Shown here: positions 1 to 57,908 of the stretch, one piece after another | How the letters are laid out: every line of letters starts with the position of its first letter | Position numbering within the stretch: position 1 is the first letter of the stretch | NCBI GenBank assembly: GCA_949741605.1 | Contig: CATJNB010000057.1 | Location: 1-57,908, forward strand | DNA length: 57,908 nt | Direction: 5' to 3' | Origin: an uncultured Eubacteriales bacterium | GTDB taxonomy: Bacteria > Bacillota > Clostridia > Oscillospirales > Acutalibacteraceae | Translations under genes and position numbers: made by a program | The notes under the pieces: generated by a model | Told to the model about the DNA's origin: nothing | What the model saw: only the letters and a program-made list of their open reading frames with translations | The model's database searches: none

Positions 1-46
1 CCTCCACCTTGGCAAGGTGGCGCTCTACCAGATGAGCTACATCCGC
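1..46 (-). tRNA. tRNA-Gly(GCC), partial; the 3' part lies beyond the window edge
   Basis: nt 1-46 are identical to nt 126-171 of the complete copy. The segment contains the D arm and an anticodon arm with GCC. Confidence 0.85.
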
Positions 47-95
47 ACAAAAGACCGCGTGCGTAACAGAACCAAACATGACAGATGGTCAAACA

Positions 96-171
96 TGGAG
101 CGGATGACGAGGCTCGAACTCGCTACCTCCACCTTGGCAAGGTGGCGCTCTACCAGATGAGCTACATCCGC
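96..171 (-). tRNA. tRNA-Gly (anticodon GCC), CCA encoded
   Basis: The reverse complement folds as a full cloverleaf: GCGGATG/CATCCGC acceptor, GCTC/GAGC D stem, CCACC-TTGCCAA-GGTGG anticodon arm, GCGAG-TTCGAGC-CTCGT T arm, then T-CCA. Confidence 0.95.
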
Positions 172-396
172 AGTTTTTGGATACCATTATGGTTGCATAA
201 ACAACCGGCTGCGAGAGTTATTATACGACAAATCTCGGCTTCTGTCAAGGCATTTTCGAAAAAATTCCTTTTTCCATCCCCCACTTCCACAAAAACGAAT
301 TTTATGCTATACTTTCATTATAGAAAAGCTCCGGGAAGCAGAAGGCCGGTTCGCGGTGCTGAAACTAATTTTACAAATGCGAGGTCATGAAACAGT

Positions 397-1425
397 ATGG
401 AAATCTCCTTAAACCTTGGCGTGTGGAATTCCGTTTTTGCGGTGCCCAGCGCGCTTGTGGACCAACATCTCAAATTGGCCGCCGGCGCACAGTTAAAGGT
501 CCTGCTTTGGGTCCTACGCCATGCGGGCAGCCCCATTGAGATTGAAGCAATCAGCGAAGCCCTGAATATGCAGGCGCCGGATGTCAAAGACGCCATAAAT
601 TACTGGGTCGAAACCGGATTGCTCTCCTGTGCTAAAGAAAGCCTTTCCCCTGCTGGCGCCACCCCACAGCCACCCATGGCCTCCCCGGAACCAGTGGATG
701 ATCCACCCCCTCCCAAGGAACCGGAGCCACCTGCCATCGAACCCGCTCCCATTACGGTATCACCCCCGCGTCCGGCCGGGGTATTCCTTGCGGAACGCAT
801 TCAGGAATCCGAGGAAATCGCCTTTTTAATGCAGGAAGCCCAGAGGATTTTAGGGCGCGCCATCTCCCCGGCTTTGAGCAGTATTCTATTGTCAGCGTGC
901 GACGATTATGGCTTGTCGGTTGATGTGGTCATTATGTTGCTCGCTTATGTGAAAAGCATCGGGAAAAGCAGTTCCAATTATATCGAATCCATTGTGAAAA
1001 ACTGGTCTGCCGAAGGGATCACTTCCCACGAAAAAGCACAAGAAAAATTATGCCAGCTGTCTGAACTTGCCAAGGCATGGCGCAGTGTGGAAAACGTGTT
1101 CGGCATTGACCACCGTACCCCCAGTATGCGCGAAGAACAGTTTGCAGGCCGCTGGATCTGCGAGTGGAAATTCTCCCCCCAGATGCTCCGCGAAGCCTAT
1201 GACCGGTGTGTGGATTCCATCGGTAAAATGGAACTTAACTACATTAACCGGATTCTGGAACGCTGGCAGAAAGACGGCATTACCACCCCACAGCAAGCAT
1301 TTTGGGAAAAAAGTGAAAAAGAGGCGCAACGGAAAGCCGAAAGCGGCTCCAAACGTACTTATGATATGGATGCCTATGAAAATTTTGATTTTCTGGAAGC
1401 AGAATTTCCGGGCAGCGAAACCTAA
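397..1425 (+). CDS. DnaD-domain replication protein (replisome organizer / primosome component)
   Basis: 342-aa ORF with an N-terminal wHTH-like region, a Pro-rich linker and C-terminal DnaD-type repeats (YIESIVKNWSAEGITS, YINRILERWQKDGITT). It is followed 22 nt later by a helicase-loader gene. Confidence 0.8.
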   Translation: MEISLNLGVWNSVFAVPSALVDQHLKLAAGAQLKVLLWVLRHAGSPIEIEAISEALNMQAPDVKDAINYWVETGLLSCAKESLSPAGATPQPPMASPEPVDDPPPPKEPEPPAIEPAPITVSPPRPAGVFLAERIQESEEIAFLMQEAQRILGRAISPALSSILLSACDDYGLSVDVVIMLLAYVKSIGKSSSNYIESIVKNWSAEGITSHEKAQEKLCQLSELAKAWRSVENVFGIDHRTPSMREEQFAGRWICEWKFSPQMLREAYDRCVDSIGKMELNYINRILERWQKDGITTPQQAFWEKSEKEAQRKAESGSKRTYDMDAYENFDFLEAEFPGSET

Positions 1426-1447
1426 ACGCAGGTAAGGAGAAAACTGG

Positions 1448-2470
1448 ATGGGATACAGCAAAGACATCTACGAGCAAGCTATGAAAACCCTCAGCGAACG
1501 CCGCACCGAGGAAACCCTCCGTTGTGACGAGCGCAAACAGGCATTTTTCGGGCAATACCCCCGTGCCAGAGAGATCGAAAACGAACTGACCTCTACGGCA
1601 ATCACCGCAGCGAAAGCAGTGCTGCATGGGCGTAACACAAAGGAAGCCTTAACAAAATTAAGGGAAAATAACAAAGCGCTTCAAAAGGAACTGCAAACCC
1701 TTTTGTCCGAAGCTGGACTTCCGCAGGATTATCTGGAACCGCATTACCAGTGTTCAAAATGCCGGGACGAGGGCTTTGTTGACGGGAAAATGTGTGGATG
1801 CCTGAAAGTGTTAATGCGTACCGAGGCATGCCGCAAACTCAACCAGCAGACCCCACTGTCCCTGTCAACCTTTGAAAGCTTTGACCTCAAATATTATTCT
1901 GATACCCCAGAAAACGGACAAAAAAACTCCCCGCGCCAGCATATGGAGCAGGTGTTCCAATACTGTAAAAATTATGCGGAAAATTTTTCCATGCAGTCGC
2001 CAAGCCTGCTGTTCCGGGGAGGTACCGGCCTGAGTAAGACCCATCTGTCTTTGGCGGTCGCCAATGTTGTGATCCAAAAAGGGTATGGAGTGGTCTACGA
2101 TTCCGTACACAATATCATGGGGACACTGGAACGCGAACGCTTTGGAAAGGAAACAGCACCAGACGATACCAGTCGCCTGCTCATGGAATGTGACCTGTTG
2201 ATCCTTGATGACCTCGGCACCGAATTTTCCACCTCCTTTGTGACCGCCTCCATCTACAACCTGATTAACACCCGTCTGATGGCACACCGTCCGACGATTA
2301 TCAGCACCAACCTGACTCTGCCTGAACTGGAAAAACGTTATACCGAACGTTTTGTTTCCCGGATTATTGGCCATTATGTACGCCTGCCGTTCTATGGGCG
2401 GGATGTCCGCCAGCAAAAGGCGGCAGAACGTTACTATCACAAAGCACGCCCAGACGAAACCAACCCATAA
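1448..2470 (+). CDS. DnaC/DnaI-like helicase-loader AAA+ ATPase
   Basis: AAGGAG RBS. Walker A-like GGTGLSKTHL and Walker B LLILDDLGTE are present, plus an N-terminal Cys pair region (CSKCRDEGF..CGC). Confidence 0.85.
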   Translation: MGYSKDIYEQAMKTLSERRTEETLRCDERKQAFFGQYPRAREIENELTSTAITAAKAVLHGRNTKEALTKLRENNKALQKELQTLLSEAGLPQDYLEPHYQCSKCRDEGFVDGKMCGCLKVLMRTEACRKLNQQTPLSLSTFESFDLKYYSDTPENGQKNSPRQHMEQVFQYCKNYAENFSMQSPSLLFRGGTGLSKTHLSLAVANVVIQKGYGVVYDSVHNIMGTLERERFGKETAPDDTSRLLMECDLLILDDLGTEFSTSFVTASIYNLINTRLMAHRPTIISTNLTLPELEKRYTERFVSRIIGHYVRLPFYGRDVRQQKAAERYYHKARPDETNP

Positions 2471-2475
2471 AAACA

Positions 2476-2510
2476 AAAACGCATCCGATACTTTACCGGA
2501 TGCGTTTTTT
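2476..2510. terminator. Bidirectional rho-independent terminator between convergent genes
   Basis: Perfect 12-bp arms aaaacgcatccg / cggatgcgtttt with a 9-nt loop. An A-run lies on the left and a T-run on the right. Confidence 0.75.
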
Positions 2511-2519
2511 CCTGTCTGA

Positions 2520-3617
2520 TTAAAATTTACGTGCCGCATAAGCCTCGATGGTTTTTTGATAGTAAATCTCCATCGCGTCCACATTCTTTTGAAAATCATA
2601 GAGCCGCAGGGCACGTTCCCGGCCAGCTGCACCCATTTGATGCCGCAAATCCGGGTTATTGGCGAGTTCCAGCATCCGCTTGGCCATGGCCTGCGGATCT
2701 TTGGTTGGCACCAGAAAACCAGTCACATCATGCTCCACTGTTTCCAGAAAACCGTCAACATCCGAGGCAATGACCGGTACTCCACAAGCCATGGCCTCGA
2801 CCGCCGCCACCCCAAAACTTTCCGAGAGGCTCGGCAGGCAAACGACATCCATCTGGTTGAGGATCGCAGGGACTTCCGTGTTCGGCACCACCCCAGCTAA
2901 TTTGGCTTTTGCACTCAGACCAAGCGAATCAATTTGGCGCTGTAATTCTTCCTTCTGTTCCCCTTTGCCGTAAATCACCAGCGAAGTTTTCGTTTCCTCC
3001 CCGATCATCTGATCGAACAAGGCAAACGCCTCAATGAGATATTCCATCCCATACGTGGGCTCCAATGCTTTGACCGCACCAATCCGAAATTCTTCCCGGC
3101 TTTCCAGGGAAGCCGCCGGCGCAAATAGCCCGCAGTCTACACCAAAAGGGGTAATAAAGATTTCCTTCTGAAATCCAAACACCCGGTTGACCTGCTTTGC
3201 CATGACATGGCTCGTAGAAGCGAGTGCATCGGCTTTTTGCAGGTTTTTGAGAACCATTTTTTTATGGATGGGGCTTTTGAGCGGGAATTCATACACATCG
3301 CTGCCCCATACGGATAACAAGAGGGGATGCAGTTTGGCAAGCCGTACCAGTGTCCCGTAACCACTCGCATAGTGGCAGTTTACAACATCAGGACTAAAGG
3401 CGTCCACCTGCTGTTTGAGTTCTTTGGCATTGAGGAAATACCCCTGAAAACCACCGGTTTTGAGATAGATGACCGTAACCTCCGGGTCGATATTCTGCTG
3501 GATATTTTTATGGTTTGGCAAGGAATACAGCCGTACCGTATGCCCGCGTCTTGCCAGGGCATTGACCCATTTGACTGTGTGTACCGAGCCTGCCGCCGAC
3601 ACAAATGCAATTTTCAT
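2520..3617 (-). CDS. Glycosyltransferase family 4 (GT-B)
   Basis: 365 aa with an AAGGAG RBS. The C-terminal half has the typical GT4 motif (LPSLSESFGVAAVEAMACGVPVIASDVDG..E). Confidence 0.9.
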   Translation of the reverse strand: MKIAFVSAAGSVHTVKWVNALARRGHTVRLYSLPNHKNIQQNIDPEVTVIYLKTGGFQGYFLNAKELKQQVDAFSPDVVNCHYASGYGTLVRLAKLHPLLLSVWGSDVYEFPLKSPIHKKMVLKNLQKADALASTSHVMAKQVNRVFGFQKEIFITPFGVDCGLFAPAASLESREEFRIGAVKALEPTYGMEYLIEAFALFDQMIGEETKTSLVIYGKGEQKEELQRQIDSLGLSAKAKLAGVVPNTEVPAILNQMDVVCLPSLSESFGVAAVEAMACGVPVIASDVDGFLETVEHDVTGFLVPTKDPQAMAKRMLELANNPDLRHQMGAAGRERALRLYDFQKNVDAMEIYYQKTIEAYAARKF

Positions 3618-3629
3618 AACACCGTCTCC

Positions 3630-4697
3630 TTACCTGCTTAAATCATCTATCACCGTTTGTGCGCGGTCGATCCAGCGGTTTCCATGATCCACCGCCTCAT
3701 ACACACTACTGCAATAGCTCGCATAAACCTGCGAATCCCCTAAAATCTCCCGTACCTTGTCCGCAAAATCCTGCGGGTCATCGCGGCATGTAAGGCCAAT
3801 CCGGTTTTTCCGAACAAATTGCCCCACTTCCACTGTATCTACCGAAACGACTGGTAATCCAAATTCCATGTATTCCGTCAGTTTCACCGAAAAGGCAAAA
3901 TCATTATACTCATTTTTCTCCACTGGACGGAGCGCTAAATTGGCTTCCTGATATAATTGTTTGAGGTTATCTTTCCCTGACACATGCAGCATTGTCAGCC
4001 AGGGACGTCCTTTATATTGCTCGATATACCCCGCTTCGCTTTCCCGACACACGAGCGTCAGGGGATATTCCACCTGACCTTCCGGGTTGAGCAAATCAAA
4101 CGCCTTTAGCATGGTATCGCTGCCATATGCCCGGGAAATCCCGCCAACATAAATGCTTTTACGCTGGTTTTCCTGCCCGCGTTTATCTCCAAGGTTCCCC
4201 ACACAGGCCGGCGGCAGCGGGGCAGTGTTTGGAAAGTCAAATTGTGCCGCCATGGTTTCGGTCGGAAAATACATCAGGTCGGTATATTTTTTTAGAAATT
4301 TCAAATCGCGGTTCGAGAGGTACGCAATTACTTTTTCCCGCAACGTCTTATTATTCTGCCCAAAAAGATGCGCGTATTTAAAATAGGCATCGCGGTAAAA
4401 GTAACCGATCCGTACCCCCATATTATGGACCCGTTTGAGGAGTTTATGATCGCAAGACTGGAAAATAGGTCCTGACGGGCTTTCCACATAACAGAAATCC
4501 GGGCGGTTATGATCGAGCCACTGGTTGATTTCTGCCACAGCCCTTTGGCGTTCTTCTTTTTTATTCTGCTGGGTCTTTAGGAGCTTGACCTGCATCCCCA
4601 GCTTCAAAAAAGCATCGTACATCATCTGCGGGCGTACCGAGGAACCAGATTTGAATTCCCCAAAGTCAATATAGGTGATATATAGTATCGTACTCAC
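3630..4697 (-). CDS. Putative glycosyltransferase (GT-B/GT4-like)
   Basis: I moved the start to the GTG at 4697. An AAGGAGG lies 7 nt upstream and the GTG overlaps the upstream stop (GTGA). The ORF-track start at 4769 would overlap the upstream gene by 76 nt. Confidence 0.65.
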   Translation of the reverse strand: MSTILYITYIDFGEFKSGSSVRPQMMYDAFLKLGMQVKLLKTQQNKKEERQRAVAEINQWLDHNRPDFCYVESPSGPIFQSCDHKLLKRVHNMGVRIGYFYRDAYFKYAHLFGQNNKTLREKVIAYLSNRDLKFLKKYTDLMYFPTETMAAQFDFPNTAPLPPACVGNLGDKRGQENQRKSIYVGGISRAYGSDTMLKAFDLLNPEGQVEYPLTLVCRESEAGYIEQYKGRPWLTMLHVSGKDNLKQLYQEANLALRPVEKNEYNDFAFSVKLTEYMEFGLPVVSVDTVEVGQFVRKNRIGLTCRDDPQDFADKVREILGDSQVYASYCSSVYEAVDHGNRWIDRAQTVIDDLSR

Positions 4698-6106
4698 GCC
4701 GATTCCTCCTTGGATGATTTTTGCTTCTGTTTCCGACCGGAAATGCGTGGCCCAAGATATTTCCTCCACACCTTCGGGAACAAATTCACGGCAATGGTCA
4801 ACGCAATAACCAAAATAAACTGGAAGTTATAGATAAAGTCGGTAAATCCTGTTTGGGTATTATGTGCAAAACTGTTGGTCAAAAACGCAAATACCGCAAT
4901 ATTAAAGGGGTTTTTTTGCAGCCTCAGGAACACAAACACAAACATCGCGATAAACGCCGCCACATACAAAATCGAAAACACCATACCAATATAACCAAAA
5001 TTGGCATAAGCTTCGCCGATCCAAAGGGTATTCATGACACCGCCAGTGCCCTCATACACCTTTTCCGACCCATAGAAATCCATGACGGCTTTCGCGGAAC
5101 GTACTGGCGAGCCTTCGATCCCTAGAATTTTCATCGCTGTCGGGGAAATACTCCGCCCGCTCAAAAATGGCAGGATATCCGGGAACAAATCAAAATGCAG
5201 GATCATGGTACCAACTTGGGTAAAGACAGTACGCCCAATCGGGCCGTTGTAAATATCAATGCCGCCAGAGAAGTCAAAGCCGCTCTTGCCATAAATGAAC
5301 ACCATATACAGCACGATTACCCCAATAAATCCCCAGATCAGCAGTTTGGGCAAACGTCCGCGGATATAAAGGATCACAAGCAGCAATACAAACAGGTAAA
5401 AAATTACAGGGGATTTTTCAAAGTTACTGGTCAGCCCCAAAACCGAACTGCCAATCAAAACCACAGCCGCAATCCACCAGCGCAGGCTCTTTTTCAGTGC
5501 CCAAGCATATGCGAATGCCACATAGGAAAGCAGTGGCAACCCCAGATGCAACGCAAGGTTTGTGATGCGTTCGCCTAGCGGTGCAACACTCGTAATCAAC
5601 TGGCGTTCAATGGCCATATCAAACCCGGAAGGTGTACGCAGCAGGCGCATAATAGGGAAATAATGCACCTTGCGGTAAATAGCGATCATATACAATAGCA
5701 GAAATCCCACACACAAAAACCCGATCACCGCAACTGCCCAGAAAATTTTCTTCTCAAAGCGCACATTCGTTGCTTTTTGCAGATACCCCGCATATGCCTC
5801 TTTCATGTTAAAACGAAGCAGCCGGTAAATCACGCAGATCGTCAGCGGGAACAGGATGGCCGTAGCCAGGGTACTGTAAAACATGATATCGAAACTCGCT
5901 TCATGCAGCACATATTTCATGGTATAATGGTTTCGGTCGCCAAGGTACACCATCGACGCGCCGATCATGCTCTGCGCCAAAAAGAGATACATAATATAAG
6001 AAATCACATTGATTTTGCCGATATCAATGGTAGAGGCAGCCCTGCGGAACAGAAAAACCGACACGGCAATCCCCACCACGACCAAAATAATTTTTAGCAC
6101 AATCAT
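4694..6106 (-). CDS. Wzy-like oligosaccharide repeat-unit polymerase (multi-pass membrane protein)
   Basis: 470 aa, more than 10 hydrophobic segments and a basic C-terminal tail. It sits between glycosyltransferases and a flippase. Confidence 0.6.
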   Translation of the reverse strand: MIVLKIILVVVGIAVSVFLFRRAASTIDIGKINVISYIMYLFLAQSMIGASMVYLGDRNHYTMKYVLHEASFDIMFYSTLATAILFPLTICVIYRLLRFNMKEAYAGYLQKATNVRFEKKIFWAVAVIGFLCVGFLLLYMIAIYRKVHYFPIMRLLRTPSGFDMAIERQLITSVAPLGERITNLALHLGLPLLSYVAFAYAWALKKSLRWWIAAVVLIGSSVLGLTSNFEKSPVIFYLFVLLLVILYIRGRLPKLLIWGFIGVIVLYMVFIYGKSGFDFSGGIDIYNGPIGRTVFTQVGTMILHFDLFPDILPFLSGRSISPTAMKILGIEGSPVRSAKAVMDFYGSEKVYEGTGGVMNTLWIGEAYANFGYIGMVFSILYVAAFIAMFVFVFLRLQKNPFNIAVFAFLTNSFAHNTQTGFTDFIYNFQFILVIALTIAVNLFPKVWRKYLGPRISGRKQKQKSSKEESA

Positions 6107-6118
6107 ACTGCTTCCCCT

Positions 6119-8740
6119 CTACGATCCCGATGCCTGAGAGGCATTATACTGTTTATTGATGATATATTCCTGGGTCACATTGTCGCCTGTGCGGAACTTG
6201 TTCACCATAAAATCAATCTTGCTCCGGTCAAAATCCTCATCCAGATAGATGCCGCAGAAACGGTGGTTTTTCGACAAATCTTCCAGCACCGACAAATCCT
6301 GAATCTGTGTTTGCTGGATGTTAATGGACATCAGACCCTCTGCCCCTTTGAGGTCATCCAGCGTAGAGAGGCGCAGGTTGCCATTGATACTCAAATATTC
6401 CACCTGCGGATAATCCCGCAGGAAGGCAAGGTCAGAAAGCAGATTGTTGGAAAGCGTCAAGCGCGACAGATCCGGCAGTGTCCCAAGGGAGGTAATGTTA
6501 GAAATGGTATTGCGCTGAAGGTTATATTCTGTGATCTTGGGCGTATTCTGGAGCGGCGAAAGCTCTGTGATATCATTCGAAGCAAGATACAAAATCGTCA
6601 GTTCAGGCAGGTTGGAGAAAATGCTCACATCCGTAATCTGGTTATTGGCAAGGTTCAAATCGCGCAAGTTTTGCAGTTTCTGGATATCCGCCGAAATGCC
6701 CGGCTGTCCGACTGGCGCATTAATAATCGCATTATTGCCAAGATTCAATTCCTCGATGAACTCCAACTCATACAGCGGGGTCACGTCCTGAATCTTATTG
6801 CCCGAGAGATTCACATAAGTCAGGCTCGCACAATTGGCCAGCGCACTGATATCTTTAATCTGGTTGCTGTTTAAATCCAGTGTACGCAACGCCCTCATGT
6901 TTTCCAGCGCAGAAATATCCCGTACCTTGACCCCGGAAATCTGTAAATTTTCCATATTCACACAGCCGCGCAAATCCTCAAGGCTCTTAATTTCCAAGTA
7001 CCCATCCCCCATGATGACCATACGCGTCACGGTTTCGAGGTCGCGGTCGTAGATGGTCGCACCATACGGCTTGCCAATAATATCATACAGTTCCTTTTCC
7101 AGATTTTTGTCTTGGAACGTAACCGGCTTGGCATCGCCATAGTCCACGCCAGCGGTCAGACTCGCCCGCCGGATATTATTCCCAATCAAAATCCCAAGGA
7201 TAATCAGGGTGATCACCAGTACCCCAAAAATAATCATAAACGGACGGTTTGCCGTTAAGGTTTTCAAGGCGGAGCGCACCCCTTTTTTCCTTACGGGCAT
7301 TCTGCCCGGCGTACGTTTTTCCTGACGTTTTGATGAACCCATTGCATCGTCTCCTTTCCTGTCCTGCAAAAGCTCGGCATCACTTCTATGCCCCCAGTCT
7401 GCATCTTCTTCCCCACTTGAGAGATCGTCCTTATGTTTACCGGCATTGCGTACAATGTTCTGGCAAAACTGGTAAAAGACCAGATAAGCACCTGCCATCA
7501 TGAGCGAGGAAATGAGCAGATACCATTTGAACGACAGCCCGTCCCAAGCAACCGCCACAATGGATGGCAGTAAAACTGTGCCGAGCAAACCGCATTGCCA
7601 AATGAGCGTGGCTTTTTGTTTGCCAAGGGCAATGGCACTGGAGGTCAGCGGAACCACGACAAACCGTACGGCAAACAACGGAATCACCAGCTTGAGGATC
7701 ATTCCAGTGCCCGTCCAGTTTGAACCAAGGAAAAGCCTGAGCAGCGGTTCGCCAAACACAAACAAAATGGCAAACGGGACAATCCCGATAATGGCCAGCC
7801 ATTTGGCGACATTCGCGAAGGTTTTGTCGAGGTTGTTTTTATTCTCTTTATCCATAGACGCCTGCTTGAGAAAGACCTGTGACACCGAGTTGGAAATCAT
7901 GGTCAATGGCAGCCCGAGGATGCGGTTGACCATCCCGTACAAACCCGTTTCCCCAACGCTGTACGCCGCCGAAATGGTCAGGGGAGTGATGTTCAGGGTC
8001 AGGCTGTTTGCCAAACCGCTTGGCAGCATATATTTGGGATAACGCGAATTTTTTTTCGCCATCTCCCACAAAAATTTCACCCGGAACATACTCCGGTGGA
8101 TGCGTCCACGCAAGGTCATAAACATACGCAGGTTGCCAAAGAAATTTGAGAACAGCTGCCCTAAAATCAGCCCCCAGAACACATAATCCTGCCAGCCAAT
8201 GGCAATAAACAAATAATAAAGCCCAATCTGGATAGCAATGGATGCCACAGCTTTAATAATGGTCGCGCTGGAAATGGTTTTATATTTCTCATGGCGCACA
8301 TTAAAATAATTGACCGCAGTGGTTGTCCCACAGATCAGGGTCGTGAATGGCACTGCCCATAAGGATGCCTGTTCTGCCGGGCTTGTGAGGTTGAGCATCC
8401 CGCCGATCTGTGGGATAAACGGCCACATCACGATTGCCATGAGCAGCGAGAACCCCACCGCTAAAAGGCAGCTTAACAGGAAGGAACCACCGGCTTCCTC
8501 ATCATCGTCCGCAACGACGATTGCGTAGTCATAACGGAAACAGGCAATCTGCTGGGTGATATTGATAATCGACACATAAATCGTATAAATACCCATGGCA
8601 TGGTCGTTGTAAAGACGTCCAAGCAGGGGCGTAAACAGCACTGGAAGCGCCTGTGCAATGAGAGTCCCGCCAGACAGCACCGCCACATTTTTTAAAAAGC
8701 GGTTCTTCATAAGGCCCGAAAGCTTTGATCGAAAACCCAT
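6119..8740 (-). CDS. Wzx-type polysaccharide flippase fused to a TM anchor and an internalin-like LRR domain
   Basis: 873-aa continuous ORF. Residues 1-~440 are a polysaccharide-biosynthesis/flippase fold, followed by a charged linker, one TM (PFMIIFGVLVITLIILGILIG) and ~11 LRRs of 22 aa. Confidence 0.8.
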   Translation of the reverse strand: MGFRSKLSGLMKNRFLKNVAVLSGGTLIAQALPVLFTPLLGRLYNDHAMGIYTIYVSIINITQQIACFRYDYAIVVADDDEEAGGSFLLSCLLAVGFSLLMAIVMWPFIPQIGGMLNLTSPAEQASLWAVPFTTLICGTTTAVNYFNVRHEKYKTISSATIIKAVASIAIQIGLYYLFIAIGWQDYVFWGLILGQLFSNFFGNLRMFMTLRGRIHRSMFRVKFLWEMAKKNSRYPKYMLPSGLANSLTLNITPLTISAAYSVGETGLYGMVNRILGLPLTMISNSVSQVFLKQASMDKENKNNLDKTFANVAKWLAIIGIVPFAILFVFGEPLLRLFLGSNWTGTGMILKLVIPLFAVRFVVVPLTSSAIALGKQKATLIWQCGLLGTVLLPSIVAVAWDGLSFKWYLLISSLMMAGAYLVFYQFCQNIVRNAGKHKDDLSSGEEDADWGHRSDAELLQDRKGDDAMGSSKRQEKRTPGRMPVRKKGVRSALKTLTANRPFMIIFGVLVITLIILGILIGNNIRRASLTAGVDYGDAKPVTFQDKNLEKELYDIIGKPYGATIYDRDLETVTRMVIMGDGYLEIKSLEDLRGCVNMENLQISGVKVRDISALENMRALRTLDLNSNQIKDISALANCASLTYVNLSGNKIQDVTPLYELEFIEELNLGNNAIINAPVGQPGISADIQKLQNLRDLNLANNQITDVSIFSNLPELTILYLASNDITELSPLQNTPKITEYNLQRNTISNITSLGTLPDLSRLTLSNNLLSDLAFLRDYPQVEYLSINGNLRLSTLDDLKGAEGLMSINIQQTQIQDLSVLEDLSKNHRFCGIYLDEDFDRSKIDFMVNKFRTGDNVTQEYIINKQYNASQASGS
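6239..6991 (-). repeat. Coding tandem repeats: ~11 leucine-rich repeats of 22 aa (66 nt)
   Basis: Repeated pattern LxxLxxLxLxxNxIxDISxL, e.g. LRTLDLNSNQIKDISALANCASLTYVNLSGNKIQDVTPL. Confidence 0.85.
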
Positions 8741-8752
8741 GCTCTCCCCACC

Positions 8753-9868
8753 TTATTCCAGATTACCCAGGCTTTTTTCCTTGAGGTACGCATTGATAAA
8801 GCCATCCAGATCACCGTCCATGACGGCGTTGATATTGCCCATTTCAAAATTCGTGCGGTGGTCTTTGGCAAGGGTGTACGGCATGAACACATACGAGCGG
8901 ATCTGGCTGCCCCAGCCGATTTCTTTTTGTTCGCCCTTGATGTCCTCAATGCGGTCAAGATGTTCGCGCTCCTTAATCTCCATGAGCTTGGACATCAGCA
9001 TTTTCATCGCCACTTCGCGGTTCTGATGCTGGCTGCGTTCTACTTGGCAGGATACCACAATATTGGTTGGCAAGTGGGTCAAACGGACCGCTGAAGACGT
9101 CTTATTGACCTTCTGCCCACCCGCACCGCTGGCCCGGTAATAATCAATTTTGAGGTCATCGGGATTGATGTCAATTTGGATATTATCGTTAATTTCGGGC
9201 ATAACCTCCAGCGACGCAAACGACGTATGCCGGCGTCCAGAGGAGTCAAACGGCGACACCCGCACCAAACGGTGTACCCCTGCTTCACTTTTCAGAAACC
9301 CATAAGCATTCACGCCTTCAATCAGCACAGACGCACTTTTCAGCCCAGCTTCTTCGCCATCGAGATAGTCGAGCGTCTTGACTTTGTAGCCATGGCGTTC
9401 CCCCCACCGGCAGTACATCCGGTAGAGCATTTCTGCCCAGTCCTGTGCTTCCGTACCGCCTGCGCCTGCATGGAACGTCAGGATCGCGTTGTTTTGATCG
9501 TACTCCCCATTGAGCAGGGTGGTTAAACGCTGTGTTTCCAAGTCCCGTTTAAACCCTTCGCATTCCTCCTGTGCTTCCGGCAGAAGCTCCAAATCTTCCG
9601 CTTCATCGGCCAGCTCAATCAGGGCAAGCGCGTCCTCATAACGCCGTACTAAGGCGTCGTAATCCGCCACTTTCCCTTTTAACATGCTGGTGCGCTGCAA
9701 AACCTTCTGTGAGTTTTCCATATCATTCCAGAAATCTGGATGCGCAGCCTGTTCCTCCAGCTTCGCGATTTCTTCCCCCATCGCATCAAGGCCAAGCGCT
9801 TCTGCGAGGTCTTTGAGCGCTGGTCCTTGCTCGGTCAGCTCTAACCTTAATTCTTCAAATTGAAGCAT
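8753..9868 (-). CDS. prfB: Peptide chain release factor 2, uninterrupted (no +1 frameshift)
   Basis: 371 aa with the SPF tripeptide (VSPFDSSGRRHTSF) and the GGQ motif (ASGAGGQKVN). The N-terminus aligns through the region where other bacteria carry CTT TGA. Confidence 0.95.
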   Translation of the reverse strand: MLQFEELRLELTEQGPALKDLAEALGLDAMGEEIAKLEEQAAHPDFWNDMENSQKVLQRTSMLKGKVADYDALVRRYEDALALIELADEAEDLELLPEAQEECEGFKRDLETQRLTTLLNGEYDQNNAILTFHAGAGGTEAQDWAEMLYRMYCRWGERHGYKVKTLDYLDGEEAGLKSASVLIEGVNAYGFLKSEAGVHRLVRVSPFDSSGRRHTSFASLEVMPEINDNIQIDINPDDLKIDYYRASGAGGQKVNKTSSAVRLTHLPTNIVVSCQVERSQHQNREVAMKMLMSKLMEIKEREHLDRIEDIKGEQKEIGWGSQIRSYVFMPYTLAKDHRTNFEMGNINAVMDGDLDGFINAYLKEKSLGNLE

Positions 9869-10034
9869 ATTATCATCCTTTATTGAAATTTTTTACACAA
9901 ATATCATTTACCAATCTTTGCATCTAACTTTTAATTATAGTTTACTTTCTAGGGATTGTAAAGAAGATTTCCCCGCCAAATCCCCTTTTGCAGGCAAAAC
10001 CACAGAAACTTTTTAAATATTATCTAGGAAAACA

Positions 10035-10063
10035 TTGCAGTTTTGGAAAAAATTAGGTACAAT
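10035..10063 (+). promoter_or_regulatory. Sigma-70-type promoter TTGCAG-17-TACAAT
   Basis: The hexamers have a 17-nt spacer and lie ~60 nt upstream of the 10126 start. Confidence 0.5.
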
Positions 10064-10125
10064 GGTAACGATACCGGTTGTCCCGTGGCTCCACTGGACA
10101 ACCTTCATTTTAGGAGGACAAGCTC

Positions 10126-11145
10126 ATGATTGATTATACCGGCCTGCATTGTCCAGCGTGCCAGCAGCCCTTCCGTGAAACGGACGATATTGTTGTGTGC
10201 CCGGAATGTGGGGCGCCGCACCATCGGGAATGTTTTGCAAAAACCGGCCGCTGTGCTATGGCTGACAAACACGGTACCCCCGATGACTGGTCCCATCAGG
10301 AACATCCACGTCAAGTTTCCCTGACTAAGGAATGTCCCCGCTGCCATGCCATGAACGAGGAAGAAGCGTTATTCTGTAAAGAGTGTGGGCAATCCCTGCA
10401 TTATTATTCCAAAACTGCTGACGGTAACCCTGCCAGCTCTGCCCATCATACCCCACCATCCGGGCAAAGCCCCTTTCCCGGCCAGACCCCGCCTGCGGGT
10501 TCTTCGAACACCTCTGTTCCCTTTGACCCTCTGGGCGGCGTATCACCGAACGAGCAGTTTGACGGGGTGAGTGCGGCAAACCTTGCCAAAGCGGTACAGA
10601 CCAACATCCGCTATTACCTTTTGGTGTTTGCCCGGATCAAGACCTCGGGGCGTTCCCGCTTTAACTTTGCGGCATTCTTTTTCGGCGGCGCATGGTACCT
10701 GTTCCGCAAACAGTACCTTCTGGGAACCATTTTTCTCCTGATTAATTTGGCTCTGACCACGGGTACTGTTCTCATGCAAACCCTGTATGTATTGCCCCTG
10801 CTGCATTCGCTGGACCCGAATATTGCCACAAATTTTTCTTTCTACAACATCAACCAGCTCGTCCCGAAAATCATGGAGCTAGGCGGCATACAAACCTTTC
10901 TATGTATCCTGCCGCTGATCTTTTATGCCGCCCGGTTTGCATTGCGGATGATTATGGGGGCAAAAGCGAACCGCCTTTATTTACACCGTTGTGTTCGGGT
11001 GGTGAAAGACGCGGTCGATTATACGGGATTTGCCTCCCCCGAAGAAAAAATCCAAAAAAAGGGCGGGGTCAATACCCTATTGATTACCATTCTGATGACT
11101 GTTTATATTGTTGTGTATTTCCTGATGCACTACCTGCCCAGATAG
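10126..11145 (+). CDS. Zinc-ribbon protein with C-terminal DUF2628-like membrane domain
   Basis: AGGAGG RBS. Two CxxC..CxxC ribbons (CPACQQ..CPECG; CPRCH..CKECG), a Pro/Ser-rich linker and 3-4 TM segments (FNFAAFFFGGAWYLFRKQY). Confidence 0.7.
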   Translation: MIDYTGLHCPACQQPFRETDDIVVCPECGAPHHRECFAKTGRCAMADKHGTPDDWSHQEHPRQVSLTKECPRCHAMNEEEALFCKECGQSLHYYSKTADGNPASSAHHTPPSGQSPFPGQTPPAGSSNTSVPFDPLGGVSPNEQFDGVSAANLAKAVQTNIRYYLLVFARIKTSGRSRFNFAAFFFGGAWYLFRKQYLLGTIFLLINLALTTGTVLMQTLYVLPLLHSLDPNIATNFSFYNINQLVPKIMELGGIQTFLCILPLIFYAARFALRMIMGAKANRLYLHRCVRVVKDAVDYTGFASPEEKIQKKGGVNTLLITILMTVYIVVYFLMHYLPR

Positions 11146-11169
11146 AAAACGAAGGGAAGGATTCCTCTC

Positions 11170-12033
11170 ATGAAAATTACAAAAGCTGTGATCCCTGCCG
11201 CCGGGCTTGGCACCCGTGTCCTGCCAGCTACCAAGTCCATGCCAAAGGAAATGCTCCCGATTGTCGATAAGCCTGCGATCCAGTATATTGTCGAGGAGGC
11301 TGTTGCATCCGGCATCACGGATATCCTCATTATCACCAACCGCGGCAAGGGCCTGATTGAAGACCATTTCGACCGCGCCCCCGAACTCGAAGCCCGCCTT
11401 TCCGACAGCCACCCCATGCATGACGAAATGCTCCGTATTTCCCGGATGGCGAATATTTATTTTATCCGCCAAAAGGAAACCCGTGGGCTGGGACACGCGG
11501 TACATTGCGCGCGCTCGTTTGTAGGGAACGAACCATTTGCTGTGCTTTATGGCGATGATGTCATTATCGGTGACGACCCTGCCTGCGGACAGCTGATCCG
11601 TGCCTATGAACGGTTTGGGAAAGGGATTCTCGGAGTCAAAGAGGTGCCGCCGGATACGATTTCCCGTTACAGTTCGCTGAAGGTCGAGCCGATCTGCGAG
11701 AATTATTTCCATTGTACGGATATGGTCGAAAAACCTGCCCCCGATCAAGTGCTGTCTCTGTATTCCGTACTTGGGCGGTGCGTGCTTCCGCCGGAAATTT
11801 TCGATATCTTAGCACAGACCCCCCCCGGGGCAGGCGGAGAAATCCAGCTGACCGACGCCATGCGTACCCTTGCCCAAAGCACAGGGATGGTTGCCGTCGA
11901 TTTTACCGGTACCCGGTACGATATGGGCAACAAGCTGGGGATTCTCCAAGCCACCGTCGAAATCGCTTTGCGGCATCCGCAGGTCGGGGAAGATTTCCGA
12001 GAGTACCTGAAGGGGTTTGTGAAAAATCTGTAA
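11170..12033 (+). CDS. galU: UTP--glucose-1-phosphate uridylyltransferase
   Basis: N-terminus KAVIPAAGLGTRVLPATKSMPKEMLPIVDKPAIQYIVEE is the canonical GalU signature. Confidence 0.93.
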   Translation: MKITKAVIPAAGLGTRVLPATKSMPKEMLPIVDKPAIQYIVEEAVASGITDILIITNRGKGLIEDHFDRAPELEARLSDSHPMHDEMLRISRMANIYFIRQKETRGLGHAVHCARSFVGNEPFAVLYGDDVIIGDDPACGQLIRAYERFGKGILGVKEVPPDTISRYSSLKVEPICENYFHCTDMVEKPAPDQVLSLYSVLGRCVLPPEIFDILAQTPPGAGGEIQLTDAMRTLAQSTGMVAVDFTGTRYDMGNKLGILQATVEIALRHPQVGEDFREYLKGFVKNL

Positions 12034-12040
12034 AATCCTC

Positions 12041-12069
12041 TTGACAAATTCCGCTGCTTTTCTTATAAT
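12041..12069 (+). promoter_or_regulatory. Consensus promoter TTGACA-17-TATAAT for rpsF-ssb-rpsR
   Basis: Both hexamers are perfect with a 17-nt spacer. It leaves an ~85-nt leader before rpsF. Confidence 0.7.
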
Positions 12070-12158
12070 AGGAAATGTTATGCTGTTTGTCCAGCAGAAT
12101 AATCCTTGCTCCTGCTTTCGTGCGGGGGCCTGATGTCCAAAAGGAGGTGCAATCAACC

Positions 12159-12515
12159 ATGCCAAATTTGACCAATTCTTACGAAACCGTCTTTATCCTC
12201 TCCGCAAACCTTGGGGAAGAAGGTACCACTGCCCTGATCCAGAAATTTAAGGATCTCATTGAAGCCAATGGTACCATTGAGAGCGTTGACGAGTGGGGCA
12301 AGCGCAGACTTGCTTATCCTATCGCCAAACAACCCGAAGGGTATTACACGCTCATCAACTTCAAGAGTGCTCCGGAGTTCACCGCTGAACTTGACCGTAT
12401 CTACAAGATTACGGACGGCGTTCTCCGTTCCCTCATCATCAAGAAGGAAATCAAACCTGCCAAGGCAGCCAAGGCTCCCAAACAGCCTCAGGCCGAAGCC
12501 AATGCCGAAGCTTAA
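12159..12515 (+). CDS. rpsF: 30S ribosomal protein S6
   Basis: Start set at the ATG at 12159, after [25 protein letters not shown] is a typical S6 N-terminus. The upstream 28 codons of the ORF track cover the promoter and leader. Confidence 0.93.
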
Positions 12516-12540
12516 ATCCACCAAAGGGAAGTGATTGTAG

Positions 12541-13020
12541 ATGCTCAATGTCGCGATTATCATGGGCCGGCTGGTTGCTGACCCGGAACTGCGTCATACC
12601 CCAAACGATATTGCTGTTACCAGCTTTACGGTTGCCGTAGATCGTTCTTATGTCAAAGCCGGCGCCGAACGTCAAGCCGATTTTATTGACGTGGTCGCTT
12701 GGCGCAGTACCGCCGATTTTGTCTGCAAATATTTCCGCAAAGGAAGCGCAATCGTTGTACAGGGTTCGCTCCAGACCCGTTCTTACACGGACTCCCAGGG
12801 CAACAAACGCAAAGCTGTCGAAATCGTAGCCGACAATGTCCACTTTGGTGAGTCCAAACGGGACAGCGCTGCAAATTCTGCCGCTTATGCCGCCCCGTCC
12901 GCAGCACCTGCTGCGCCGATCCACCATACGGAAGTTGTCAGTGCCCCTGCACCTGCTTATAGCAGCGGGGATAACGGAGATTTTGAAGAGATCATCAGCG
13001 ACGACGATTTGCCATTCTGA
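12541..13020 (+). CDS. ssb: Single-stranded DNA-binding protein
   Basis: OB fold (MLNVAIIMGRLVADPELRHTPNDIAVTSFTVAV) and an acidic tail ending DDDLPF. Confidence 0.95.
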   Translation: MLNVAIIMGRLVADPELRHTPNDIAVTSFTVAVDRSYVKAGAERQADFIDVVAWRSTADFVCKYFRKGSAIVVQGSLQTRSYTDSQGNKRKAVEIVADNVHFGESKRDSAANSAAYAAPSAAPAAPIHHTEVVSAPAPAYSSGDNGDFEEIISDDDLPF

Positions 13021-13063
13021 CCCCATTCGGATGAGGATACATTTGTAAAAGGAGGTTTTCAAC

Positions 13064-13324
13064 ATGGCTGAGAGAAATGACAGACCTGAAAGAAATGAAC
13101 GCCGCGGCGGCCGCAAAGGACGTAAAAAAGTTTGCAGCTTCTGTGTCGATAAGGTCGAAAATATTGACTATAAAGATGTCGCAAAGCTGCGCCGCTTTAT
13201 CTCGGAACGTGCAAAAATTTTGCCGCGCCGCGTAACCGGCACTTGCGCTCACCATCAGCGTGAACTGACTGTTGCGATTAAACGTGCCCGTCACGTAGCG
13301 CTTCTGCCGTTCAGCAGCGACTGA
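13064..13324 (+). CDS. rpsR: 30S ribosomal protein S18
   Basis: [45 protein letters not shown] is the S18 signature. AAAGGAGG RBS. Confidence 0.95.
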
Positions 13325-13343
13325 TTTTTCTATAAGGATCAAA

Positions 13344-13386
13344 AACACCCCACAGGAAAGTAATCGTTCTGTGGGGTGTTTCTTTG
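13344..13386 (+). terminator. Rho-independent terminator of the rpsF operon
   Basis: 12-bp arms aacaccccacag / ctgtggggtgtt followed by TCTTT. Confidence 0.75.
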
Positions 13387-13521
13387 GTTAAAAAGGCAAA
13401 ATACAGAAGAAATTTGTCATTTCTACTTGTATTTTTGCCATAAACCCTGTAAAATAAGAACACACACACTTTAAACCGTAACCGTTTAAAGGAGTAAAGT
13501 TTTATCAGGGGGCGAACTATT

Positions 13522-15039
13522 TTGCCAAAAGAAGCTGTTTTATACATTTCCATTGCGCTGTATGCGGTCATGATCCTTGTGGTCGGACTGGTCAGCGCGC
13601 GCAAATCAAAAAGCATGGCAGATTTCACTGTCGGCGGACGCAAAGCCGGTGCTTGGATGTCTGCCTTTTCCTACGGCACTACCTATTTTTCCGCAGTGAT
13701 GTTTATTGGCTATGCGGGTTCCACTGGTTGGAAATATGGATTATGGGGCGTTTTGCCCGGTATCGGCAATGCCATTATTGGATCCCTGTTTGCGTGGCTG
13801 ATGCTTGCCAGACGTACCCGGGAAACTACCCGCCGCCTTGAAATTAAGTCCATGCCACAGTTTTTCCATATCCGTTTTCAGAGTATGCCCATGAAACTTT
13901 TTTCTGTGGCGGTCATTTTTATCTTCCTGCTCCCCTATTCTGCGTCGGTCTACAAGGGGCTGACCAGCGTCTGTTCGGTTCTTCTGGGCGTCAATGAACA
14001 GCTCTGTATGATTATTATTGCCGTTGCGGCGGCAGCTATTGTCATTCTTGGCGGCTACATTGCCATGCTCAAAGCTGATTTTATTCAGGGTATTATCATG
14101 ATTATCGGGGTTTCGTTGCTGATTTTCTTTACGGTACGCAGTCAACAGGTGGGCGGAATTACAGCAGGTATCGCGGCGATCTCAGAACGTACCGCCTCCC
14201 TCAACCTGACCGCTTTTGATCATGTTGGTTTATGGGCGACCATCCTGATGACCTCCTTTGGTACGTGGGGGCTGCCGCAAATGATCCACAAATATTACGG
14301 CATCCGCGACAACAAAGAAGTGCGCCGCGGTACTATTATTTCGACCTTGTTTGCTTTGCTGATCGCTGGCGGCGGATATTTTATTGGTTCGCTGTCGCAT
14401 TTGTTTTTCTCGGAACTTCCCCAAGGTGGCCGCGACTACCTCATCCCGAATATGCTTCTGGAATCCCAACTGCCGACCATCTTACTCGGCGTGGTACTGG
14501 TTCTGCTGATTGCCGCTTCCGTTTCGACCCTTGCCTCCATTACGATCACGGCATCCTCTACGCTTACCATGGACTTTGTCCAGACAAAAATCCGCCCGAA
14601 TATGTCCTCCACCCATGCGGCAATCTTTACTAAGGTTTTGTGCGGGATTTTCGTCGGGCTTTCCTACCTCATCGCCAATACCAACACCCCCATCCTCGAT
14701 ATGATGTCCTATTCCTGGGGGATTTTATCGGGCAGTTTCCTCGCTCCATACCTTCTTACCTTGTATTGGAAAGGGATCAACCGTGCTGGTGCGTGGGCTG
14801 GTATGATCGGTGGTTTTCTGATTGCCCTGCCTCCGGTTATCTGTAAACTGTTCTGCCCCACAGTCCCACTTGGGGCGTTCGGACCCCTTGCTGATATGGG
14901 CGCACATTTCGCCTGTGTTTCCATGATCCTTTCCTTTGCGCTATGCTTTGTGGTCAGTAAAATCGCGGTTGCCGCCAAATGGAAAAGCAGTAGCCCCAAC
15001 CCCGGTTTTTACGAAACTACGGCTGCTAGAGAGGGATAA
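13522..15039 (+). CDS. Sodium:solute symporter (SSS) family transporter
   Basis: 505 aa, ~13 TM segments, TTG start. N-terminal SARKSKSMADFTVGGRKAGAWMSAFSYGTTYFSA is typical of the SSS family. Confidence 0.85.
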   Translation: MPKEAVLYISIALYAVMILVVGLVSARKSKSMADFTVGGRKAGAWMSAFSYGTTYFSAVMFIGYAGSTGWKYGLWGVLPGIGNAIIGSLFAWLMLARRTRETTRRLEIKSMPQFFHIRFQSMPMKLFSVAVIFIFLLPYSASVYKGLTSVCSVLLGVNEQLCMIIIAVAAAAIVILGGYIAMLKADFIQGIIMIIGVSLLIFFTVRSQQVGGITAGIAAISERTASLNLTAFDHVGLWATILMTSFGTWGLPQMIHKYYGIRDNKEVRRGTIISTLFALLIAGGGYFIGSLSHLFFSELPQGGRDYLIPNMLLESQLPTILLGVVLVLLIAASVSTLASITITASSTLTMDFVQTKIRPNMSSTHAAIFTKVLCGIFVGLSYLIANTNTPILDMMSYSWGILSGSFLAPYLLTLYWKGINRAGAWAGMIGGFLIALPPVICKLFCPTVPLGAFGPLADMGAHFACVSMILSFALCFVVSKIAVAAKWKSSSPNPGFYETTAAREG

Positions 15040-15055
15040 AATCATTCACAAAAAG

Positions 15056-15090
15056 AAAAAGCTCGGAACCAGATTGTTCCGGGCTTTTTT
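15056..15090. terminator. Hairpin terminator between convergent symporter and fabZ
   Basis: Arms agctcggaac / gttccgggct (one G-U pair on the plus-strand RNA). T6 lies downstream and an A-rich run upstream. Confidence 0.65.
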
Positions 15091-15093
15091 CTA

Positions 15094-15522
15094 TTAGTCC
15101 ATAACTGCAAAGGTCAGTTCTGCTTTCGCGACTACCTTGCCATTGACTTTCGCAACCGCACTTCCTACCCCAACCGGGCCTTTGCGGCGGATAATTTCAG
15201 TTTCCATTTCCAGCACATCACCGGGCTGTACCTGCCCTTTGAAACGCGCTTCCTTGATGCCTCCAAACAGGGCAATTTTCCCCTTATTCTCTTCAAGCGA
15301 CAAAATCGCCACAGCACCAACCTGTGCCAATGCCTCGATAATCAAGACACCTGGCATCACATGATGTTGTGGGAAATGCCCCATGAAGTGCATCTCGTTA
15401 GCGGTCACACACTTGATCCCTTTCGCCCATTGGCCGGGTTCAAAGTCTGTGATCTTATCCACCAGTAAAAATGGGTACCGATGCGGGATAATTTCCTGAA
15501 TTTGATTGCTGTTCAGTTCCAT
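15094..15522 (-). CDS. fabZ: 3-hydroxyacyl-ACP dehydratase
   Basis: [30 protein letters not shown] hot-dog signature. Confidence 0.95.
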
Positions 15523-15524
15523 CG

Positions 15525-16766
15525 TTACTCTCCTTTGTACTTGCGGAATGCCAACGTTGCATTATGGCCGCCAAATCCAAATGTATTTGACAACGCATAT
15601 TCCATGTCTTTTTCCTTGCCCACGTTCGGGGTAATATCCAAATCACATTCTGGATCTGGCACTTTATAATTGATCGTCGGTGGCACGAAACCATCCTTGA
15701 GCGCAAGGACAGAGAAAATCGCTTCTACTGCACCCGTTGCGCCGAGCAGATGCCCAGTCATCGACTTGGTAGAACTGATCGAAACGGTTTGAGCCGCATC
15801 CCCTAATGCAGACTTAATCGCTAAGGTTTCAAATTTGTCGTTTGGCGGCGTCGAGGTGCCGTGTGCATTGATATAATCGACCTGCTCCGGTGCGATCCCG
15901 GCATCGTCCATGGCGCATACCATGGAACGGGCTGCCCCTTCCCCTGTTTCGGACGGCAGCGTAATATGGAACGCATCACAGGTTGCGCCATACCCAACAA
16001 TCTCCCCGTAAATATGTGCGCCGCGCGCTTTGGCATGTTCGAGTTCCTCCAGCACCAGAATCCCGGCGCCTTCGCCCATGACAAACCCGGAACGTTCCTT
16101 ATCAAACGGGATGGAAGCCCGGTTAATATCCGTACCTTCGTGCAGAGCCTTCATAGACGTAAACCCGCCCAATGCCAAATGCGTGATGGTCGATTCCGCA
16201 CCACCGGTAATCATAATTTCCTCATAGCCGTCCCGTATCCGGTGAAATGCATCGCCAACCGCATGGGTACCGCTCGCACACGCTGTTACCACACAAGTAC
16301 ACAGCCCTTTTGCATTAAATTCAATGGCAATGTCGCCAGCACCCATGTTAGCGATCAGCTGCGTGATGAAAAACGGAGAGATCCGGTCATACCCTTTCTC
16401 CATTGCCTTGATATGTTCGGTTTCCATCACTTCCATGCCGCCTACACCCGACGAAACAATCACGCCCATTCGGTTGTGGTCAAACTGCGCGTCCTGCAAA
16501 CCAGAGTCTGCATAAGCCTGTTTGGCGGCGATCAGCGCAAACTGGCGGTACCGGGACATCTTGCGGGCAACCTTTTTTTCCAGATAATTTTCTACCACCA
16601 AATCCTTGACCTCAGCCGCAATTTTAATCTTATGCTCGCTGACATCCAATTGTTTGTTTATGCCAATCCCACATGTTCCGGCCCGGGCTGCTGCCCAAGT
16701 TTCCGCTACGGTATTGCCGATTGGAGTGACTGCTCCCATACCGGTCACCACTACTCTTCGTTTCAT
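15525..16766 (-). CDS. fabF: Beta-ketoacyl-ACP synthase II (housekeeping)
   Basis: 413 aa. Cys-His-His motifs [15 protein letters not shown] and INAHGTST, with C-terminal [12 protein letters not shown]. Confidence 0.95.
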
Positions 16767-16778
16767 GCCTTCCTCTCC

Positions 16779-17516
16779 TTACATCACCATTCCGCCATCC
16801 ACCTGAAGTACCTGCCCTGTGATATAGCCTGCGTCCTTGCCGGCCAAAAAGGCCACCGCATTGGCAATATCTTCCGGCTTTCCAAAACGTCCCAAGGGAA
16901 TGGTCTTTTGTATGGTTTCTTTCATGTCCTCGCCAAGGACCTCTGTCATATCCGTATCAATAAACCCTGGAGCAATCGCATTGACGGTCACACCACGGCT
17001 GCCCAGCTCTTTGGCCAGCGACTTGGTCATCCCAATCACCCCAGCCTTGCTTGCCGCATAGTTCACCTGTCCGGCATTTCCGGTCAGCCCCACCACGGAC
17101 GATAAATTAATAATCCGTCCGCTGCGCTGCTTCATCATCAAGCGCGATACCTGCTTCATGCAGTTCCATGCGCCTTTGAGGTTTACCGCAATCACCTGAT
17201 CAAAATCCTCTTCACTCATACGCATCATGAGATTGTCCCGGGTAATCCCTGCGTTATTGACTAAAATATCCACCTTACCGAATGTTTTCACTGCCGTATT
17301 GATGATAGTTTCGCACACGGCAGGGTCTGCAACACTCCCTGCAACCAATACCACCTGTACGCCAAAAGCCTCACATAACGCTTTGGTTTCCTCGGCTTTT
17401 TCCGTATTTCCGGCATAGTTAATCACCAGGTTTGCCCCCAGGGAGGCCAGCTTTAAACAGACTGCCCGGCCAATCCCACGGCTGCCGCCGGTCACAACTG
17501 CTGTTTGATCCTTCAT
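16779..17516 (-). CDS. fabG: 3-oxoacyl-ACP reductase
   Basis: SDR motifs TGGSRGIG, NNAG and YAASKAG. Start set at the ATG 8 nt after AGGAG; the ORF-track GTG is 9 nt upstream. Confidence 0.93.
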   Translation of the reverse strand: MKDQTAVVTGGSRGIGRAVCLKLASLGANLVINYAGNTEKAEETKALCEAFGVQVVLVAGSVADPAVCETIINTAVKTFGKVDILVNNAGITRDNLMMRMSEEDFDQVIAVNLKGAWNCMKQVSRLMMKQRSGRIINLSSVVGLTGNAGQVNYAASKAGVIGMTKSLAKELGSRGVTVNAIAPGFIDTDMTEVLGEDMKETIQKTIPLGRFGKPEDIANAVAFLAGKDAGYITGQVLQVDGGMVM

Positions 17517-17527
17517 GATATCCACTC

Positions 17528-18454
17528 CTATTGTTTTAGGGCATCCAGTGTTTTTTGCAGGGACTCTGGGTCCTCAACCTGATACACTGGGATTTCCTTG
17601 GTAATTTTTTTGATGAACCCACTGAGTACCTTGCCCGGGCCAATTTCTACGATCGCCTGTACGCCCTGTTCTAATATGTAACGAATGCTGTCCTCAAAGT
17701 ATACCGACGATTTTACTTGACGGGTCAATAAAGCGGGGATCGTTTCACCTTCCCCAAGCGGGCGGGCAGTGGCATTAAACACCACCGGGATTTGCAGGGG
17801 AGCAAAGGAAACAGCCCGAAATTTTTCCGCCAGCTTTTCGCCAGCAGGTGCCATCAGCGACGTATGGAACGGGCCGCTCACAGCAAGTGGGACTGCACGT
17901 TTGGCTTTACGGTCCAAAGCCCCCTGCACTGCTGCATCAACAGCTTTCGTCTGTCCGCCAATCACAAGCTGACCGGGACAATTATAATTCGCGATTTCCA
18001 CAATCCCTAACGCACTGGCCTGCTCACAGGCTTGCTGAAGCAGCTCACGGTCAAGACCCAAAATGGCAACCATTTTACTTTCCATGCCTTGTACCGCTTC
18101 CTCCATGGCCTGCCCGCGGAACCGTACCAAATCTAAAGCCGTCTGCTGGTCGAATACCCCGGCTGCATACAGCGCCGAATATTCCCCCAAACTCAGTCCG
18201 GCCGCGATATCCGGGGTGACACCGTGTTCCCTGAGTACTTCCGTAATGGCAATCGCCGTGGCAACCATACAGGGCTGCGTATATTGAGTCTGGGAAAGCT
18301 GCTCAATAGGCCCCTCAAAACAAAGCTGTTTGACATCAAAGTCCAGCGAAACCGCATCCAAAACCTTTCTGGCAGCCGCATATTCCTGATACAGCTGATG
18401 TCCCATTCCCACGGTCTGGCTGCCCTGCCCGGCATACACAAAACCAAGTTTCAT
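17528..18454 (-). CDS. fabD: Malonyl-CoA:ACP transacylase
   Basis: FVYAGQGSQ and GLSLGEYSAL motifs. Start set at the ATG after the GGGGGA RBS (MKLGFVYAGQGSQ). Confidence 0.93.
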   Translation of the reverse strand: MKLGFVYAGQGSQTVGMGHQLYQEYAAARKVLDAVSLDFDVKQLCFEGPIEQLSQTQYTQPCMVATAIAITEVLREHGVTPDIAAGLSLGEYSALYAAGVFDQQTALDLVRFRGQAMEEAVQGMESKMVAILGLDRELLQQACEQASALGIVEIANYNCPGQLVIGGQTKAVDAAVQGALDRKAKRAVPLAVSGPFHTSLMAPAGEKLAEKFRAVSFAPLQIPVVFNATARPLGEGETIPALLTRQVKSSVYFEDSIRYILEQGVQAIVEIGPGKVLSGFIKKITKEIPVYQVEDPESLQKTLDALKQ

Positions 18455-18516
18455 GAGTCTGAATCCCCCTTTATGTTTGTATAATCCCATGCTGCAAAGG
18501 CAACAAAGCGGGAAGA

Positions 18517-19446
18517 TTACAGTTGTGCCAAGGCCTTGTATGCGTTGTCACAACCAACAAAAAGCTCCTCGATAATTTCCCGGACGGGTTTTACCTCATT
18601 GCACAAACCAGCCACCTGGCCAGCCATCATGGAGCCATTCTGGGCATCGCCGTCAAAGACCGCTTTACGCAAAGCGCCTAAGGTAAATTCCTCGAGTTCC
18701 TCCCGGGTTGCGCCTGCTTTTTCCCGCTGTAAATACTCTTTGGTCATTCTATTTTTCATGGTGCGTACCGGTACGCCGCCAATCCGCCCAGTCACTACTG
18801 TATCGGTATCGCCGGCCTTGACCACCGCCTGTTTATAGTTCTCGTGGATCGGGCATTCCTCAGCAACCAGCAAACAAGTCCCGACCTGTACGCCAATCGC
18901 CCCAAGCGCAAACGCCGCCAAAACCTGCCGTCCGCTTGCAATGCCGCCCGCCGCAATGACTGGGATATCCACAGCATCCACGACCTGCGGCACCAATGCC
19001 ATGGTGGTCAGCTCGCCCACATGGCCGCCAGCCTCGGTACCTTCAATAATGAGAGCATCTGCCCCGCTGCGTGCCAGACGTCTTGCCAAAGCAACGGTCG
19101 CGGTTACCGGCAGTACCTTGATCCCCGCTTCTTTCCATGCCGGGATATATTTGCCCGGATTGCCTGCACCAGTGGTCACAACGGGCACCTTTTCTTCCAC
19201 CATCACCTGTGCAATTTCATCGACATGGGGATTCATCATCATGATATTGACCCCAAATGGTTTATCGGTCAGGCTGCGGCAAATGCGGATCTGTTCCCGG
19301 ATTTTTTCCGCATCCATACTGCCGCTCGCAATCAATCCCAACGCCCCTGCATTGGATACCGCTGCGGCAAATTCCGCCGTAGCAATGTTCGCCATACCGC
19401 CCTGAATCAGGGGATATTTGGTTCCAATCAATTCATTTAATTTCAT
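18517..19446 (-). CDS. fabK: Enoyl-ACP reductase II (FMN, nitronate monooxygenase fold)
   Basis: MKLNELIGTKYPLIQGGMANIA N-terminus. AGGAGG RBS before the ATG at 19446. Its position inside the fab operon supports the call. Confidence 0.88.
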   Translation of the reverse strand: MKLNELIGTKYPLIQGGMANIATAEFAAAVSNAGALGLIASGSMDAEKIREQIRICRSLTDKPFGVNIMMMNPHVDEIAQVMVEEKVPVVTTGAGNPGKYIPAWKEAGIKVLPVTATVALARRLARSGADALIIEGTEAGGHVGELTTMALVPQVVDAVDIPVIAAGGIASGRQVLAAFALGAIGVQVGTCLLVAEECPIHENYKQAVVKAGDTDTVVTGRIGGVPVRTMKNRMTKEYLQREKAGATREELEEFTLGALRKAVFDGDAQNGSMMAGQVAGLCNEVKPVREIIEELFVGCDNAYKALAQL

Positions 19447-19474
19447 AGTTCCTCCTAAAATTTGCTGTTTTCCC

Positions 19475-20434
19475 TTACCACTCCAGAAGGACAGCACCTA
19501 ATGTCAGCCCGCTGCCAAAGCCTACCATCACCAGACGGTCGCCACGGCGCAATAAGCCCTGCCGTTTCATCTCTGTGAGCGCAATCGGGATGCTCGCAGC
19601 AGACGTATTGCCATATTTTTCAATATTCATAAAAAATTTCTCAATCGGTAAATCCATTTTTTTGGCCGCCGCGGTAATGATCCGCTGGTTGGCCTGATGG
19701 GTCACAATATAGGAAATATCATGGGTACTCAGGCCCGCCTGCTCGAGTACATTCCCCACGCAGACCGGAATGGTTGATACCGCAAATTTGAAAATACTCC
19801 TGCCGTCCATGCGGATCAAGGACGGTTCCTCCTGACCCGCAAAGGGCGCTCCCGGGATCCGGAAAGCCTCATCGTCACCCTTGGCTGAAAGATAACTGTA
19901 AAATTCCCGTTCGGTATCCCGGCACACCACTACAGCCCCAGCACCGTCCCCAAACAGGACACAAGTATTGCGGTCTGTATAATCGACAAATTTGCTCATG
20001 ACTTCCGCGCCGATCACCAGAATATGGCGATCCGGCATCGCTGTGGCCAAAAGTCCATTCGCAATCGCCAGTGCATATGGGAAACCGGTACAGGCTACAT
20101 TGATATCAAATGCCATGACAGCCTGATTTTGGTCAAACTCCATCAGCTGATGGATGCGACAGGCAGTCGAAGGCTGGAAATCATCCGGAGTGCTAGTCGC
20201 AACAATAATCGCCCCAATCTGCTCTTTTGTAATCCCGGCATCCTGCATCGCCCACTGTGCCGCCCGAAAACCCAATACCGAAGTATTTTCCTTTTCGGCA
20301 ATACGGCGTTCCCGGATTCCTGTACGGGTGACAATCCATTCATCGTTGGTATCTACCATATGTTCCAAGTCCTGATTTGTCAGGACCTTGTCTGGGACCG
20401 AATATCCAGCCCCCAAAATCTTTAAACCGCTCAA
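19475..20434 (-). CDS. fabH: Beta-ketoacyl-ACP synthase III
   Basis: 319 aa with INVACTGF active-site Cys, HQANQRI and GNTSAASIP motifs. TTG start. Confidence 0.93.
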   Translation of the reverse strand: MSGLKILGAGYSVPDKVLTNQDLEHMVDTNDEWIVTRTGIRERRIAEKENTSVLGFRAAQWAMQDAGITKEQIGAIIVATSTPDDFQPSTACRIHQLMEFDQNQAVMAFDINVACTGFPYALAIANGLLATAMPDRHILVIGAEVMSKFVDYTDRNTCVLFGDGAGAVVVCRDTEREFYSYLSAKGDDEAFRIPGAPFAGQEEPSLIRMDGRSIFKFAVSTIPVCVGNVLEQAGLSTHDISYIVTHQANQRIITAAAKKMDLPIEKFFMNIEKYGNTSAASIPIALTEMKRQGLLRRGDRLVMVGFGSGLTLGAVLLEW

Positions 20435-20480
20435 ACCATCTTCTCCCTATCTCTCAAATTCACAATACCATAAAACTCTA

Positions 20481-21431
20481 TTATAATCCGCTACAATCTC
20501 CAATACTGCGGAATTTTTTATACCGTTGCTCAAGCAACGCACGCTCGCTCATTTTTCCGAGTGCGGCCAATTCGTTTGCGAGGTTGATACGGATCTGACT
20601 ATAAACCATTTCAGCATTTTCCCGCAGATTCCCAACTGGTTCCTGAATAATCAGGTCAATGACGCCCAAATCAAGCAGGTCTCCAGCCGTCAGCTTCATC
20701 AGTTCGCTGGCTTCTTTGGCGCGGCTGGCATCCTTCCACAAAATGGTCGCAAAGCCTTCCGGCGACAGGATCGAATATACTGCGTTTTCGAGCATCCAAA
20801 CACGGTTTGCTACGGATAACGCCAAAGCCCCGCCGCTGCCGCCTTCCCCGACCACAATTGCAATCACCGGCACTGTCAGGGTACTCATTTCCATGAGGTT
20901 GCGCGCAATCGCATCGCCCTGGCCATGCTCCTCCGCCTCAAGGCCCGGATACGCCCCGGACGTATCAATAAACGTAATAATCGGGCGTTTGAACTTTTCG
21001 GCCTGTTTCATCAGGCGAAGCGCTTTGCGGTACCCTTCTGGATTCGCCATGCCAAAATTGCATTTGATATTTTCCTCCAGATTACGCCCTTTGAGATTCC
21101 CAATGACCGTCACCGGAGTGCCGTTAAAGGCCGCAATCCCGCCAATAATCGCTTCATCGTTGCGGTACAGGCGATCGCCTCGCTGTTCAAAGAAGTGGTC
21201 AAATATGTTCTCAATGTACTCGCGCACATTCGGACGGGTTGGCTTGCGTGCCAAATATACCCGGTCATAACTGGTCAGGTTGGCATACGCCATATTCAGA
21301 ACCCGTTCCTTTGCTTTTTCGAGTTCCATGCGTATGGTTTCGGTGTCAAGGTCATGGCCGGTCAGCTGGGTAAGTTTTCCAAGCTCATCGTCTAGCTCGC
21401 GGACTTTCGCTTCCGCTTCCTGCAAAGTCAT
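20481..21431 (-). CDS. accA: Acetyl-CoA carboxylase carboxyltransferase alpha subunit
   Basis: FIDTSGAYPG and VIGEGGSGGALA motifs. The ATG lies 10 nt after AAAGGAGG and 2 nt after the accD stop. Confidence 0.93.
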   Translation of the reverse strand: MTLQEAEAKVRELDDELGKLTQLTGHDLDTETIRMELEKAKERVLNMAYANLTSYDRVYLARKPTRPNVREYIENIFDHFFEQRGDRLYRNDEAIIGGIAAFNGTPVTVIGNLKGRNLEENIKCNFGMANPEGYRKALRLMKQAEKFKRPIITFIDTSGAYPGLEAEEHGQGDAIARNLMEMSTLTVPVIAIVVGEGGSGGALALSVANRVWMLENAVYSILSPEGFATILWKDASRAKEASELMKLTAGDLLDLGVIDLIIQEPVGNLRENAEMVYSQIRINLANELAALGKMSERALLEQRYKKFRSIGDCSGL

Positions 21432-21433
21432 CC

Positions 21434-22312
21434 TCAACGCACCTCCTTTGTATGGAGTTTAAGCAACAGCGCAATGGTGGAACGCATGTCTTTCCGTTCG
21501 ACAACCTGATCCACAAACCCATGGTCCTGTTGGAACTCCGCCTGCTGGAACCCTTCCGGTAATTTTTGCCGGATCGTCTGTTCAATGACCCTTGGGCCCG
21601 CAAAACCAATGAGGGCTTTGGGTTCGGCTAATACGATGTCCCCCAAAGACGCAAAGCTGGCCGTTACGCCGCCGGTTGTTGGGTCAGTAAAATAAGAAAT
21701 ATAAAGCAGGCCAGCCGCACTGTGACGGGCAATAGCACTGCTGGTTTTGGCCATCTGCATCAGGGAAATGATCCCTTCTTGCATCCGGGCACCGCCGGAG
21801 GTACAAAACATAATTACAGGAAGACCCTTACGGGTAGCATACTCCACGGCCCGTGTAATCTTCTCCCCCACAACGCTGCCCATACTGCCCATCATAAAAC
21901 GGCAATCCATCACTCCCAGCACCACCCGGTGGCCATCCACGCGCGCTATCCCTGTCAGGATCGCATCGTTGAGACCGGTAGCCTTTTCGAGATGGTAAAT
22001 CTTCTGGGTATAACCGGGGAACCCCAGTGCATTTTTGGTCCGCAGCTTTGGACGGATCTCCCGGAAGGAGTCAGGGTCCACGAGTATTTGGATACGGTCC
22101 CATGCGGTCATACGCAAATGATGTCCGCATTCTGGGCATACATACCAATTACTTTTGAGCTGCTGGGTGAGGATATCCCCCTGACAACCCGGACATTTCG
22201 TATAAAGCCCTTCCGGGACATTCGCCTGTGGGGGCTTTGCGGGTTCTTTTTTGGGGAGCAGGGATTTGAGTACATTTAATTTTTCTTTGCGTTCTTTAAA
22301 TAAATCTTCCAT
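21434..22312 (-). CDS. accD: Acetyl-CoA carboxylase carboxyltransferase beta subunit
   Basis: N-terminal zinc ribbon CPGCQ..CPECGHH and a carboxyltransferase domain. Its start overlaps the accC stop (TAATG). Confidence 0.93.
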
Positions 22313-23664
22313 TATGTCACCAGCTTATCCAAGTTATTCTCAATGAAACTTGTATCAAAGGTACCGGAAACAAATTCCTCACTATGAAGGATCCAATAAT
22401 GCAGGTCGATATTTGTTTCGATGCCTTGAATAATCAGCTCCTCCAAAACCCTTCGCATCCGGCTGATCGCTTCTTCGCGGTTATTGCCAGACACAATCAC
22501 TTTTGCAATCATGGAATCATAGCTCGACGGGATCTGATACCCCTGGTACAAAGCGGTATCAATCCGCACCCCCATGCCTCCCGGAATATTGATCCCTTTG
22601 ACCGTACCCGGACAAGGCCGGAAATTTTCTTTTGGATTTTCCGCATTGATCCGGCATTCAATGGAATGCCCCCGCAAAACAACGTCCTCCTGAGAAAACG
22701 ATAACGGCTTTCCGGCTGCAATCAGGATCTGTTCTTTAATCAGGTCGATCCCGGTTACCATTTCTGTAATAGGATGTTCGACTTGAATCCGGGTATTCAT
22801 TTCGATAAAATAATAATTACCATCCTTGTCAAGTACATACTCAATGGTTCCTGCATTCTCATAACCTGCCGCTCGGGCGGCCCGCACAGCATCCTGCCCC
22901 ATCTGGTCACGCAGTTCCGGGGTCAGGGCGGTAGAGGGCGCTTCCTCGATCATTTTCTGGTTGCGCCGCTGGATGGAACAGTCGCGCTCCCCAAGATGCA
23001 CCACATTGCCAAACCGGTCTGCCATAATCTGGAACTCGATATGTTTAGGACACAGGATCAATTTTTCCAAATACATATCATCGTCGCCAAAACAGCTTTT
23101 GGCTTCGGTACGTGCGGCCAAAAATTCCTTTTCCAGCTCCTCCGGCTCATACACCCTTCGCATCCCGCGTCCACCACCGCCTGCAGACGCCTTAATGAGC
23201 ACCGGATACCCAATGCGCTCAGCAGCCTCGCGTGCTTCCTCAACCGTATGCACACTGCCATCCGACCCCGGTACCACTGGCACGTCATGATCCATCATCA
23301 GCTTACGCGCCGCAGACTTGTTGCCCATCTTGTCAATCACGTCGCCGCTGGGACCGATGAATTTGATCCCGCAGGTTTCCACCAGACGTGCAAAGGTCGC
23401 GTTTTCCGATAAAAAGCCAAAACCCGGGTGGATCGCGTCACAGCCCAAGGTGGTAGCGGCAGCCAGGATATTTTTCATATTCAAGTAACTTTCCGTAGAC
23501 TTCGCCGGCCCCACGCATACCGCTTCGTCAGCAAGCTTCACGTGCAGCCCAGCCTTGTCTGCCTGCGAGTAAATGGCCACGGTTTCAATGCCCAGTTCCT
23601 TACAGGTGCGGATAATCCGTACCGCAATTTCCCCACGGTTGGCAATCAGTATTTTCCGAAACAT
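22312..23664 (-). CDS. accC: Biotin carboxylase
   Basis: [27 protein letters not shown]-terminus with an ATP-grasp domain. 450 aa. Confidence 0.95.
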
Positions 23665-23673
23665 AGCCTCACC

Positions 23674-24144
23674 TTAACCCTCTTTAATCAACATAATGGT
23701 CTGGTCATATTCGACCATATCCTCCTGATTGACGAGGATCTTTACAACCTCTCCGGATACCGGCGCAGCAATTTCATTCATCATTTTCATGGCCTCAATG
23801 ATGCACAGGGTCTGGCCCTTTTGTACGCGCTGTCCGATGGTCACAAACGGCGCAGCATCTGGTGCACTTGCCTGATAGAACGTACCGACGACCGGCGACT
23901 TGACGGGTACTTCCCCCGGGTTCTCAAGTTGCACAGCAGAAACAGCAGTTGGACCTGCCTCCAAAACCGGTTCCGGATGGGCCTCAGCTGGAATTAACGT
24001 TGCTTTGGGAGCCTTGAACATTTTATTGATCGTGCTCTCTTTTTCCAGCTTTAAGGATAGATTTTCGATTTCCAGTGTCATTTTATGGATTCCAGACTGG
24101 TCAAACTCCTGTATTAAAGCTTTGATCTCTTCTAAATTCATCAT
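23674..24144 (-). CDS. accB: Biotin carboxyl carrier protein
   Basis: The biotinylation motif EAMKMMNEI is present. Start set at the ATG after AAAGGAG. Confidence 0.92.
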   Translation of the reverse strand: MMNLEEIKALIQEFDQSGIHKMTLEIENLSLKLEKESTINKMFKAPKATLIPAEAHPEPVLEAGPTAVSAVQLENPGEVPVKSPVVGTFYQASAPDAAPFVTIGQRVQKGQTLCIIEAMKMMNEIAAPVSGEVVKILVNQEDMVEYDQTIMLIKEG

Positions 24145-24263
24145 GCAATAAACTCCTTTAATCCCCAAGGCAAACGCGGCCTATCCCTATTTAGGAGGCG
24201 GCGATGCTTGATTTCTACAATAAGCGGGACAAATTGTTTTTCAAAATGGTAAACCTAGCTTTT

Positions 24264-24292
24264 ATTATAGTAGATTTGGCATTTAAAGTAAA
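24264..24292 (-). promoter_or_regulatory. Candidate acc-fab operon promoter TTTACT-17-TATAAT
   Basis: On the minus strand the -10 is perfect with a 17-nt spacer. It lies ~115 nt upstream of accB. Confidence 0.45.
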
Positions 24293-24446
24293 CACTTCGA
24301 TAAAGAAATTTCAAAAAACTTTAAAAATATTCCGAAATCGTTCAGTAATAGACACTTGTTTGTCATTATACTAATTCTTCCAGCAAAAAGAAAAAGCCAT
24401 GTCAAACAAGGCACAAACCTGCTTAACACAGCTTTTGAATGTAAGT

Positions 24447-26204
24447 TTAAGATTTTTCGACAGCCGTAACCTCTGGCGGGAGACAATATTTTTCTGAATA
24501 CCGCTTCAGGTCAGCCTGATAAGTTTTGGTCAGCTCGATACCGCCTTCTTCCTCGGGGGTCTCGAGGTAGTGGCCGGATTTGCGCTGAATCACATTGGAC
24601 GCAACATTGGAACAGTGGTCAGAAATCCGTTCAAGATCGGTGAGCAGTTCGATAAACGAGATACCACTTTGGGCGTTACAATGCCCAGACTGCAAACGGC
24701 GAATATGGCGGTTACGCATTTCCTGTTCGAGGTTGTCAACCACCTGTTCGAGTGGTTCTACCCGGGACGCCACCAGTAAATTCTCGCCGCGGTACATCTC
24801 GACCGTATCCCCCAGCACCTCCTCAACCGCGTCAAAGATGGTGTTCAGCTCTGCAAAGCCCTGCGTTGAAAACGTAATATTATTGTCGTAATTATACTGG
24901 GCAACCTCCGCGAGGTTTACGGCATGGTCACCAATGCGTTCAAAATCGCCGAGACTATGTAAAAGCTCCGTAGCCATCCGGCTTTCTGCCGCACTCAGGT
25001 CATTTGGCGTAATTTTCAGAATATAATTATTGAGTGCAAATTCAGAACGGTCTAAAAAGTCTTCGATCTCATTGATTTTTGCCATGGTGTCGGCACTGTA
25101 CTTTTCATTAATCTGGCGTGCTAGACGATACGATTCGAGCGAAGATTCCGCCATCGTCACAACCAAGCCGTGGGCTTGCTGCAAAGCGATGGTTGGGGTT
25201 TTGATGAGCAGGTCGTCCAGACGGGCCATTTCCTGTTCGCGGGAGGTCAGCACTTTATCCTTGACCAGTTTGGTTGCCAGAGCCACCAGCTGGTTGCACA
25301 GCGGCAGAAGGATCAAGGTCGTGGTAACATTAAAAAGGGTATGGAAATCCGCAATATTGCCCCGGTTGACCGCACTGTCCCAGAAAGGCAACCCCCAGAT
25401 CCCCTGTACCGCATAAATCAGTGCGGCAAAGAAAATCAAGCCTGCGAGATTCACCATGACATCCAGCAGTACGGCACGTTTTGCCGGTTTCTTGGAGCCA
25501 ATCGACGCAATCACGACCGTCACACATTTGCCAAGATTCTGCCCCAAAATGATCGGCATAGCAGAGGAAAAGGTGATGGCGCCAGTTGCAGACAAGGCTT
25601 GCAGGATGCCCACCGAAGCCGAAGAACTTTGCAGGACAGCGGTCATCGCAATGCCCACCAGAATCCCTAAAAAGGGGTTTTGCAGCACCGTCAGCATCCC
25701 GCTGAACCATTCCGCTTCACTCAGGGGCAAAAGGGTTTTCTCCATGGTATTCATCCCAAAGAAAATCATCCCCAGCCCCATGCAGATGTTCCCCCAGTTT
25801 TTACTGCTGGTTTTCTTGGTGAACATATACAACACTGCGCCCAGCGCAATCAGGATCGCGCCAAAAGCAGAGGGCTTGAGCAGCTGGATCACAACCCCAG
25901 CTCCTCCCAAATCACCTAGGCGCAAAATTTGACCCGTCACCGTAGAACCAATATTGGCTCCCATGATGACCGGCAAAGCCTGCACCAGCTTGATAATCCC
26001 AGCATTGAGCAAGCCAATGACCATAACAATTGTGGCAGACGAGCTTTGGATCACTCCAGTCACACCCGCCCCCAACAGGACCCCTTTGATGCGGTTGCTG
26101 GTGAGCTTTTGCAGGATCTTCTCTAGCCCGGCACCGGCTAATTTTTCCAGCGCACCGCCCAGCATACTCATGCCGTAGAGAAACAGCCCGACCCCAGCCA
26201 GCAA
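24447..26204 (-). CDS. Na/Pi cotransporter family protein with C-terminal PhoU-like domains
   Basis: 585 aa with duplicated Na/Pi cotransporter repeats (GxGLFLYGM, QSSSA twice) and two PhoU-like helical repeats (ERIGDHAVN, ERISDHCSN). The true start may be the CTG at 26228 (see findings). Confidence 0.88.
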   Translation of the reverse strand: MLAGVGLFLYGMSMLGGALEKLAGAGLEKILQKLTSNRIKGVLLGAGVTGVIQSSSATIVMVIGLLNAGIIKLVQALPVIMGANIGSTVTGQILRLGDLGGAGVVIQLLKPSAFGAILIALGAVLYMFTKKTSSKNWGNICMGLGMIFFGMNTMEKTLLPLSEAEWFSGMLTVLQNPFLGILVGIAMTAVLQSSSASVGILQALSATGAITFSSAMPIILGQNLGKCVTVVIASIGSKKPAKRAVLLDVMVNLAGLIFFAALIYAVQGIWGLPFWDSAVNRGNIADFHTLFNVTTTLILLPLCNQLVALATKLVKDKVLTSREQEMARLDDLLIKTPTIALQQAHGLVVTMAESSLESYRLARQINEKYSADTMAKINEIEDFLDRSEFALNNYILKITPNDLSAAESRMATELLHSLGDFERIGDHAVNLAEVAQYNYDNNITFSTQGFAELNTIFDAVEEVLGDTVEMYRGENLLVASRVEPLEQVVDNLEQEMRNRHIRRLQSGHCNAQSGISFIELLTDLERISDHCSNVASNVIQRKSGHYLETPEEEGGIELTKTYQADLKRYSEKYCLPPEVTAVEKS

Positions 26205-26228
26205 AGGCAGATAATTTAAGAGTTCCAG

Positions 26229-26405
26229 GTGAAATCACTCCCCTTATCAAATACCGCTGGGCACCCCATGGCCAAAAGCGCACAGCAGTATGGTTTACAG
26301 AAGCAATATCCCGGGTAGGCCGGCAAGCCCGGCTGGGATATCCGGTAACCTATTTTCTTTCCCTGGTTTACAGCAATCCCTTTCCAAACAAGGGCAGGAG
26401 ATTAC
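26229..26405 (-). promoter_or_regulatory. Long structured 5' leader of the Na/Pi transporter gene
   Basis: It contains three hairpins and two copies of the motif GGGAU(AU)UGCU(UC)UGUAAACCA (plus-strand copies at 26291-26312 and 26364-26380). The third hairpin (26251-26291) abuts the SD. Confidence 0.45.
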
Positions 26406-26411
26406 ACCGTC

Positions 26412-26440
26412 ATTATAACATCTTTCCCCGGCGCAAGCAA
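26412..26440 (-). promoter_or_regulatory. Promoter TTGCTT-17-TATAAT for the Na/Pi transporter
   Basis: Read on the minus strand: perfect -10, 17-nt spacer. Confidence 0.55.
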
Positions 26441-26589
26441 GCCTTAATCCAGAAAAATTTCCTTGGTTTTTGGTGGATTTCTTCCGGGGAAATTGACTAT
26501 TTTTATCGGAAAATTCCATAAACACGCACTTTTCCGCCCCGAGTCTCCACCGCGAATATACCGGTCACTTCCATATGTGGTACTTTGTA

Positions 26590-26618
26590 TTGACTTTTTC
26601 TGCAACATGTTGTATAAT
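26590..26618 (+). promoter_or_regulatory. Promoter TTGACT-17-TATAAT (TG-extended)
   Basis: Near-consensus hexamers ~40 nt upstream of the 26659 start. Confidence 0.6.
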
Positions 26619-26658
26619 AAAAATAAATTCTAAAAATTCACGACAGGGGATGCTCCGT

Positions 26659-26928
26659 ATGTTAGAACAAGTAAAAGTAACCGGCGGTGTGCTGGATCCT
26701 ACCGAAATTGAAGCCTATGTCGACCATATCCAAAAGCAGTATCCGGGACGCGAACTGGATTCCCTGCAAATTGAGGTGGATGGCGATTTTGTCAATCTCA
26801 ACTATACGTTTGTTGCGGTCCCGTTTGAACGGATCCGCCGGATTACTGGATATCTGGTAGGCACGACCGACCGTTGGAATAACGCCAAACGTGCCGAAGA
26901 AAAAGACCGCGTGAAACATTCCTTATAA
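26659..26928 (+). CDS. Small protein with an NrdD-like C-terminal glycyl-radical motif
   Basis: 89 aa. The C-terminus RIRRITGYLVGTTDRWNNAKRAEEKDRVKH resembles the class III RNR glycyl-radical tail. Start set at the second ATG, 8 nt after AGGGGA. Confidence 0.6.
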   Translation: MLEQVKVTGGVLDPTEIEAYVDHIQKQYPGRELDSLQIEVDGDFVNLNYTFVAVPFERIRRITGYLVGTTDRWNNAKRAEEKDRVKHSL

Positions 26929-26942
26929 TGGAGGAACCATCC

Positions 26943-27575
26943 ATGAGCAAAGTATTATTGATAAATGGAAGCCCGCATCAGCATGGCTGTACCTTTACTG
27001 CCCTCGACGAAGTTTCCAAGACACTTGCAAACGAAGGGGTTGCATCGGAGCTGCTATGGGTCGGCAACAAACCAGTAGCCGGATGTATCGCATGTATGGC
27101 ATGCCGGAATACGGGACGGTGCGTCTTTCAGGACGACCGTGTCAATGAAATCCTCGACAAACTGGAGGAGTATCAAGCCATTGTAGTTGGCTCACCGGTG
27201 TACTATGCTGGGCCATCTGGTCAACTCTGTGCATTTCTTGACCGCCTGTTTTACAGCAGCCGCGGACGGATGGCTGGAAAACTGGCTGCCGCTGTGGTGT
27301 CGTGCCGCAGGGGTGGTGCAAGCGCTGCCTTTGACCGCTTGAATAAATATTTCAGTATCAGTAATATGTACACCGTTGGTTCCCAATACTGGAATCAGGT
27401 ACACGGAAATACCCCGGACGAGGTTCGCAAAGACCTGGAGGGCCTGCAAACCATGCGTACCTTGGCGCAGAATATGGCATGGATGTTAAAAAATCTCGAA
27501 GCCGCAGGGCCGCAAGGAATCCCCGCCGTACAATATGAAGCCCGGATCGCTACCAACTTTATTCAGAATCCATAA
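26943..27575 (+). CDS. Iron-sulfur flavoprotein / NADPH-dependent FMN reductase family
   Basis: Flavodoxin-like N-terminus KVLLINGSPHQHGCT and a compact Cys motif CIACMACRNTGRC (CxxCxxCx5C). GGAGGA RBS 7 nt upstream. Confidence 0.8.
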   Translation: MSKVLLINGSPHQHGCTFTALDEVSKTLANEGVASELLWVGNKPVAGCIACMACRNTGRCVFQDDRVNEILDKLEEYQAIVVGSPVYYAGPSGQLCAFLDRLFYSSRGRMAGKLAAAVVSCRRGGASAAFDRLNKYFSISNMYTVGSQYWNQVHGNTPDEVRKDLEGLQTMRTLAQNMAWMLKNLEAAGPQGIPAVQYEARIATNFIQNP

Positions 27576-27578
27576 CGA

Positions 27579-27619
27579 AACATCCCAGCACATACAAAAA
27601 ATGTGCTGGGATGTTTTTT
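27579..27619. terminator. Bidirectional rho-independent terminator
   Basis: 15-bp perfect arms aacatcccagcacat / atgtgctgggatgtt, followed by T-run. Confidence 0.8.
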
Positions 27620-27626
27620 GACAAAG

Positions 27627-29378
27627 TCAGCCTATGTAACGTTTTAACTGTATCAAATCCAGGATGTCCACCACCCCATCTTGATTATAGTCGGCAGCAT
27701 GCCAATAAACCCCTTCAAGCTCCTTCTCGCCCAGCAGATATTCGAATAAATCTGACTCATCCCGGGTATTTACCGTTGCAGAACCATTCAAATCACCGGG
27801 CACCATAATGGTAACAGTATCAATCTGTTTCCCGCTCGGGTCACATAAAGCAATCATCATACCAGTACCGAGCTTACCACTGGAATAAAGCATGCCATTC
27901 GCCCGGCGTACTTCTAACCATCCGGCTCCGGTTTGAATGGTAGACTTTAATTTGGCAACCGTAGTGCCCGGCTCCACAACCATATGCCCCTGTTTTGCAA
28001 TCGCAAATATATCACTGATAATTTTCTTGGGAGTTTCTGGATTGCTGCTCTGGGAAGGCTGCGAACTGGATGCATTCGGAACACTTAAATTCCCACTGGA
28101 AATTTGGGAATTTTCTCCCGCTGGTTCACTCAGAATTTCACTGGGGTTGGAATCGCCCCCGCTTTCTTCCCAGCTGCTTGATGCCGGCTCAGACATCCCG
28201 CTGCTGGACGGTCCTTCCGGCTGGAATACAGGAACATCTGAGAGCAAGATGCGCGAATATCCCACATCGGGATAGAAAAGCAAAATCATGGTATCGTACC
28301 GGTTGCTGGCAAACGATATGATCTCTCCCTTTTGTCCGTCAAACACCACCTTGGCTGGCTGTGATAAATCCTGTAAATCATATTCTCGGATCTGATTATC
28401 CGGGGATTTCACCAAGATCGTACCAGAATCCGTCTGGCAGATTTCTGCCGCCGACCCAGAAAACGGGATGTCTAATTCGGTAAATGTATGATCCTCCTGC
28501 ACAGAGTACAATTTTCCGTCATTGCATACCGCCAAATTTTCATTGACAAAATCAGTCGGAAAAATCAATAAATCTGGGGAGCCTGCGTCTGCCCACGCTA
28601 CCTCAGAAACCGTTTCCTCTGGAAGCCTGTCATCGTCAGGAGCCAGATCCATCCACCAGACTGCTTCTTTCAGTCCGCCATTTGAAAGATCTTGCCCGCG
28701 CAAATACAACCCGCCATCCGGTGTACTGATGATTTTCTCAATCCACCGCTCTCCCAGATCAAATTCCTGAAACCATGTCAATTCGCCCTCGCTCAAATCA
28801 TCCAGTTGAAAAGAATACAGTTTTCCAATCTCCCTGGGGTTGACAAAGTAGAACCGTCCCGATTGATCTGCGGTCAGGCTGATCGGGGAAGAAATGTCAA
28901 CCTGTTCGGACAAAATCCTCCACTGTGAAACAATTTCGTTCCAATGGATGGGCGATGTCTGGCTTAGATCCATGGCTGCCAAAGAATAACAGAAATCAGC
29001 TGATTCTGGATCAACAAGGCTCAGGCTGGTCACAAATAAAAAATCTCCCCGTTGGAATGCAGCATAAGACCCCTCGATATGCAAAGAGGCGTCGGAATTT
29101 TCTGCAAACGTCTGCACGACATCGCCGGACTGGTTCATTTCCACCATAACCGGATTTCCGTTTTCCTCACTCATCCAAAGAAACCCACCGTTCCGCTTGG
29201 GGAATAGACGATGGTTTTGGGAGCCACCCCATTCTTCTTTAAAAAATGTGCCTAAAAATTCATCGTGTCCGCGCCAGGAAAATGCCAGAGCCGTCAGCAG
29301 CACAAAAACACACAACATACCGGTCAGAATCAGGACAAAAATGCGATCATATTTTACAACAAAACTCCTTATTTTCAC
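27627..29378 (-). CDS. Dockerin-containing surface protein with an N-terminal signal/anchor segment
   Basis: 583 aa. The C-terminal type I dockerin has two Ca-binding repeats (GDLNGSATVNTRD..; DYNQDGVVDILDLIQLKRYI). There is also a Ser/Pro-rich linker and an N-terminal hydrophobic segment. GTG start is uncertain. Confidence 0.8.
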   Translation of the reverse strand: MKIRSFVVKYDRIFVLILTGMLCVFVLLTALAFSWRGHDEFLGTFFKEEWGGSQNHRLFPKRNGGFLWMSEENGNPVMVEMNQSGDVVQTFAENSDASLHIEGSYAAFQRGDFLFVTSLSLVDPESADFCYSLAAMDLSQTSPIHWNEIVSQWRILSEQVDISSPISLTADQSGRFYFVNPREIGKLYSFQLDDLSEGELTWFQEFDLGERWIEKIISTPDGGLYLRGQDLSNGGLKEAVWWMDLAPDDDRLPEETVSEVAWADAGSPDLLIFPTDFVNENLAVCNDGKLYSVQEDHTFTELDIPFSGSAAEICQTDSGTILVKSPDNQIREYDLQDLSQPAKVVFDGQKGEIISFASNRYDTMILLFYPDVGYSRILLSDVPVFQPEGPSSSGMSEPASSSWEESGGDSNPSEILSEPAGENSQISSGNLSVPNASSSQPSQSSNPETPKKIISDIFAIAKQGHMVVEPGTTVAKLKSTIQTGAGWLEVRRANGMLYSSGKLGTGMMIALCDPSGKQIDTVTIMVPGDLNGSATVNTRDESDLFEYLLGEKELEGVYWHAADYNQDGVVDILDLIQLKRYIG

Positions 29379-29507
29379 GGCTACACCACTCTTTTCTTTC
29401 TGGGTTTCCTTATCCCCTCTAGTGTAACAGAAATAGAACCGTGAGCGATAACTACGTAAAACTTTTTCACATTTTATTGTATGAATTTTTTAATCGGTTC
29501 CCTAAAC

Positions 29508-29551
29508 CCCAGAAAGAAAGCCCCATGCACATCAAATCTGCATGGGGCTTT
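29508..29551 (-). terminator. Terminator downstream of the FapA-like gene
   Basis: 13-bp perfect arms aaagccccatgca / tgcatggggcttt. On the minus-strand RNA they are followed by CUUUCUUUCU. Confidence 0.65.
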
Positions 29552-29559
29552 GCGTTTCC

Positions 29560-31332
29560 TTAGTGGGAACCGAAAGTAATTTCGCCTTCTTTGAGATAGA
29601 TCATATTCTGATTATGCTCCTCCCGAACCGTAGTCCGGATATGTCCAATGGCCAAAGTGGTATTGGGGTAAATGATGTTGAACCGCATCACGGACTTAAG
29701 CATATCTTGTTCCATCTCATTCATGGTTTCCAGTTTGCTTTGAATATCGCGCTCTTTGAGGCTCTCAATCGCATGGGAGGTGCCTTCCTGTTCTTTTTGT
29801 TCAATAATCGCCAACAACTTTTCCCGTTCTGATTTCAGACGGTTTTTCTCATCCGAAAAGCTTTCCGGGCGTACCAATCCAACATACGTTGGGAGGTTGA
29901 GCTTGCTGCCAACTGACCTTGCCTCAATGCCTTTCATGGCGATAATTTCTCCGCCGATCACAACCCCTTTTCCCGACTTGACCATGACTGCTCCCCAGCT
30001 ATGTACATAGGAGTTTACCGAGCTTTCCAAGTAAATATCCCCTTGTGCACTGGCCACCGTATTTTCCATAAACTTACACCGGATATCTTTCCCAGCTGTC
30101 AGGACCCCTTTGGAGTTTCCGTTCATGCCAGAACGTACAAAAATATTTCCGCCCGCCACTACGGACGCCCCTTCAATCATCCCATTCACGGTGATATCTC
30201 CAGTAGCGCGCACTTCAAACCCGCTGCAAATATCCCCTTGCACCACCAGATTGCCTGTGACATCCAGGTTGCCAATAGAGAAATCCACATTCCCATCAAT
30301 AGTGAGGGTCTGTTCAATGTTATATTTATCATTACGCACCAGAATCTGGCCGTCAATTTTCGAAAGCAGCTGGGTACCATCCTCGCTGAGTTCGGTATTT
30401 TTCCCCGCCGGCACAACCGCTTTTTTCCCGGGATTTGCCGTGATGGGGTTATTATACACGCTAATGCCATCGGTTGGCTCAGTGGGATGGATAATATTGC
30501 AAAGCACATCCCCCTGCTTGACCTGCTGGAACCAGTTCATATCGCGGAAATCCACTTCCCCATTGGCCTTCTCCACCAAACGCAGCTTCGAATCCCGCGG
30601 GATGACTTCCTCAATATACCCATCCTTGCCATCAATGGGACGAGTCCCTTCGGCAACCTCCACGATTTTAAAATAAAGCGGTTCTTTCCCGGCAAGGGTT
30701 TGCAAGGCTTCTTCCTTGATCCCATATTGGATATTTTCGGCTGCTAAAGCCAAATTCAGCAACCCCTGCGACATGGGCTTGCCTGCGCCCAAAGGCGGGA
30801 GCAACAGCACATACGCATACATCCGGTTTCCAGTTACCCAAGTACATGCCTGACTGTCCGTCCCCGCAGGCAAAACAGGGGCATCTTCCTTTGGATGCTC
30901 GGCTTCATACTGGCTCTGCTGGAACCTCCACAAAATATCCCGCGATAACTTTTCCGCTTTATCAATCAGGGCGCGCCTTTCTTCGGTCATATCGACACCG
31001 TCAGGGAGCATATCCTGCGGGCCAAATTCGCAGTGTTGCCCTTCTTCGATCCCATTGACCGTTTGGTACAATTTGAACAGGCTACTGTCCTTCGGAAAAC
31101 GCTCGCGTACCCGGGTACGCGATGGTGGGATAAAAGGCGCCTGTGCCTGCTTTGACGAAGCGGACGATTCATCCGTCTGTGCGGCTTGAGCCTGCTGCTC
31201 AGCCTGCGGCGCCTTTGCTGAGGATGACTCCTCTTTTTTCTTACTGCCGGAAAAAATCTTACGGAATGCGTGGAATACGCCTTTATCCTCATTAGCAGGA
31301 ACTTCCTGATAGTCTTCACGATTGTTGTCCAT
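29560..31332 (-). CDS. FapA/DUF342 family protein
   Basis: 590 aa with a disordered Ala/Gln-rich N-terminus. The central region matches DUF342 (DGKDGYIEEV.., FRDMNWFQQVKQGDVL) and a beta-helical G-x-I/V repeat follows. Confidence 0.75.
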   Translation of the reverse strand: MDNNREDYQEVPANEDKGVFHAFRKIFSGSKKKEESSSAKAPQAEQQAQAAQTDESSASSKQAQAPFIPPSRTRVRERFPKDSSLFKLYQTVNGIEEGQHCEFGPQDMLPDGVDMTEERRALIDKAEKLSRDILWRFQQSQYEAEHPKEDAPVLPAGTDSQACTWVTGNRMYAYVLLLPPLGAGKPMSQGLLNLALAAENIQYGIKEEALQTLAGKEPLYFKIVEVAEGTRPIDGKDGYIEEVIPRDSKLRLVEKANGEVDFRDMNWFQQVKQGDVLCNIIHPTEPTDGISVYNNPITANPGKKAVVPAGKNTELSEDGTQLLSKIDGQILVRNDKYNIEQTLTIDGNVDFSIGNLDVTGNLVVQGDICSGFEVRATGDITVNGMIEGASVVAGGNIFVRSGMNGNSKGVLTAGKDIRCKFMENTVASAQGDIYLESSVNSYVHSWGAVMVKSGKGVVIGGEIIAMKGIEARSVGSKLNLPTYVGLVRPESFSDEKNRLKSEREKLLAIIEQKEQEGTSHAIESLKERDIQSKLETMNEMEQDMLKSVMRFNIIYPNTTLAIGHIRTTVREEHNQNMIYLKEGEITFGSH

Positions 31333-31400
31333 GGGCTGCCTCCGTTCTTTCAGTTAAACAAATAGTCTGGCAAACTCAATAGTTGATTGACTTAGTTTTT

Positions 31401-31429
31401 ATTATACCTGACTTTTCTAACTTTTTCAA
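31401..31429 (-). promoter_or_regulatory. Promoter TTGAAA-17-TATAAT for the FapA-like gene
   Basis: Read on the minus strand: 17-nt spacer, ~65 nt upstream of the start. Confidence 0.55.
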
Positions 31430-31519
31430 CCTATTCAAAACAGTTTTTGCAGGAATATTAGAAACCTTGTACAGAAAAAGCAAACAAACTCTATCAAATA
31501 AATCTGTGCAAAAATCAAC

Positions 31520-31548
31520 TTGCTATTTAAAACACAGTATTGTATGAT
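31520..31548 (+). promoter_or_regulatory. Promoter TTGCTA-17-TATGAT (TG-extended)
   Basis: Lies ~20 nt upstream of the 31569 start. Confidence 0.45.
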
Positions 31549-31568
31549 AAGGATAGAGGTGATCCAAA

Positions 31569-31769
31569 ATGAAAATCCGTTTAAATCCAGACAGGGAAAT
31601 CGTGAACAAGGTGCGGGAAGGACTGAAACGGACGGGTGGCTATTGCCCGTGTGTACTGGAACGTTCCGAAGATACCAAATGTATGTGTAAGGAGTTCAAA
31701 GAACAAATTGCCGATCCTGAATTCAGCGGTTACTGCCACTGTATGCTGTACTTCAAGGAAAAAGAGTGA
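31569..31769 (+). CDS. Mini ferredoxin:thioredoxin-reductase catalytic-subunit-like protein
   Basis: 66 aa with three CxC pairs: CPC-x9-CMC-x15-CHC, followed by MLYF. Confidence 0.7.
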   Translation: MKIRLNPDREIVNKVREGLKRTGGYCPCVLERSEDTKCMCKEFKEQIADPEFSGYCHCMLYFKEKE

Positions 31770-31782
31770 CCAAACATAAAAA

Positions 31783-31820
31783 AACCTCCTGTCAGCCAAG
31801 GGCTTTCAGGAGATTTTTTA
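31783..31820. terminator. Hairpin terminator between convergent genes
   Basis: CTCCTG..AGCC-aag-GGCT..CAGGAG hairpin flanked by A6 and T6 runs. Confidence 0.55.
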
Positions 31821-31821
31821 T

Positions 31822-32997
31822 TTAAACGAGATATTCCAGCTGGCCGTTTGTGGCAATCAGGCCACGGCTGGCGGTCTGTAATTGCACCGTTGGCGGGCCT
31901 TCCTCAAGCCACATGGCCCGGCAATCTCGATACATGCGTTCGACAGGACCATAAGAACAATCCTCAAAGTAACCAATCCCGCCAAAAATCAACAGCATAT
32001 AATCCGATACCAGACGCACCGTTTCAATACTGAAATATTTTGCCATGGCGGCCTTGGTTTCCGGATCTTTTCCAGCATCAAAATCACGGGCAAAATCATA
32101 GACCATGGTTCGCAGCGCATGGATATAGGTGCCCATTTCCGCGATGTAGCTCTGGATCATCTGGCGTTTGGCAAGGGGCTTTCCAAAGGTGACACGATCC
32201 TTTGCACGCGCAATGGACATTTCCATCATCCGCTGTGCCATACCGAGGTTGCTGACCGCAATGTGTGCCCGGGAAATGGCCAGCGAATGCATGGCTACCC
32301 GCAGCCCGTCCCCCTCTTTGCCCAGGAGATATTTTTCATCCACCCGTACATTGGTAAATTTGAGTTTGGCATGGCCCGCCCCGCGGCACCCCATCAAATG
32401 GGGCATCGGCAGCGTTTCGTAACCGGGGCTATCCACTGGCACAAAAAAGGCTGACAGCCGTTTTTCCTTGGGAGCTTCCGGGTCTGTCACGGCGATCACG
32501 TAAGCAAACTGGCAGCAGTCTGTATGGGAAATCAGGGTTTTTTCGCCGTTCAAAATATAATCTTTGCCATCTTTGACCGCTGTTGTGTGCAAATCCGCAC
32601 CGCTGCCGCCGGATTCCTCCGTAAGGGCAAAGCAAGTGAAAATGCTCTTATCCTGGAATTTATCCATATAAGACTGTTTGAGCTGTTCGCTCCCGAACTG
32701 GTCAAGAATCCGCCAGTTTAAATCCATGGCATAATGCAGGTGCATCCGCATCCCGCCCGGCCCACGGCTGAATTCTTCCTGTACCTGTAAAATTTGCAGT
32801 TCACTCAGGCCAAACCCGCCATATTCTTCCGGCAGGGCACAACGGTATAAATCATGCTCCTGTGCCAGACGGTAAAATTCATCCGGGAAATGGTTGGTGA
32901 CTTCCACCTCTTTTTGCATCTCCTCAAACGGCCCCTCGGCCAAGGCGCGGATTTTTTTCAAATAAGCGTCAAATTCCTGTGGTGTCAATGTACTCAT
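31822..32997 (-). CDS. Acyl-CoA dehydrogenase family protein (ACAD1)
   Basis: 391 aa with the ACAD fold (ALTEESGGSGAD, GxxG, C-terminal WLEEGPPTVQ in place of YEGTxxIQ). Its start overlaps the ligase stop (ATGA). Confidence 0.88.
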   Translation of the reverse strand: MSTLTPQEFDAYLKKIRALAEGPFEEMQKEVEVTNHFPDEFYRLAQEHDLYRCALPEEYGGFGLSELQILQVQEEFSRGPGGMRMHLHYAMDLNWRILDQFGSEQLKQSYMDKFQDKSIFTCFALTEESGGSGADLHTTAVKDGKDYILNGEKTLISHTDCCQFAYVIAVTDPEAPKEKRLSAFFVPVDSPGYETLPMPHLMGCRGAGHAKLKFTNVRVDEKYLLGKEGDGLRVAMHSLAISRAHIAVSNLGMAQRMMEMSIARAKDRVTFGKPLAKRQMIQSYIAEMGTYIHALRTMVYDFARDFDAGKDPETKAAMAKYFSIETVRLVSDYMLLIFGGIGYFEDCSYGPVERMYRDCRAMWLEEGPPTVQLQTASRGLIATNGQLEYLV

Positions 32998-34637
32998 ATC
33001 GCTTCTCCTTTTGCTGCACGGTCCGACAAACCCATCCGTTTGGCAATGTCCTTGTGCAGTACATATTTCTTGATCTTCCCGGAATCGGTCCGGGGCAGTT
33101 TTTCCACAATTTCAAGGCGTTCCGGCCACTGCCATTTGGGAACTTCGTTTTCTTTCAAACAGGCAAGCAGGTCGTTCAGGGAAAAGGTTGCTACCTCCGG
33201 CTTTAACACCGCATACGCACAAATCCTCTCCCCCAGCCGTGCGTCCGGCATCCCAATGACGGTGTGTTCTGCAAAGGCTGGGCAAGCATCCAGATTTTCG
33301 TCGAGCTGGTTGGCGTTCAGGTTCTCCCCGCCTCGGATAATGACATCCTTCAGACGTCCGGTAATCCGCAAATATCCTTCCGGATTCTGCACGCACAAAT
33401 CGCCGCTGTGGAACCAGCCATCTGCATCAAAGGCCTGCGCCCCTCCGGTATAACCGACAAATACATTGGGGCCGCGCGAAATTTCTTCGCCTTCCTCCCC
33501 CATGGCAACGTCCTTCCCGTCAGGGCCGACCACCCGTACTTCCACCCCTTCCACCGGACGCCCCGAAACGGTGCCGTTTAAACGCAGGGTCTCCGATGGC
33601 GGGACATATAAATGCGGCGTACTCTCGGTCGACCCGTACACCTCACACAGTAAAATTCCAAACTCCCATGCCCGTTGTACCAAGGCTCCCGGGACTGGTG
33701 CGCCCCCGCATAAATAAAACCGCAGATCCGGCAGCGATTGTCCTGTTGCTTCGAGTTCCCGGAGAATATCATAAATAAAGGTGGTCGCGCCCATCGAATA
33801 CGTGCAACGTTCGCGGCGCATCAGCTCGACGGCCTGCGCCCCTGCAAACCGCTGCTGTAATACCACCCGCGCACCCATCATCATGGTAGCAATCAGGCCA
33901 TGTTGAAATCCAGTTGCATGGTTCAGCGGAGAGGGCATGAACATCACATCTTCTTTGGTCAGCCCAAGCTCTAAATTAAATTGTTTTTCACTGAACACAA
34001 TATTATTATGGGTCAGCATCGCGCCCTTGGATACCCCCGTGGAACCCGACGTGCAAAGCAAGACTGCTACATCATCGGCATCGCACGGGCACCACTCCTG
34101 CAATGGCTCAAACTGCAGGAGTACCTCGCTCCATGCAGGGCAATCCCCCTGTTTTTCCCGGTCATGGTCGAGCAGAAGGACCTGCTTTAAACAAGGCATT
34201 TCGTGTAAAAAGCGTACCGCATTGGTTTCAAAATCGTGATTGCGGAAGCTGGTCGGGCACACAAACAGGGATGGTTGATGAAGGTTTAAAAAATAAACCA
34301 GATCCCTGTGTTCATAGGTGACGGAAATCGGATTGAGTACTGCCCCCACCTTCAGGCACGCCATGGCCAAAACAGCAAATTCTGCCCAGACCGGCGACTG
34401 GCAGGCAACAATATCCCCGCGCGCAACCCCGCTCTCCTTCAAAAACGACGCCACCTGTGAGGACATCCGATCAATCTCACGGTAAGAATACCGGTATCCG
34501 CGGCTGTCTGTGATATATTCGCGCTCCGGATAGGTTTTTACGGTTTCCTGCCAATAATCCAGAAGGGTACGGCTACTCCAGTAGCCTTTTTCGTAATATT
34601 CCTGTTTTTGCTCCTGTCGAATCTGTGCCTGTAACAA
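32994..34637 (-). CDS. Adenylate-forming acyl/aryl-CoA ligase (AMP-binding family)
   Basis: Motifs TSGSTGVSKG, GWFHSGDL, RLKDVIIRGGENL and PRTDSGKIKK. The preferred start is the TTG at 34637 after GGAAGGTGA. The ORF-track start at 34745 lies inside a conserved noncoding element. Confidence 0.85.
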   Translation of the reverse strand: MLQAQIRQEQKQEYYEKGYWSSRTLLDYWQETVKTYPEREYITDSRGYRYSYREIDRMSSQVASFLKESGVARGDIVACQSPVWAEFAVLAMACLKVGAVLNPISVTYEHRDLVYFLNLHQPSLFVCPTSFRNHDFETNAVRFLHEMPCLKQVLLLDHDREKQGDCPAWSEVLLQFEPLQEWCPCDADDVAVLLCTSGSTGVSKGAMLTHNNIVFSEKQFNLELGLTKEDVMFMPSPLNHATGFQHGLIATMMMGARVVLQQRFAGAQAVELMRRERCTYSMGATTFIYDILRELEATGQSLPDLRFYLCGGAPVPGALVQRAWEFGILLCEVYGSTESTPHLYVPPSETLRLNGTVSGRPVEGVEVRVVGPDGKDVAMGEEGEEISRGPNVFVGYTGGAQAFDADGWFHSGDLCVQNPEGYLRITGRLKDVIIRGGENLNANQLDENLDACPAFAEHTVIGMPDARLGERICAYAVLKPEVATFSLNDLLACLKENEVPKWQWPERLEIVEKLPRTDSGKIKKYVLHKDIAKRMGLSDRAAKGEAI

Positions 34638-34702
34638 TCCATCACCTTCCGCTGTTTTTTGCCGGATTTTCCAGCATACTCCTTTTATCTTATCGCATTT
34701 AT

Positions 34703-34740
34703 CCATTTTTGTATAATACAATCTCAAAATATGTTTAATC
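34703..34740 (-). promoter_or_regulatory. Conserved 38-nt element A with TTGTATAATACAA palindrome
   Basis: 36/38 identical to 43849-43886. The palindrome is at 34709-34721. Confidence 0.6.
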
Positions 34741-34765
34741 CTCATCCATAGTCTTTCCCTATCAA

Positions 34766-34802
34766 TGCAAAAAAGCTTTCGGAAACCAACCTCCGAAAGC
34801 TT
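34766..34802 (-). terminator. Terminator of the MBL-fold hydrolase gene
   Basis: 11-bp perfect arms aagctttcgga / tccgaaagctt. The minus-strand RNA is followed by UUUUGCAUU. Confidence 0.7.
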
Positions 34803-34814
34803 CTTTCTGTTCCT

Positions 34815-35819
34815 CTATTCCCGGCGTACCCACCAATACCACATACCATCGCTTTGCCAGACTTGCACAACCCCGCGCCGTACCAGCTCATCCAGACACG
34901 ACAGCGTATTCGCCAAACGGAAATGCGTTTTCAAAAGTTCCTCCTGGACAAATGCCTGTGGTTCGTACCGGAACGCCTGCTGGATGACTTGTGCGAGCGT
35001 CAAGGCACGATCGGAATTTGCCAGTACATCGGCGACCTTTTGCAGCATATGCACAAAATAACGTTTGGTATTCTGTACGGCTTTTTTCGTCCCATAAAAT
35101 GGATTGTAATGGCCGGGAACCACCCAATAATCCGAAAATTCCTGTACAAAACGGTCTAAGGTTTGGAGGTGGAGATGCAGAAGCTCCGCCCCCGGCCGCA
35201 GCGATGCCAAAATTAATACCTGACGTTTGCTTAACGTATCGCTGCTGAACAGCCATTTATGTGAGCGTTCCACCAAACCCATCTGATGCTGGGTATGCCC
35301 TGCGAGAGATATCACCTCAAAATCATATCCGCCATACGCCAAATGTTCCCCTTCCTGCACATCCGTCACTGGGTACCCCGTCCATGGGTAATCCTGATAC
35401 TGGTAGTCCGGCAGGAACGTGCGTTGGATTAGGGATTGTATGTGCTTTGGCGAAAAACCGTAGCTCAAAAGCAGCGGGGAAACCTGTTCGTGCGGCTTTG
35501 CGTAATACAGGTTCCCAATGGGGCAGGACTGTGTTTCCTCCTGCTTCATGAGGATCTGTGCGCCCTGTTCGCTCAACCATTTTGCCAGCCCTGCATGGTC
35601 AGGATGGTTATGAGTCACAAACACATCCAAGTTCTCCCAAGGGATCCTTAAATGGTGTAACACCCGGGTGACGTGTTCCCGGCTTGCCCGGTTGCAAAAC
35701 CCAGCGTCCACTAACAAACTGCGGGGCTGGCCATGGATCAGGTACAAGTTGGATGCCCGGATCTTTGGGGAATCCCATGACGATTTGATCCGGTAAATAT
35801 TTTCTGCTACATTTTTCAC
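34815..35819 (-). CDS. MBL-fold metallo-hydrolase with a C-terminal winged-helix-like domain
   Basis: HNHPDHAG metal motif. The preferred start is the GTG at 35819 after GGAAAGG. The alternative GTG at 35843 lies only ~12 nt from the -10 box. Confidence 0.82.
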   Translation of the reverse strand: MKNVAENIYRIKSSWDSPKIRASNLYLIHGQPRSLLVDAGFCNRASREHVTRVLHHLRIPWENLDVFVTHNHPDHAGLAKWLSEQGAQILMKQEETQSCPIGNLYYAKPHEQVSPLLLSYGFSPKHIQSLIQRTFLPDYQYQDYPWTGYPVTDVQEGEHLAYGGYDFEVISLAGHTQHQMGLVERSHKWLFSSDTLSKRQVLILASLRPGAELLHLHLQTLDRFVQEFSDYWVVPGHYNPFYGTKKAVQNTKRYFVHMLQKVADVLANSDRALTLAQVIQQAFRYEPQAFVQEELLKTHFRLANTLSCLDELVRRGVVQVWQSDGMWYWWVRRE

Positions 35820-35854
35820 AATGTCCCGCCTTTCCTGTTGCACTTTTCCTTCTC

Positions 35855-35883
35855 ATTATAGGAAATCTCAAGGCAAAATGCAA
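35855..35883 (-). promoter_or_regulatory. Promoter TTGCAT-17-TATAAT for the MBL gene
   Basis: Read on the minus strand: perfect -10, 17-nt spacer. Confidence 0.55.
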
Positions 35884-35968
35884 GGATTCCAACCCCATCC
35901 TGCGCGCAGATTTAGGGAGATTGCCAAAATTGACCTAGTGTATTGTGGGATTGCTGGCAGTTCTGCTA

Positions 35969-35997
35969 TTGATTTTACCAAAATCTTATGTTATAAT
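35969..35997 (+). promoter_or_regulatory. Promoter TTGATT-17-TATAAT for the flavoenzyme-lysR1 operon
   Basis: Perfect -10 and 17-nt spacer. The palindrome AATGATATCATT (36005-36016) lies 7 nt downstream. Confidence 0.55.
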
Positions 35998-36063
35998 ATC
36001 CATAAATGATATCATTAAATCCGTTTATGGAACAACGCTTCCAAACCGGGAAAGGGGACTCCC

Positions 36064-38082
36064 ATGATTGAACCACTCTTGCAACCCATTTCCATTGGGC
36101 CATGCCCGATCAAAAACCGCTTTGTCATGACCGCCGCCAGCCTGTGCCGCTGTACCGATGGTCTGGTCAACCACGAAACCATTGATTTTTACAAAGCCCG
36201 CGCCAAAGGTGGTACTGGCCTGTTGATTGCAGGCGCTGCTGGCATTGACCCGCATCGCCGCAGCCGCAGCGGTATGATGCAGATTTGTGAGGACACCTTT
36301 CTTCCCGGCCTGCGCCATTTGACCGAGGCAGTCCATCAGGAAGGCTCAAAAATTTTCCTCCAACTGCTCCATCCCGGTGCCTACGCGTCCCCAAAAGAGT
36401 ATGGAGAATCTGCCCCCTTAGCACCATCGGCTTATGTAAGCGGTCTGACCGGCATCCAAACCACTGAAATGACCATATCCCAAATTCAGGAAATAATTGG
36501 ATATTTCGCACAAGCCGCCGTACGTACCCGTGAGGCAGGCTTTGATGGCGTAGAATTATGTGCCAGTGTGGGCTATCTGATTGCTGAATTTTTGTCATCC
36601 GCAACCAACCACCGCACCGATTCTTATGGAGGTTCCCTGGAAAACCGGATGCGTTTCCTATTAGAAATAGCAGATGCCGTCAAAGAGGCAGCCGGACAGG
36701 ATTTCCCCCTGATGGTACGCCTCTCTGGAGCCGACCTCATCCCAAATGGCAATGCTATGGACGATTTTGTCGGCATCGGCAAAGCGCTTGAGGAGCATGG
36801 TGCCGACGCAATCAGTGTGACCGGCGGATGGCATGAATCCCGAATCCCACAGATCACCGCACAAGTGCCGCAAGGGGCTTACCGCTTTTATGCGCGGGTA
36901 CTAAAACAGCAGATATCCATTCCTGTGGTGGCCTGCAACCGCATGAACCTTTCCATCGGACGGCAGGCACTTTTGCAGGGGGACTGTGATCTGGTTGGTA
37001 TGTGCCGCCCCTTACTGGCTGACCCTGAGCTTGTCAACAAATTTGAGCAAAATCGTACCCGGGAAATTTACCACTGCCTGTCCTGTAACCAAGAATGTCT
37101 GGACCGTGTGTTTGGCGGGATGCCAGTAGGCTGTACAATAAACCCAAAGATCGGCCATGAAACACAGCCATCCCAGTGCCGGGACCATGGAAAAAAGATC
37201 CTCGTGATCGGCGCCGGAATCAGTGGCCTTGTATATGCAGGGGCAGCGGCTGCGGATAACGAAGTTACCGTCTGGGAAAAATCTGGGTATTTCGGCGGTG
37301 CGGGACGTATCCTGTTCCAGCTTCCCAACTGGCACGACGGGAAAGCCTATCTGGATGCGCTCTATCAAACCTGTCTCCGTCAAGGAGTAACATTCCGCTG
37401 GCATCAGGATGCCACCCCTGCCCTGCTCCAAACCCTTCTCGAAACGCATGTTTATGATAAAATCGTAATCGCAACCGGCGCACAATTGGGCACACCGGAC
37501 TTCCCCATGGAGGATGGTGCGAAAGTTTGCTCCATGCAGGAATGGATGGAAAAAGACTGGCCTCTTGCTCCACATACTGTCATTCTTGGAAACGACTTCC
37601 GCGCTTTGGAATTTGCCCTGTTTTGTGCGAAAAAAGCAGGCACCGCGGCTCCCGAATCCGCCTTTTATGCAGAATGGTTCCCTCCATTCCCGCCGCCAAC
37701 AGTCCACCATTGTGTACCATCTGTCACCTGTATAGGGCCTCATCGAAAACCTGGTGCCGGGATGGCAAAAAGTGTATTATGGGCGGTACTCAAAGAAGCC
37801 AGACATTCCAACCTGAACCTGATCTCAGAAGCAACGGTGCATCATATTTCCCCTTCAGAAGTCCTGTTCCAACAGGGTGACAACTTGCAAAGCATCCCTG
37901 CTGATCTCGTAATTTTAGCGCACAACTGGCGACCCTCAAAACTGGCATCGCAACTCCCTTCCCTGCCCGCCGAATTGCAAGACCGTATTACCGTCATTGG
38001 GGATGCCAAAGCCCCCGCCCGGATCACCCAAGCCGTACAAACCGCACTGGCTGCCGCCATGGATCTGCCCAAAACATTCTGA
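36064..38082 (+). CDS. OYE-type FMN + [4Fe-4S] + FAD/NAD(P) oxidoreductase (2,4-dienoyl-CoA reductase / enoate reductase / BaiCD-BaiH family)
   Basis: 672 aa with an N-terminal Oxidored_FMN fold, a Cys motif CLSCNQEC-x11-C, and the Rossmann motif KKILVIGAGISGL. Confidence 0.88.
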   Translation: MIEPLLQPISIGPCPIKNRFVMTAASLCRCTDGLVNHETIDFYKARAKGGTGLLIAGAAGIDPHRRSRSGMMQICEDTFLPGLRHLTEAVHQEGSKIFLQLLHPGAYASPKEYGESAPLAPSAYVSGLTGIQTTEMTISQIQEIIGYFAQAAVRTREAGFDGVELCASVGYLIAEFLSSATNHRTDSYGGSLENRMRFLLEIADAVKEAAGQDFPLMVRLSGADLIPNGNAMDDFVGIGKALEEHGADAISVTGGWHESRIPQITAQVPQGAYRFYARVLKQQISIPVVACNRMNLSIGRQALLQGDCDLVGMCRPLLADPELVNKFEQNRTREIYHCLSCNQECLDRVFGGMPVGCTINPKIGHETQPSQCRDHGKKILVIGAGISGLVYAGAAAADNEVTVWEKSGYFGGAGRILFQLPNWHDGKAYLDALYQTCLRQGVTFRWHQDATPALLQTLLETHVYDKIVIATGAQLGTPDFPMEDGAKVCSMQEWMEKDWPLAPHTVILGNDFRALEFALFCAKKAGTAAPESAFYAEWFPPFPPPTVHHCVPSVTCIGPHRKPGAGMAKSVLWAVLKEARHSNLNLISEATVHHISPSEVLFQQGDNLQSIPADLVILAHNWRPSKLASQLPSLPAELQDRITVIGDAKAPARITQAVQTALAAAMDLPKTF

Positions 38083-38096
38083 AAGGAGACCTCCTC

Positions 38097-38987
38097 ATGA
38101 ATTTAGCCCAGCTCCATTATTTCCGCAAGCTTGCCCAGCTCGAACATTATACCCAAGCTGCTCAGGAATTGTTTATCAGCCAACCCAGCTTGAGTGCGTC
38201 CATTTCTGCCATGGAAGACGAACTGCATATTAAACTGTTCCAGAAAAAGGGCAGGAATGTCCGCCTGACGAAAGATGGCAAAGAATTTTATGCGTATGTG
38301 TGCCGGGCGCTCGACACCTTGCAGGACGGCATTGATACCGCATGGGAACGCGGCGGCCTGCTCAGTGGCCAGATGGATCTCGCCTGTTCGCCATCGCTTC
38401 TTCTGGACTTTGTTCCCGAACTCATCGCCAATTATCAGGCACAGTCCCACACAAAAATGCGGTTTCAATTTCATAGTATCCGGTCGGCTCAGGAAATGGC
38501 GTGTGGGATCACTGAGAACCTTTACGACGCCGCTTTCTCGACAGACCCAGCTCCCGCCCCCATGCTCTCGATCCCCTTATGCACCCAGAAATTATCGGTA
38601 TTTGTACATCCGAACCATCCCCTAAACCGGAAACAAAACCTATGCCTTTCCGATCTTTCATCCTATCCCATCCTGACGTGCAAGGCAAATACCCCCACTG
38701 GCCACATCATCCACAATATGCTGGGACAGTCTGGGTTGTCTGCTTCCCAGACCTTTGACGATGAAATGACCATTTACGGCTATTTATCCCACAATCAGGA
38801 ACTGATTGCCATTGCCCCGGAAAGCCCTGTTCTCACGCATACCCTAACTGCCCTGCCTGTGTGTGGGATGCCAGAAAACCTGCTTCCAATTTATCTCATT
38901 TACAGCAAGGAAAACCACATTTCCAAAGCAGCCCGGCAATTTTTAACCTTTGTGCAGGAAGGGTTCCCTACCTCTAAAATTGCATAA
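38097..38987 (+). CDS. LysR-family transcriptional regulator (LysR1)
   Basis: HTH N-terminus MNLAQLHYFRKLAQLEHYTQAAQELFISQPSLSASISAMEDEL. It starts 14 nt after the flavoenzyme stop. Confidence 0.92.
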   Translation: MNLAQLHYFRKLAQLEHYTQAAQELFISQPSLSASISAMEDELHIKLFQKKGRNVRLTKDGKEFYAYVCRALDTLQDGIDTAWERGGLLSGQMDLACSPSLLLDFVPELIANYQAQSHTKMRFQFHSIRSAQEMACGITENLYDAAFSTDPAPAPMLSIPLCTQKLSVFVHPNHPLNRKQNLCLSDLSSYPILTCKANTPTGHIIHNMLGQSGLSASQTFDDEMTIYGYLSHNQELIAIAPESPVLTHTLTALPVCGMPENLLPIYLIYSKENHISKAARQFLTFVQEGFPTSKIA

Positions 38988-39004
38988 TCTGCCTGCCAAT
39001 TCCA

Positions 39005-39066
39005 ATACAAAAAGGTAAGGTTTTCTTCCGTATGGAATCACAGAAGAAAACCTTACCTTTTTGTAT
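39005..39066. terminator. Long perfect inverted repeat (24-bp arms); probable bidirectional terminator
   Basis: atacaaaaaggtaaggttttcttc (39005-39028) pairs with gaagaaaaccttacctttttgtat (39043-39066), with a 14-nt loop. Confidence 0.7.
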
Positions 39067-39079
39067 GTCCCAAACTGTT

Positions 39080-40309
39080 TTATGGGATGTATTTTTTCAA
39101 AATGATACTCGAATTTTGTCCGCCAAACCCAAACGCATTACTCATACAAATCGAAGTTTCCTGTCGGCGGGCCTGTTTGGCAATATAGTCCAAATCACAG
39201 GCTGGGTCAGGGATGTCCAGATTGAGCGTCGGCGGGAGGATGCCATGCTGCATGGCTAAAATACAAATCATAGCTTCGGTCACGCCGCCTGCTCCCATCA
39301 TATGACCGGTTGCCCCTTTGGTGGAACTCACCAGCGGCGGATGTTCCCCGAATACCTGCCGGATCGCAGCAGTTTCTGCAATGTCCCCAGCTTTGGTGCC
39401 GGTGCCGTGTGCATTGATATAATCCACTTGATCCGCTGTAATCCCTGCACGCTCCAACGCTTTTTCCATACACACCGCTGCGATCCTGCCATCTGCGCGA
39501 GGTTCCGTGACATGGTAAGCATCCGAATTATTGGCCCATCCCAACAGCTCCGCCAAAATCTGTGCCCCGCGCCGACGGGCATGTTCCTCGGTTTCCAGCA
39601 CGAGCGCACCCCCGCCTTCCCCGATTACAAACCCGTCCCGCCCCGCATCAAACGGGCGGCTGGCCTTCTGCGGCTCATCGTTGCGGTGTGAGAGGGCGCG
39701 GGTATTGGTCAGGCTGTGTACCACCAGTGGGCATAAAATGGATTCCGACCCCACTGTCACGACCGCATCGGCCTCGCCTGCCAACAGCAACATCGCAGCA
39801 GTCGCAAGAGCGTCGCCCCCAGACGAACATGCCGTGGATACTGTCAGGCTCGGCCCTTGGATGCCCTTGGCAATGGCGATTTTTGCCGCCGCCACGTTCC
39901 CCAGCACCTTTGGGATAAACCGTGCCCCCACACGTTTTTTCGTCAGGCAAGTAAGCTGTTCCTGCGTGGCGGCAATGGTGGAAATTCCGCTCATTGATGT
40001 CCCCATCACAATGCCGGTACGTCCGCTCTCTGCCGGAAGCGCACCATCGCCTAAGGCTTCCAGTGCGGCTATGTAAGCATATTGCATAAAAGGGTCTGAT
40101 TCACGGATCAGGTTTTTGGGTAAATATTTCGCCGGATCATACATGGTAACCTCTGCTGCAATGCGTACCTCCATATCGGATGCATCAAAACGTGTGATTG
40201 GCGCTACCCCGCATTTGCCAGCAATCAGATTGTCCCAGAACTCCCGCACCCCAATCCCAATTGGCGTGACCGCCCCCATACTTGTGATAACTAACCGTGT
40301 TTGTTTCAT
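39080..40309 (-). CDS. Beta-ketoacyl synthase, FabF-like paralog (KS1)
   Basis: 409 aa with Cys-His-His motifs VSTACSSG, AYHVTEP and INAHGTGT, and C-terminal NAFGFGGQNSSI. Confidence 0.9.
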   Translation of the reverse strand: MKQTRLVITSMGAVTPIGIGVREFWDNLIAGKCGVAPITRFDASDMEVRIAAEVTMYDPAKYLPKNLIRESDPFMQYAYIAALEALGDGALPAESGRTGIVMGTSMSGISTIAATQEQLTCLTKKRVGARFIPKVLGNVAAAKIAIAKGIQGPSLTVSTACSSGGDALATAAMLLLAGEADAVVTVGSESILCPLVVHSLTNTRALSHRNDEPQKASRPFDAGRDGFVIGEGGGALVLETEEHARRRGAQILAELLGWANNSDAYHVTEPRADGRIAAVCMEKALERAGITADQVDYINAHGTGTKAGDIAETAAIRQVFGEHPPLVSSTKGATGHMMGAGGVTEAMICILAMQHGILPPTLNLDIPDPACDLDYIAKQARRQETSICMSNAFGFGGQNSSIILKKYIP

Positions 40310-40371
40310 GAACCGTTCCTCCCGTTGCCCGGCGGCGTGTGGCCAGTCCGGTAAGAATCCGTCGGATTGTC

Positions 40372-40400
40372 TTTACAAATCCATGCGAGTATTATATACT
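40372..40400 (+). promoter_or_regulatory. Candidate lysR2 promoter TTTACA-17-TATACT
   Basis: 17-nt spacer. It overlaps the opposite-strand KS1 promoter. Confidence 0.4.
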
Positions 40401-40406
40401 TATTTC

Positions 40407-40435
40407 ATTATACGGGTCGCGGCGCGTGTTGTCAA
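40407..40435 (-). promoter_or_regulatory. Perfect consensus promoter TTGACA-17-TATAAT for KS1
   Basis: Read on the minus strand, both hexamers are perfect. It lies ~90 nt upstream of the KS1 start. Confidence 0.7.
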
Positions 40436-40463
40436 ATGGCGCGGCCAGCAAGGAGGGCTCCTT

Positions 40464-41363
40464 TTGGACCTGAATCAGGTAAATAATTTTCTATCCGTTG
40501 CCCAAACCCTCAGCTTTTCCGGCGCGGCCCGGCGCAATGGGGTGCCGCAGTCAACGGTGAGCCGCCATATCAGCGATCTGGAATCCGAATTAGGGGTAAA
40601 GTTATTTTACCGTACCAAACGCGACGTAAAGCTCACTGGGGAAGGGCGCGCCTTTCTGCCCTATGCCAAGGAAATATTAGAAACGGCCCGCAAAGCCAAC
40701 CATGTTGTCAAACAGCTGCATGAGGGCGGCCAAGGACGCCTGTCCATTGCCACTGTGGTAACCTCCAGCCATGCTCTGTGCAGCTGCCTGCGGGAATTTG
40801 GCAAGCGGTACCCGGAAATCCTTGTGGATATCACTTATGTATCCGCGGTCGAACCAGAGTGGGAAGAACGCGAGGACCGGTATGATTTCCATTTCCTGAA
40901 CCTCGACCTGCTTCCCGAAGGGGATGATTTTGATTATCTTGTCACGCACACCGACCATCTTGGGGTTGTCACTCAAAAAGGGCATCCGCTCACCCACAGC
41001 CCATTGGATTTCTCTGCGCTCAAAGCCGAAAAATTCATTGTTCTTTCGGAGGAGGAAAGCCCTCTGTTGTATATGCAAATTCTCGATGTCTGCCGGGCGC
41101 ACCACTTTACCCCGCAAATTCTCAACCGCTTCGATACAGTGAAATCCATTTTACTGTCCGTCGGTGCTGGGCTTGGGGTCAGTATGCTGCCACTGGCAAT
41201 CCCAGAAACCATTTTCCCGTCTTTAGTGGATGTGATCCCGATTGACGATATGGATACCAGTATCACCTATGTAGCAGCGTGGAAAAAAGAAATGCTCAAT
41301 CCCGCCGCTGTCCTGTTTCTCGATGTGATGCGTGAAACCCTCCCCCCGCAAGGGCAACGTTAA
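40464..41363 (+). CDS. LysR-family transcriptional regulator (LysR2)
   Basis: TTG start 6 nt after AAGGAGGG. HTH LNQVNNFLSVAQTLSFSGAARRNGVPQSTVSRHISDLESEL. The 116 upstream codons of the ORF track are antisense to KS1. Confidence 0.88.
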   Translation: MDLNQVNNFLSVAQTLSFSGAARRNGVPQSTVSRHISDLESELGVKLFYRTKRDVKLTGEGRAFLPYAKEILETARKANHVVKQLHEGGQGRLSIATVVTSSHALCSCLREFGKRYPEILVDITYVSAVEPEWEEREDRYDFHFLNLDLLPEGDDFDYLVTHTDHLGVVTQKGHPLTHSPLDFSALKAEKFIVLSEEESPLLYMQILDVCRAHHFTPQILNRFDTVKSILLSVGAGLGVSMLPLAIPETIFPSLVDVIPIDDMDTSITYVAAWKKEMLNPAAVLFLDVMRETLPPQGQR

Positions 41364-42610
41364 ACCGCCGGAACATACCGCCCAAAAATCAAACTCGCGT
41401 TTTGCCCGCCAAATCCAAACGTATTATTCATGGCAATGTCCACTGCCGATTTCCTCGCTTGGTTCGGGACAAAATCCAAATGCTGACAGGCAGGGTCAGG
41501 CTCTTGATGATGGATCGTTGGTGGAAGGATGCCGTCCCGGATGGCCAGCAGGCAGGCAATGCTTTCCACAATGCCTCCTGCCCCCATCATGTGGCCAGTT
41601 GCCCCCTTGAGCGAACTGATCGGGACCTTTGCCGCATGATCTCCAAAAAGGGCTTGGAACGCTTGACATTCCATTTCGTCCCCTTTGACTGTCCCAGTGC
41701 CATGCGCGTTGACATAATCAATGTCATGAACCGTCAGCCCTGCATTCTCCAGCGCTAATTGCATACAGGCTCTCCCGCCTTCCGCACTCGGTGTCGTGAT
41801 GTGGAAGGCGTCATTATTATTGGCACTCCCCAATAATTCCCCGTAAATATGTGCGCCCCGCGCTTTGGCATGTTCCTCGGTTTCCAGCAGTACCGCACCG
41901 CCCCCTTCACCAATCGCAAAGCCATTGCGTTTTTGGTCAAACGGACGTGCCGCACAAAGAGGGTTTTCCGGGTCATGTGCAAGAATATGAGACGATGCCA
42001 GCGACGAAATCACAATCGGGCATTCAATCGCATCGCTTCCCATGGCTAACATCGCATCAGCCGCTCCGCCACGCAGCATGGCCGCCGCCAGAGTAATGGC
42101 ATCGTCCCCGGACGCACAGGCGGTATTCAGGGTAAAACTTGGCCCCCCCAGCCCGTGTGCAATCGCGACTTGGCACGCCGCCATATTCCCCAGCACTTTC
42201 GGGACAAACCCCGGGCTGACCTTTTTGTGTCCCTGACAGAATTCCTGTTCCGTTTCGGCAATATCAGCCACACCGCCCATAGCAGTCCCCATGACAACGC
42301 CAATCCGGCTGCCACCGCCCTGATAACCACTGTCTTGCAGTGCTTGTGCCGCCGCTACATAAACATACTGGGTAAATAAGGGCATCCGGGACGCGAGCTT
42401 GCGTGGGATATAGGATTCAGCATCAAAATTCTGGATTTCTGCCGCTATCTTGATGGGAAGTTCGGATACATCAAACCGTGTGATTTCAGAAAGCCCGCTT
42501 TTCCCTTGCAGCAGGTTCTCCCAAAACGCCGACACCCCAATCCCAATCGGGGTCACTGCCCCCATCCCTGTCACGACAATCCTGGTTCCCGGCTTATGCC
42601 TGTGCGTCAT
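41360..42610 (-). CDS. Beta-ketoacyl synthase, FabF-like paralog (KS2)
   Basis: Start at the ATG at 42610 after GGAGGG. Cys-His-His motifs LNTACASG, AFHITTP and VNAHGTGT. It overlaps the ACAD2 stop by 17 nt. Confidence 0.9.
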   Translation of the reverse strand: MTHRHKPGTRIVVTGMGAVTPIGIGVSAFWENLLQGKSGLSEITRFDVSELPIKIAAEIQNFDAESYIPRKLASRMPLFTQYVYVAAAQALQDSGYQGGGSRIGVVMGTAMGGVADIAETEQEFCQGHKKVSPGFVPKVLGNMAACQVAIAHGLGGPSFTLNTACASGDDAITLAAAMLRGGAADAMLAMGSDAIECPIVISSLASSHILAHDPENPLCAARPFDQKRNGFAIGEGGGAVLLETEEHAKARGAHIYGELLGSANNNDAFHITTPSAEGGRACMQLALENAGLTVHDIDYVNAHGTGTVKGDEMECQAFQALFGDHAAKVPISSLKGATGHMMGAGGIVESIACLLAIRDGILPPTIHHQEPDPACQHLDFVPNQARKSAVDIAMNNTFGFGGQNASLIFGRYVPAV

Positions 42611-43790
42611 AACCGCCCTCCAAATATTCCAATGCCCCATTGGTCTGGAGCAAACCACGGGCAGCAGTCAGCTTGAGTACCGTTGGAGGGCCTTCCTCCA
42701 GCCAAGTAACACGGCAATCCCGATACAGGCGTTCCACTGGGCCGAGTGCACAATCTTCAAAGTAGCCAATACCTCCAAAAATTAACAGCATATAGTCGGA
42801 TACTTTTTGGGCGGTCAGGATACTGAAATATTTTGCCATAGCCGCTTTGGTTTCATGTTCTTTGCCGGCATCGTAATCGCGTGCAAAATCGTAGAGCATC
42901 GTCCGCAGGGCATGGATGTAAGTCCCCATTTCCGCAAGGTAGCTCTGGATCATCTGACGCTGTGCGAGAGGTTTGCCAAACGTTACACGCTCCTTGGCAC
43001 GCGCCACAGAAAGTTCGAGCATGCGCTGGGAAATGCCGAGATTGCTCACCCCAACGTGTGCCCGCGACACAGCCAGCGAATGTACCGCAATCTCCAGCCC
43101 CTGCCCTTCTTTCCCAATCCGGCAGCTTTCCGGGACACGCAGGTTGGTAAACCGCAGCTTCCCATATCCCGCTCCCCGGCATCCCATCGGGCGAGGCATC
43201 GGCAATACTTCCAACCCCGGTGTATCCATCGGGATCAGGAACGCCGATAAACGGTCATCTTTTTTGCTCTCCGGGTTGGTTACAGCAAACACATACGCAT
43301 AATTGGCATATAGGGCATACGAAATTAATGTTTTTTCTCCCTGGATGATATAGCCGTCCCCATCCCGTACTGCGGTGGTGTGCAGGTCAGCGCCTGTACC
43401 ACCGGTTTCCTCGGTGAGGCCAAAACAGGTAAAGACAGTGGCGTCCAGCATTTTAGGCAGATATTCCCGCTTTTGCTCCTCCGAACCAAAATCATACAAA
43501 ATCCGCCAGTTCATACCCATGGCATAATGCAGATACATGCGCATCCCGCCCGGCCCACGGCTGTACTCCTCTTGTACCTGCACCAGTTCCAGATCGTTCA
43601 TCCCGTACCCGCCATATTCCTGCGGCAGCGCACAACGGTAAATCCCGCTTTCCTGCACGAGTTCAAAAAAACGCTCCGGGAAACGGTCAGTTTGTTCGAC
43701 TTCCGGCTCAAGCTGCTCAAACTCCCCTTGCGCTAACGTCCGAATTTTTTTCAGGTACGTCTGGAATTCTTCCTTTTTAAAAATACTCAT
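42594..43790 (-). CDS. Acyl-CoA dehydrogenase family protein (ACAD2), paralog of ACAD1
   Basis: 398 aa. 61 of the first 100 residues are identical to ACAD1 by eye. The C-terminal WLEEGPPTV motif is shared. Confidence 0.88.
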   Translation of the reverse strand: MSIFKKEEFQTYLKKIRTLAQGEFEQLEPEVEQTDRFPERFFELVQESGIYRCALPQEYGGYGMNDLELVQVQEEYSRGPGGMRMYLHYAMGMNWRILYDFGSEEQKREYLPKMLDATVFTCFGLTEETGGTGADLHTTAVRDGDGYIIQGEKTLISYALYANYAYVFAVTNPESKKDDRLSAFLIPMDTPGLEVLPMPRPMGCRGAGYGKLRFTNLRVPESCRIGKEGQGLEIAVHSLAVSRAHVGVSNLGISQRMLELSVARAKERVTFGKPLAQRQMIQSYLAEMGTYIHALRTMLYDFARDYDAGKEHETKAAMAKYFSILTAQKVSDYMLLIFGGIGYFEDCALGPVERLYRDCRVTWLEEGPPTVLKLTAARGLLQTNGALEYLEGGYDAQA

Positions 43791-43848
43791 ATTTTGAAAT
43801 GTTCTCCTTTTGGTTGCTTTTTCTATCCTTCTATTGTATTTTATTTTT

Positions 43849-43886
43849 CCATTTTTGTATAATACAATATCAAAATGTGTTTAATC
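43849..43886 (-). promoter_or_regulatory. Conserved 38-nt element B with TTGTATAATACAA palindrome
   Basis: 36/38 identical to 34703-34740. The palindrome is at 43855-43867, 58 nt upstream of the ACAD2 start. Confidence 0.6.
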
Positions 43887-44029
43887 GAGATTCATAGGCA
43901 AAAGATATCAATTCATGGAGTTTCCCACACGAAATTTGTCTTTTCGGCTTGCTTTTCATGCGGTGTTATGTTACACTGAAGGGGTTAATTCTCCGCGCTA
44001 TCTTTATAGTATGAAAGGATTGATTGGAT

Positions 44030-44305
44030 ATGGCAGTCAAAGAAGTAAAAATGTCCGACGCGATCGCCGAAACCGCCGCTGCTTTTAACGAAAATAACAA
44101 CTGGGCGCGCGTCTATCTCAACGAGGATAACGGCTTTATCTGGTGGGAAGATGAATTTACCTGCCCCAAAGCCAACCACATTACTTATAATAATAACCCA
44201 AATATTGTCGTGCTGTTTGAAAAAGGCAACCCGGACAAGCCCGGCGATCCCGGCAGCATCTCTGCTGACGACATCGTGCGTGCTGCCAACAGCCAGCTTG
44301 CCTGA
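44030..44305 (+). CDS. Hypothetical small protein (91 aa)
   Basis: ATG 10 nt after AAAGGA, and it has its own terminator. I recognise no family (MAVKEVKMSDAIAETAAAFNENNNWARVYLNEDNGFIWWEDEF..). Confidence 0.5.
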   Translation: MAVKEVKMSDAIAETAAAFNENNNWARVYLNEDNGFIWWEDEFTCPKANHITYNNNPNIVVLFEKGNPDKPGDPGSISADDIVRAANSQLA

Positions 44306-44320
44306 TTCAGAACCGTTTTG

Positions 44321-44347
44321 CAAGGGGAGATTACCCCTTGTTTTTTT
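44321..44347 (+). terminator. Rho-independent terminator
   Basis: caagggg-agatta-ccccttg followed by T7. Confidence 0.8.
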
Positions 44348-44395
44348 ATGCAAAAATCCGTATAATAAAAGCATCGCAAGAAAGGGGATGTCTGC

Positions 44396-46156
44396 GTGAA
44401 ACTCGTACTCGCCGCTATGAACGCGAAATATATCCACACAAACCTCGCTGTCCGGTATCTCGACCAAATGGCAAAAAACCATTCCATAGACGGTGTTTCT
44501 TTTGTGGAATACACCATCAACCAGCACCTCCCGCAGCTTTTGCGCGAACTCTTTTTGCTCAAAGCGGACTATCTTATTTTTTCCTGCTATCTCTGGAATA
44601 TTTCCCAAGTCCTTGAGCTGTGCCAGGATCTGAAAAAAATTGCCCCAAAAACCTGCCTGATCCTTGCTGGCCCCGAAGTCAGCTACCATGGTACCGACCT
44701 GCTAAAGGAGCATCCCTTTCTCGACATGATCCTGTGCGGGGAAGGCGAACCTGCATGGCTGCCGTTTTTGAATGCCTGCCAGAAAACGATCCCATTTTCC
44801 CAAGTCCCGGGGCTTGCCCTGCGTACCCCCCACGGTATTGTACAAACGCCGTCTGCCCCAGCGTTTGACCTGTCCGATCTTCCATTCCCCTACGATGATC
44901 TGGATGCCCTTGAGAACCGTATCCTGTATTTTGAAGCCAGCCGCGGATGCCCGTTCCAGTGCAGCTACTGCCTGTCATCGCACGAAGAAAAGGTACGCTT
45001 CATGCCGCTGCCGCAGCTTTTTTTGGCCATGGACCGTTTTTTATCGCACCGTGTCAAACAGGTTAAATTTGTTGACCGTACCTTCAACTGCAACAAACCC
45101 TACGCCATGACCCTCTGGAAATACCTTGCTGAACACGATAACGGGATCACAAACTTCCACTTTGAAATCGCTGGGGATCTTTTGGATACAGATATGCTTT
45201 CCTTCCTTTCTACGGTACGCAAAGGGTTGTTCCAGTTTGAAGTGGGCGTACAGTCTACGAATCCCCTGACGCTTGCAGGCATCACCCGTAAAACCCATCT
45301 GAAAAAGCTCTTTGCCAACTGCCGCGCTATCAATGAAAGGGGCAACCTCCATCTGCACCTCGACCTCATTGCCGGGCTGCCCTTCGATACCCTCCAAACG
45401 TTTGCCCGATCATTTAACGAAGTGTTTGCACTGCGTCCCCAGCAATTGCAGCTTGGTTTCCTCAAACTTCTAAAAGGCTCGAAAATCCGCGGGCAAGCTC
45501 CAGATATGCAAATCAGCTATTCCGAACGGCCGCCGTATGAAGTATTATGTACCCAGTGGCTTCCTTTCTCCGATATGCTCATTCTCAAGGAAGTGGAGGA
45601 AATGGTTGACACCTTCTATAACAGCGGACGTTTCGCAAATATCTTAGAAGCCATCCTGCCAAAGTTCCCGTCTGCCTTTGCGTTTTTCTGCGGGCTTGGC
45701 GCATACTATACCAAACATGGCCACCATCTCATCCCCCATTCCAAAGAGCGGCACTACGAAATCCTGCGTAGCTTTTGTTTGGATGCCGGACTGGGGTTCC
45801 CAACAGAGTGGGAACAGCTTTGCCTGCTCGATTTATGCCTGCACGAGAAGCCCAAAAAGTTACCTGCCTTTTTGCCGCCGGACGTACTATTCCAGCACCG
45901 TACACAAACCACTGCTTTTTATGAAAGCCCCGAACAGGTACAGCGTTATCTGCCCGCCTATACGGACGAATCCCCGCGGCGTCTGGCGAAAATTACCCAT
46001 CTGCAATGGTTCCCGTTTGTTCCTGTACCAACCGGGCTGCCGAATCATACCTATACCTATACGTTAGAAGCCGGGCAATCCGCCATCCTGTTCGATTATG
46101 CCCCCGCTCTACGCAGTATCACTGGACGGGCTGCCATGCAGGTCCTGCCACTTTAA
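44396..46156 (+). CDS. B12-binding-domain radical SAM protein with C-terminal DUF4080-like region
   Basis: GTG start after AAAGGGGA. The N-terminal B12-binding-like domain is followed by the radical SAM motif CPFQCSYC. 586 aa. Confidence 0.8.
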
Positions 46157-46179
46157 ACCCGAAAGGAATGTTTTCGATT

Positions 46180-47010
46180 ATGTTAAATATTGGCTGTCAT
46201 TTATCCTCGTCCAAGGGCTTCCTTGCGATGGGCAAGCAAGCCCTCAAGCTAAAGGCCAATACCTTCCAGTTTTTTACCCGGAATCCCCGCGGCGGAAAAG
46301 CCAAAACATGGGAACCATCCGATACCGCCGCCCTGCTTGCGCTCATGCAGGAGCATGGGTTTGCAACGCTCGTGGCCCATGCCCCCTATACCCTCAATCC
46401 CTGTTCGGCGGATCCGAGTGTACGGGAATTTGCAAAGTCTGTGATGGCCGGCGATCTGGCCAATATGGAATTATTACCTAACCAGTATTATAATTTCCAT
46501 CCCGGCAGCCATGTAGGGCAAGGCGTGGAAACCGGCATCGACTGGATTGTCAGCCTGCTCAATGAAACCCTGCGTCCTGACCAGACGACCCTGTTCCTTT
46601 TGGAAACCATGTCTGGCAAAGGCAGCGAAATCGGGCGTTCCTTTGAGGAACTGCGTGCGATTTTAGACCGTGTACAACTGCGGGAAAAAATGGGGGTTTG
46701 TCTGGACACCTGCCATGTTTACTCGGCAGGCTATGATATTGTAAACGACTTAGACGGGGTACTCGAGCAATTCGACCATGTGATTGGTCTGGATTTTCTC
46801 AAGGCCATCCACCTCAACGATTCCATGACCCCGTTTGCGAGCAACAAAGACCGTCATGAAAAAATCGGACAGGGAAGCATCGGCTTTGATGCCATGGTGC
46901 GTTTTGTCAGCCATCCGAAGCTGCGCGACCTGCCGATGATCCTCGAAACCCCCAACGAATTGCCCGGCTATGCACAGGAAATCGAGCGATTGCGGGATGC
47001 CCAGATTTAA
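46180..47010 (+). CDS. nfo: Deoxyribonuclease IV (endonuclease IV)
   Basis: [14 protein letters not shown]-terminus with motifs [28 protein letters not shown] and IHLNDS. The upstream part of the ORF track overlaps the rSAM gene. Confidence 0.92.
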
Positions 47011-47204
47011 CCAGTTGTTTTTAGTAAATATCCCTAAAGAAATCTCTCCAAACTTTCTCATTTTTCATATCTTTGAAGAAATCTGTGAAAATTATAAAAT
47101 TTTTGTGAAATGCCTATGGATTAATTGCAGAAAATATTTTATAATGTTTTTAGGATAGTTTTGGACTGTCCTTTTCGTTCGGACGGATAGCTGGAAAGAA
47201 GGAT

Positions 47205-47774
47205 GTGATTTCATTGAAAAGTAAAATTCAACGCTTTGATGAAACAGTGCTATTCTCCATTCAACGCAATCAAACCCGCAAGCTCAGCATTACCATGCTC
47301 GCCTTTTCCATCATTGGCAACGGTGGCCTTCTCTGGGCGTTTATCGGCGGCCTTTTGCTGCTCGATTCTTCCACAGCCCGCTATTCGGCCTATCTGGTGG
47401 TTTCGCTGAGTTTGTGCGCGCTGGTCAACAACATTTTCTTTAAACCCCTTTGTGACCGCGAACGTCCCTGTGACACCTATCAAAATATCCCGCTCCTGAT
47501 TAAGCGGCCAATAGGTTCCTCGTTCCCGTCCGGCCACGCCGCGACATCGTTTGCCAGTGCCACTGCCCTCTTTTTTATGGACCCGAGAATCGGTATGATT
47601 GCGTTGTTTGTTGCTTTTATCATTGCGTTTTCCCGTCTGTACCTGTTTGTCCACTACCCGACTGATATCCTGTTTGGAATGGTATCGGGTGTGGCGTTGT
47701 CGCTAGTGGGGATTCAGATTGTCAGAGCATTTTTCCACTTTGTCCCCATTTCCTATTTTGCGCTTCCTGTATAA
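47205..47774 (+). CDS. PAP2-family phosphatase (membrane)
   Basis: Motifs KRPIGSSFPSGHAATSF and SRLYLFVHYPTD. Start is uncertain (GTG 47205 or TTG 47214). Confidence 0.85.
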   Translation: MISLKSKIQRFDETVLFSIQRNQTRKLSITMLAFSIIGNGGLLWAFIGGLLLLDSSTARYSAYLVVSLSLCALVNNIFFKPLCDRERPCDTYQNIPLLIKRPIGSSFPSGHAATSFASATALFFMDPRIGMIALFVAFIIAFSRLYLFVHYPTDILFGMVSGVALSLVGIQIVRAFFHFVPISYFALPV

Positions 47775-47792
47775 CTGTTTCGGAAAACACAC

Positions 47793-47832
47793 AAAATACA
47801 CGGTAAAGAGTCTTTCTTACCGTGTATTTTTT
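47793..47832. terminator. Bidirectional terminator between convergent genes
   Basis: 13-bp arms aaatacacggtaa / ttaccgtgtattt followed by a T run. Confidence 0.75.
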
Positions 47833-47834
47833 TG

Positions 47835-48536
47835 CTAATCAAAGATATCCCGCTGACGTTTTTTGTGCCCTTTGGGGTAGACCGTGAGGGTATTGTGGCA
47901 GTCGCACGTGGCCAGCAGCACTTCGGATACTTTATAATCTTGTTCTTTTAACTGCTTGTCCAGCCATTCCTGATTATTCCCAATATTATGCAGGTTTTCC
48001 ACCATCACCTGACCGTCTAAAATGACATTTGCCACCAGCCGGTCTGCGGGCACCTGCAAATGCAAATCCTTGGGCGTGACCGGGCGCTGATCCTCAAGCG
48101 GCAGGAAACTGACATGCCCATTCGTTTCAAGGACCGCGGCCTGCAAATTGGACAGGTCAAAATAGCCATTAATCCGGCACTGGCTCAAAAATTCGCCAAG
48201 GTCAAATTTCGCTTTTTTGAGGTTCTCAAAATAGAGCTTTCCGTTTTCAAACAACACCAGTGATTTGCCGTTTAAAATCCGACGCATGGAAAGCGATTTA
48301 CTGTTTAAAATCGAGATCGCCACTGCTACAAGCGCATACACGACCATCGCTAACAACGGTTTCCAGAATTCTTCCATCGCAGTCGCCATTTCCGCTGCAA
48401 TGGATCCAATCGTGATCCCGTTGATGTAATCAAACATACTCAACTGTGACATCTGCCGGTTGCCAATGAGCTTAGTGAGTAAAAATAACACCACGATAGA
48501 TCCCAGCGATGCACACAAAATCCACAGCACTTCCAT
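47835..48536 (-). CDS. DUF421 (YetF-like) membrane protein
   Basis: N-terminal TM segments and LTKLIGNRQMSQLSMFDYINGITIGSIAAEMA, typical of DUF421. AAAGGAGGGG RBS. Confidence 0.8.
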   Translation of the reverse strand: MEVLWILCASLGSIVVLFLLTKLIGNRQMSQLSMFDYINGITIGSIAAEMATAMEEFWKPLLAMVVYALVAVAISILNSKSLSMRRILNGKSLVLFENGKLYFENLKKAKFDLGEFLSQCRINGYFDLSNLQAAVLETNGHVSFLPLEDQRPVTPKDLHLQVPADRLVANVILDGQVMVENLHNIGNNQEWLDKQLKEQDYKVSEVLLATCDCHNTLTVYPKGHKKRQRDIFD

Positions 48537-48662
48537 CTGCTAACCCCTCCTTTCGTGCCCTGTGTCCGATACCGTTAGGGTTCCCCGGGATGCGGTGTGC
48601 TATACGGTATGGCACCTGCTGATATTTTCCAGTGGAGCCCGGAACTTTCTGATGGATTTTTG

Positions 48663-48691
48663 TTGAAAGTATGTCCAATTAGTGGTATAAT
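48663..48691 (+). promoter_or_regulatory. Promoter TTGAAA-17-TATAAT for aspS-gatCAB
   Basis: Perfect -10, 17-nt spacer, ~55 nt upstream of aspS. Confidence 0.6.
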
Positions 48692-48749
48692 TTTTGGTAT
48701 ATGTAATTTTTTCGAATCTTAATTCACCGAATGAAAGGATTTTTGGAAT

Positions 48750-50504
48750 ATGGTTTATGTCAATGAGTACCGTACGCATCTGTGCGGGCAAGTCAGTGAG
48801 GCCGAGATCGGCAAAGAGATCCGGGTCGCCGGCTGGATCGAAAATATCCGCGACCACGGTGGGGTCAAATTTTTGGACCTACGCGATCAGTCTGGGGTTT
48901 TACAAGTCGTTGTCTACGATGAGTCCCTGCTTGAACCGGTCAATAAAGAATGTTCTGTAACTATTAGCGGCCCGGTTGTCCTGCGTGACCCCGAAACGGT
49001 CAATCCCAAAATTGCGACCGGTAAAATTGAAGTCAAGGCGGCGACTCTGACTGTCCTTGGAAAAGCCCCGAATGCACTGCCGTTTGAAGTCGAAAACTCC
49101 ACGGATACCAAAGAGGATGTCCGCCTGAAATACCGTTTCCTCGATCTGCGAAACCCCAAAGTGCACAATAAAATTTTATTGCGTTCACAGGTGATCTCGT
49201 TCCTGCGGAACAAAATGCAGGAACTCGGATTTATGGAAATCCAAACCCCGATCCTGTCAGCATCGTCCCCCGAGGGCGCGCGCGACTACCTCATCCCAAG
49301 CCGCCGCCACAAGGGGAAATTCTATGCGCTCCCGCAGGCTCCGCAGATTTTCAAACAGCTGCTCATGGTGTCTGGATTTGACCGCTACTTCCAAATTGCC
49401 CCCTGCTTCCGCGATGAGGACGCCCGTGCAGACCGTTCGCCTGGGGAGTTCTACCAGCTTGACTTTGAAATGGCCTTTGCCACCCAAGAGGATGTCTTAA
49501 AAGTCGCTGAGGAAGTACTCTCGGAAACCTTCCAAAAATTTACGGATAAACCAGTTTCCCCGGCGCCGTTTGCGCGTATCCCCTATGAAGAAGCCATGCT
49601 GCGTTACGGCACTGACAAACCAGACCTGCGTAACCCGCTCGAAATTATCGATATTACCGAGATTTTTGAAACATCCTCCTTTGCTCCATTTAAAAATAAA
49701 ACCATCCGTGCGATCAATGTCCCGGACTGCGCCAGCCAGCCCAAAAGCTTCTTTGAGAATATGCTCAAATTCGCCACCGATGAACTCGGCATGATGGGGC
49801 TCGGTTACATCAAGGTCAACGACGCCATGGAGTTCCTTGGCCCTATCAACAAATTCATCCCCGACGATCAGCGCCAGCCCCTCATAGAAAAGGCAGGATT
49901 AAAACCCGGATGTGTCCTGTACTTCATTGCAGATGAAAAAAATCAGGCCGCGCTGCTCGCCGGACAAATCCGCAGCGAGCTTGGCAGACGCCTGCATCTG
50001 CTGGATGAGGATTGTTATAAACTGTGCTTTGTGGTGGACTTCCCCATGTATGAGGTCGATGAAGAAACCGGCGGGCATATCTTTACACATAACCCCTTCT
50101 CCATGCCACAGGGCGGAATGGAGGCTCTCCTGACCAAAGACCCAACCGAAATCCTTGCGTACCAATACGATATTGTCTGCAATGGGATTGAGCTTTCCTC
50201 TGGTGCGGTGCGTAACCATGACCTGGATATCATGATCAAAGCCTTTGAAATCGCTGGCTATTGTGAGGACGATATCCGGGAAAAATTTGGTGCCCTGTAT
50301 CATGCGTTCCAGTACGGTGCGCCCCCACATGCTGGCATGGCTCCGGGCATTGACCGTATGCTCATGCTCCTGACTGGGGATCAGAATATCCGCGAGGTCA
50401 TTGCATTCCCCATGAATAGTAACGCGCAAGATCTGCTCCTTGGCTCTCCGACTGAAGTCACCGAACAGCAGCTGCGTGAAGTGCATATCCGTGTGCGTAA
50501 TTAA
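48750..50504 (+). CDS. aspS: Aspartate--tRNA ligase (bacterial type; probably non-discriminating)
   Basis: 584 aa with class II motifs (FYALPQAPQIFKQLLM, FRDEDARADRSPEF-like, GLGIDR-like PGIDRMLML). It is followed directly by gatCAB. Confidence 0.93.
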   Translation: MVYVNEYRTHLCGQVSEAEIGKEIRVAGWIENIRDHGGVKFLDLRDQSGVLQVVVYDESLLEPVNKECSVTISGPVVLRDPETVNPKIATGKIEVKAATLTVLGKAPNALPFEVENSTDTKEDVRLKYRFLDLRNPKVHNKILLRSQVISFLRNKMQELGFMEIQTPILSASSPEGARDYLIPSRRHKGKFYALPQAPQIFKQLLMVSGFDRYFQIAPCFRDEDARADRSPGEFYQLDFEMAFATQEDVLKVAEEVLSETFQKFTDKPVSPAPFARIPYEEAMLRYGTDKPDLRNPLEIIDITEIFETSSFAPFKNKTIRAINVPDCASQPKSFFENMLKFATDELGMMGLGYIKVNDAMEFLGPINKFIPDDQRQPLIEKAGLKPGCVLYFIADEKNQAALLAGQIRSELGRRLHLLDEDCYKLCFVVDFPMYEVDEETGGHIFTHNPFSMPQGGMEALLTKDPTEILAYQYDIVCNGIELSSGAVRNHDLDIMIKAFEIAGYCEDDIREKFGALYHAFQYGAPPHAGMAPGIDRMLMLLTGDQNIREVIAFPMNSNAQDLLLGSPTEVTEQQLREVHIRVRN

Positions 50505-50525
50505 TGTAGAAAGGAGCGTTTCCCT

Positions 50526-50807
50526 ATGAGCATTTCCCGTGACGATATCCTCCAAATCGCTACGTTAGCCAAACTTTCTGTGGAAGAATCCGAGCTGCCA
50601 GAGCTGACAAAGGACATGGCACAAATGATTGCCTTTGCCGACGCCATCAATGCAGTTTCGACCGAGGCTTCTGATTTTGACAATATTAACGGCCTCGTTA
50701 ATGTCATGCGCGAGGATGTGGTCGAACCATCCTTTTCCCGTGACGATATTTTGAAAAATGCCGAGAGTCAGGACGATGGTTTTTTCCTTGTCAAGAAACG
50801 TTCCTGA
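50526..50807 (+). CDS. gatC: Asp/Glu-tRNA amidotransferase subunit C
   Basis: 93 aa. MSISRDDILQIATLAKLSVEESEL is a typical GatC N-terminus. Confidence 0.9.
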   Translation: MSISRDDILQIATLAKLSVEESELPELTKDMAQMIAFADAINAVSTEASDFDNINGLVNVMREDVVEPSFSRDDILKNAESQDDGFFLVKKRS

Positions 50808-50831
50808 CCCCATGCAGAAAGGCGATTGTAT

Positions 50832-52298
50832 ATGCAAACTTCATATAGTCAAATCCATCAAATCCGTCAGCTCCTGGATTCCAAACAGCTCTCCTGCTCG
50901 GAGCTGACCCAAAAATATCTCGATCAAATTGAAGCGCTGAACCCGTCTTTGAATGCCTACGTGAAAGTTACTGCCGAAAAAGCTATGGAGACTGCCAAAG
51001 CTGTGGATCGAAAAATAGCAGACGGCGGTCACATCCTCCCTCTGGAAGGCATCCCCATGACCCTCAAGGATAATATTTCAACCAGCGGCATTGAAACAAC
51101 CTGCTGTTCGAAAATCCTTTCCGGCTATACCCCCATTTATGACGCCACGGTCTGGGAACTGCTGCAAAATCAAAATGCAGTTCTGCTCGGCAAAACTAAT
51201 ATGGATGAATTCGCCATGGGTTCTTCCTGTGAAACTTCGTGTTTTGGCGGCGCTAAAAATCCACATAATATAGACTGTGTGGCGGGCGGAAGTTCTGGTG
51301 GCGGCGCCTCGGCGGTCGCGGCAAACCTTGCTGCTTTTGCACTTGGTTCTGATACCGGTGGTTCCATCCGTCAGCCTGCCAGCTTTTGCGGGATTGTCGG
51401 GCTCAAGCCAACCTATGGCAGTGTGTCCCGTTATGGGCTGATCGCCTACGCATCCAGCTTCGACCAGATCGGCCCCATTACCACCTGCGTCGAAGATGCC
51501 GCTCTGGTTTACGATGCCATCTCCTTGCAGGATTCCATGGACTCCACCTGTCGTGGAGGTTCCCCGGCTTCCCATGCCCTCAAGGATGACATTAAGGGAG
51601 TCAAAATCGGTATTGTGGAAGAATATTTCGATGGGGTCCGGGATGATGTGCGCGCCCAAATCAATGAAGCCATCCGCGTCTATGAATCCCTTGGTGCGGA
51701 CATTGTCCGTTTCTCCATGCCTGAAATAAAATATGGCCTGCCCGTTTACTATATCCTTGCCTGTGCGGAAGCCTCCTCCAATCTCGGACGCTATGATGGC
51801 ATCCGTTATGGTTACAAAACCGCGCATTATGACAACATCAATGAGATGGTCCGCAAGACCCGCAGCGAAGGGTTTGGCAAGGAAGTCCAACACCGTATTT
51901 TACTGGGTACCTATGTATTGAGCGCTGGTTACTACGATGCTTATTATAAAAAAGCCCAGAATTTGCGCGGTATGATTGTGAAATCCTTCCAAAATGCTTT
52001 CCAAAACTGCGATGTGATTCTTGCCCCCACAGTCCCGACTACTGCGTTCCCTTGCGGCTCCGCGATTCAGGACCCGGTCGAAACTTACCAGACCGACCTG
52101 TGTACGGTACCGGTCAATATTGCGGGACTGCCGGCTGTTTCCATCCCATGCGGTTTTGATCTAAAGCAACTGCCGGTCGGTTTGCAAATTATTGGCAATT
52201 CGTTCTGTGAAGCCAAAATCCTCAATGTCGCGTACCAGTTCGAAGCCGCTGCCAGAACTTCCTCGTTCCAGAGTGTCAATATGGGGGTGCAACTATGA
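50832..52298 (+). CDS. gatA: Asp/Glu-tRNA amidotransferase subunit A
   Basis: Amidase signature GGSSGGGASAVAA..GSDTGGSIRQPA. I prefer the ATG at 50832 over the TTG at 50826. Confidence 0.93.
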   Translation: MQTSYSQIHQIRQLLDSKQLSCSELTQKYLDQIEALNPSLNAYVKVTAEKAMETAKAVDRKIADGGHILPLEGIPMTLKDNISTSGIETTCCSKILSGYTPIYDATVWELLQNQNAVLLGKTNMDEFAMGSSCETSCFGGAKNPHNIDCVAGGSSGGGASAVAANLAAFALGSDTGGSIRQPASFCGIVGLKPTYGSVSRYGLIAYASSFDQIGPITTCVEDAALVYDAISLQDSMDSTCRGGSPASHALKDDIKGVKIGIVEEYFDGVRDDVRAQINEAIRVYESLGADIVRFSMPEIKYGLPVYYILACAEASSNLGRYDGIRYGYKTAHYDNINEMVRKTRSEGFGKEVQHRILLGTYVLSAGYYDAYYKKAQNLRGMIVKSFQNAFQNCDVILAPTVPTTAFPCGSAIQDPVETYQTDLCTVPVNIAGLPAVSIPCGFDLKQLPVGLQIIGNSFCEAKILNVAYQFEAAARTSSFQSVNMGVQL

Positions 52299-53710
52299 AA
52301 TATGAATTAGTATCTGGTCTCGAAACCCACGTCGAGCTTGCCACCAACACCAAAATCTTTTGCAGCTGTACCACCGAGTTCGGCGGCGACCAAAATACCC
52401 ATTGCTGTCCCATTTGTATTGGCCTGCCCGGGACCCTCCCAAAACTCAATCAAAAAGTGGTCGATTACGCGATCATGGCTGGGCTTGCCACAAATTGTGA
52501 AATTTCCCCGATCTCCAAAATGGACCGCAAAAACTATTGCTATCCCGACCTCCCCAAAGCGTACCAGATTTCCCAGTACGATATGCCCTTGTGCAAAAAT
52601 GGGTATATTGAGCTTTCCAATGGCCGGAAGATTGGCATTACCCGTATCCATATTGAGGAGGACGCAGGCAAACTGGTGCATCAGCGCGGCAACACCTATG
52701 TGGACTATAACCGTGGCGGCGTACCACTGATTGAAATTGTTTCGGAGCCTGATATCCGTAGCGTGGAGGAAGCCCGTGAATATGTCGAAAAATTGCAGAT
52801 GATTATGCGTTATATCGGCGTTTCCGACTGCAAAATGCAGGAAGGCTCCCTGCGGTGCGATGTCAATATTTCCTTGCGTCCAGTAGGGCAAAAGGAGTTT
52901 GGAACCCGTACGGAAATTAAAAATATGAACTCGTTTACCTTCATGGAAAAGGCCATGAAATATGAAATTTCCAGACAGGCTGACCTGCTCGACAGTGGCC
53001 AACCGGTCGTACAGGAAACCTTGCGTTATATCGTGGAGGAAGACCGCACCGAAAGTATGCGGGGTAAGGAAGACGCCAATGATTACCGCTATTTCCGTGA
53101 GCCTGACCTCGTTACTATTGAGGTACCGGCAGAAAAGGTAGAAAAATTCCGTGCCGCCCTGCCCGAGCTTCCCGATCCGAAACGTCACCGCTACATCGAA
53201 CAGCTTGGTCTGCCGGAACCGGATGCCAATTTACTGGTCAAGTACCGCAAAGTGGCGGAATTTTTTGAAGCCGCATCCGATGGTGTCAAAAATCCGAAAA
53301 ATGTTGCTAACTGTATTATTGGCCAGATTTTCCGGCGTGTGGAAAACGAAGCTCAAAAAGAAGCGTTTGAAATTTCGATCCCGCCCGAATATTTGCGGGA
53401 CTTGGTGCTGCTCCTAGACAGCGGCAAAATTAAAATGAACCTGCTCAAATCGACCTTGGAAAAAATGCTCGATTCCGGGAAACCAGCCTCGGAATTTATC
53501 AGTGAAAACGATCTGGCTGGCATTGACCCGGATACCCTCAAAACCCTGTGTACACAGGCTCTGGAACAGAACCCTAATGCGGTTTCTGATTATCTGGGCG
53601 GCAAGGAAAAAGCCCTAAAATCCTTATTGGGCCATGTCATGAAAAATTCCCGCGGACGAGCCGATGCTATGGAAGCCGAACAACTTCTCATTGCATTGAT
53701 CCGCTCTTAA
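52295..53710 (+). CDS. gatB: Asp/Glu-tRNA amidotransferase subunit B
   Basis: GLETHVELATNTKIFC N-terminus. ATGA overlap with gatA. Confidence 0.93.
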   Translation: MKYELVSGLETHVELATNTKIFCSCTTEFGGDQNTHCCPICIGLPGTLPKLNQKVVDYAIMAGLATNCEISPISKMDRKNYCYPDLPKAYQISQYDMPLCKNGYIELSNGRKIGITRIHIEEDAGKLVHQRGNTYVDYNRGGVPLIEIVSEPDIRSVEEAREYVEKLQMIMRYIGVSDCKMQEGSLRCDVNISLRPVGQKEFGTRTEIKNMNSFTFMEKAMKYEISRQADLLDSGQPVVQETLRYIVEEDRTESMRGKEDANDYRYFREPDLVTIEVPAEKVEKFRAALPELPDPKRHRYIEQLGLPEPDANLLVKYRKVAEFFEAASDGVKNPKNVANCIIGQIFRRVENEAQKEAFEISIPPEYLRDLVLLLDSGKIKMNLLKSTLEKMLDSGKPASEFISENDLAGIDPDTLKTLCTQALEQNPNAVSDYLGGKEKALKSLLGHVMKNSRGRADAMEAEQLLIALIRS

Positions 53711-53723
53711 TTCTACGCTATAT

Positions 53724-53759
53724 AAAAACAGAGTGCCGTTTTCTGACACTCTGTTTTTT
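53724..53759. terminator. Bidirectional rho-independent terminator
   Basis: 11-bp arms aaaacagagtg / cactctgtttt with a T run. Confidence 0.8.
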
Positions 53760-53761
53760 GT

Positions 53762-54445
53762 TTATTCAGGCTGGGAGATTAACGTCCCGCCACTACCATT
53801 GCTATGATAAATTGGTGTCACAGTCAGGCGATCCGCACGGTCCTCGTCCCCGGTCTTTAAAGTATACTGGGTATTCCCGCAAATAAAATGCATGGTTGTC
53901 GAGGCACGTTCCGAACGGTCTTTATAAAGCCCCAATGTTTCTGTCACACGGTTGCGTTCTCCTGGGCTGAATGCGTCGATCACAGCCGCCACATATCCCC
54001 CTTTGGTTTTCGCGGTAGCTTCGTCCGGTACCGCCAGGTTCAGTTCCAACCCATAGACCAGTGTTTCATTTTTTCCACGTGTGTTGTTAAACCGGATCGT
54101 CCAAGTATTCCCATCATAACTGTATAACTCCGTGCGGTCTTTCATCGCACTCATCTGCTTGTAACCCAGCTCGCCTAAGCGCTTGTTTAAATCTTCGACC
54201 ACGGTTGCATTGGTAGCCTGATACCAGCTAATATATTGGTCACCACCTGTTGCATAGCCATTTTCACCTGGGGAGGTCAGTTCATAAGTCGGCACCCCTA
54301 GTGCGCTACGTGTAACGGTTACGCCCTCCGCCAGTGGTTCCGCTTCCGATTGCACCGCCGAAGGCACTGGTTCTCCAGTCCCCGCACATCCCGGCAGCAA
54401 CAGCAACATCGTCGCACCTGCAAGCAAAAGCCATCTTTTTTTCAT
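53762..54445 (-). CDS. Hypothetical lipoprotein
   Basis: Signal peptide with lipobox LLLPGC. 227 aa. Confidence 0.7.
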   Translation of the reverse strand: MKKRWLLLAGATMLLLLPGCAGTGEPVPSAVQSEAEPLAEGVTVTRSALGVPTYELTSPGENGYATGGDQYISWYQATNATVVEDLNKRLGELGYKQMSAMKDRTELYSYDGNTWTIRFNNTRGKNETLVYGLELNLAVPDEATAKTKGGYVAAVIDAFSPGERNRVTETLGLYKDRSERASTTMHFICGNTQYTLKTGDEDRADRLTVTPIYHSNGSGGTLISQPE

Positions 54446-54516
54446 CCTGCATCCCCCTTTTTCTGCTAAAAATCATACCATTTCCCACTCGGGATTGTCA
54501 AGGGGAATCGGAGGAA

Positions 54517-54553
54517 ATACAAAAACCGCCGGTACCATTTTGCCGACGGTTTT
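54517..54553 (-). terminator. Terminator downstream of the Big_2 protein gene
   Basis: The minus-strand RNA has AAACCGUCGG..CCGGCGGUUU followed by UUGUAUUU. Confidence 0.6.
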
Positions 54554-54565
54554 CTGTTTTGTACG

Positions 54566-56194
54566 CTATCTAGTGAAATAAGACGTGTTACGTACTGCAC
54601 TTCCACGTGCCCGTATTCCTTTCTGCACATCAATACGTATGGAGGCGTGTGTACCTCCAATTTCATAAACAATATAGCAAGTCCCTGGATTCTTACCCGT
54701 CACCTGAAAATTTCCCGTGGGCAACTGCTCGAGCTGTGCGACCGAACCAGTGCGGGAATCGTAGACTTTTAAGTGTCCCGATGTCACAAGCCCACGCATT
54801 TCAGCCGCTGTCAACTCCTTGCCGGTTTGATTACGAATCACGGACCCAATCGTATATTGGTTGCCCGGTGCCATTTTGTATTGGGCGGTATCCAGCGTGA
54901 TCGACCCTCTGGAATAAATCGTGGGCACTGTGCCAGCGGGTTTGACCTCCACTTTCATGGTGGCGGATGCCCCTTTGTACGTCACCTGAACCTCGGTTTT
55001 CCCAACAGCCTTGGCGGTTACCTCATATCGTGCGCCCCGGCTGTCATTACGGTCTTTGAGCTTGACACTCGCCACCTTGGGGTCACTCACGCTCACTTTT
55101 AGATTCTTGGTATCCTGATTCCCCTTAACCAGAAATTGATACGTCCCATCCACCGCCATTTGCACTTCCTTACTATCCAGCAAGGGCGCTTTCCCCGTAG
55201 AGGTATTATCCCCGCTTTTCACAACCCGCAATTCATATTCGCCGCTCGAAATTGGGATCTCGTCCACGGAATAATAATACGTCTTTGCTGGCTTGCTGGG
55301 CTTTTCCGCTTTGGATGTTTTATTTGCCGCTGCTACCACAGGTTCCGCATCTGGACGGTATGCACCTGCTACCACCGGTGTACTCGAACGCTTTACTTTC
55401 AGGTCTTTGGCTACCAGCATATCGTCCGCATACAGTTCCAAGGTTTTATTGGCAAACGATTCACTAACAGTCAGCTTCATTTTAGGTGAAATTTTTGACG
55501 GAATCTCCTTGACATCAAAAGTGATAACGGAACCAGATTTTTTTGTGGTTTCGCTGATGCTGACGTCAAAGCAAAGGTCCTTTTTGGAACGTATTTCTTT
55601 AATCTGCGCGCGCGTATAGGTAATGGTGTACGGCTTGGAGCCTTTGACCGCAAACGTGATCTCTTGAATTTTACTGTTCTCTTTGAGGACATCCTTGAGT
55701 ACCCCAGCCGACACCTTCACGCTCCCGGATTGCAACTTGATTACCGGACGGGCCCCTTTCTGATCTTCCAGCATTGCCCGTACTTTGTTGTCGTCCGCGA
55801 CCCCGTCCGAGCCTGCGGTTAAGGTTTCCGGTACAACCACTTTGTTGACCGTCACCGTACAAGAGGCAGTCTTGCCGCCTGCTGTTGCTGTAATGGTAGC
55901 TTCTCCTGCTGCTTTAGCCGTGACCGTACCTTGCTTGTCAACGGACGCAATTTTAGCATCACTGGTACTCCATGTCACCGTCTGATCCTTCGCATTTGCC
56001 GGTGCCACCGATGCAGACAGCTTTGAAGTTTTCCCCACTTCCAGTGTCAGCGTTTTCGGGCTAACCGTCACGCTTTGCACACTGCTTTCCGCCTGTGCAG
56101 CAGACACACTCCATCCATTTATCACAGGTACGCCTGTGGCCATTGTTATCACTAGGGCTGCCGCAATGACCGTTTGTAAACTTCTCTTTTTCAT
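54566..56194 (-). CDS. Secreted protein with an N-terminal bacterial Ig-like (Big_2) domain
   Basis: Signal peptide ending SAAQA. The Big_2 motif is VTVSPKTLTLEVGKTSKLSASVAPANAKDQTVTWSTSDAKIASVDKQGTVTAKAAGEATITA. Confidence 0.8.
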   Translation of the reverse strand: MKKRSLQTVIAAALVITMATGVPVINGWSVSAAQAESSVQSVTVSPKTLTLEVGKTSKLSASVAPANAKDQTVTWSTSDAKIASVDKQGTVTAKAAGEATITATAGGKTASCTVTVNKVVVPETLTAGSDGVADDNKVRAMLEDQKGARPVIKLQSGSVKVSAGVLKDVLKENSKIQEITFAVKGSKPYTITYTRAQIKEIRSKKDLCFDVSISETTKKSGSVITFDVKEIPSKISPKMKLTVSESFANKTLELYADDMLVAKDLKVKRSSTPVVAGAYRPDAEPVVAAANKTSKAEKPSKPAKTYYYSVDEIPISSGEYELRVVKSGDNTSTGKAPLLDSKEVQMAVDGTYQFLVKGNQDTKNLKVSVSDPKVASVKLKDRNDSRGARYEVTAKAVGKTEVQVTYKGASATMKVEVKPAGTVPTIYSRGSITLDTAQYKMAPGNQYTIGSVIRNQTGKELTAAEMRGLVTSGHLKVYDSRTGSVAQLEQLPTGNFQVTGKNPGTCYIVYEIGGTHASIRIDVQKGIRARGSAVRNTSYFTR

Positions 56195-56238
56195 TACTGT
56201 TTCCTTCTTTCCTATTTTGGATCATATTCCCTAGTGTT

Positions 56239-56267
56239 ATAGTAAAAAATTTAAAATGTGTTGTCAA
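56239..56267 (-). promoter_or_regulatory. Promoter TTGACA-17-TACTAT for the Big_2 gene
   Basis: Read on the minus strand: perfect -35, 17-nt spacer. Confidence 0.5.
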
Positions 56268-56339
56268 GTGAAATCTTCCCGAATTTGGATTTTCAGCATT
56301 TTATATTAGAGTTTTCCTCTTTTTCTATGCATCTTTCCC

Positions 56340-57419
56340 CTACTTTTTCTCCACTTCCACCCGGAAATGATCCTCAAACCCATCCAGTGAAGCGGTCACA
56401 GTTGTGGCTCCTTCCTGTTTGGCACGCAACGTAAATAAATATCCGTTGATGTCCTGACCAGCGTATTCCACCTCTACAATTTTGGTATCCCCTACGGCGA
56501 TATTGGGCTGGCGCAGGCTCCGGCATAAAAATGTGTGGGTATCCCCAACCCGGCACCGGTATAATGTCAGATCCAATTGGCACCCAAGGCTGGCCCGGAA
56601 ACTCCGCACCTGCCCATTGACCCGTGCGGAAATGGTTGTCATCCCCTGCCCAAGCGCCTCGATATCGTAGAGATACCCCCGGCTGTCCTGTCCCCCATAT
56701 TTCACTGGGAACAGCACTTCATTTGAACTGTAGACCTCTGGCCGTTCTGTGGATCTCGCCAAAAACCGATAGGTTTGCCCAACCCTGTGGAAAATATACT
56801 CCCGGGTATCCAGGGTAAAATCTTCGCGGTATTGTTTATAGGCAACGTCCGTATCGACTGCCCCGGAAATCCCATTGACCCGTCCATTGGACGAAGTCTG
56901 CTGGATAGCACAGGAATAATGCGGCGTACTGTTATAATCAGCCAGCCATAAGTCATAGCCTGCCAGCTTTGCCATATCATACCGGTTGCGGACAAAATCT
57001 AAATTGGCGTACACCCCTGCCTGATACCCGCCGGCTTCGATCTCCCGCAAAAATGCCTGCGCTACCTTAGTCAAACGTTCCCGGCTGAGCTTGCCTGCTA
57101 ACCGGTCGCTGTCATATTCATAATCGAAAAAAATCGGGTACGTCAAGGAATAGCCTCGCACGAGTTCCAAAGCGCCCCGTGCTTCCTGACGCGCCGCGCT
57201 TTCTGTGCCCGCATAACTGAAATGGTAGGCTCCAACCCGAATACCTGCCGCAAGTGCGCCCCGCATATTCTCATGGAACCGGCGGTCAATTTGATTGCGG
57301 TTTACCAGCGTGTCCCCGTAACCAGTACGGATAATCACAAATTTGATCCCCGCATTTTTTACCTTCTTCCAATCAATTTCTCCTTGGTGTGTACTGACAT
57401 CAATTCCCGGTACACTCAT
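56340..57419 (-). CDS. GH25 muramidase (lysozyme) with two C-terminal repeat domains
   Basis: GIDVSTHQGEIDW, FVIIRTGYG, GAYHFS and WLADY motifs. I saw no signal peptide. The C-terminal ~150 aa is an internal duplication. Confidence 0.88.
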   Translation of the reverse strand: MSVPGIDVSTHQGEIDWKKVKNAGIKFVIIRTGYGDTLVNRNQIDRRFHENMRGALAAGIRVGAYHFSYAGTESAARQEARGALELVRGYSLTYPIFFDYEYDSDRLAGKLSRERLTKVAQAFLREIEAGGYQAGVYANLDFVRNRYDMAKLAGYDLWLADYNSTPHYSCAIQQTSSNGRVNGISGAVDTDVAYKQYREDFTLDTREYIFHRVGQTYRFLARSTERPEVYSSNEVLFPVKYGGQDSRGYLYDIEALGQGMTTISARVNGQVRSFRASLGCQLDLTLYRCRVGDTHTFLCRSLRQPNIAVGDTKIVEVEYAGQDINGYLFTLRAKQEGATTVTASLDGFEDHFRVEVEKK

Positions 57420-57638
57420 CTATCTCTCTCCTTCATGAATATTTTTCTATCCCCCTTCTTATTCTATGCCTGCTCACACACTTACGACCCTCCTTTCAAA
57501 TCGAATGATGCAATCATTCCACAATATTAGCCGTCCATATAAATCATCACACAGCGCCTCTTGTATTGCTATTTTTTACAAAATTTTCTCTGTAGGATAG
57601 TATTCCATAGCCATTTTTAAAAAAGTTTTCAAAAGTAA

Positions 57639-57667
57639 TTGACAAAATTTTTTTTTTTGTTATAATA
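57639..57667 (+). promoter_or_regulatory. Perfect consensus promoter TTGACA-17-TATAAT for the tRNA genes
   Basis: Both hexamers are perfect, ~48 nt upstream of tRNA-Gln. Confidence 0.7.
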
Positions 57668-57715
57668 GTATCTGTTGCAAGGATTTCTGAAATTATAGAA
57701 AGAATATTCTTCATT

Positions 57716-57789
57716 GTGGTATTGTGTAAAGGTAGCACAGCAGACTCTGACTCTGTTTGTCTGGGTTCGAATCCTAGTACCACAGCCAA
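57716..57789 (+). tRNA. tRNA-Gln (anticodon CUG), CCA encoded
   Basis: Acceptor TGTGGTA/TACCACA, anticodon arm GCAGA-CTCTGAC-TCTGT, T loop TTCGAAT, then G-CCA. Confidence 0.9.
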
Positions 57790-57832
57790 CTTTTACTTTG
57801 CCTCCGGTCTTTTGTACCGGGGCACTTTTTTC

Positions 57833-57908
57833 GAGGTGTGGCTCAGTTTGGTAGAGCGCTACGTTCGGGACGTAGAAGCCGCAGGTTCAAATCCTGTCAC
57901 CTCGACCA
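57833..57908 (+). tRNA. tRNA-Pro (anticodon CGG), CCA encoded; ends at the window edge
   Basis: Acceptor CGAGGTG/CACCTCG, D arm GCTC..GAGC, anticodon arm CTACG-TTCGGGA-CGTAG, T loop TTCAAAT, then A-CCA. Confidence 0.92.

Follow-up and report, generated by a model that had tools for sequence, protein, structure and literature searches.

A Wzx-type flippase gene fused to a membrane-anchored LRR gene in uncultured gut Clostridia: an inherited two-gene fusion with a conserved internal start and two predicted products

How the enzyme next in line takes over flipped lipid-linked sugars from Wzx flippases is poorly understood and, to our knowledge, the accessory proteins of Wzx/Wzy systems in Gram-positive anaerobes are largely unknown. 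LRR ectodomains, in turn, are usually regarded as host-binding adhesin modules. Both subjects meet in one gene of the 57,908-nt stretch of DNA analysed here (the window), which comes from an uncultured Eubacteriales bacterium and in which a flippase and an LRR ectodomain share a reading frame. Is this one protein, or two genes which have lost the stop between them, and what would an LRR domain be doing beside a flippase? An earlier note on this DNA, made from the sequence alone, had put forward the first two readings as alternatives. When 1.84 billion representative proteins were searched, just two representatives among the 150 best matches had this arrangement, and a literature search for a Wzx-LRR fusion, or for a stop-loss fusion retaining its Shine-Dalgarno (SD) sequence, found nothing specific.

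The earlier note had described a single 873-aa ORF with flippase and LRR parts, a description borne out by re-reading of the ORF and by Pfam; the parts follow one another as flippase, acidic linker, basic stretch, an extra helix (TM13) and eleven LRRs with their caps (Table 1). It could be argued that a stop codon or a frameshift really divides two genes and that the open frame is an assembly or sequencing error. In fact, frameshifted fragments of a related orthologue are present in some ENA assemblies (P0044, P0049, P0116 and P0085), although they resemble indel errors within otherwise identical sequence. The junction, for which the note had advised a check against assembly error, is crossed without indels in independent DNA and RNA assemblies. 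The ORF is intact, with 0 indels, in three independent mouse-gut metagenome assemblies (three studies, short-read DNA), and several metatranscriptome contigs also cross the junction without indels, X17 spanning 7311-7625 and X25 spanning 7075-8410, this RNA support consisting of assembled contigs in which transcript ends and ribosome starts are invisible, and the X25 run possibly containing DNA. Over 7075-8410, or over the whole ORF, the DNA and RNA assemblies differ by substitutions alone. Moreover, the frame is open in all seven divergent orthologues, which come from different samples. An assembly artefact was therefore rejected on the strength of the independent assemblies and the open divergent orthologues, and its probability is considered negligible.

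Table 1. Features of the fused gene and of its neighbours, in the order of transcription (positions are those of the window; aa numbers refer to the fused protein).
Feature	Position	Strand	Basis or remark
Promoter-like site ahead of prfB	9962-9934	-	consensus scan
prfB (release factor 2), first of a tightly packed gene string	8753..9868	-	12-nt spacer to fused gene; synteny
Fused ORF, 873 aa	6119..8740	-	ATG start; stop TAG 6119-6121
MOP/Wzx-type flippase domain, aa 1-436, 12 predicted TM helices	7433..8740	-	Pfam, AF2, Foldseek
Acidic disordered linker (predicted), aa 437-460	7361..7432	-	alignment; AF2
Internal Shine-Dalgarno (predicted) AGGAAAGGAG, codons R461-K462-G463	7351..7360	-	core GAAAGGA invariant in 7/7 fused genes
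In-frame ATG, Met467	7340..7342	-	invariant; fixed 9 nt after GGA; 8 nt downstream of AGGAAAGGAG
Basic juxtamembrane stretch, predicted cytoplasmic, aa 468-499	7244..7339	-	charge count
Extra helix TM13 / predicted signal anchor, aa 501-520	7181..7240	-	hydropathy; AF2
Predicted extracytoplasmic domain, aa 523-873	6122..7174	-	Pfam, AF2 pLDDT >90, Foldseek
N-cap, aa ~540-573; 11 LRRs, aa 574-827; C-terminal cap and helical tail	6260-7021 (LRRs)	-	AF2
470-aa multi-TM protein, candidate Wzy-like repeat-unit polymerase	4694..6106	-	starts 12 nt past fused-gene stop
GT1-family glycosyltransferase	3630..4697	-	likely start GTG 4697, overlaps upstream stop (GTGA), AGGAGG SD
GT4-family glycosyltransferase, last gene of string	2520..3617	-	
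Strong terminator-like hairpin, 16 pairs and T run, ends gene string	2475..2509	-	

As regards the flippase half, the complete Wzx-type flippase which the note had placed at about residues 1-440 was recovered with its Pfam matches, its 12 helices and its MOP fold. Polysacc_synt_3 (PF13440) matches aa 40-343 with 82.4 bits (cut-off 23) and Polysacc_synt (PF01943) the N-terminus with 53.3 bits (cut-off 28.2), the NCBIfam "MOP flippase family protein" and TuaB equivalog models matching below their cut-offs. A sequence search of this half against the PDB gave no match, so that a fold search was needed; the AF2 model (pLDDT 92.5), with 12 long helices over aa 14-439, found WzxE 9g9p (TMq 0.73, TMt 0.78), the MATE structure 6fhz and MurJ with Foldseek. 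Helices were counted from AF2 secondary structure, since simple hydropathy counts under-call those of MOP proteins. Judged by family profiles and predicted fold, the N-terminal half is a member of the MOP superfamily, of the Wzx/PST type, with glycan flipping as its putative activity. With WzxE of E. coli and Wzx of P. aeruginosa it shares the Pfam matches and the 12 predicted TM helices, and its predicted fold superposes on WzxE over the full length; two glycosyltransferase genes and the gene of a candidate Wzy-like protein lie beside it. What the window protein adds at its C-terminus is a linker, one more TM helix (the 13th) and a predicted extracytoplasmic LRR domain of 350 aa.

The core of this 13th helix (aa 501-519) has a Kyte-Doolittle value of 3.22, the highest hydrophobicity of the whole protein, and AF2 draws a helix at 499-530 with a pLDDT of about 50 and no confident docking of TM13 onto the flippase. 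Ahead of it, aa 467-499 carry 11 K/R and 1 D/E, a basic flank which fits an N-in/C-out anchor under the positive-inside rule. In P. aeruginosa, the N and C termini of the 12-TMS Wzx both lie in the cytoplasm (PMC2932511). The argument of the earlier note, that the extra TM helix would put the LRRs outside if the flippase C-terminus is cytoplasmic, thus holds, given the 12 helices, the published Wzx topology and the basic flank. From predicted structure, charge distribution and that published topology, we infer that the flippase ends, the linker and the basic stretch would lie in the cytoplasm, and the LRR domain outside, near the flippase exit. The note had also counted about eleven LRRs of 22 aa and a short tail; eleven were found, starting at aa 574, 596, 618, 640, 662, 692, 714, 736, 758, 780 and 803, mostly 22 aa long (the repeat starting at 662 has 30 aa), and they are followed in the AF2 model by a short cap and a helix, and nothing more. 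Pfam places LRR_4/LRR_8 matches at aa ~597-822, and Foldseek matches the domain to InlF, InlA, the CtRoco LRR and SDS22.

With the internalins (InlA, InlF, InlB) the domain has in common the 22-residue LRR period and the cap at the N-terminus, and the predicted fold is close to theirs (Foldseek E from 1e-13 to 1e-11). Nevertheless, the window LRR part is without a cleavable signal peptide, an Ig-like inter-repeat region and an LPXTG or GW anchor, is held in the membrane by an N-terminal 20-residue TM helix instead, and scores 85-88 bits with NCBIfam internalin models whose cut-offs are 1050-1600, and membership of the family was rejected on these scores and on the missing signal peptide, Ig-like domain and LPXTG. 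Close to the membrane and beneath the cell wall, the domain is unlikely to reach host receptors. Conservation of the concave and convex LRR surfaces did not differ (entropy 1.60 versus 1.66 bits, p = 0.53); with concave residues no better conserved, there is no hint of a conserved ligand. A comparison with Wzz/PCP proteins is also of interest, these being likewise bitopic membrane proteins with a large extracytoplasmic domain, encoded beside wzx and wzy. In them, however, a coiled-coil periplasmic domain is flanked by two TM helices, whereas the window protein combines a single TM helix with an LRR solenoid, and PCP membership was rejected on the TM count and the solenoid fold, leaving at most a functional analogy.

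An extra TM helix with an outside domain is reportedly also what ends the extension of the mycobacterial MurJ/MviN protein (Rv3910), the outer domain there being sugar-binding-like; its logic of flippase, extra TM helix and outside domain would then equal that of the window protein. Rv3910 is a MOP lipid-linked-glycan flippase whose cytoplasmic C-terminus is extended by a linker and further domains (as cited from Gee et al., 2012). It differs in belonging to another flippase subfamily (14-TM MurJ, lipid II) and in holding in its extension a cytoplasmic pseudokinase regulated by PknB/FhaA; it is without an LRR part and is not known to have an internal start.

The comparison of orthologous loci proposed in the note revealed the origin of the gene, which is fused in the clade of the window and present as two genes in sister lineages. 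Six further fused orthologue lineages were found, 836-907 aa long, with 82-47% identity and shared synteny, in different samples; a scan of JGI metagenomes added no further fused loci. Eleven syntenic loci are split (L010-L016, L022, L023, L025 and L026); they include those of the sister lineages, namely Faecalispora, "Clostridium" minihomine, "Clostridium" merdae and several MAGs, with cultured Faecalispora and "Clostridium" species among the hosts. In the split loci, wzx (425-428 aa where its start could be assigned) ends in a stop and is followed by a spacer of 17-27 nt, which carries an SD, and by the ATG of a TM-LRR gene of 374-391 aa, or of 383-391 aa in the sister lineages named; the flippase domain of the window aligns with the entire 427-aa wzx of these relatives. 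Since the sisters carry a split syntenic pair, the window gene must have arisen by the joining of two neighbours into one, a fusion of the Rosetta-stone type on comparative sequence evidence, its fused state being inherited and not a one-off error. Both of the alternatives offered at the outset are in this way true, there being a fused clade with split relatives. In five of the first seven split loci the two genes share a frame, and a single stop codon keeps them from fusion. Evolution is 2-3 times faster in the LRR half than in the flippase half. At the outgroup locus L025 the two genes are separate, and rooting with the LRR-less Faecalispora paralogues L017 and L020 failed, both nesting inside the split clade; re-rooting with L025 and distant Wzx left a trichotomy, into which one or two fusion events both fit.

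The linker is without counterpart in the split relatives. In the fused orthologues it is hypervariable, 22-45 codons long, near-unalignable and different in its indels, and in the window it includes the peptides HKDDLSSGEEDADWGHR and SDAELLQDR, with an AF2 pLDDT below 50 at aa 442-487. Nevertheless, frame 0 is open in 7/7 fused genes, the other two frames mostly carry stops, and shuffled linkers stay free of stops with a probability of 0.13-0.41 per gene. The acidic bias is also kept, with D+E of 5-12 versus K+R of 1-3. In addition, a simple stop loss would yield about 7 linker codons and the actual linkers are far longer. Translation of the fused form thus appears from these patterns to be under selection, the seven genes representing some 4-5 effectively independent fused lineages, so that the conservation statistics are rough.

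At the end of this variable stretch lies a site of very different behaviour, an SD 8 nt upstream of an in-frame ATG (Met467), exactly where the earlier note had put it. In the split relatives, the codon homologous to Met467 is the one at which the separate TM-LRR gene starts. The only invariant linker columns are K462, G463 and M467, and at the DNA level GAAAGGA, 9 nt and ATG are invariant in all seven fused genes, including the third positions of AAA and GGA, the latter a codon seldom used for Gly (6-28% of the Gly codons of the fused genes). Its anti-SD pairing of -13.4 kcal/mol ranks first among the 408 internal in-frame ATGs of 36 window genes and surpasses every annotated start of the window (best -13.0, median -9.2 kcal/mol), and none of the seven fused genes has a better SD-ATG pair than this internal one (-10.4 to -13.4 kcal/mol). 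Structure of the mRNA at the site (50-nt MFE windows) is low in the window gene, L001 and L004 (top 8-15%) and average in four of the seven. No internal promoter was found by consensus scan near 7350-7500 on the minus strand, and the site counts of the scan were not above those of shuffles. The internal start appears to be under nucleotide-level selection, and since the SD and ATG of the second gene are conserved inside the ORF, ribosomes most likely also start at Met467. This homology and invariance strengthen the idea of a separate 407-aa LRR protein, and the gene probably has two products, as predicted from its sequence, the fused protein and a free TM-LRR. In-frame internal starts have been mapped genome-wide by retapamulin Ribo-seq (bioRxiv 10.1101/520783). 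Genes such as those of IF2 alpha/beta, ClpB and CheA long/short share with the window gene a strong SD and in-frame ATG giving a C-terminal isoform, the site being conserved between orthologues; in the window gene, unlike these, the start is inherited from a formerly separate gene and the putative products differ by an entire 12-TM transporter.

The surroundings of the gene are also conserved, the operon order in the relatives being prfB, wzx, TM-LRR, wzy-like, GT and GT, with gene junctions in the string of 4 nt and 12 nt and galU nearby. The 470-aa protein has a conserved position in all relatives and gives a weak full-length match to TIGR04370 (E 2.4e-7, 30 bits, below the cut-off of 40), and no match in Pfam. 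The GT1 orthologues are 355-361 aa long. Within the window, no priming phosphoglycosyl transferase, chain-length regulator or recognisable PCP was found, and an Rfam scan returned tRNAs and no other matches.

The reading which we favour, with reasonable though not high confidence, is a two-gene fusion with two putative products working in a Wzx/Wzy-type glycan pathway. The wzx stop has been lost in the window clade, and an acidic linker of 22-45 codons connects the 12-TM flippase with what used to be the TM-LRR gene; the signal anchor of the latter would have become the 13th helix and would place the internalin-like LRR on the outside of the membrane, beside the flippase exit. The products would be a 1:1 flippase-tethered LRR (873 aa, 97-kDa) and a free TM-anchored LRR (407 aa, 45-kDa). 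From the fusion and the conserved adjacency, a joint function of the LRR with the flippase is inferred; the ectodomain would share a membrane complex with the flippase and the Wzy-like polymerase, and might serve there as docking site or adaptor, either to the flipped lipid-linked glycan or to a polymerase or ligase downstream.

Two other explanations have to be weighed against it. One of them, which we hold unlikely, is that the full-length protein is the sole product, the KG...M residues (GAAAGGA-N9-ATG) being a protein linker motif, a pause site for TM13 insertion or a decaying relic. The maintenance of linker ORF, frame and acidity in all fused lineages agrees with it, ribosomes still elongating as they leave the flippase part could block access to the internal start, and four of the seven orthologues show average mRNA accessibility there. 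Nevertheless, the third positions of AAA and GGA and the 9-nt spacing are invariant where the other linker columns and the linker length change, a pause site needs no ATG at start-codon distance, a relic would be expected to decay at 47-70% protein identity, and no SD-ATG pair in the window is stronger.

The conserved internal SD and ATG would suit the other explanation, a tolerated accident, where the flippase carries a meaningless tail and the LRR is initiated internally, the link being functionless or the full-length protein rare or unstable. The split relatives work with two proteins, fusion is mutationally easy, since several split loci are one stop codon away from it, and the match of a C-in flippase with an N-in anchor makes it harmless. 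A neutral link, however, should regain stops or frameshifts in an indel-rich linker of this length, and no linker stop or frameshift occurs in the seven genes (~4-5 independent lineages), in which the other frames do carry stops. Moreover, growth of the linker past about 7 codons with its acidity kept argues for selection on the translated linker, and this explanation is judged quite improbable.

If the favoured two-product reading is followed further, the TM-LRR protein could be an unrecognised, dedicated extracytoplasmic part of a conserved Wzx/Wzy-type envelope-glycan machine in Oscillospiraceae, passing or gating the flipped unit from flippase to polymerase, with a clade-specific tether and a free pool made from the internal start; this is advanced as a tentative proposal, more doubtful than the reading on which it builds. 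If it is true, the gene sets a fixed 1:1 tethered fraction and an adjustable untethered one. When a conserved gene pair is found fused in a sister clade, physical interaction of the products is the classic prediction, and the fused/split pattern nominates the LRR ectodomain as a partner of the flippase. Were L004 truly nearer to the split clade, fusion would have arisen twice independently, a repetition in nature that would speak strongly for a physical complex of flippase and LRR. By keeping its internal ribosome-binding site, the gene would also offer a natural example of a fusion able to keep making the free downstream protein. The existence of a cultured split-type relative, Faecalispora sporosphaeroides DSM 1294, makes the fused and split forms comparable by experiment. 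The fused gene itself occurs in a small group of uncultured gut Clostridia, where it points to an unrecognised partner in surface-polysaccharide export. The locus lies in a conserved housekeeping region (prfB, rpsF-ssb-rpsR, dnaB/dnaI), a location which suggests that the glycan is a core part of the envelope in abundant gut Clostridia.

The earlier note's reading of the gene, either a genuine fusion of a Wzx-type flippase with a TM-anchored LRR domain or two genes that lost the intervening stop, was essentially right, and the fusion has a two-gene ancestry. All the elements it listed are present: ORF reading gave the single 873-aa frame, the internal SD and the in-frame ATG (Met467) lie where they had been placed, and in Pfam this one ORF matched Polysacc_synt_3 and Polysacc_synt at aa 16-343 and LRR_4/LRR_8 at aa ~597-822. 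The NCBIfam models for MOP flippase/TuaB and for internalins gave sub-threshold matches only. The extra TM helix coincides with the hydrophobicity maximum of the protein (KD 3.22 at aa 501-519), preceded by a basic stretch (aa 467-499, 11 K/R vs 1 D/E) and, N-terminal to it, by an acidic one (aa 437-466, 11 D/E vs 4 K/R), while 11 LRRs, mostly of 22 residues, have starts spanning aa 574 to 803.

Features of the fused gene, its gene string and other loci in the window
Feature	Position	Strand	Basis or remark
Fused-gene ORF, 873 codons, ATG start	6119-8740	-	ORF reading
Internal SD AGGAAAGGAG	7360-7351	-	sequence inspection
In-frame ATG, Met467	7342-7340	-	8 nt downstream of SD
Promoter-like site upstream of prfB	9962-9934	-	start of gene string
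prfB (release factor 2), one uninterrupted 371-codon ORF	8753-9868	-	PCRF domain from residue 32
GT1 gene start, most likely GTG 4697, overlapping the Wzy-like gene's stop (GTGA)	4694-4697	-	AGGAGG at 4710-4705
Strong terminator	2509-2475	-	end of gene string
583-aa protein, C-terminal type I dockerin, otherwise without Pfam match	27627-29378	-	Pfam
Second acyl-lipid gene set	31822-35843 and 39080-43790	-	apart from fab/acc cluster 15525-24168

An AlphaFold2 model built from a 51-sequence alignment (mean pLDDT 87.9) contains twelve long helices within aa 14-432, a disordered region at aa 442-487, a helix at aa 499-530 placed with low confidence and, modelled with confidence, an LRR solenoid and its caps at aa 535-865. 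A separate model of the flippase part (pLDDT 92.5) matched in fold a MATE transporter, the lipid III flippase WzxE (TM 0.73/0.78) and MurJ, and the LRR part matched InlF, InlA, a Chlorobium Roco LRR and SDS22. The N-terminal half is a Wzx-type MOP flippase by both sequence and fold. The C-terminal half is alike to internalins in fold, but its membership of that family was rejected (internalin models below cut-off, a TM anchor in place of a signal peptide), and its assignment as a polysaccharide co-polymerase was rejected on architecture. The Wzx of P. aeruginosa has been mapped experimentally, with 12 TMS and both N and C termini cytoplasmic (PMC2932511). Since the helix number is even and the flank positive-inside, a 13th helix should put the LRR domain outside, in agreement with the previous suggestion that the extra TM would do so if the flippase C-terminus were cytoplasmic.

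The possibility that the junction is an assembly artefact was rejected, as 6000-8900 is spanned by contigs of three DNA runs from three studies, which show 17 substitutions but no indels, and RNA contigs are also indel-free. A metatranscriptome contig covers 7311-7625, where linker, SD and ATG lie, a 1336-nt contig from another RNA run (X25) extends without indels over 7075-8410, and further RNA runs cover both gene halves; the region was detected across many mouse-gut metagenomes. The junction is transcribed. Near the start site, the X25 contig differs by A466T alone (window 7345, C>T on the + strand); this natural variant, Ala466Thr, sits in the SD-ATG spacer and leaves both SD and ATG intact. 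Near-identical copies of the orthologue P0005 (fused locus L002) occur in ENA assemblies as 206-284-aa fragments (P0044, P0049, P0116, P0085), with frameshifted ends such as ...GEKKN to GRRKISVPFGKI. Indel errors in long-read assembly most likely account for them, though they may be real frameshift variants.

A search of 5.8 billion proteins found seven full-length proteins of this architecture (836-907 aa; 100, 82, 71, 70, 70, 53 and 47% identical to the window protein), whose contigs, from different samples, share the order prfB, fused gene, 454-470-aa multi-TM protein, GT1 and GT4. On these sequences, the fusion is conserved among relatives, and its distribution is narrow. When 1.84 billion representative proteins were scanned exhaustively, two of the best 150 matches were fused, which marks the architecture as rare; the others consisted of Wzx-only proteins of ~425-442 aa, a single TM-LRR-only protein of 383 aa, and unrelated giant LRR proteins.

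When the orthologous loci were compared, the fused state of these seven proteins contrasted with a split one in sister genomes. A scan with one genome per species located the homologous locus in the Oscillospiraceae Faecalispora sporosphaeroides DSM 1294, F. jeddahensis, 'Clostridium' minihomine, 'C.' merdae and several MAGs, and a metagenome scan added four split loci. There, wzx (427-428 aa) ends in ...RNAK and a stop, and the TM-LRR gene (383-391 aa) begins 20-27 nt further on, behind an SD of GGAGAGG or GAAAGGAA; in 5/7 split loci both genes share a frame, and a single stop codon separates them from fusion. Met467 corresponds in the alignment to the first codon of the stand-alone TM-LRR gene, and by this comparison the window gene derives from two genes. 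In the MAG locus L018 (6270-6332), wzx is followed by 30 nt with a GGAGAG motif and by an ORF, MLKKITNNE..., truncated at the contig end, probably a further split-type TM-LRR gene. F. jeddahensis also carries two wzx paralogues at other loci (L017, L020), 77% identical to its LRR-linked copy and lacking a downstream LRR gene, so this flippase subfamily functions without an LRR partner too.

Neighbour-joining trees with bootstraps gave good support to a core fused clade (the window gene and those of L001, L002, L006, L007 and L003) and to a split clade, the fused L004/P0007 falling between them without resolved placement. Since the outgroup L025 is split, the split state is likely ancestral, with either one or two fusion events. 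The LRR half (6122-7342) evolves at 2-3 times the rate of the flippase half (7433-8740), identities being 74% vs 92% with L001 and 37% vs 62% with L004, a pattern compatible with an exposed domain on which selection is relaxed or diversifying.

In the seven fused genes, the end of the flippase core (...RNAGK) is separated from the SD by 22, 27, 31, 32, 36, 36 and 45 extra codons, which have no counterpart in the split relatives. This linker is barely alignable across lineages, yet acidic in every fused gene; its length is a multiple of three and frame 0 is open in all, the other frames mostly having stops (shuffled linkers remain open with a probability of 0.13-0.41 per gene). K462, G463 and M467 are the only invariant columns of the variable region. 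Moreover, GAAAGGA + 9 nt + ATG is nucleotide-identical in 7/7 fused genes, where GGA is a minor Gly codon (6-28%). In each gene, no other ATG pairs as strongly with the anti-SD as the internal one does (-10.4 to -13.4 kcal/mol), and in the window it ranks 1/408 among internal in-frame ATGs of 36 genes and beats every annotated start. The internal SD and ATG are thus conserved at the nucleotide level. Over ~4-5 effectively independent lineages, the open acidic linker and the invariant SD/ATG nucleotides read as two overlapping constraints: one acts on the translated linker and suggests production of the fusion protein, the other acts on the start-site nucleotides and suggests use of internal initiation.

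We infer that two products would be made, the 873-aa fusion and a free 407-aa TM-LRR protein, with the LRR domain at the outer face of the membrane beside the flippase, where it could act as an adaptor inside a Wzx/Wzy-type machinery. Neither mRNA accessibility at the internal start nor conservation of the LRR concave face added support for this mechanism. The nearest known architectural precedent is the mycobacterial MurJ/MviN with its own C-terminal extension, which, as Gee et al. reportedly found in 2012, has an extracytoplasmic end. In-frame internal starts are an already established phenomenon (bioRxiv 10.1101/520783). The fused gene combines these known kinds, a domain fusion to a MOP flippase and an internal start, and no description of a flippase-LRR fusion was found in the literature searched. 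The finding nominates an LRR ectodomain as a glycan-flippase partner, and the natural fused and split forms allow this partnership to be tested.

The gene string is joined by 12-nt spacers and one GTGA overlap. Many bacterial prfB genes contain a programmed +1 frameshift; this seems absent here, given the single ORF with PCRF from residue 32. The 470-aa neighbour gave a full-length match, below cut-off, to the repeat-unit-polymerase model TIGR04370 and is followed by two glycosyltransferases, with galU close by; a mechanical ORF call for GT1 (start 4769) is ~24 codons too long. Neither a priming transferase nor a chain-length regulator was found within the window. The flanking genes are housekeeping ones and gene order is kept across genera, which points to a core envelope glycan, not a variable capsule, as the pathway product.

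Elsewhere in the window, the dockerin protein is a hint that this mouse-gut Clostridium may form cellulosome-like surface assemblies. The second acyl-lipid set encodes a pair each of ketoacyl synthases and acyl-CoA dehydrogenases, together with an AMP-binding enzyme and a metallo-beta-lactamase-fold protein; its product may be a specialised lipid or resemble a polyketide.

Follow-up and report, generated by a model that had tools for sequence, protein, structure and literature searches.

The window, that is, the whole 57,908-nt stretch of DNA analysed here, contains an island of nine genes with associated promoters, terminators and candidate operators (Table 1). Pfam and NCBIfam profile searches recovered all nine with the domains ascribed to them in an earlier note on this DNA, and its reading of the layout was likewise borne out: the ligase and ACAD1 genes overlap by ATGA and the ACAD2 and KS2 genes by 17 nt, the MBL gene has a promoter and a hairpin terminator of its own, and the KS1 promoter (TTGACA-17-TATAAT), described as perfect, matches the consensus at 12 of 12 positions. 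The OYE and LysR1 genes are separated by 14 nt, and the -10 region of their unit, TATGTTATAATATCCA, is kept in six of six species. For the ligase, the TTG at 34637 (giving a protein of 547 aa) is probably the start instead of the ATG at 34745, since a conserved promoter extends over the first ~36 codons of the long reading frame and alignment to the family models begins only at residue 41. Between 31822 and 43790 no ACP, KR, DH, thiolase or PPTase is encoded, as had been claimed; the spaces between the genes are too small, and an ACP motif scan was empty. Transporter genes are also lacking in this interval, and neither ETF nor ACP nor FabZ is found anywhere within the window. The housekeeping fabF (15525-16766) belongs to an accBCDA-fabH-fabK-fabD-fabG-fabF cluster, the genes of which occupy 15525-24168. 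None of the proteins of the island reaches a curated equivalog cut-off in NCBIfam.

Table 1. Genes and regulatory features of the island, in window coordinates.
Feature	Position	Strand	Remarks
ACAD1	31822-32997	-	second gene of ligase operon; "ACADx" family flavoprotein with acyl-CoA dehydrogenase fold; 3 ACAD domains (Pfam)
Ligase, FadK-type medium-chain acyl-CoA	32994-34637	-	AMP-binding and AMP-binding_C domains (Pfam); ORF extends to 34745
Ligase-ACAD1 promoter/operator	34680-34769	-	exact box TGTATTATACAAAAATGGA at 34702-34720; ATAG-N7-CTAT before box
Hairpin terminator of MBL gene	34773-34802	-	follows the MBL gene
MBL-fold di-metal hydrolase, monocistronic	34815-35843	-	Lactamase_B domain (Pfam)
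MBL promoter TTGCAT-17-TATAAT	35855-35883	-	sequence read; kept in L006
OYE-LysR1 promoter TTGATT-17-TATAAT	35969-35997	+	followed by inverted repeat TCCATAAA-N17-TTTATGGA
OYE-FMN/[4Fe-4S]/FAD flavoenzyme, FadH/NCR-type	36064-38082	+	Pfam
LysR1 (LTTR)	38097-38987	+	HTH_1 and LysR_substrate domains; co-transcribed with OYE
Bidirectional hairpin terminator, LysR1/KS1 intergenic	39005-39066	.	27-nt arms, 96% complementary
KS1, FabF-derived ketosynthase	39080-40309	-	ketoacyl-synt N and C domains (Pfam)
KS1/LysR2 divergent control region	40372-40435	.	KS1 promoter 40407-40435 (-); LysR2 promoter 40372-40400 (+)
Box variant in KS1/LysR2 region	40389-40399		GTATATAATAC, plus ATGGATTTGTAAAG
LysR2 (LTTR)	40464-41363	+	divergent from KS1; domain call
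KS2, FabF-derived ketosynthase	41360-42610	-	translationally coupled to ACAD2
ACAD2, paralogue of ACAD1	42594-43790	-	domain calls
ACAD2-KS2 promoter/operator	43826-43915	-	exact box at 43848-43866, overlapping the -35 of TATACA-17-TACAAT

Both ketosynthases are predicted to be catalytically complete: they retain the full Cys-His-His triad noted previously (Cys163/His303/His340) as well as Lys335, Asp265, Thr270, Phe400 and the GFGG loop. The counterparts of the basic FabF residues R127, K128 and R206 are mostly retained, so that their sequences appear compatible with ACP docking. The motif GATGHMMGAGG, which had been held to set them apart from the housekeeping FabF, does differ from its counterpart there on sequence comparison, and KS1 scores 487.6 against TIGR03150 (cut-off 493.75). 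KS1, KS2 and other ligase-linked ketosynthases form a single clade with 100% bootstrap, with the housekeeping FabF proteins of this and related genomes falling outside it. Genes of this clade repeatedly adjoin AMP-ligase genes: a KS3-ligase2 pair is present in L006, L010, L012 and L028, further pairs occur in L008, L009 and L013-L017, and Butyricicoccus displays a KS-ligase-FabF-LysR arrangement.

In NCBIfam profile comparisons the ligase attains 710 bits against FadK (NF004758; cut-off 736), with cyclohexanecarboxylate-CoA ligase as the second-best family (406 bits), and Clostridium ligases 50-53% identical to it exceed the FadK cut-off at 891 bits. ACAD1 retains the catalytic Glu in a WLEEG motif, and its best curated families score far under their cut-offs; its identity is 80-92% to its orthologues in other islands and 77-78% to the ACAD that comes first in Clostridium CoA-transferase/Etf operons. 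The earlier count of 61 identities in the first 100 residues of ACAD1 and ACAD2 is exact, and overall the two are 68.5% identical. Both match cyclohexane-1-carbonyl-CoA dehydrogenase at 181-193 bits, far under the curated cut-offs, and are scored higher by the generic butyryl/acryloyl-CoA enzymes. As the island encodes no ETF, the ACADs may do something other than ordinary dehydrogenation.

The metal ligands of the MBL hydrolase (HxHxDH, GHT, D and H) are invariant across 12 homologues. The nearest structures to its AF2 model (pLDDT 91.6) are the uncharacterised proteins 5u8o, 6ao1, 5i0p and 2zo4; LACTB2, a paraoxonase and PqsE come next. PqsE (TM 0.57, 17% identity, E ~4e-14) is the first of these neighbours to be a characterised thioesterase. 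The modelled fold thus lends no specific support to a thioesterase role. The best PDB match of the OYE enzyme is E. coli 2,4-dienoyl-CoA reductase (1PS9, 309 bits), with naphthoyl-CoA reductase second (6qkg, 281 bits). Of the cofactors earlier ascribed to it, OYE-FMN, [4Fe-4S] and FAD stand; the FAD-NAD(P) assignment is only half supported, as the motif for the second dinucleotide has degenerated, with GNDFRA in place of GxGxxG.

Synteny of the island extends to five or more further Oscillospirales genomes (L006, L010, L012, L028 and, in part, L007), several of which are rumen MAGs judging by their RUG isolate names. The gene order is kept across these genomes, with protein identities of 44-92%, and the flanking genes differ between genomes. 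The translational coupling of ACAD2 and KS2 is present in every island species. Of the regulators, LysR2 is conserved best (73-83% identity); the units of MBL and OYE-LysR1 evolve faster (44-68%) and may constitute a separate sub-module. At the island position L007 lacks ligase-ACAD1, and in L028 five extra genes (LysR, MerR, two flavodoxin-like and a nitroreductase) lie between KS1 and LysR1-OYE. A DAHP synthase gene adjoins the island in L007; it resembles a usual housekeeping gene, and no counterpart was seen in other species. The ligase-ACAD pair is also found in Clostridium, Acetobacterium and Sporomusa (ACAD 67-78%, ligase 50-53% identical), and its neighbours in Clostridium, Acetobacterium, a gut species and a Sporomusa plasmid include a type III CoA-transferase, a LysR, MFS transporters and, together with EtfBA, a Bcd-like ACAD. 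These contexts point to CoA-bound chemistry and make it likelier that an imported acid is handled in CoA-ester form than that one is assembled de novo. The Sporomusa homologue adjoins a CoA-transferase and a UbiD decarboxylase.

The control regions of ligase-ACAD1 and ACAD2-KS2 constitute a 90-nt direct repeat of 77% identity. The exact 19-nt box is present upstream of both units in every species having them (chance expectation 0.01 per window), and a variant with 0-4 mismatches among orthologues occurs in the KS1/LysR2 divergent promoter. Around the box ~75 nt form a phylogenetic footprint, with an upstream ATAG-N7-CTAT site of the T-N11-A type, and the promoters of both ACAD operons are of the LTTR type. 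No fewer than three of the six units have a conserved candidate operator in common, which argues that the KS and ACAD/ligase genes form one regulon. The MBL and OYE-LysR1 units lack this element, so that their membership in the regulon would follow from synteny alone. The putative TTGTAT-N-ATACAA box is most likely bound by LysR2: its placement at the -35 of the two ACAD operons suggests activation, whereas in the divergent region it covers the point at which transcription from the consensus KS1 promoter begins, as well as the promoter of LysR2 itself, which suggests repression and autoregulation.

The synteny in other genomes and the common 19-nt box support the view that the island is one functional unit instead of a chance neighbourhood. 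The recurrent KS-ligase neighbourhoods and the ACAD2-KS2 overlap speak for a coupling of ligase and ketosynthase. The flow put forward in the earlier note, with activation by the ligase, extension by a KS, adjustment by the ACADs and reductase and release by the MBL enzyme, is plausible. As to its function, we tentatively favour, at somewhat less than an even chance, a route under LysR control in which dedicated FabF-type ketosynthases receive a tailored acyl-CoA as primer, while ACP, KR, DH and ER are borrowed from the housekeeping FAS II. Starting from the gene content, synteny and common operator, which are the observed parts, we infer all the steps as follows. The FadK-type ligase would convert a free acid, probably gut- or rumen-derived and probably medium-chain or alicyclic, to its CoA thioester; cyclohexanecarboxylate or a similar alicyclic acid is an attractive guess. 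The two ACADx proteins would create or shift unsaturation beside the thioester, by dehydrogenation or by ETF-independent elimination or isomerisation, and the FadH/NCR-type Fe-S flavoenzyme would reduce the conjugated enoyl- or dienoyl-CoA. The tailored acyl group would then serve as primer for KS1/KS2 in condensation with malonyl-ACP, with FabG, FabK and malonyl-ACP formation (FabD) supplied by the housekeeping FAS II 8 kb away and an ACP and a dehydratase required from beyond the window. Finally, the MBL hydrolase probably cleaves a thioester, for product release or proofreading; this is the weakest assignment of the model. Against this route, the operons related to it in Clostridium have the appearance of reductive catabolism rather than lipid synthesis, L007 has no ligase-ACAD1, the faster-evolving MBL and OYE-LysR1 units carry no common box, and ETF, ACP and FabZ are missing from the window. 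Furthermore, FabF-type enzymes normally accept acyl-ACP, not acyl-CoA, and how the acyl group would reach the KS cysteine is not evident from the genes.

The absence of the common box from the MBL and OYE-LysR1 units, the insertion in L028, the incomplete island of L007, the Clostridium and Acetobacterium ligase-ACAD module without any KS and the KS-ligase pairs without ACADs would all be in keeping with a mosaic of independent, co-located modules: a reductive or detoxifying acid-CoA pathway (ligase, ACADs, OYE enzyme, MBL) beside spare FabF isozymes that, for example, elongate exogenous fatty acids or tolerate FabF inhibitors. We regard this as unlikely in view of the invariant ACAD2-KS2 coupling and the one exact operator at ACAD2-KS2 and ligase-ACAD1, with its variant at KS1. 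An alicyclic version of the favoured route, to which we assign a decidedly low probability, would have the ligase, ACADs and FadH/NCR-type enzyme interconvert the CoA esters of cyclohexanecarboxylate or cyclohexene/cyclohexadiene carboxylate, imported or derived from quinate/shikimate, and the ketosynthases start omega-cyclohexyl fatty acids from cyclohexanecarboxyl-CoA. The next-best characterised relatives of all three tailoring enzymes (the 406-bit ligase family, the 181-193-bit dehydrogenase and naphthoyl-CoA reductase) indeed act on ring carboxyl-CoAs; however, all the ring-enzyme scores are far under curated cut-offs, the butyryl/acryloyl-CoA enzymes outscore the dehydrogenase, the DAHP synthase of L007 looks housekeeping, no ChcA-type SDR is encoded in the island, and known producers of omega-cyclohexyl lipids prime by FabH. 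On the side of ring substrates are also the rumen origin of several genomes, the CoA-transferase and UbiD beside the Sporomusa homologue, and the Streptomyces shikimate-to-CHC-CoA pathway, which Skyrud and colleagues reportedly described in 2020 as comprising a ligase, an ACAD-like FAD dehydratase and reductases. Moreover, two distinct ACADs reduce 1,5-dienoyl- and 1-enoyl ring CoAs in Syntrophus (PMC8805022), and for reductive quinate metabolism in the gut the responsible enzymes are described as unknown (PMC11602726).

The coupling of ACAD2 and KS2 could alternatively reflect anaerobic unsaturated fatty-acid synthesis, with an ACAD converting a medium-chain acyl thioester by dehydrogenation and isomerisation into its cis-3-enoyl counterpart, which the coupled KS would elongate as FabB does. 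The enzyme that puts the double bond into the fatty acids of clostridia has been described as unknown (PMC2700279), and the flavoenzyme FabX, a dehydrogenase/isomerase able to introduce a double bond, offers a precedent (PMC8626469). Yet this is highly improbable: the island is sporadic in Clostridia, ACADx orthologues lie in catabolic-type operons with CoA-transferases, Etf and transporters, LysR-inducible control would be odd for a housekeeping function, and the FadH-like enzyme, ligase and MBL are left without a role. Fairly unlikely, too, is a small diffusible product made on CoA by the logic of the Pseudomonas alkylquinolones, whereby the ligase would activate the substrate, the ketosynthases condense it with a malonyl thioester and a PqsE-like MBL hydrolyse the beta-ketoacyl thioester, yielding a beta-keto acid, methyl ketone or pyrone sensed by LysR in autoinduction. 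The component classes (ligase, condensing enzymes, MBL hydrolase and LTTR) equal pqsA/pqsD/pqsBC/pqsE/pqsR in kind, PqsE is the first characterised thioesterase near the MBL model, the island has no ACP and both ACAD operons carry LTTR-type promoters. Nevertheless, the ketosynthases are FabF-type and not FabH-type, the likeness to PqsE is at the fold level only, with uncharacterised MBLs matching much better, no exporter is encoded in the island, and the ligase-ACAD relatives are located in uptake or catabolic operons.

With regard to known systems as a whole, gene membership tests rule out FAS II, minimal type II PKS and beta-oxidation as the identity of the island, in agreement with the earlier note, and no characterised pathway with this gene set was found. 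In a point-by-point comparison of the OYE enzyme with FadH, Glu164 of FadH is replaced by Val and its NADPH glycine motif is absent, which renders the substrate and electron donor uncertain, whereas the Cys motif, Tyr166 and His252 are common to both proteins, which are 31% identical.

ORF listing and profile searches bear out the nine genes of the island and the domains that the earlier note had assigned to them: two proteins of the ACAD fold (ACAD1 and ACAD2), an AMP-forming ligase, an MBL-fold hydrolase (MBL), two LysR regulators (LysR1 and LysR2), two ketosynthases (KS1 and KS2) and a 672-residue OYE-FMN/[4Fe-4S]/FAD enzyme (OYE). The transcriptional features that it described are likewise real, namely the ATGA overlap between the ligase and ACAD1, the 17-nt overlap between ACAD2 and KS2, the consensus KS1 promoter (12/12) and the MBL promoter TTGCAT-17-TATAAT, read directly in the sequence, with a terminator 3' of that gene. 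A TTGATT-17-TATAAT promoter precedes OYE and a long hairpin lies between LysR1 and KS1. The ligase most likely begins at the TTG at 34637, giving a protein of 547 aa and correcting the longer ORF, because the first part of that ORF is the conserved promoter and the family models align only from residue 41. The count by eye of 61 identities in the first 100 residues of the two ACADs proved exact; their full-length identity is 68.5%. As had been claimed, no ACP, ketoreductase, dehydratase, thiolase or PPTase is encoded in the island, and it also has no transporter or ETF genes. Neither an ACP, nor FabZ, nor an ETF partner for the ACADs is encoded anywhere in the 58-kb window, and a motif scan of its small ORFs found no hidden ACP. 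The housekeeping FabF closes an accB-accC-accD-accA-fabH-fabK-fabD-fabG-fabF cluster (the FAS II cluster), which itself lacks acpP and fabZ.

Coordinates of features in the window and in the compared loci; strand is given where recorded
Feature	Sequence	Coordinates	Strand	Remark
Nine-gene island	window	31822-43790		
FAS II cluster	window	15525-24168		
Housekeeping FabF	window	15525-16766		
OYE	window	36064-38082		
Repeat copy 5' of ligase	window	34680-34769		
Repeat copy 5' of ACAD2	window	43826-43915		
Mini-ORF MEK*	window	43856-43845	-	at ACAD2
Mini-ORF MDK*	window	34710-34699	-	at most ligase copies
Mini-ORF MDL*	window	40385-40374	-	at KS1
873-aa protein	window	6119-8740		polysaccharide-biosynthesis (flippase-like) domain fused to leucine-rich repeats
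583-aa protein	window	27627-29378		C-terminal type I dockerin domain
Genes 5' of ACAD2	L007	73-5725		
Five-gene insertion	L028	14741-17508		
KS-ligase locus	L008	9995-13795		
KS-ligase-FabF-LysR	L021	10001-15173		Butyricicoccus pullicaecorum
ACADx operon	L023	10001-19990		
ACADx operon	L025			
ACADx operon	L026			
ACADx operon	L032			
ACADx operon	L033			
ACADx operon	L074/L076	60234-77763		Sporomusa plasmid NZ_CP036260.1

A scan of a genome collection with KS2 yielded 15 loci, which were annotated by tblastn with the window proteins. The co-occurrence that had been named as a check is indeed found: the order ACAD2-KS2 / LysR2 / KS1 / LysR1-OYE / MBL / ligase-ACAD1 recurs in metagenome-assembled genomes of the Clostridiales (L006), Acutalibacteraceae (L010) and Oscillospiraceae (L012). 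It is also kept in L007, minus the ligase-ACAD1 pair, and in L028, where five extra genes for a third LysR, a MerR regulator, two flavodoxin-like proteins and a nitroreductase lie between KS1 and LysR1-OYE. Orthologue identities span 44% (MBL) to 92% (ACAD1). The flanks differ between the window and the other genomes; therefore, the conserved entity is the block itself. The island has a G+C content of 0.523 against 0.484 and 0.490 in its flanks; the G+C difference, the differing flanks and the 78% identity of ACAD1 to Clostridium proteins are hints of horizontal transfer, but no mobility genes adjoin the block. The ACAD2 orthologue of L028 (P0138) is indexed in 255 blocks of the assembly collection, and the species is abundant in metagenomes. 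5' of ACAD2, L007 carries a DAHP synthase, a TIM-barrel protein resembling xylose isomerase and two more Fe-S flavoenzymes of the BaiCD/FadH type, whose NAD motifs are intact. A link to shikimate is weakened, as the DAHP synthase is of the ordinary AroF/G type and is not seen in the other species, while the xylose-isomerase-like gene to the right of the island is endonuclease IV.

A 90-nt repeat, 77% identical between its two copies, lies 5' of the ligase and of ACAD2, and its core, TGTATTATACAAAAATGGA, holds the dyad TTGTAT-N-ATACAA, a T-N11-A site. This 19-nt core is exact at both window sites (chance expectation 0.01) and recurs unchanged 5' of both genes wherever an orthologous island has them. 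An alignment of ten upstream regions delimits a footprint of about 75 nt within otherwise diverged DNA, with an ATAG-N7-CTAT site on its upstream side and a -10 that is likewise conserved. At the ligase and ACAD2 the dyad lies across the weak -35 of the promoter TATACA-17-TACAAT, while a variant of the core, GTATATAATAC...ATGGATTTGTAAAG, with 0-4 mismatches, stands just 3' of the -10 of the consensus KS1 promoter and also covers the divergent LysR2 promoter. With regulators of HTH_1 plus LysR_substrate architecture, a divergent target and a shared T-N11-A dyad, this putative operator is laid out as is classical for LysR-type regulons. Being divergent from KS1 and the best conserved of the regulators, LysR2 is the likely binder. 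The positions of the box would fit activation at both ACAD operons and repression or autoregulation at KS1/LysR2. When the 19-mer was used to scan a metagenome collection, 40 loci were recovered, with island genes in L055 and L057 only; the other 38, which lack an island gene, are taken as chance matches. Rfam found no RNA family in the conserved leaders, matching only tRNAs at the window ends. The box ends in ATGGA, which in many copies starts three-codon mini-ORFs; these are probably incidental to the operator because they have no Shine-Dalgarno sequence.

As the earlier note had read them, KS1 and KS2 keep the full Cys163, His303, His340 triad; they also retain Lys335, Asp265, Thr270, Phe400 and the GFGG loop (all in E. 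coli FabF numbering), and the ACP-docking basic residues are partly conserved on a residue reading. Pfam recovers the two-domain thiolase fold, and the best structural relatives are the FabF proteins of Listeria (376 bits) and Bacillus (360 bits). Fold and catalytic apparatus are those of the housekeeping FabF; however, the latter lies in the fab operon, whereas the island enzymes adjoin ACAD or ligase genes under LysR control. Identity is 53% between the two and 39-42% with the housekeeping enzyme; scoring 487.6 (KS1) and 475.9 (KS2), they narrowly miss the fabF equivalog cut-off of 493.75 bits (TIGR03150) and pass only the subfamily model PRK07314. The suggested phylogeny, a neighbor-joining tree with 100 bootstraps and E. 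coli FabB as the outgroup, places them outside the housekeeping FabF in a separate clade with 100% support, together with the third ketosynthase found beside some islands and AMP-ligase-adjacent KS genes of many other Oscillospirales. The clade is marked by F202L, ACxSGxDA, GATGHMMGAGG and GFGGQN. The neighboring group (61-77% support), comprising the window FabF, the fab-operon FabF of L018 and the second KS of the Butyricicoccus locus, is its sister only weakly (52%). The contention that the island is not FAS II is upheld by these scores, by this topology and by the location outside the fab operon. Nor is it a minimal type II PKS, another class that the note had set aside: both KS have the active-site Cys, neither being CLF-like, they lie in different operons with no dedicated ACP, and they score 250-261 against the PKS model PRK07103 (cut-off 445).

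A recurrent partner of this clade is an AMP-ligase. In L006, L010, L012 and L028 the neighbor of ACAD2 is a third KS of the clade, after which comes a second AMP-ligase; this second ligase, tried as an acyl-ACP synthetase, has as its best structures generic FadD13-type CoA synthetases, which do not discriminate. Many Oscillospirales have KS-ligase pairs of the same clade without any ACAD, as a KS-297aa-ligase order in L008 and L009, with a 297-aa protein between the two, as simple pairs in L013-L017 and as KS-ligase-FabF-LysR in B. pullicaecorum. Such KS genes are likely to be annotated as plain FabF because the L008 protein, at 514.7 bits, exceeds the fabF equivalog cut-off. This ligase adjacency is the strongest contextual argument, and it suggests that the KS enzymes may take whatever a ligase activates.

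The closest PDB structure to OYE is E. coli FadH (1PS9; 309 bits), to which it is 31% identical, followed by naphthoyl-CoA reductase. It shares with FadH the OYE-FMN domain, the CxxCxxxC-x11-C cluster, the FAD motif, Tyr166 and His252. In all six orthologues (window, L006, L007, L010, L012 and L028), Glu164 of FadH is Val and the NADPH motif IGCGGIG is LGNDFRA. Hence, of the FAD-NAD(P) assignment made earlier, the FAD half stands while the NAD(P)H motif is degenerate, and because GNDFRA replaces the NADPH glycine motif the electron donor may be other than NAD(P)H. The architecture recalls that of trimethylamine dehydrogenase, which hands electrons to an external carrier. The MBL protein has complete metal ligands (HxHxDH plus His, Asp and His, invariant in homologues) and a predicted model with a pLDDT of 91.6; 13 relatives were found, and those checked against fetched loci are the islands' own MBL genes.

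The ligase narrowly misses the FadK model (NF004758; 710 bits, cut-off 736). ACAD1 and ACAD2 each have the three ACAD domains and keep the catalytic Glu; ordinary dehydrogenation may therefore still be compatible with them. A homology search with ACAD2 revealed that their family, ACADx, is strongly conserved in cultured anaerobes, where a homologue opens a conserved operon in Clostridium autoethanogenum/ljungdahlii, C. saccharobutylicum, Acetobacterium and a gut species. Identity to ACAD1 is 77-78% in the two Clostridium loci that were directly compared, and 67-78% across the three loci compared. The operon runs ACADx, type III CoA-transferase, Bcd-like ACAD, EtfB, EtfA, (MFS), FadK-type ligase and a 175-aa Cys-rich protein; a LysR gene and one for an MFS transporter adjoin it. 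Neither the window nor the island loci have a homologue of the Cys-rich protein. The Clostridium ligase reaches 891 bits against the FadK model and shares 50-53% identity with the window ligase. A plasmid search with ACAD1 led to an expanded version in Sporomusa termitida, with an added SDR, alcohol dehydrogenase and UbiD-family decarboxylase, whose ligase is named fadK by PGAP; it also gave Rhodococcus matches at 43-44% identity, of which the one inspected, H2, lies in a generic ligase/SDR/thiolase cluster. Because EtfBA follows the Bcd-like ACAD and not ACADx in these operons, ACADx may not be the ETF-linked reductase. By analogy, the operons look like the CoA loop of caffeate respiration, and their content would indicate CoA-bound chemistry on an imported acid. 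Common in acetogens, clostridia and gut Firmicutes, the ACADx operon shares a key flavoenzyme with the island, and it is equally uncharacterized.

From the gene content, synteny, shared operator and separate KS clade, all directly observed, we infer the catalytic steps. The best-supported reading, which we offer tentatively, is a LysR-controlled route that would prime KS1 and KS2 with a ligase-activated, tailored acid and use FAS II in trans. The ligase would turn the acid into its CoA ester, whose unsaturation the ACADx pair and the FadH-type enzyme would tailor, and the tailored acyl group would prime KS1 and KS2; FabG, FabK and FabD would come in trans from the FAS II cluster of the window, and the ACP and dehydratase from outside the window. 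If this is true, these anaerobes would have a way to divert environmental acids into their own lipid machinery via dedicated elongating-type condensing enzymes.

Other readings draw on parts of the same evidence. In the pqsABCDE/PqsR system, too, a CoA ligase and an MBL-fold thioesterase occur with condensing enzymes and a LysR-type regulator, but the system condenses with enzymes of the FabH type, acts on anthranilate and includes neither an ACAD nor an OYE enzyme. The likeness of the MBL proteins is at the fold level only: the nearest structures to the MBL model are uncharacterized MBLs, and PqsE (TM 0.57, 17% identity) ranks behind these, LACTB2 and a paraoxonase, with no match found at the sequence level. 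A PQS-like small-molecule pathway is unlikely. The MBL and OYE-LysR1 units have no box and possess their own conserved promoter, beside which lies an inverted repeat, TCCATAAA-N17-TTTATGGA; a mosaic of separate modules, in place of one route, is nonetheless rather improbable, and unsaturated fatty-acid synthesis of the FabX kind is hardly credible. An alicyclic-acid version of the priming route is quite improbable too. It is attractive because the next-best characterized relatives of the ligase, the ACADs and OYE all act on ring carboxyl-CoAs, and because the enzymes by which quinate is metabolized reductively in the gut are described as unknown (PMC11602726); however, every relevant score is far below its cut-off. 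The second-best family of the ligase, cyclohexanecarboxylate-CoA ligase (TIGR03208), gives 406 against 792, while the ACADs reach 181-193 against 650 (NF043006) and 146-162 against 575 (TIGR03207), and the family models do not place these proteins as orthologues of the cyclohexanecarboxyl-CoA pathway (AliA/AliB and the Syntrophus/Geobacter ring-CoA ACADs). The fuller proposal, that the gut and rumen Oscillospirales island is a previously unrecognized route from an alicyclic acid to unusual lipids, is highly doubtful. The acid would be cyclohexane- or cyclohexene-carboxylate, which quinate or shikimate in the diet might supply; ETF-independent ACAD-fold enzymes and a FadH/NCR-type reductase would process its CoA ester, and dedicated FabF-type ketosynthases would use the ring acyl as a starter for omega-cyclohexyl fatty acids. 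Were this the case, the Clostridium, Acetobacterium and Sporomusa operons would be a respiratory, reductive version of the same ring chemistry, and the gut route from quinate to cyclohexanecarboxylate, for which the enzymes are described as unknown (PMC11602726), would gain its genes.

Every island protein belongs to a well-known family, yet none attains a curated equivalog cut-off, and the libraries and literature searched yielded no characterized pathway with this gene set; literature searches on the gene combination and on omega-cyclohexyl lipid genes in the rumen found nothing relevant. What is new is the combination, which recurs in several uncultured Oscillospirales: two or three ketosynthases derived from FabF are coupled to acid-CoA ligases, to ACAD-fold enzymes lacking an ETF and to a flavoenzyme of the FadH/NCR type, without any carrier protein and under one very strongly conserved LysR-type putative operator. 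The island is moderately interesting as it stands, and would be more so with an alicyclic substrate; with few genes and an exact 19-bp operator, the system is an easy one to test.

Among known systems, prodigiosin-type PigA/PigJ chemistry was rejected on the lack of a carrier protein and low scores, and the bai bile-acid operon on a BaiCD score of 325 (cut-off 825). The earlier exclusion of beta-oxidation also holds: only the ligase and the ACADs belong to it, and no hydratase/3-hydroxyacyl-CoA dehydrogenase or thiolase is found in the island or elsewhere in the window. The E. coli anaerobic module, ydiFO-ydiQRST-fadK with FadH, resembles the island in its FadK-type ligase, ACAD and FadH-type Fe-S flavoenzyme, and in the Clostridium, Acetobacterium and Sporomusa operons, as in the ydi cluster, a CoA-transferase and EtfBA are also present. 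In contrast to the E. coli module, the island has no hydratase/dehydrogenase, thiolase or Etf, and OYE has neither the Glu164 nor the NADPH motif of FadH. In the caffeate respiration of Acetobacterium woodii (CarABCDE) and the ETF-dependent ring-CoA reduction of Syntrophus aciditrophicus, a CoA-transferase loop and a priming ligase accompany an ACAD and EtfAB that reduce an enoyl-CoA, and this architecture is that of the ACADx operons outside the Oscillospirales; in Syntrophus two different ACADs act in sequence (PMC8805022). In the island, the KS, FadH-like and MBL proteins replace the CoA-transferase, Bcd-like ACAD and Etf, and CarC (6fah_C) is a distant match (165 bits). The ACAD-family flavoprotein BbuA, a gamma-butyrobetainyl-CoA TMA-lyase, catalyzes a redox-neutral elimination to an enoyl-CoA and needs neither ETF nor added redox mediators for turnover (PMC8364193). 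Comparable turnover could explain ACADs encoded without Etf; however, no specific sequence relationship with BbuA is shown, and ACAD1 and ACAD2 keep the canonical catalytic Glu.

The condensing step has its own counterpart in Pseudomonas aeruginosa, where FabY, a KAS I/II-type enzyme, and PA3286 are condensing enzymes that reportedly prime FAS II from acyl-CoA and malonyl-ACP. Likened here to the island ketosynthases by description only, and unlinked to ACADs, a FadH-like enzyme or an MBL, they are a precedent for a condensing enzyme that shunts acyl-CoA into FAS II.
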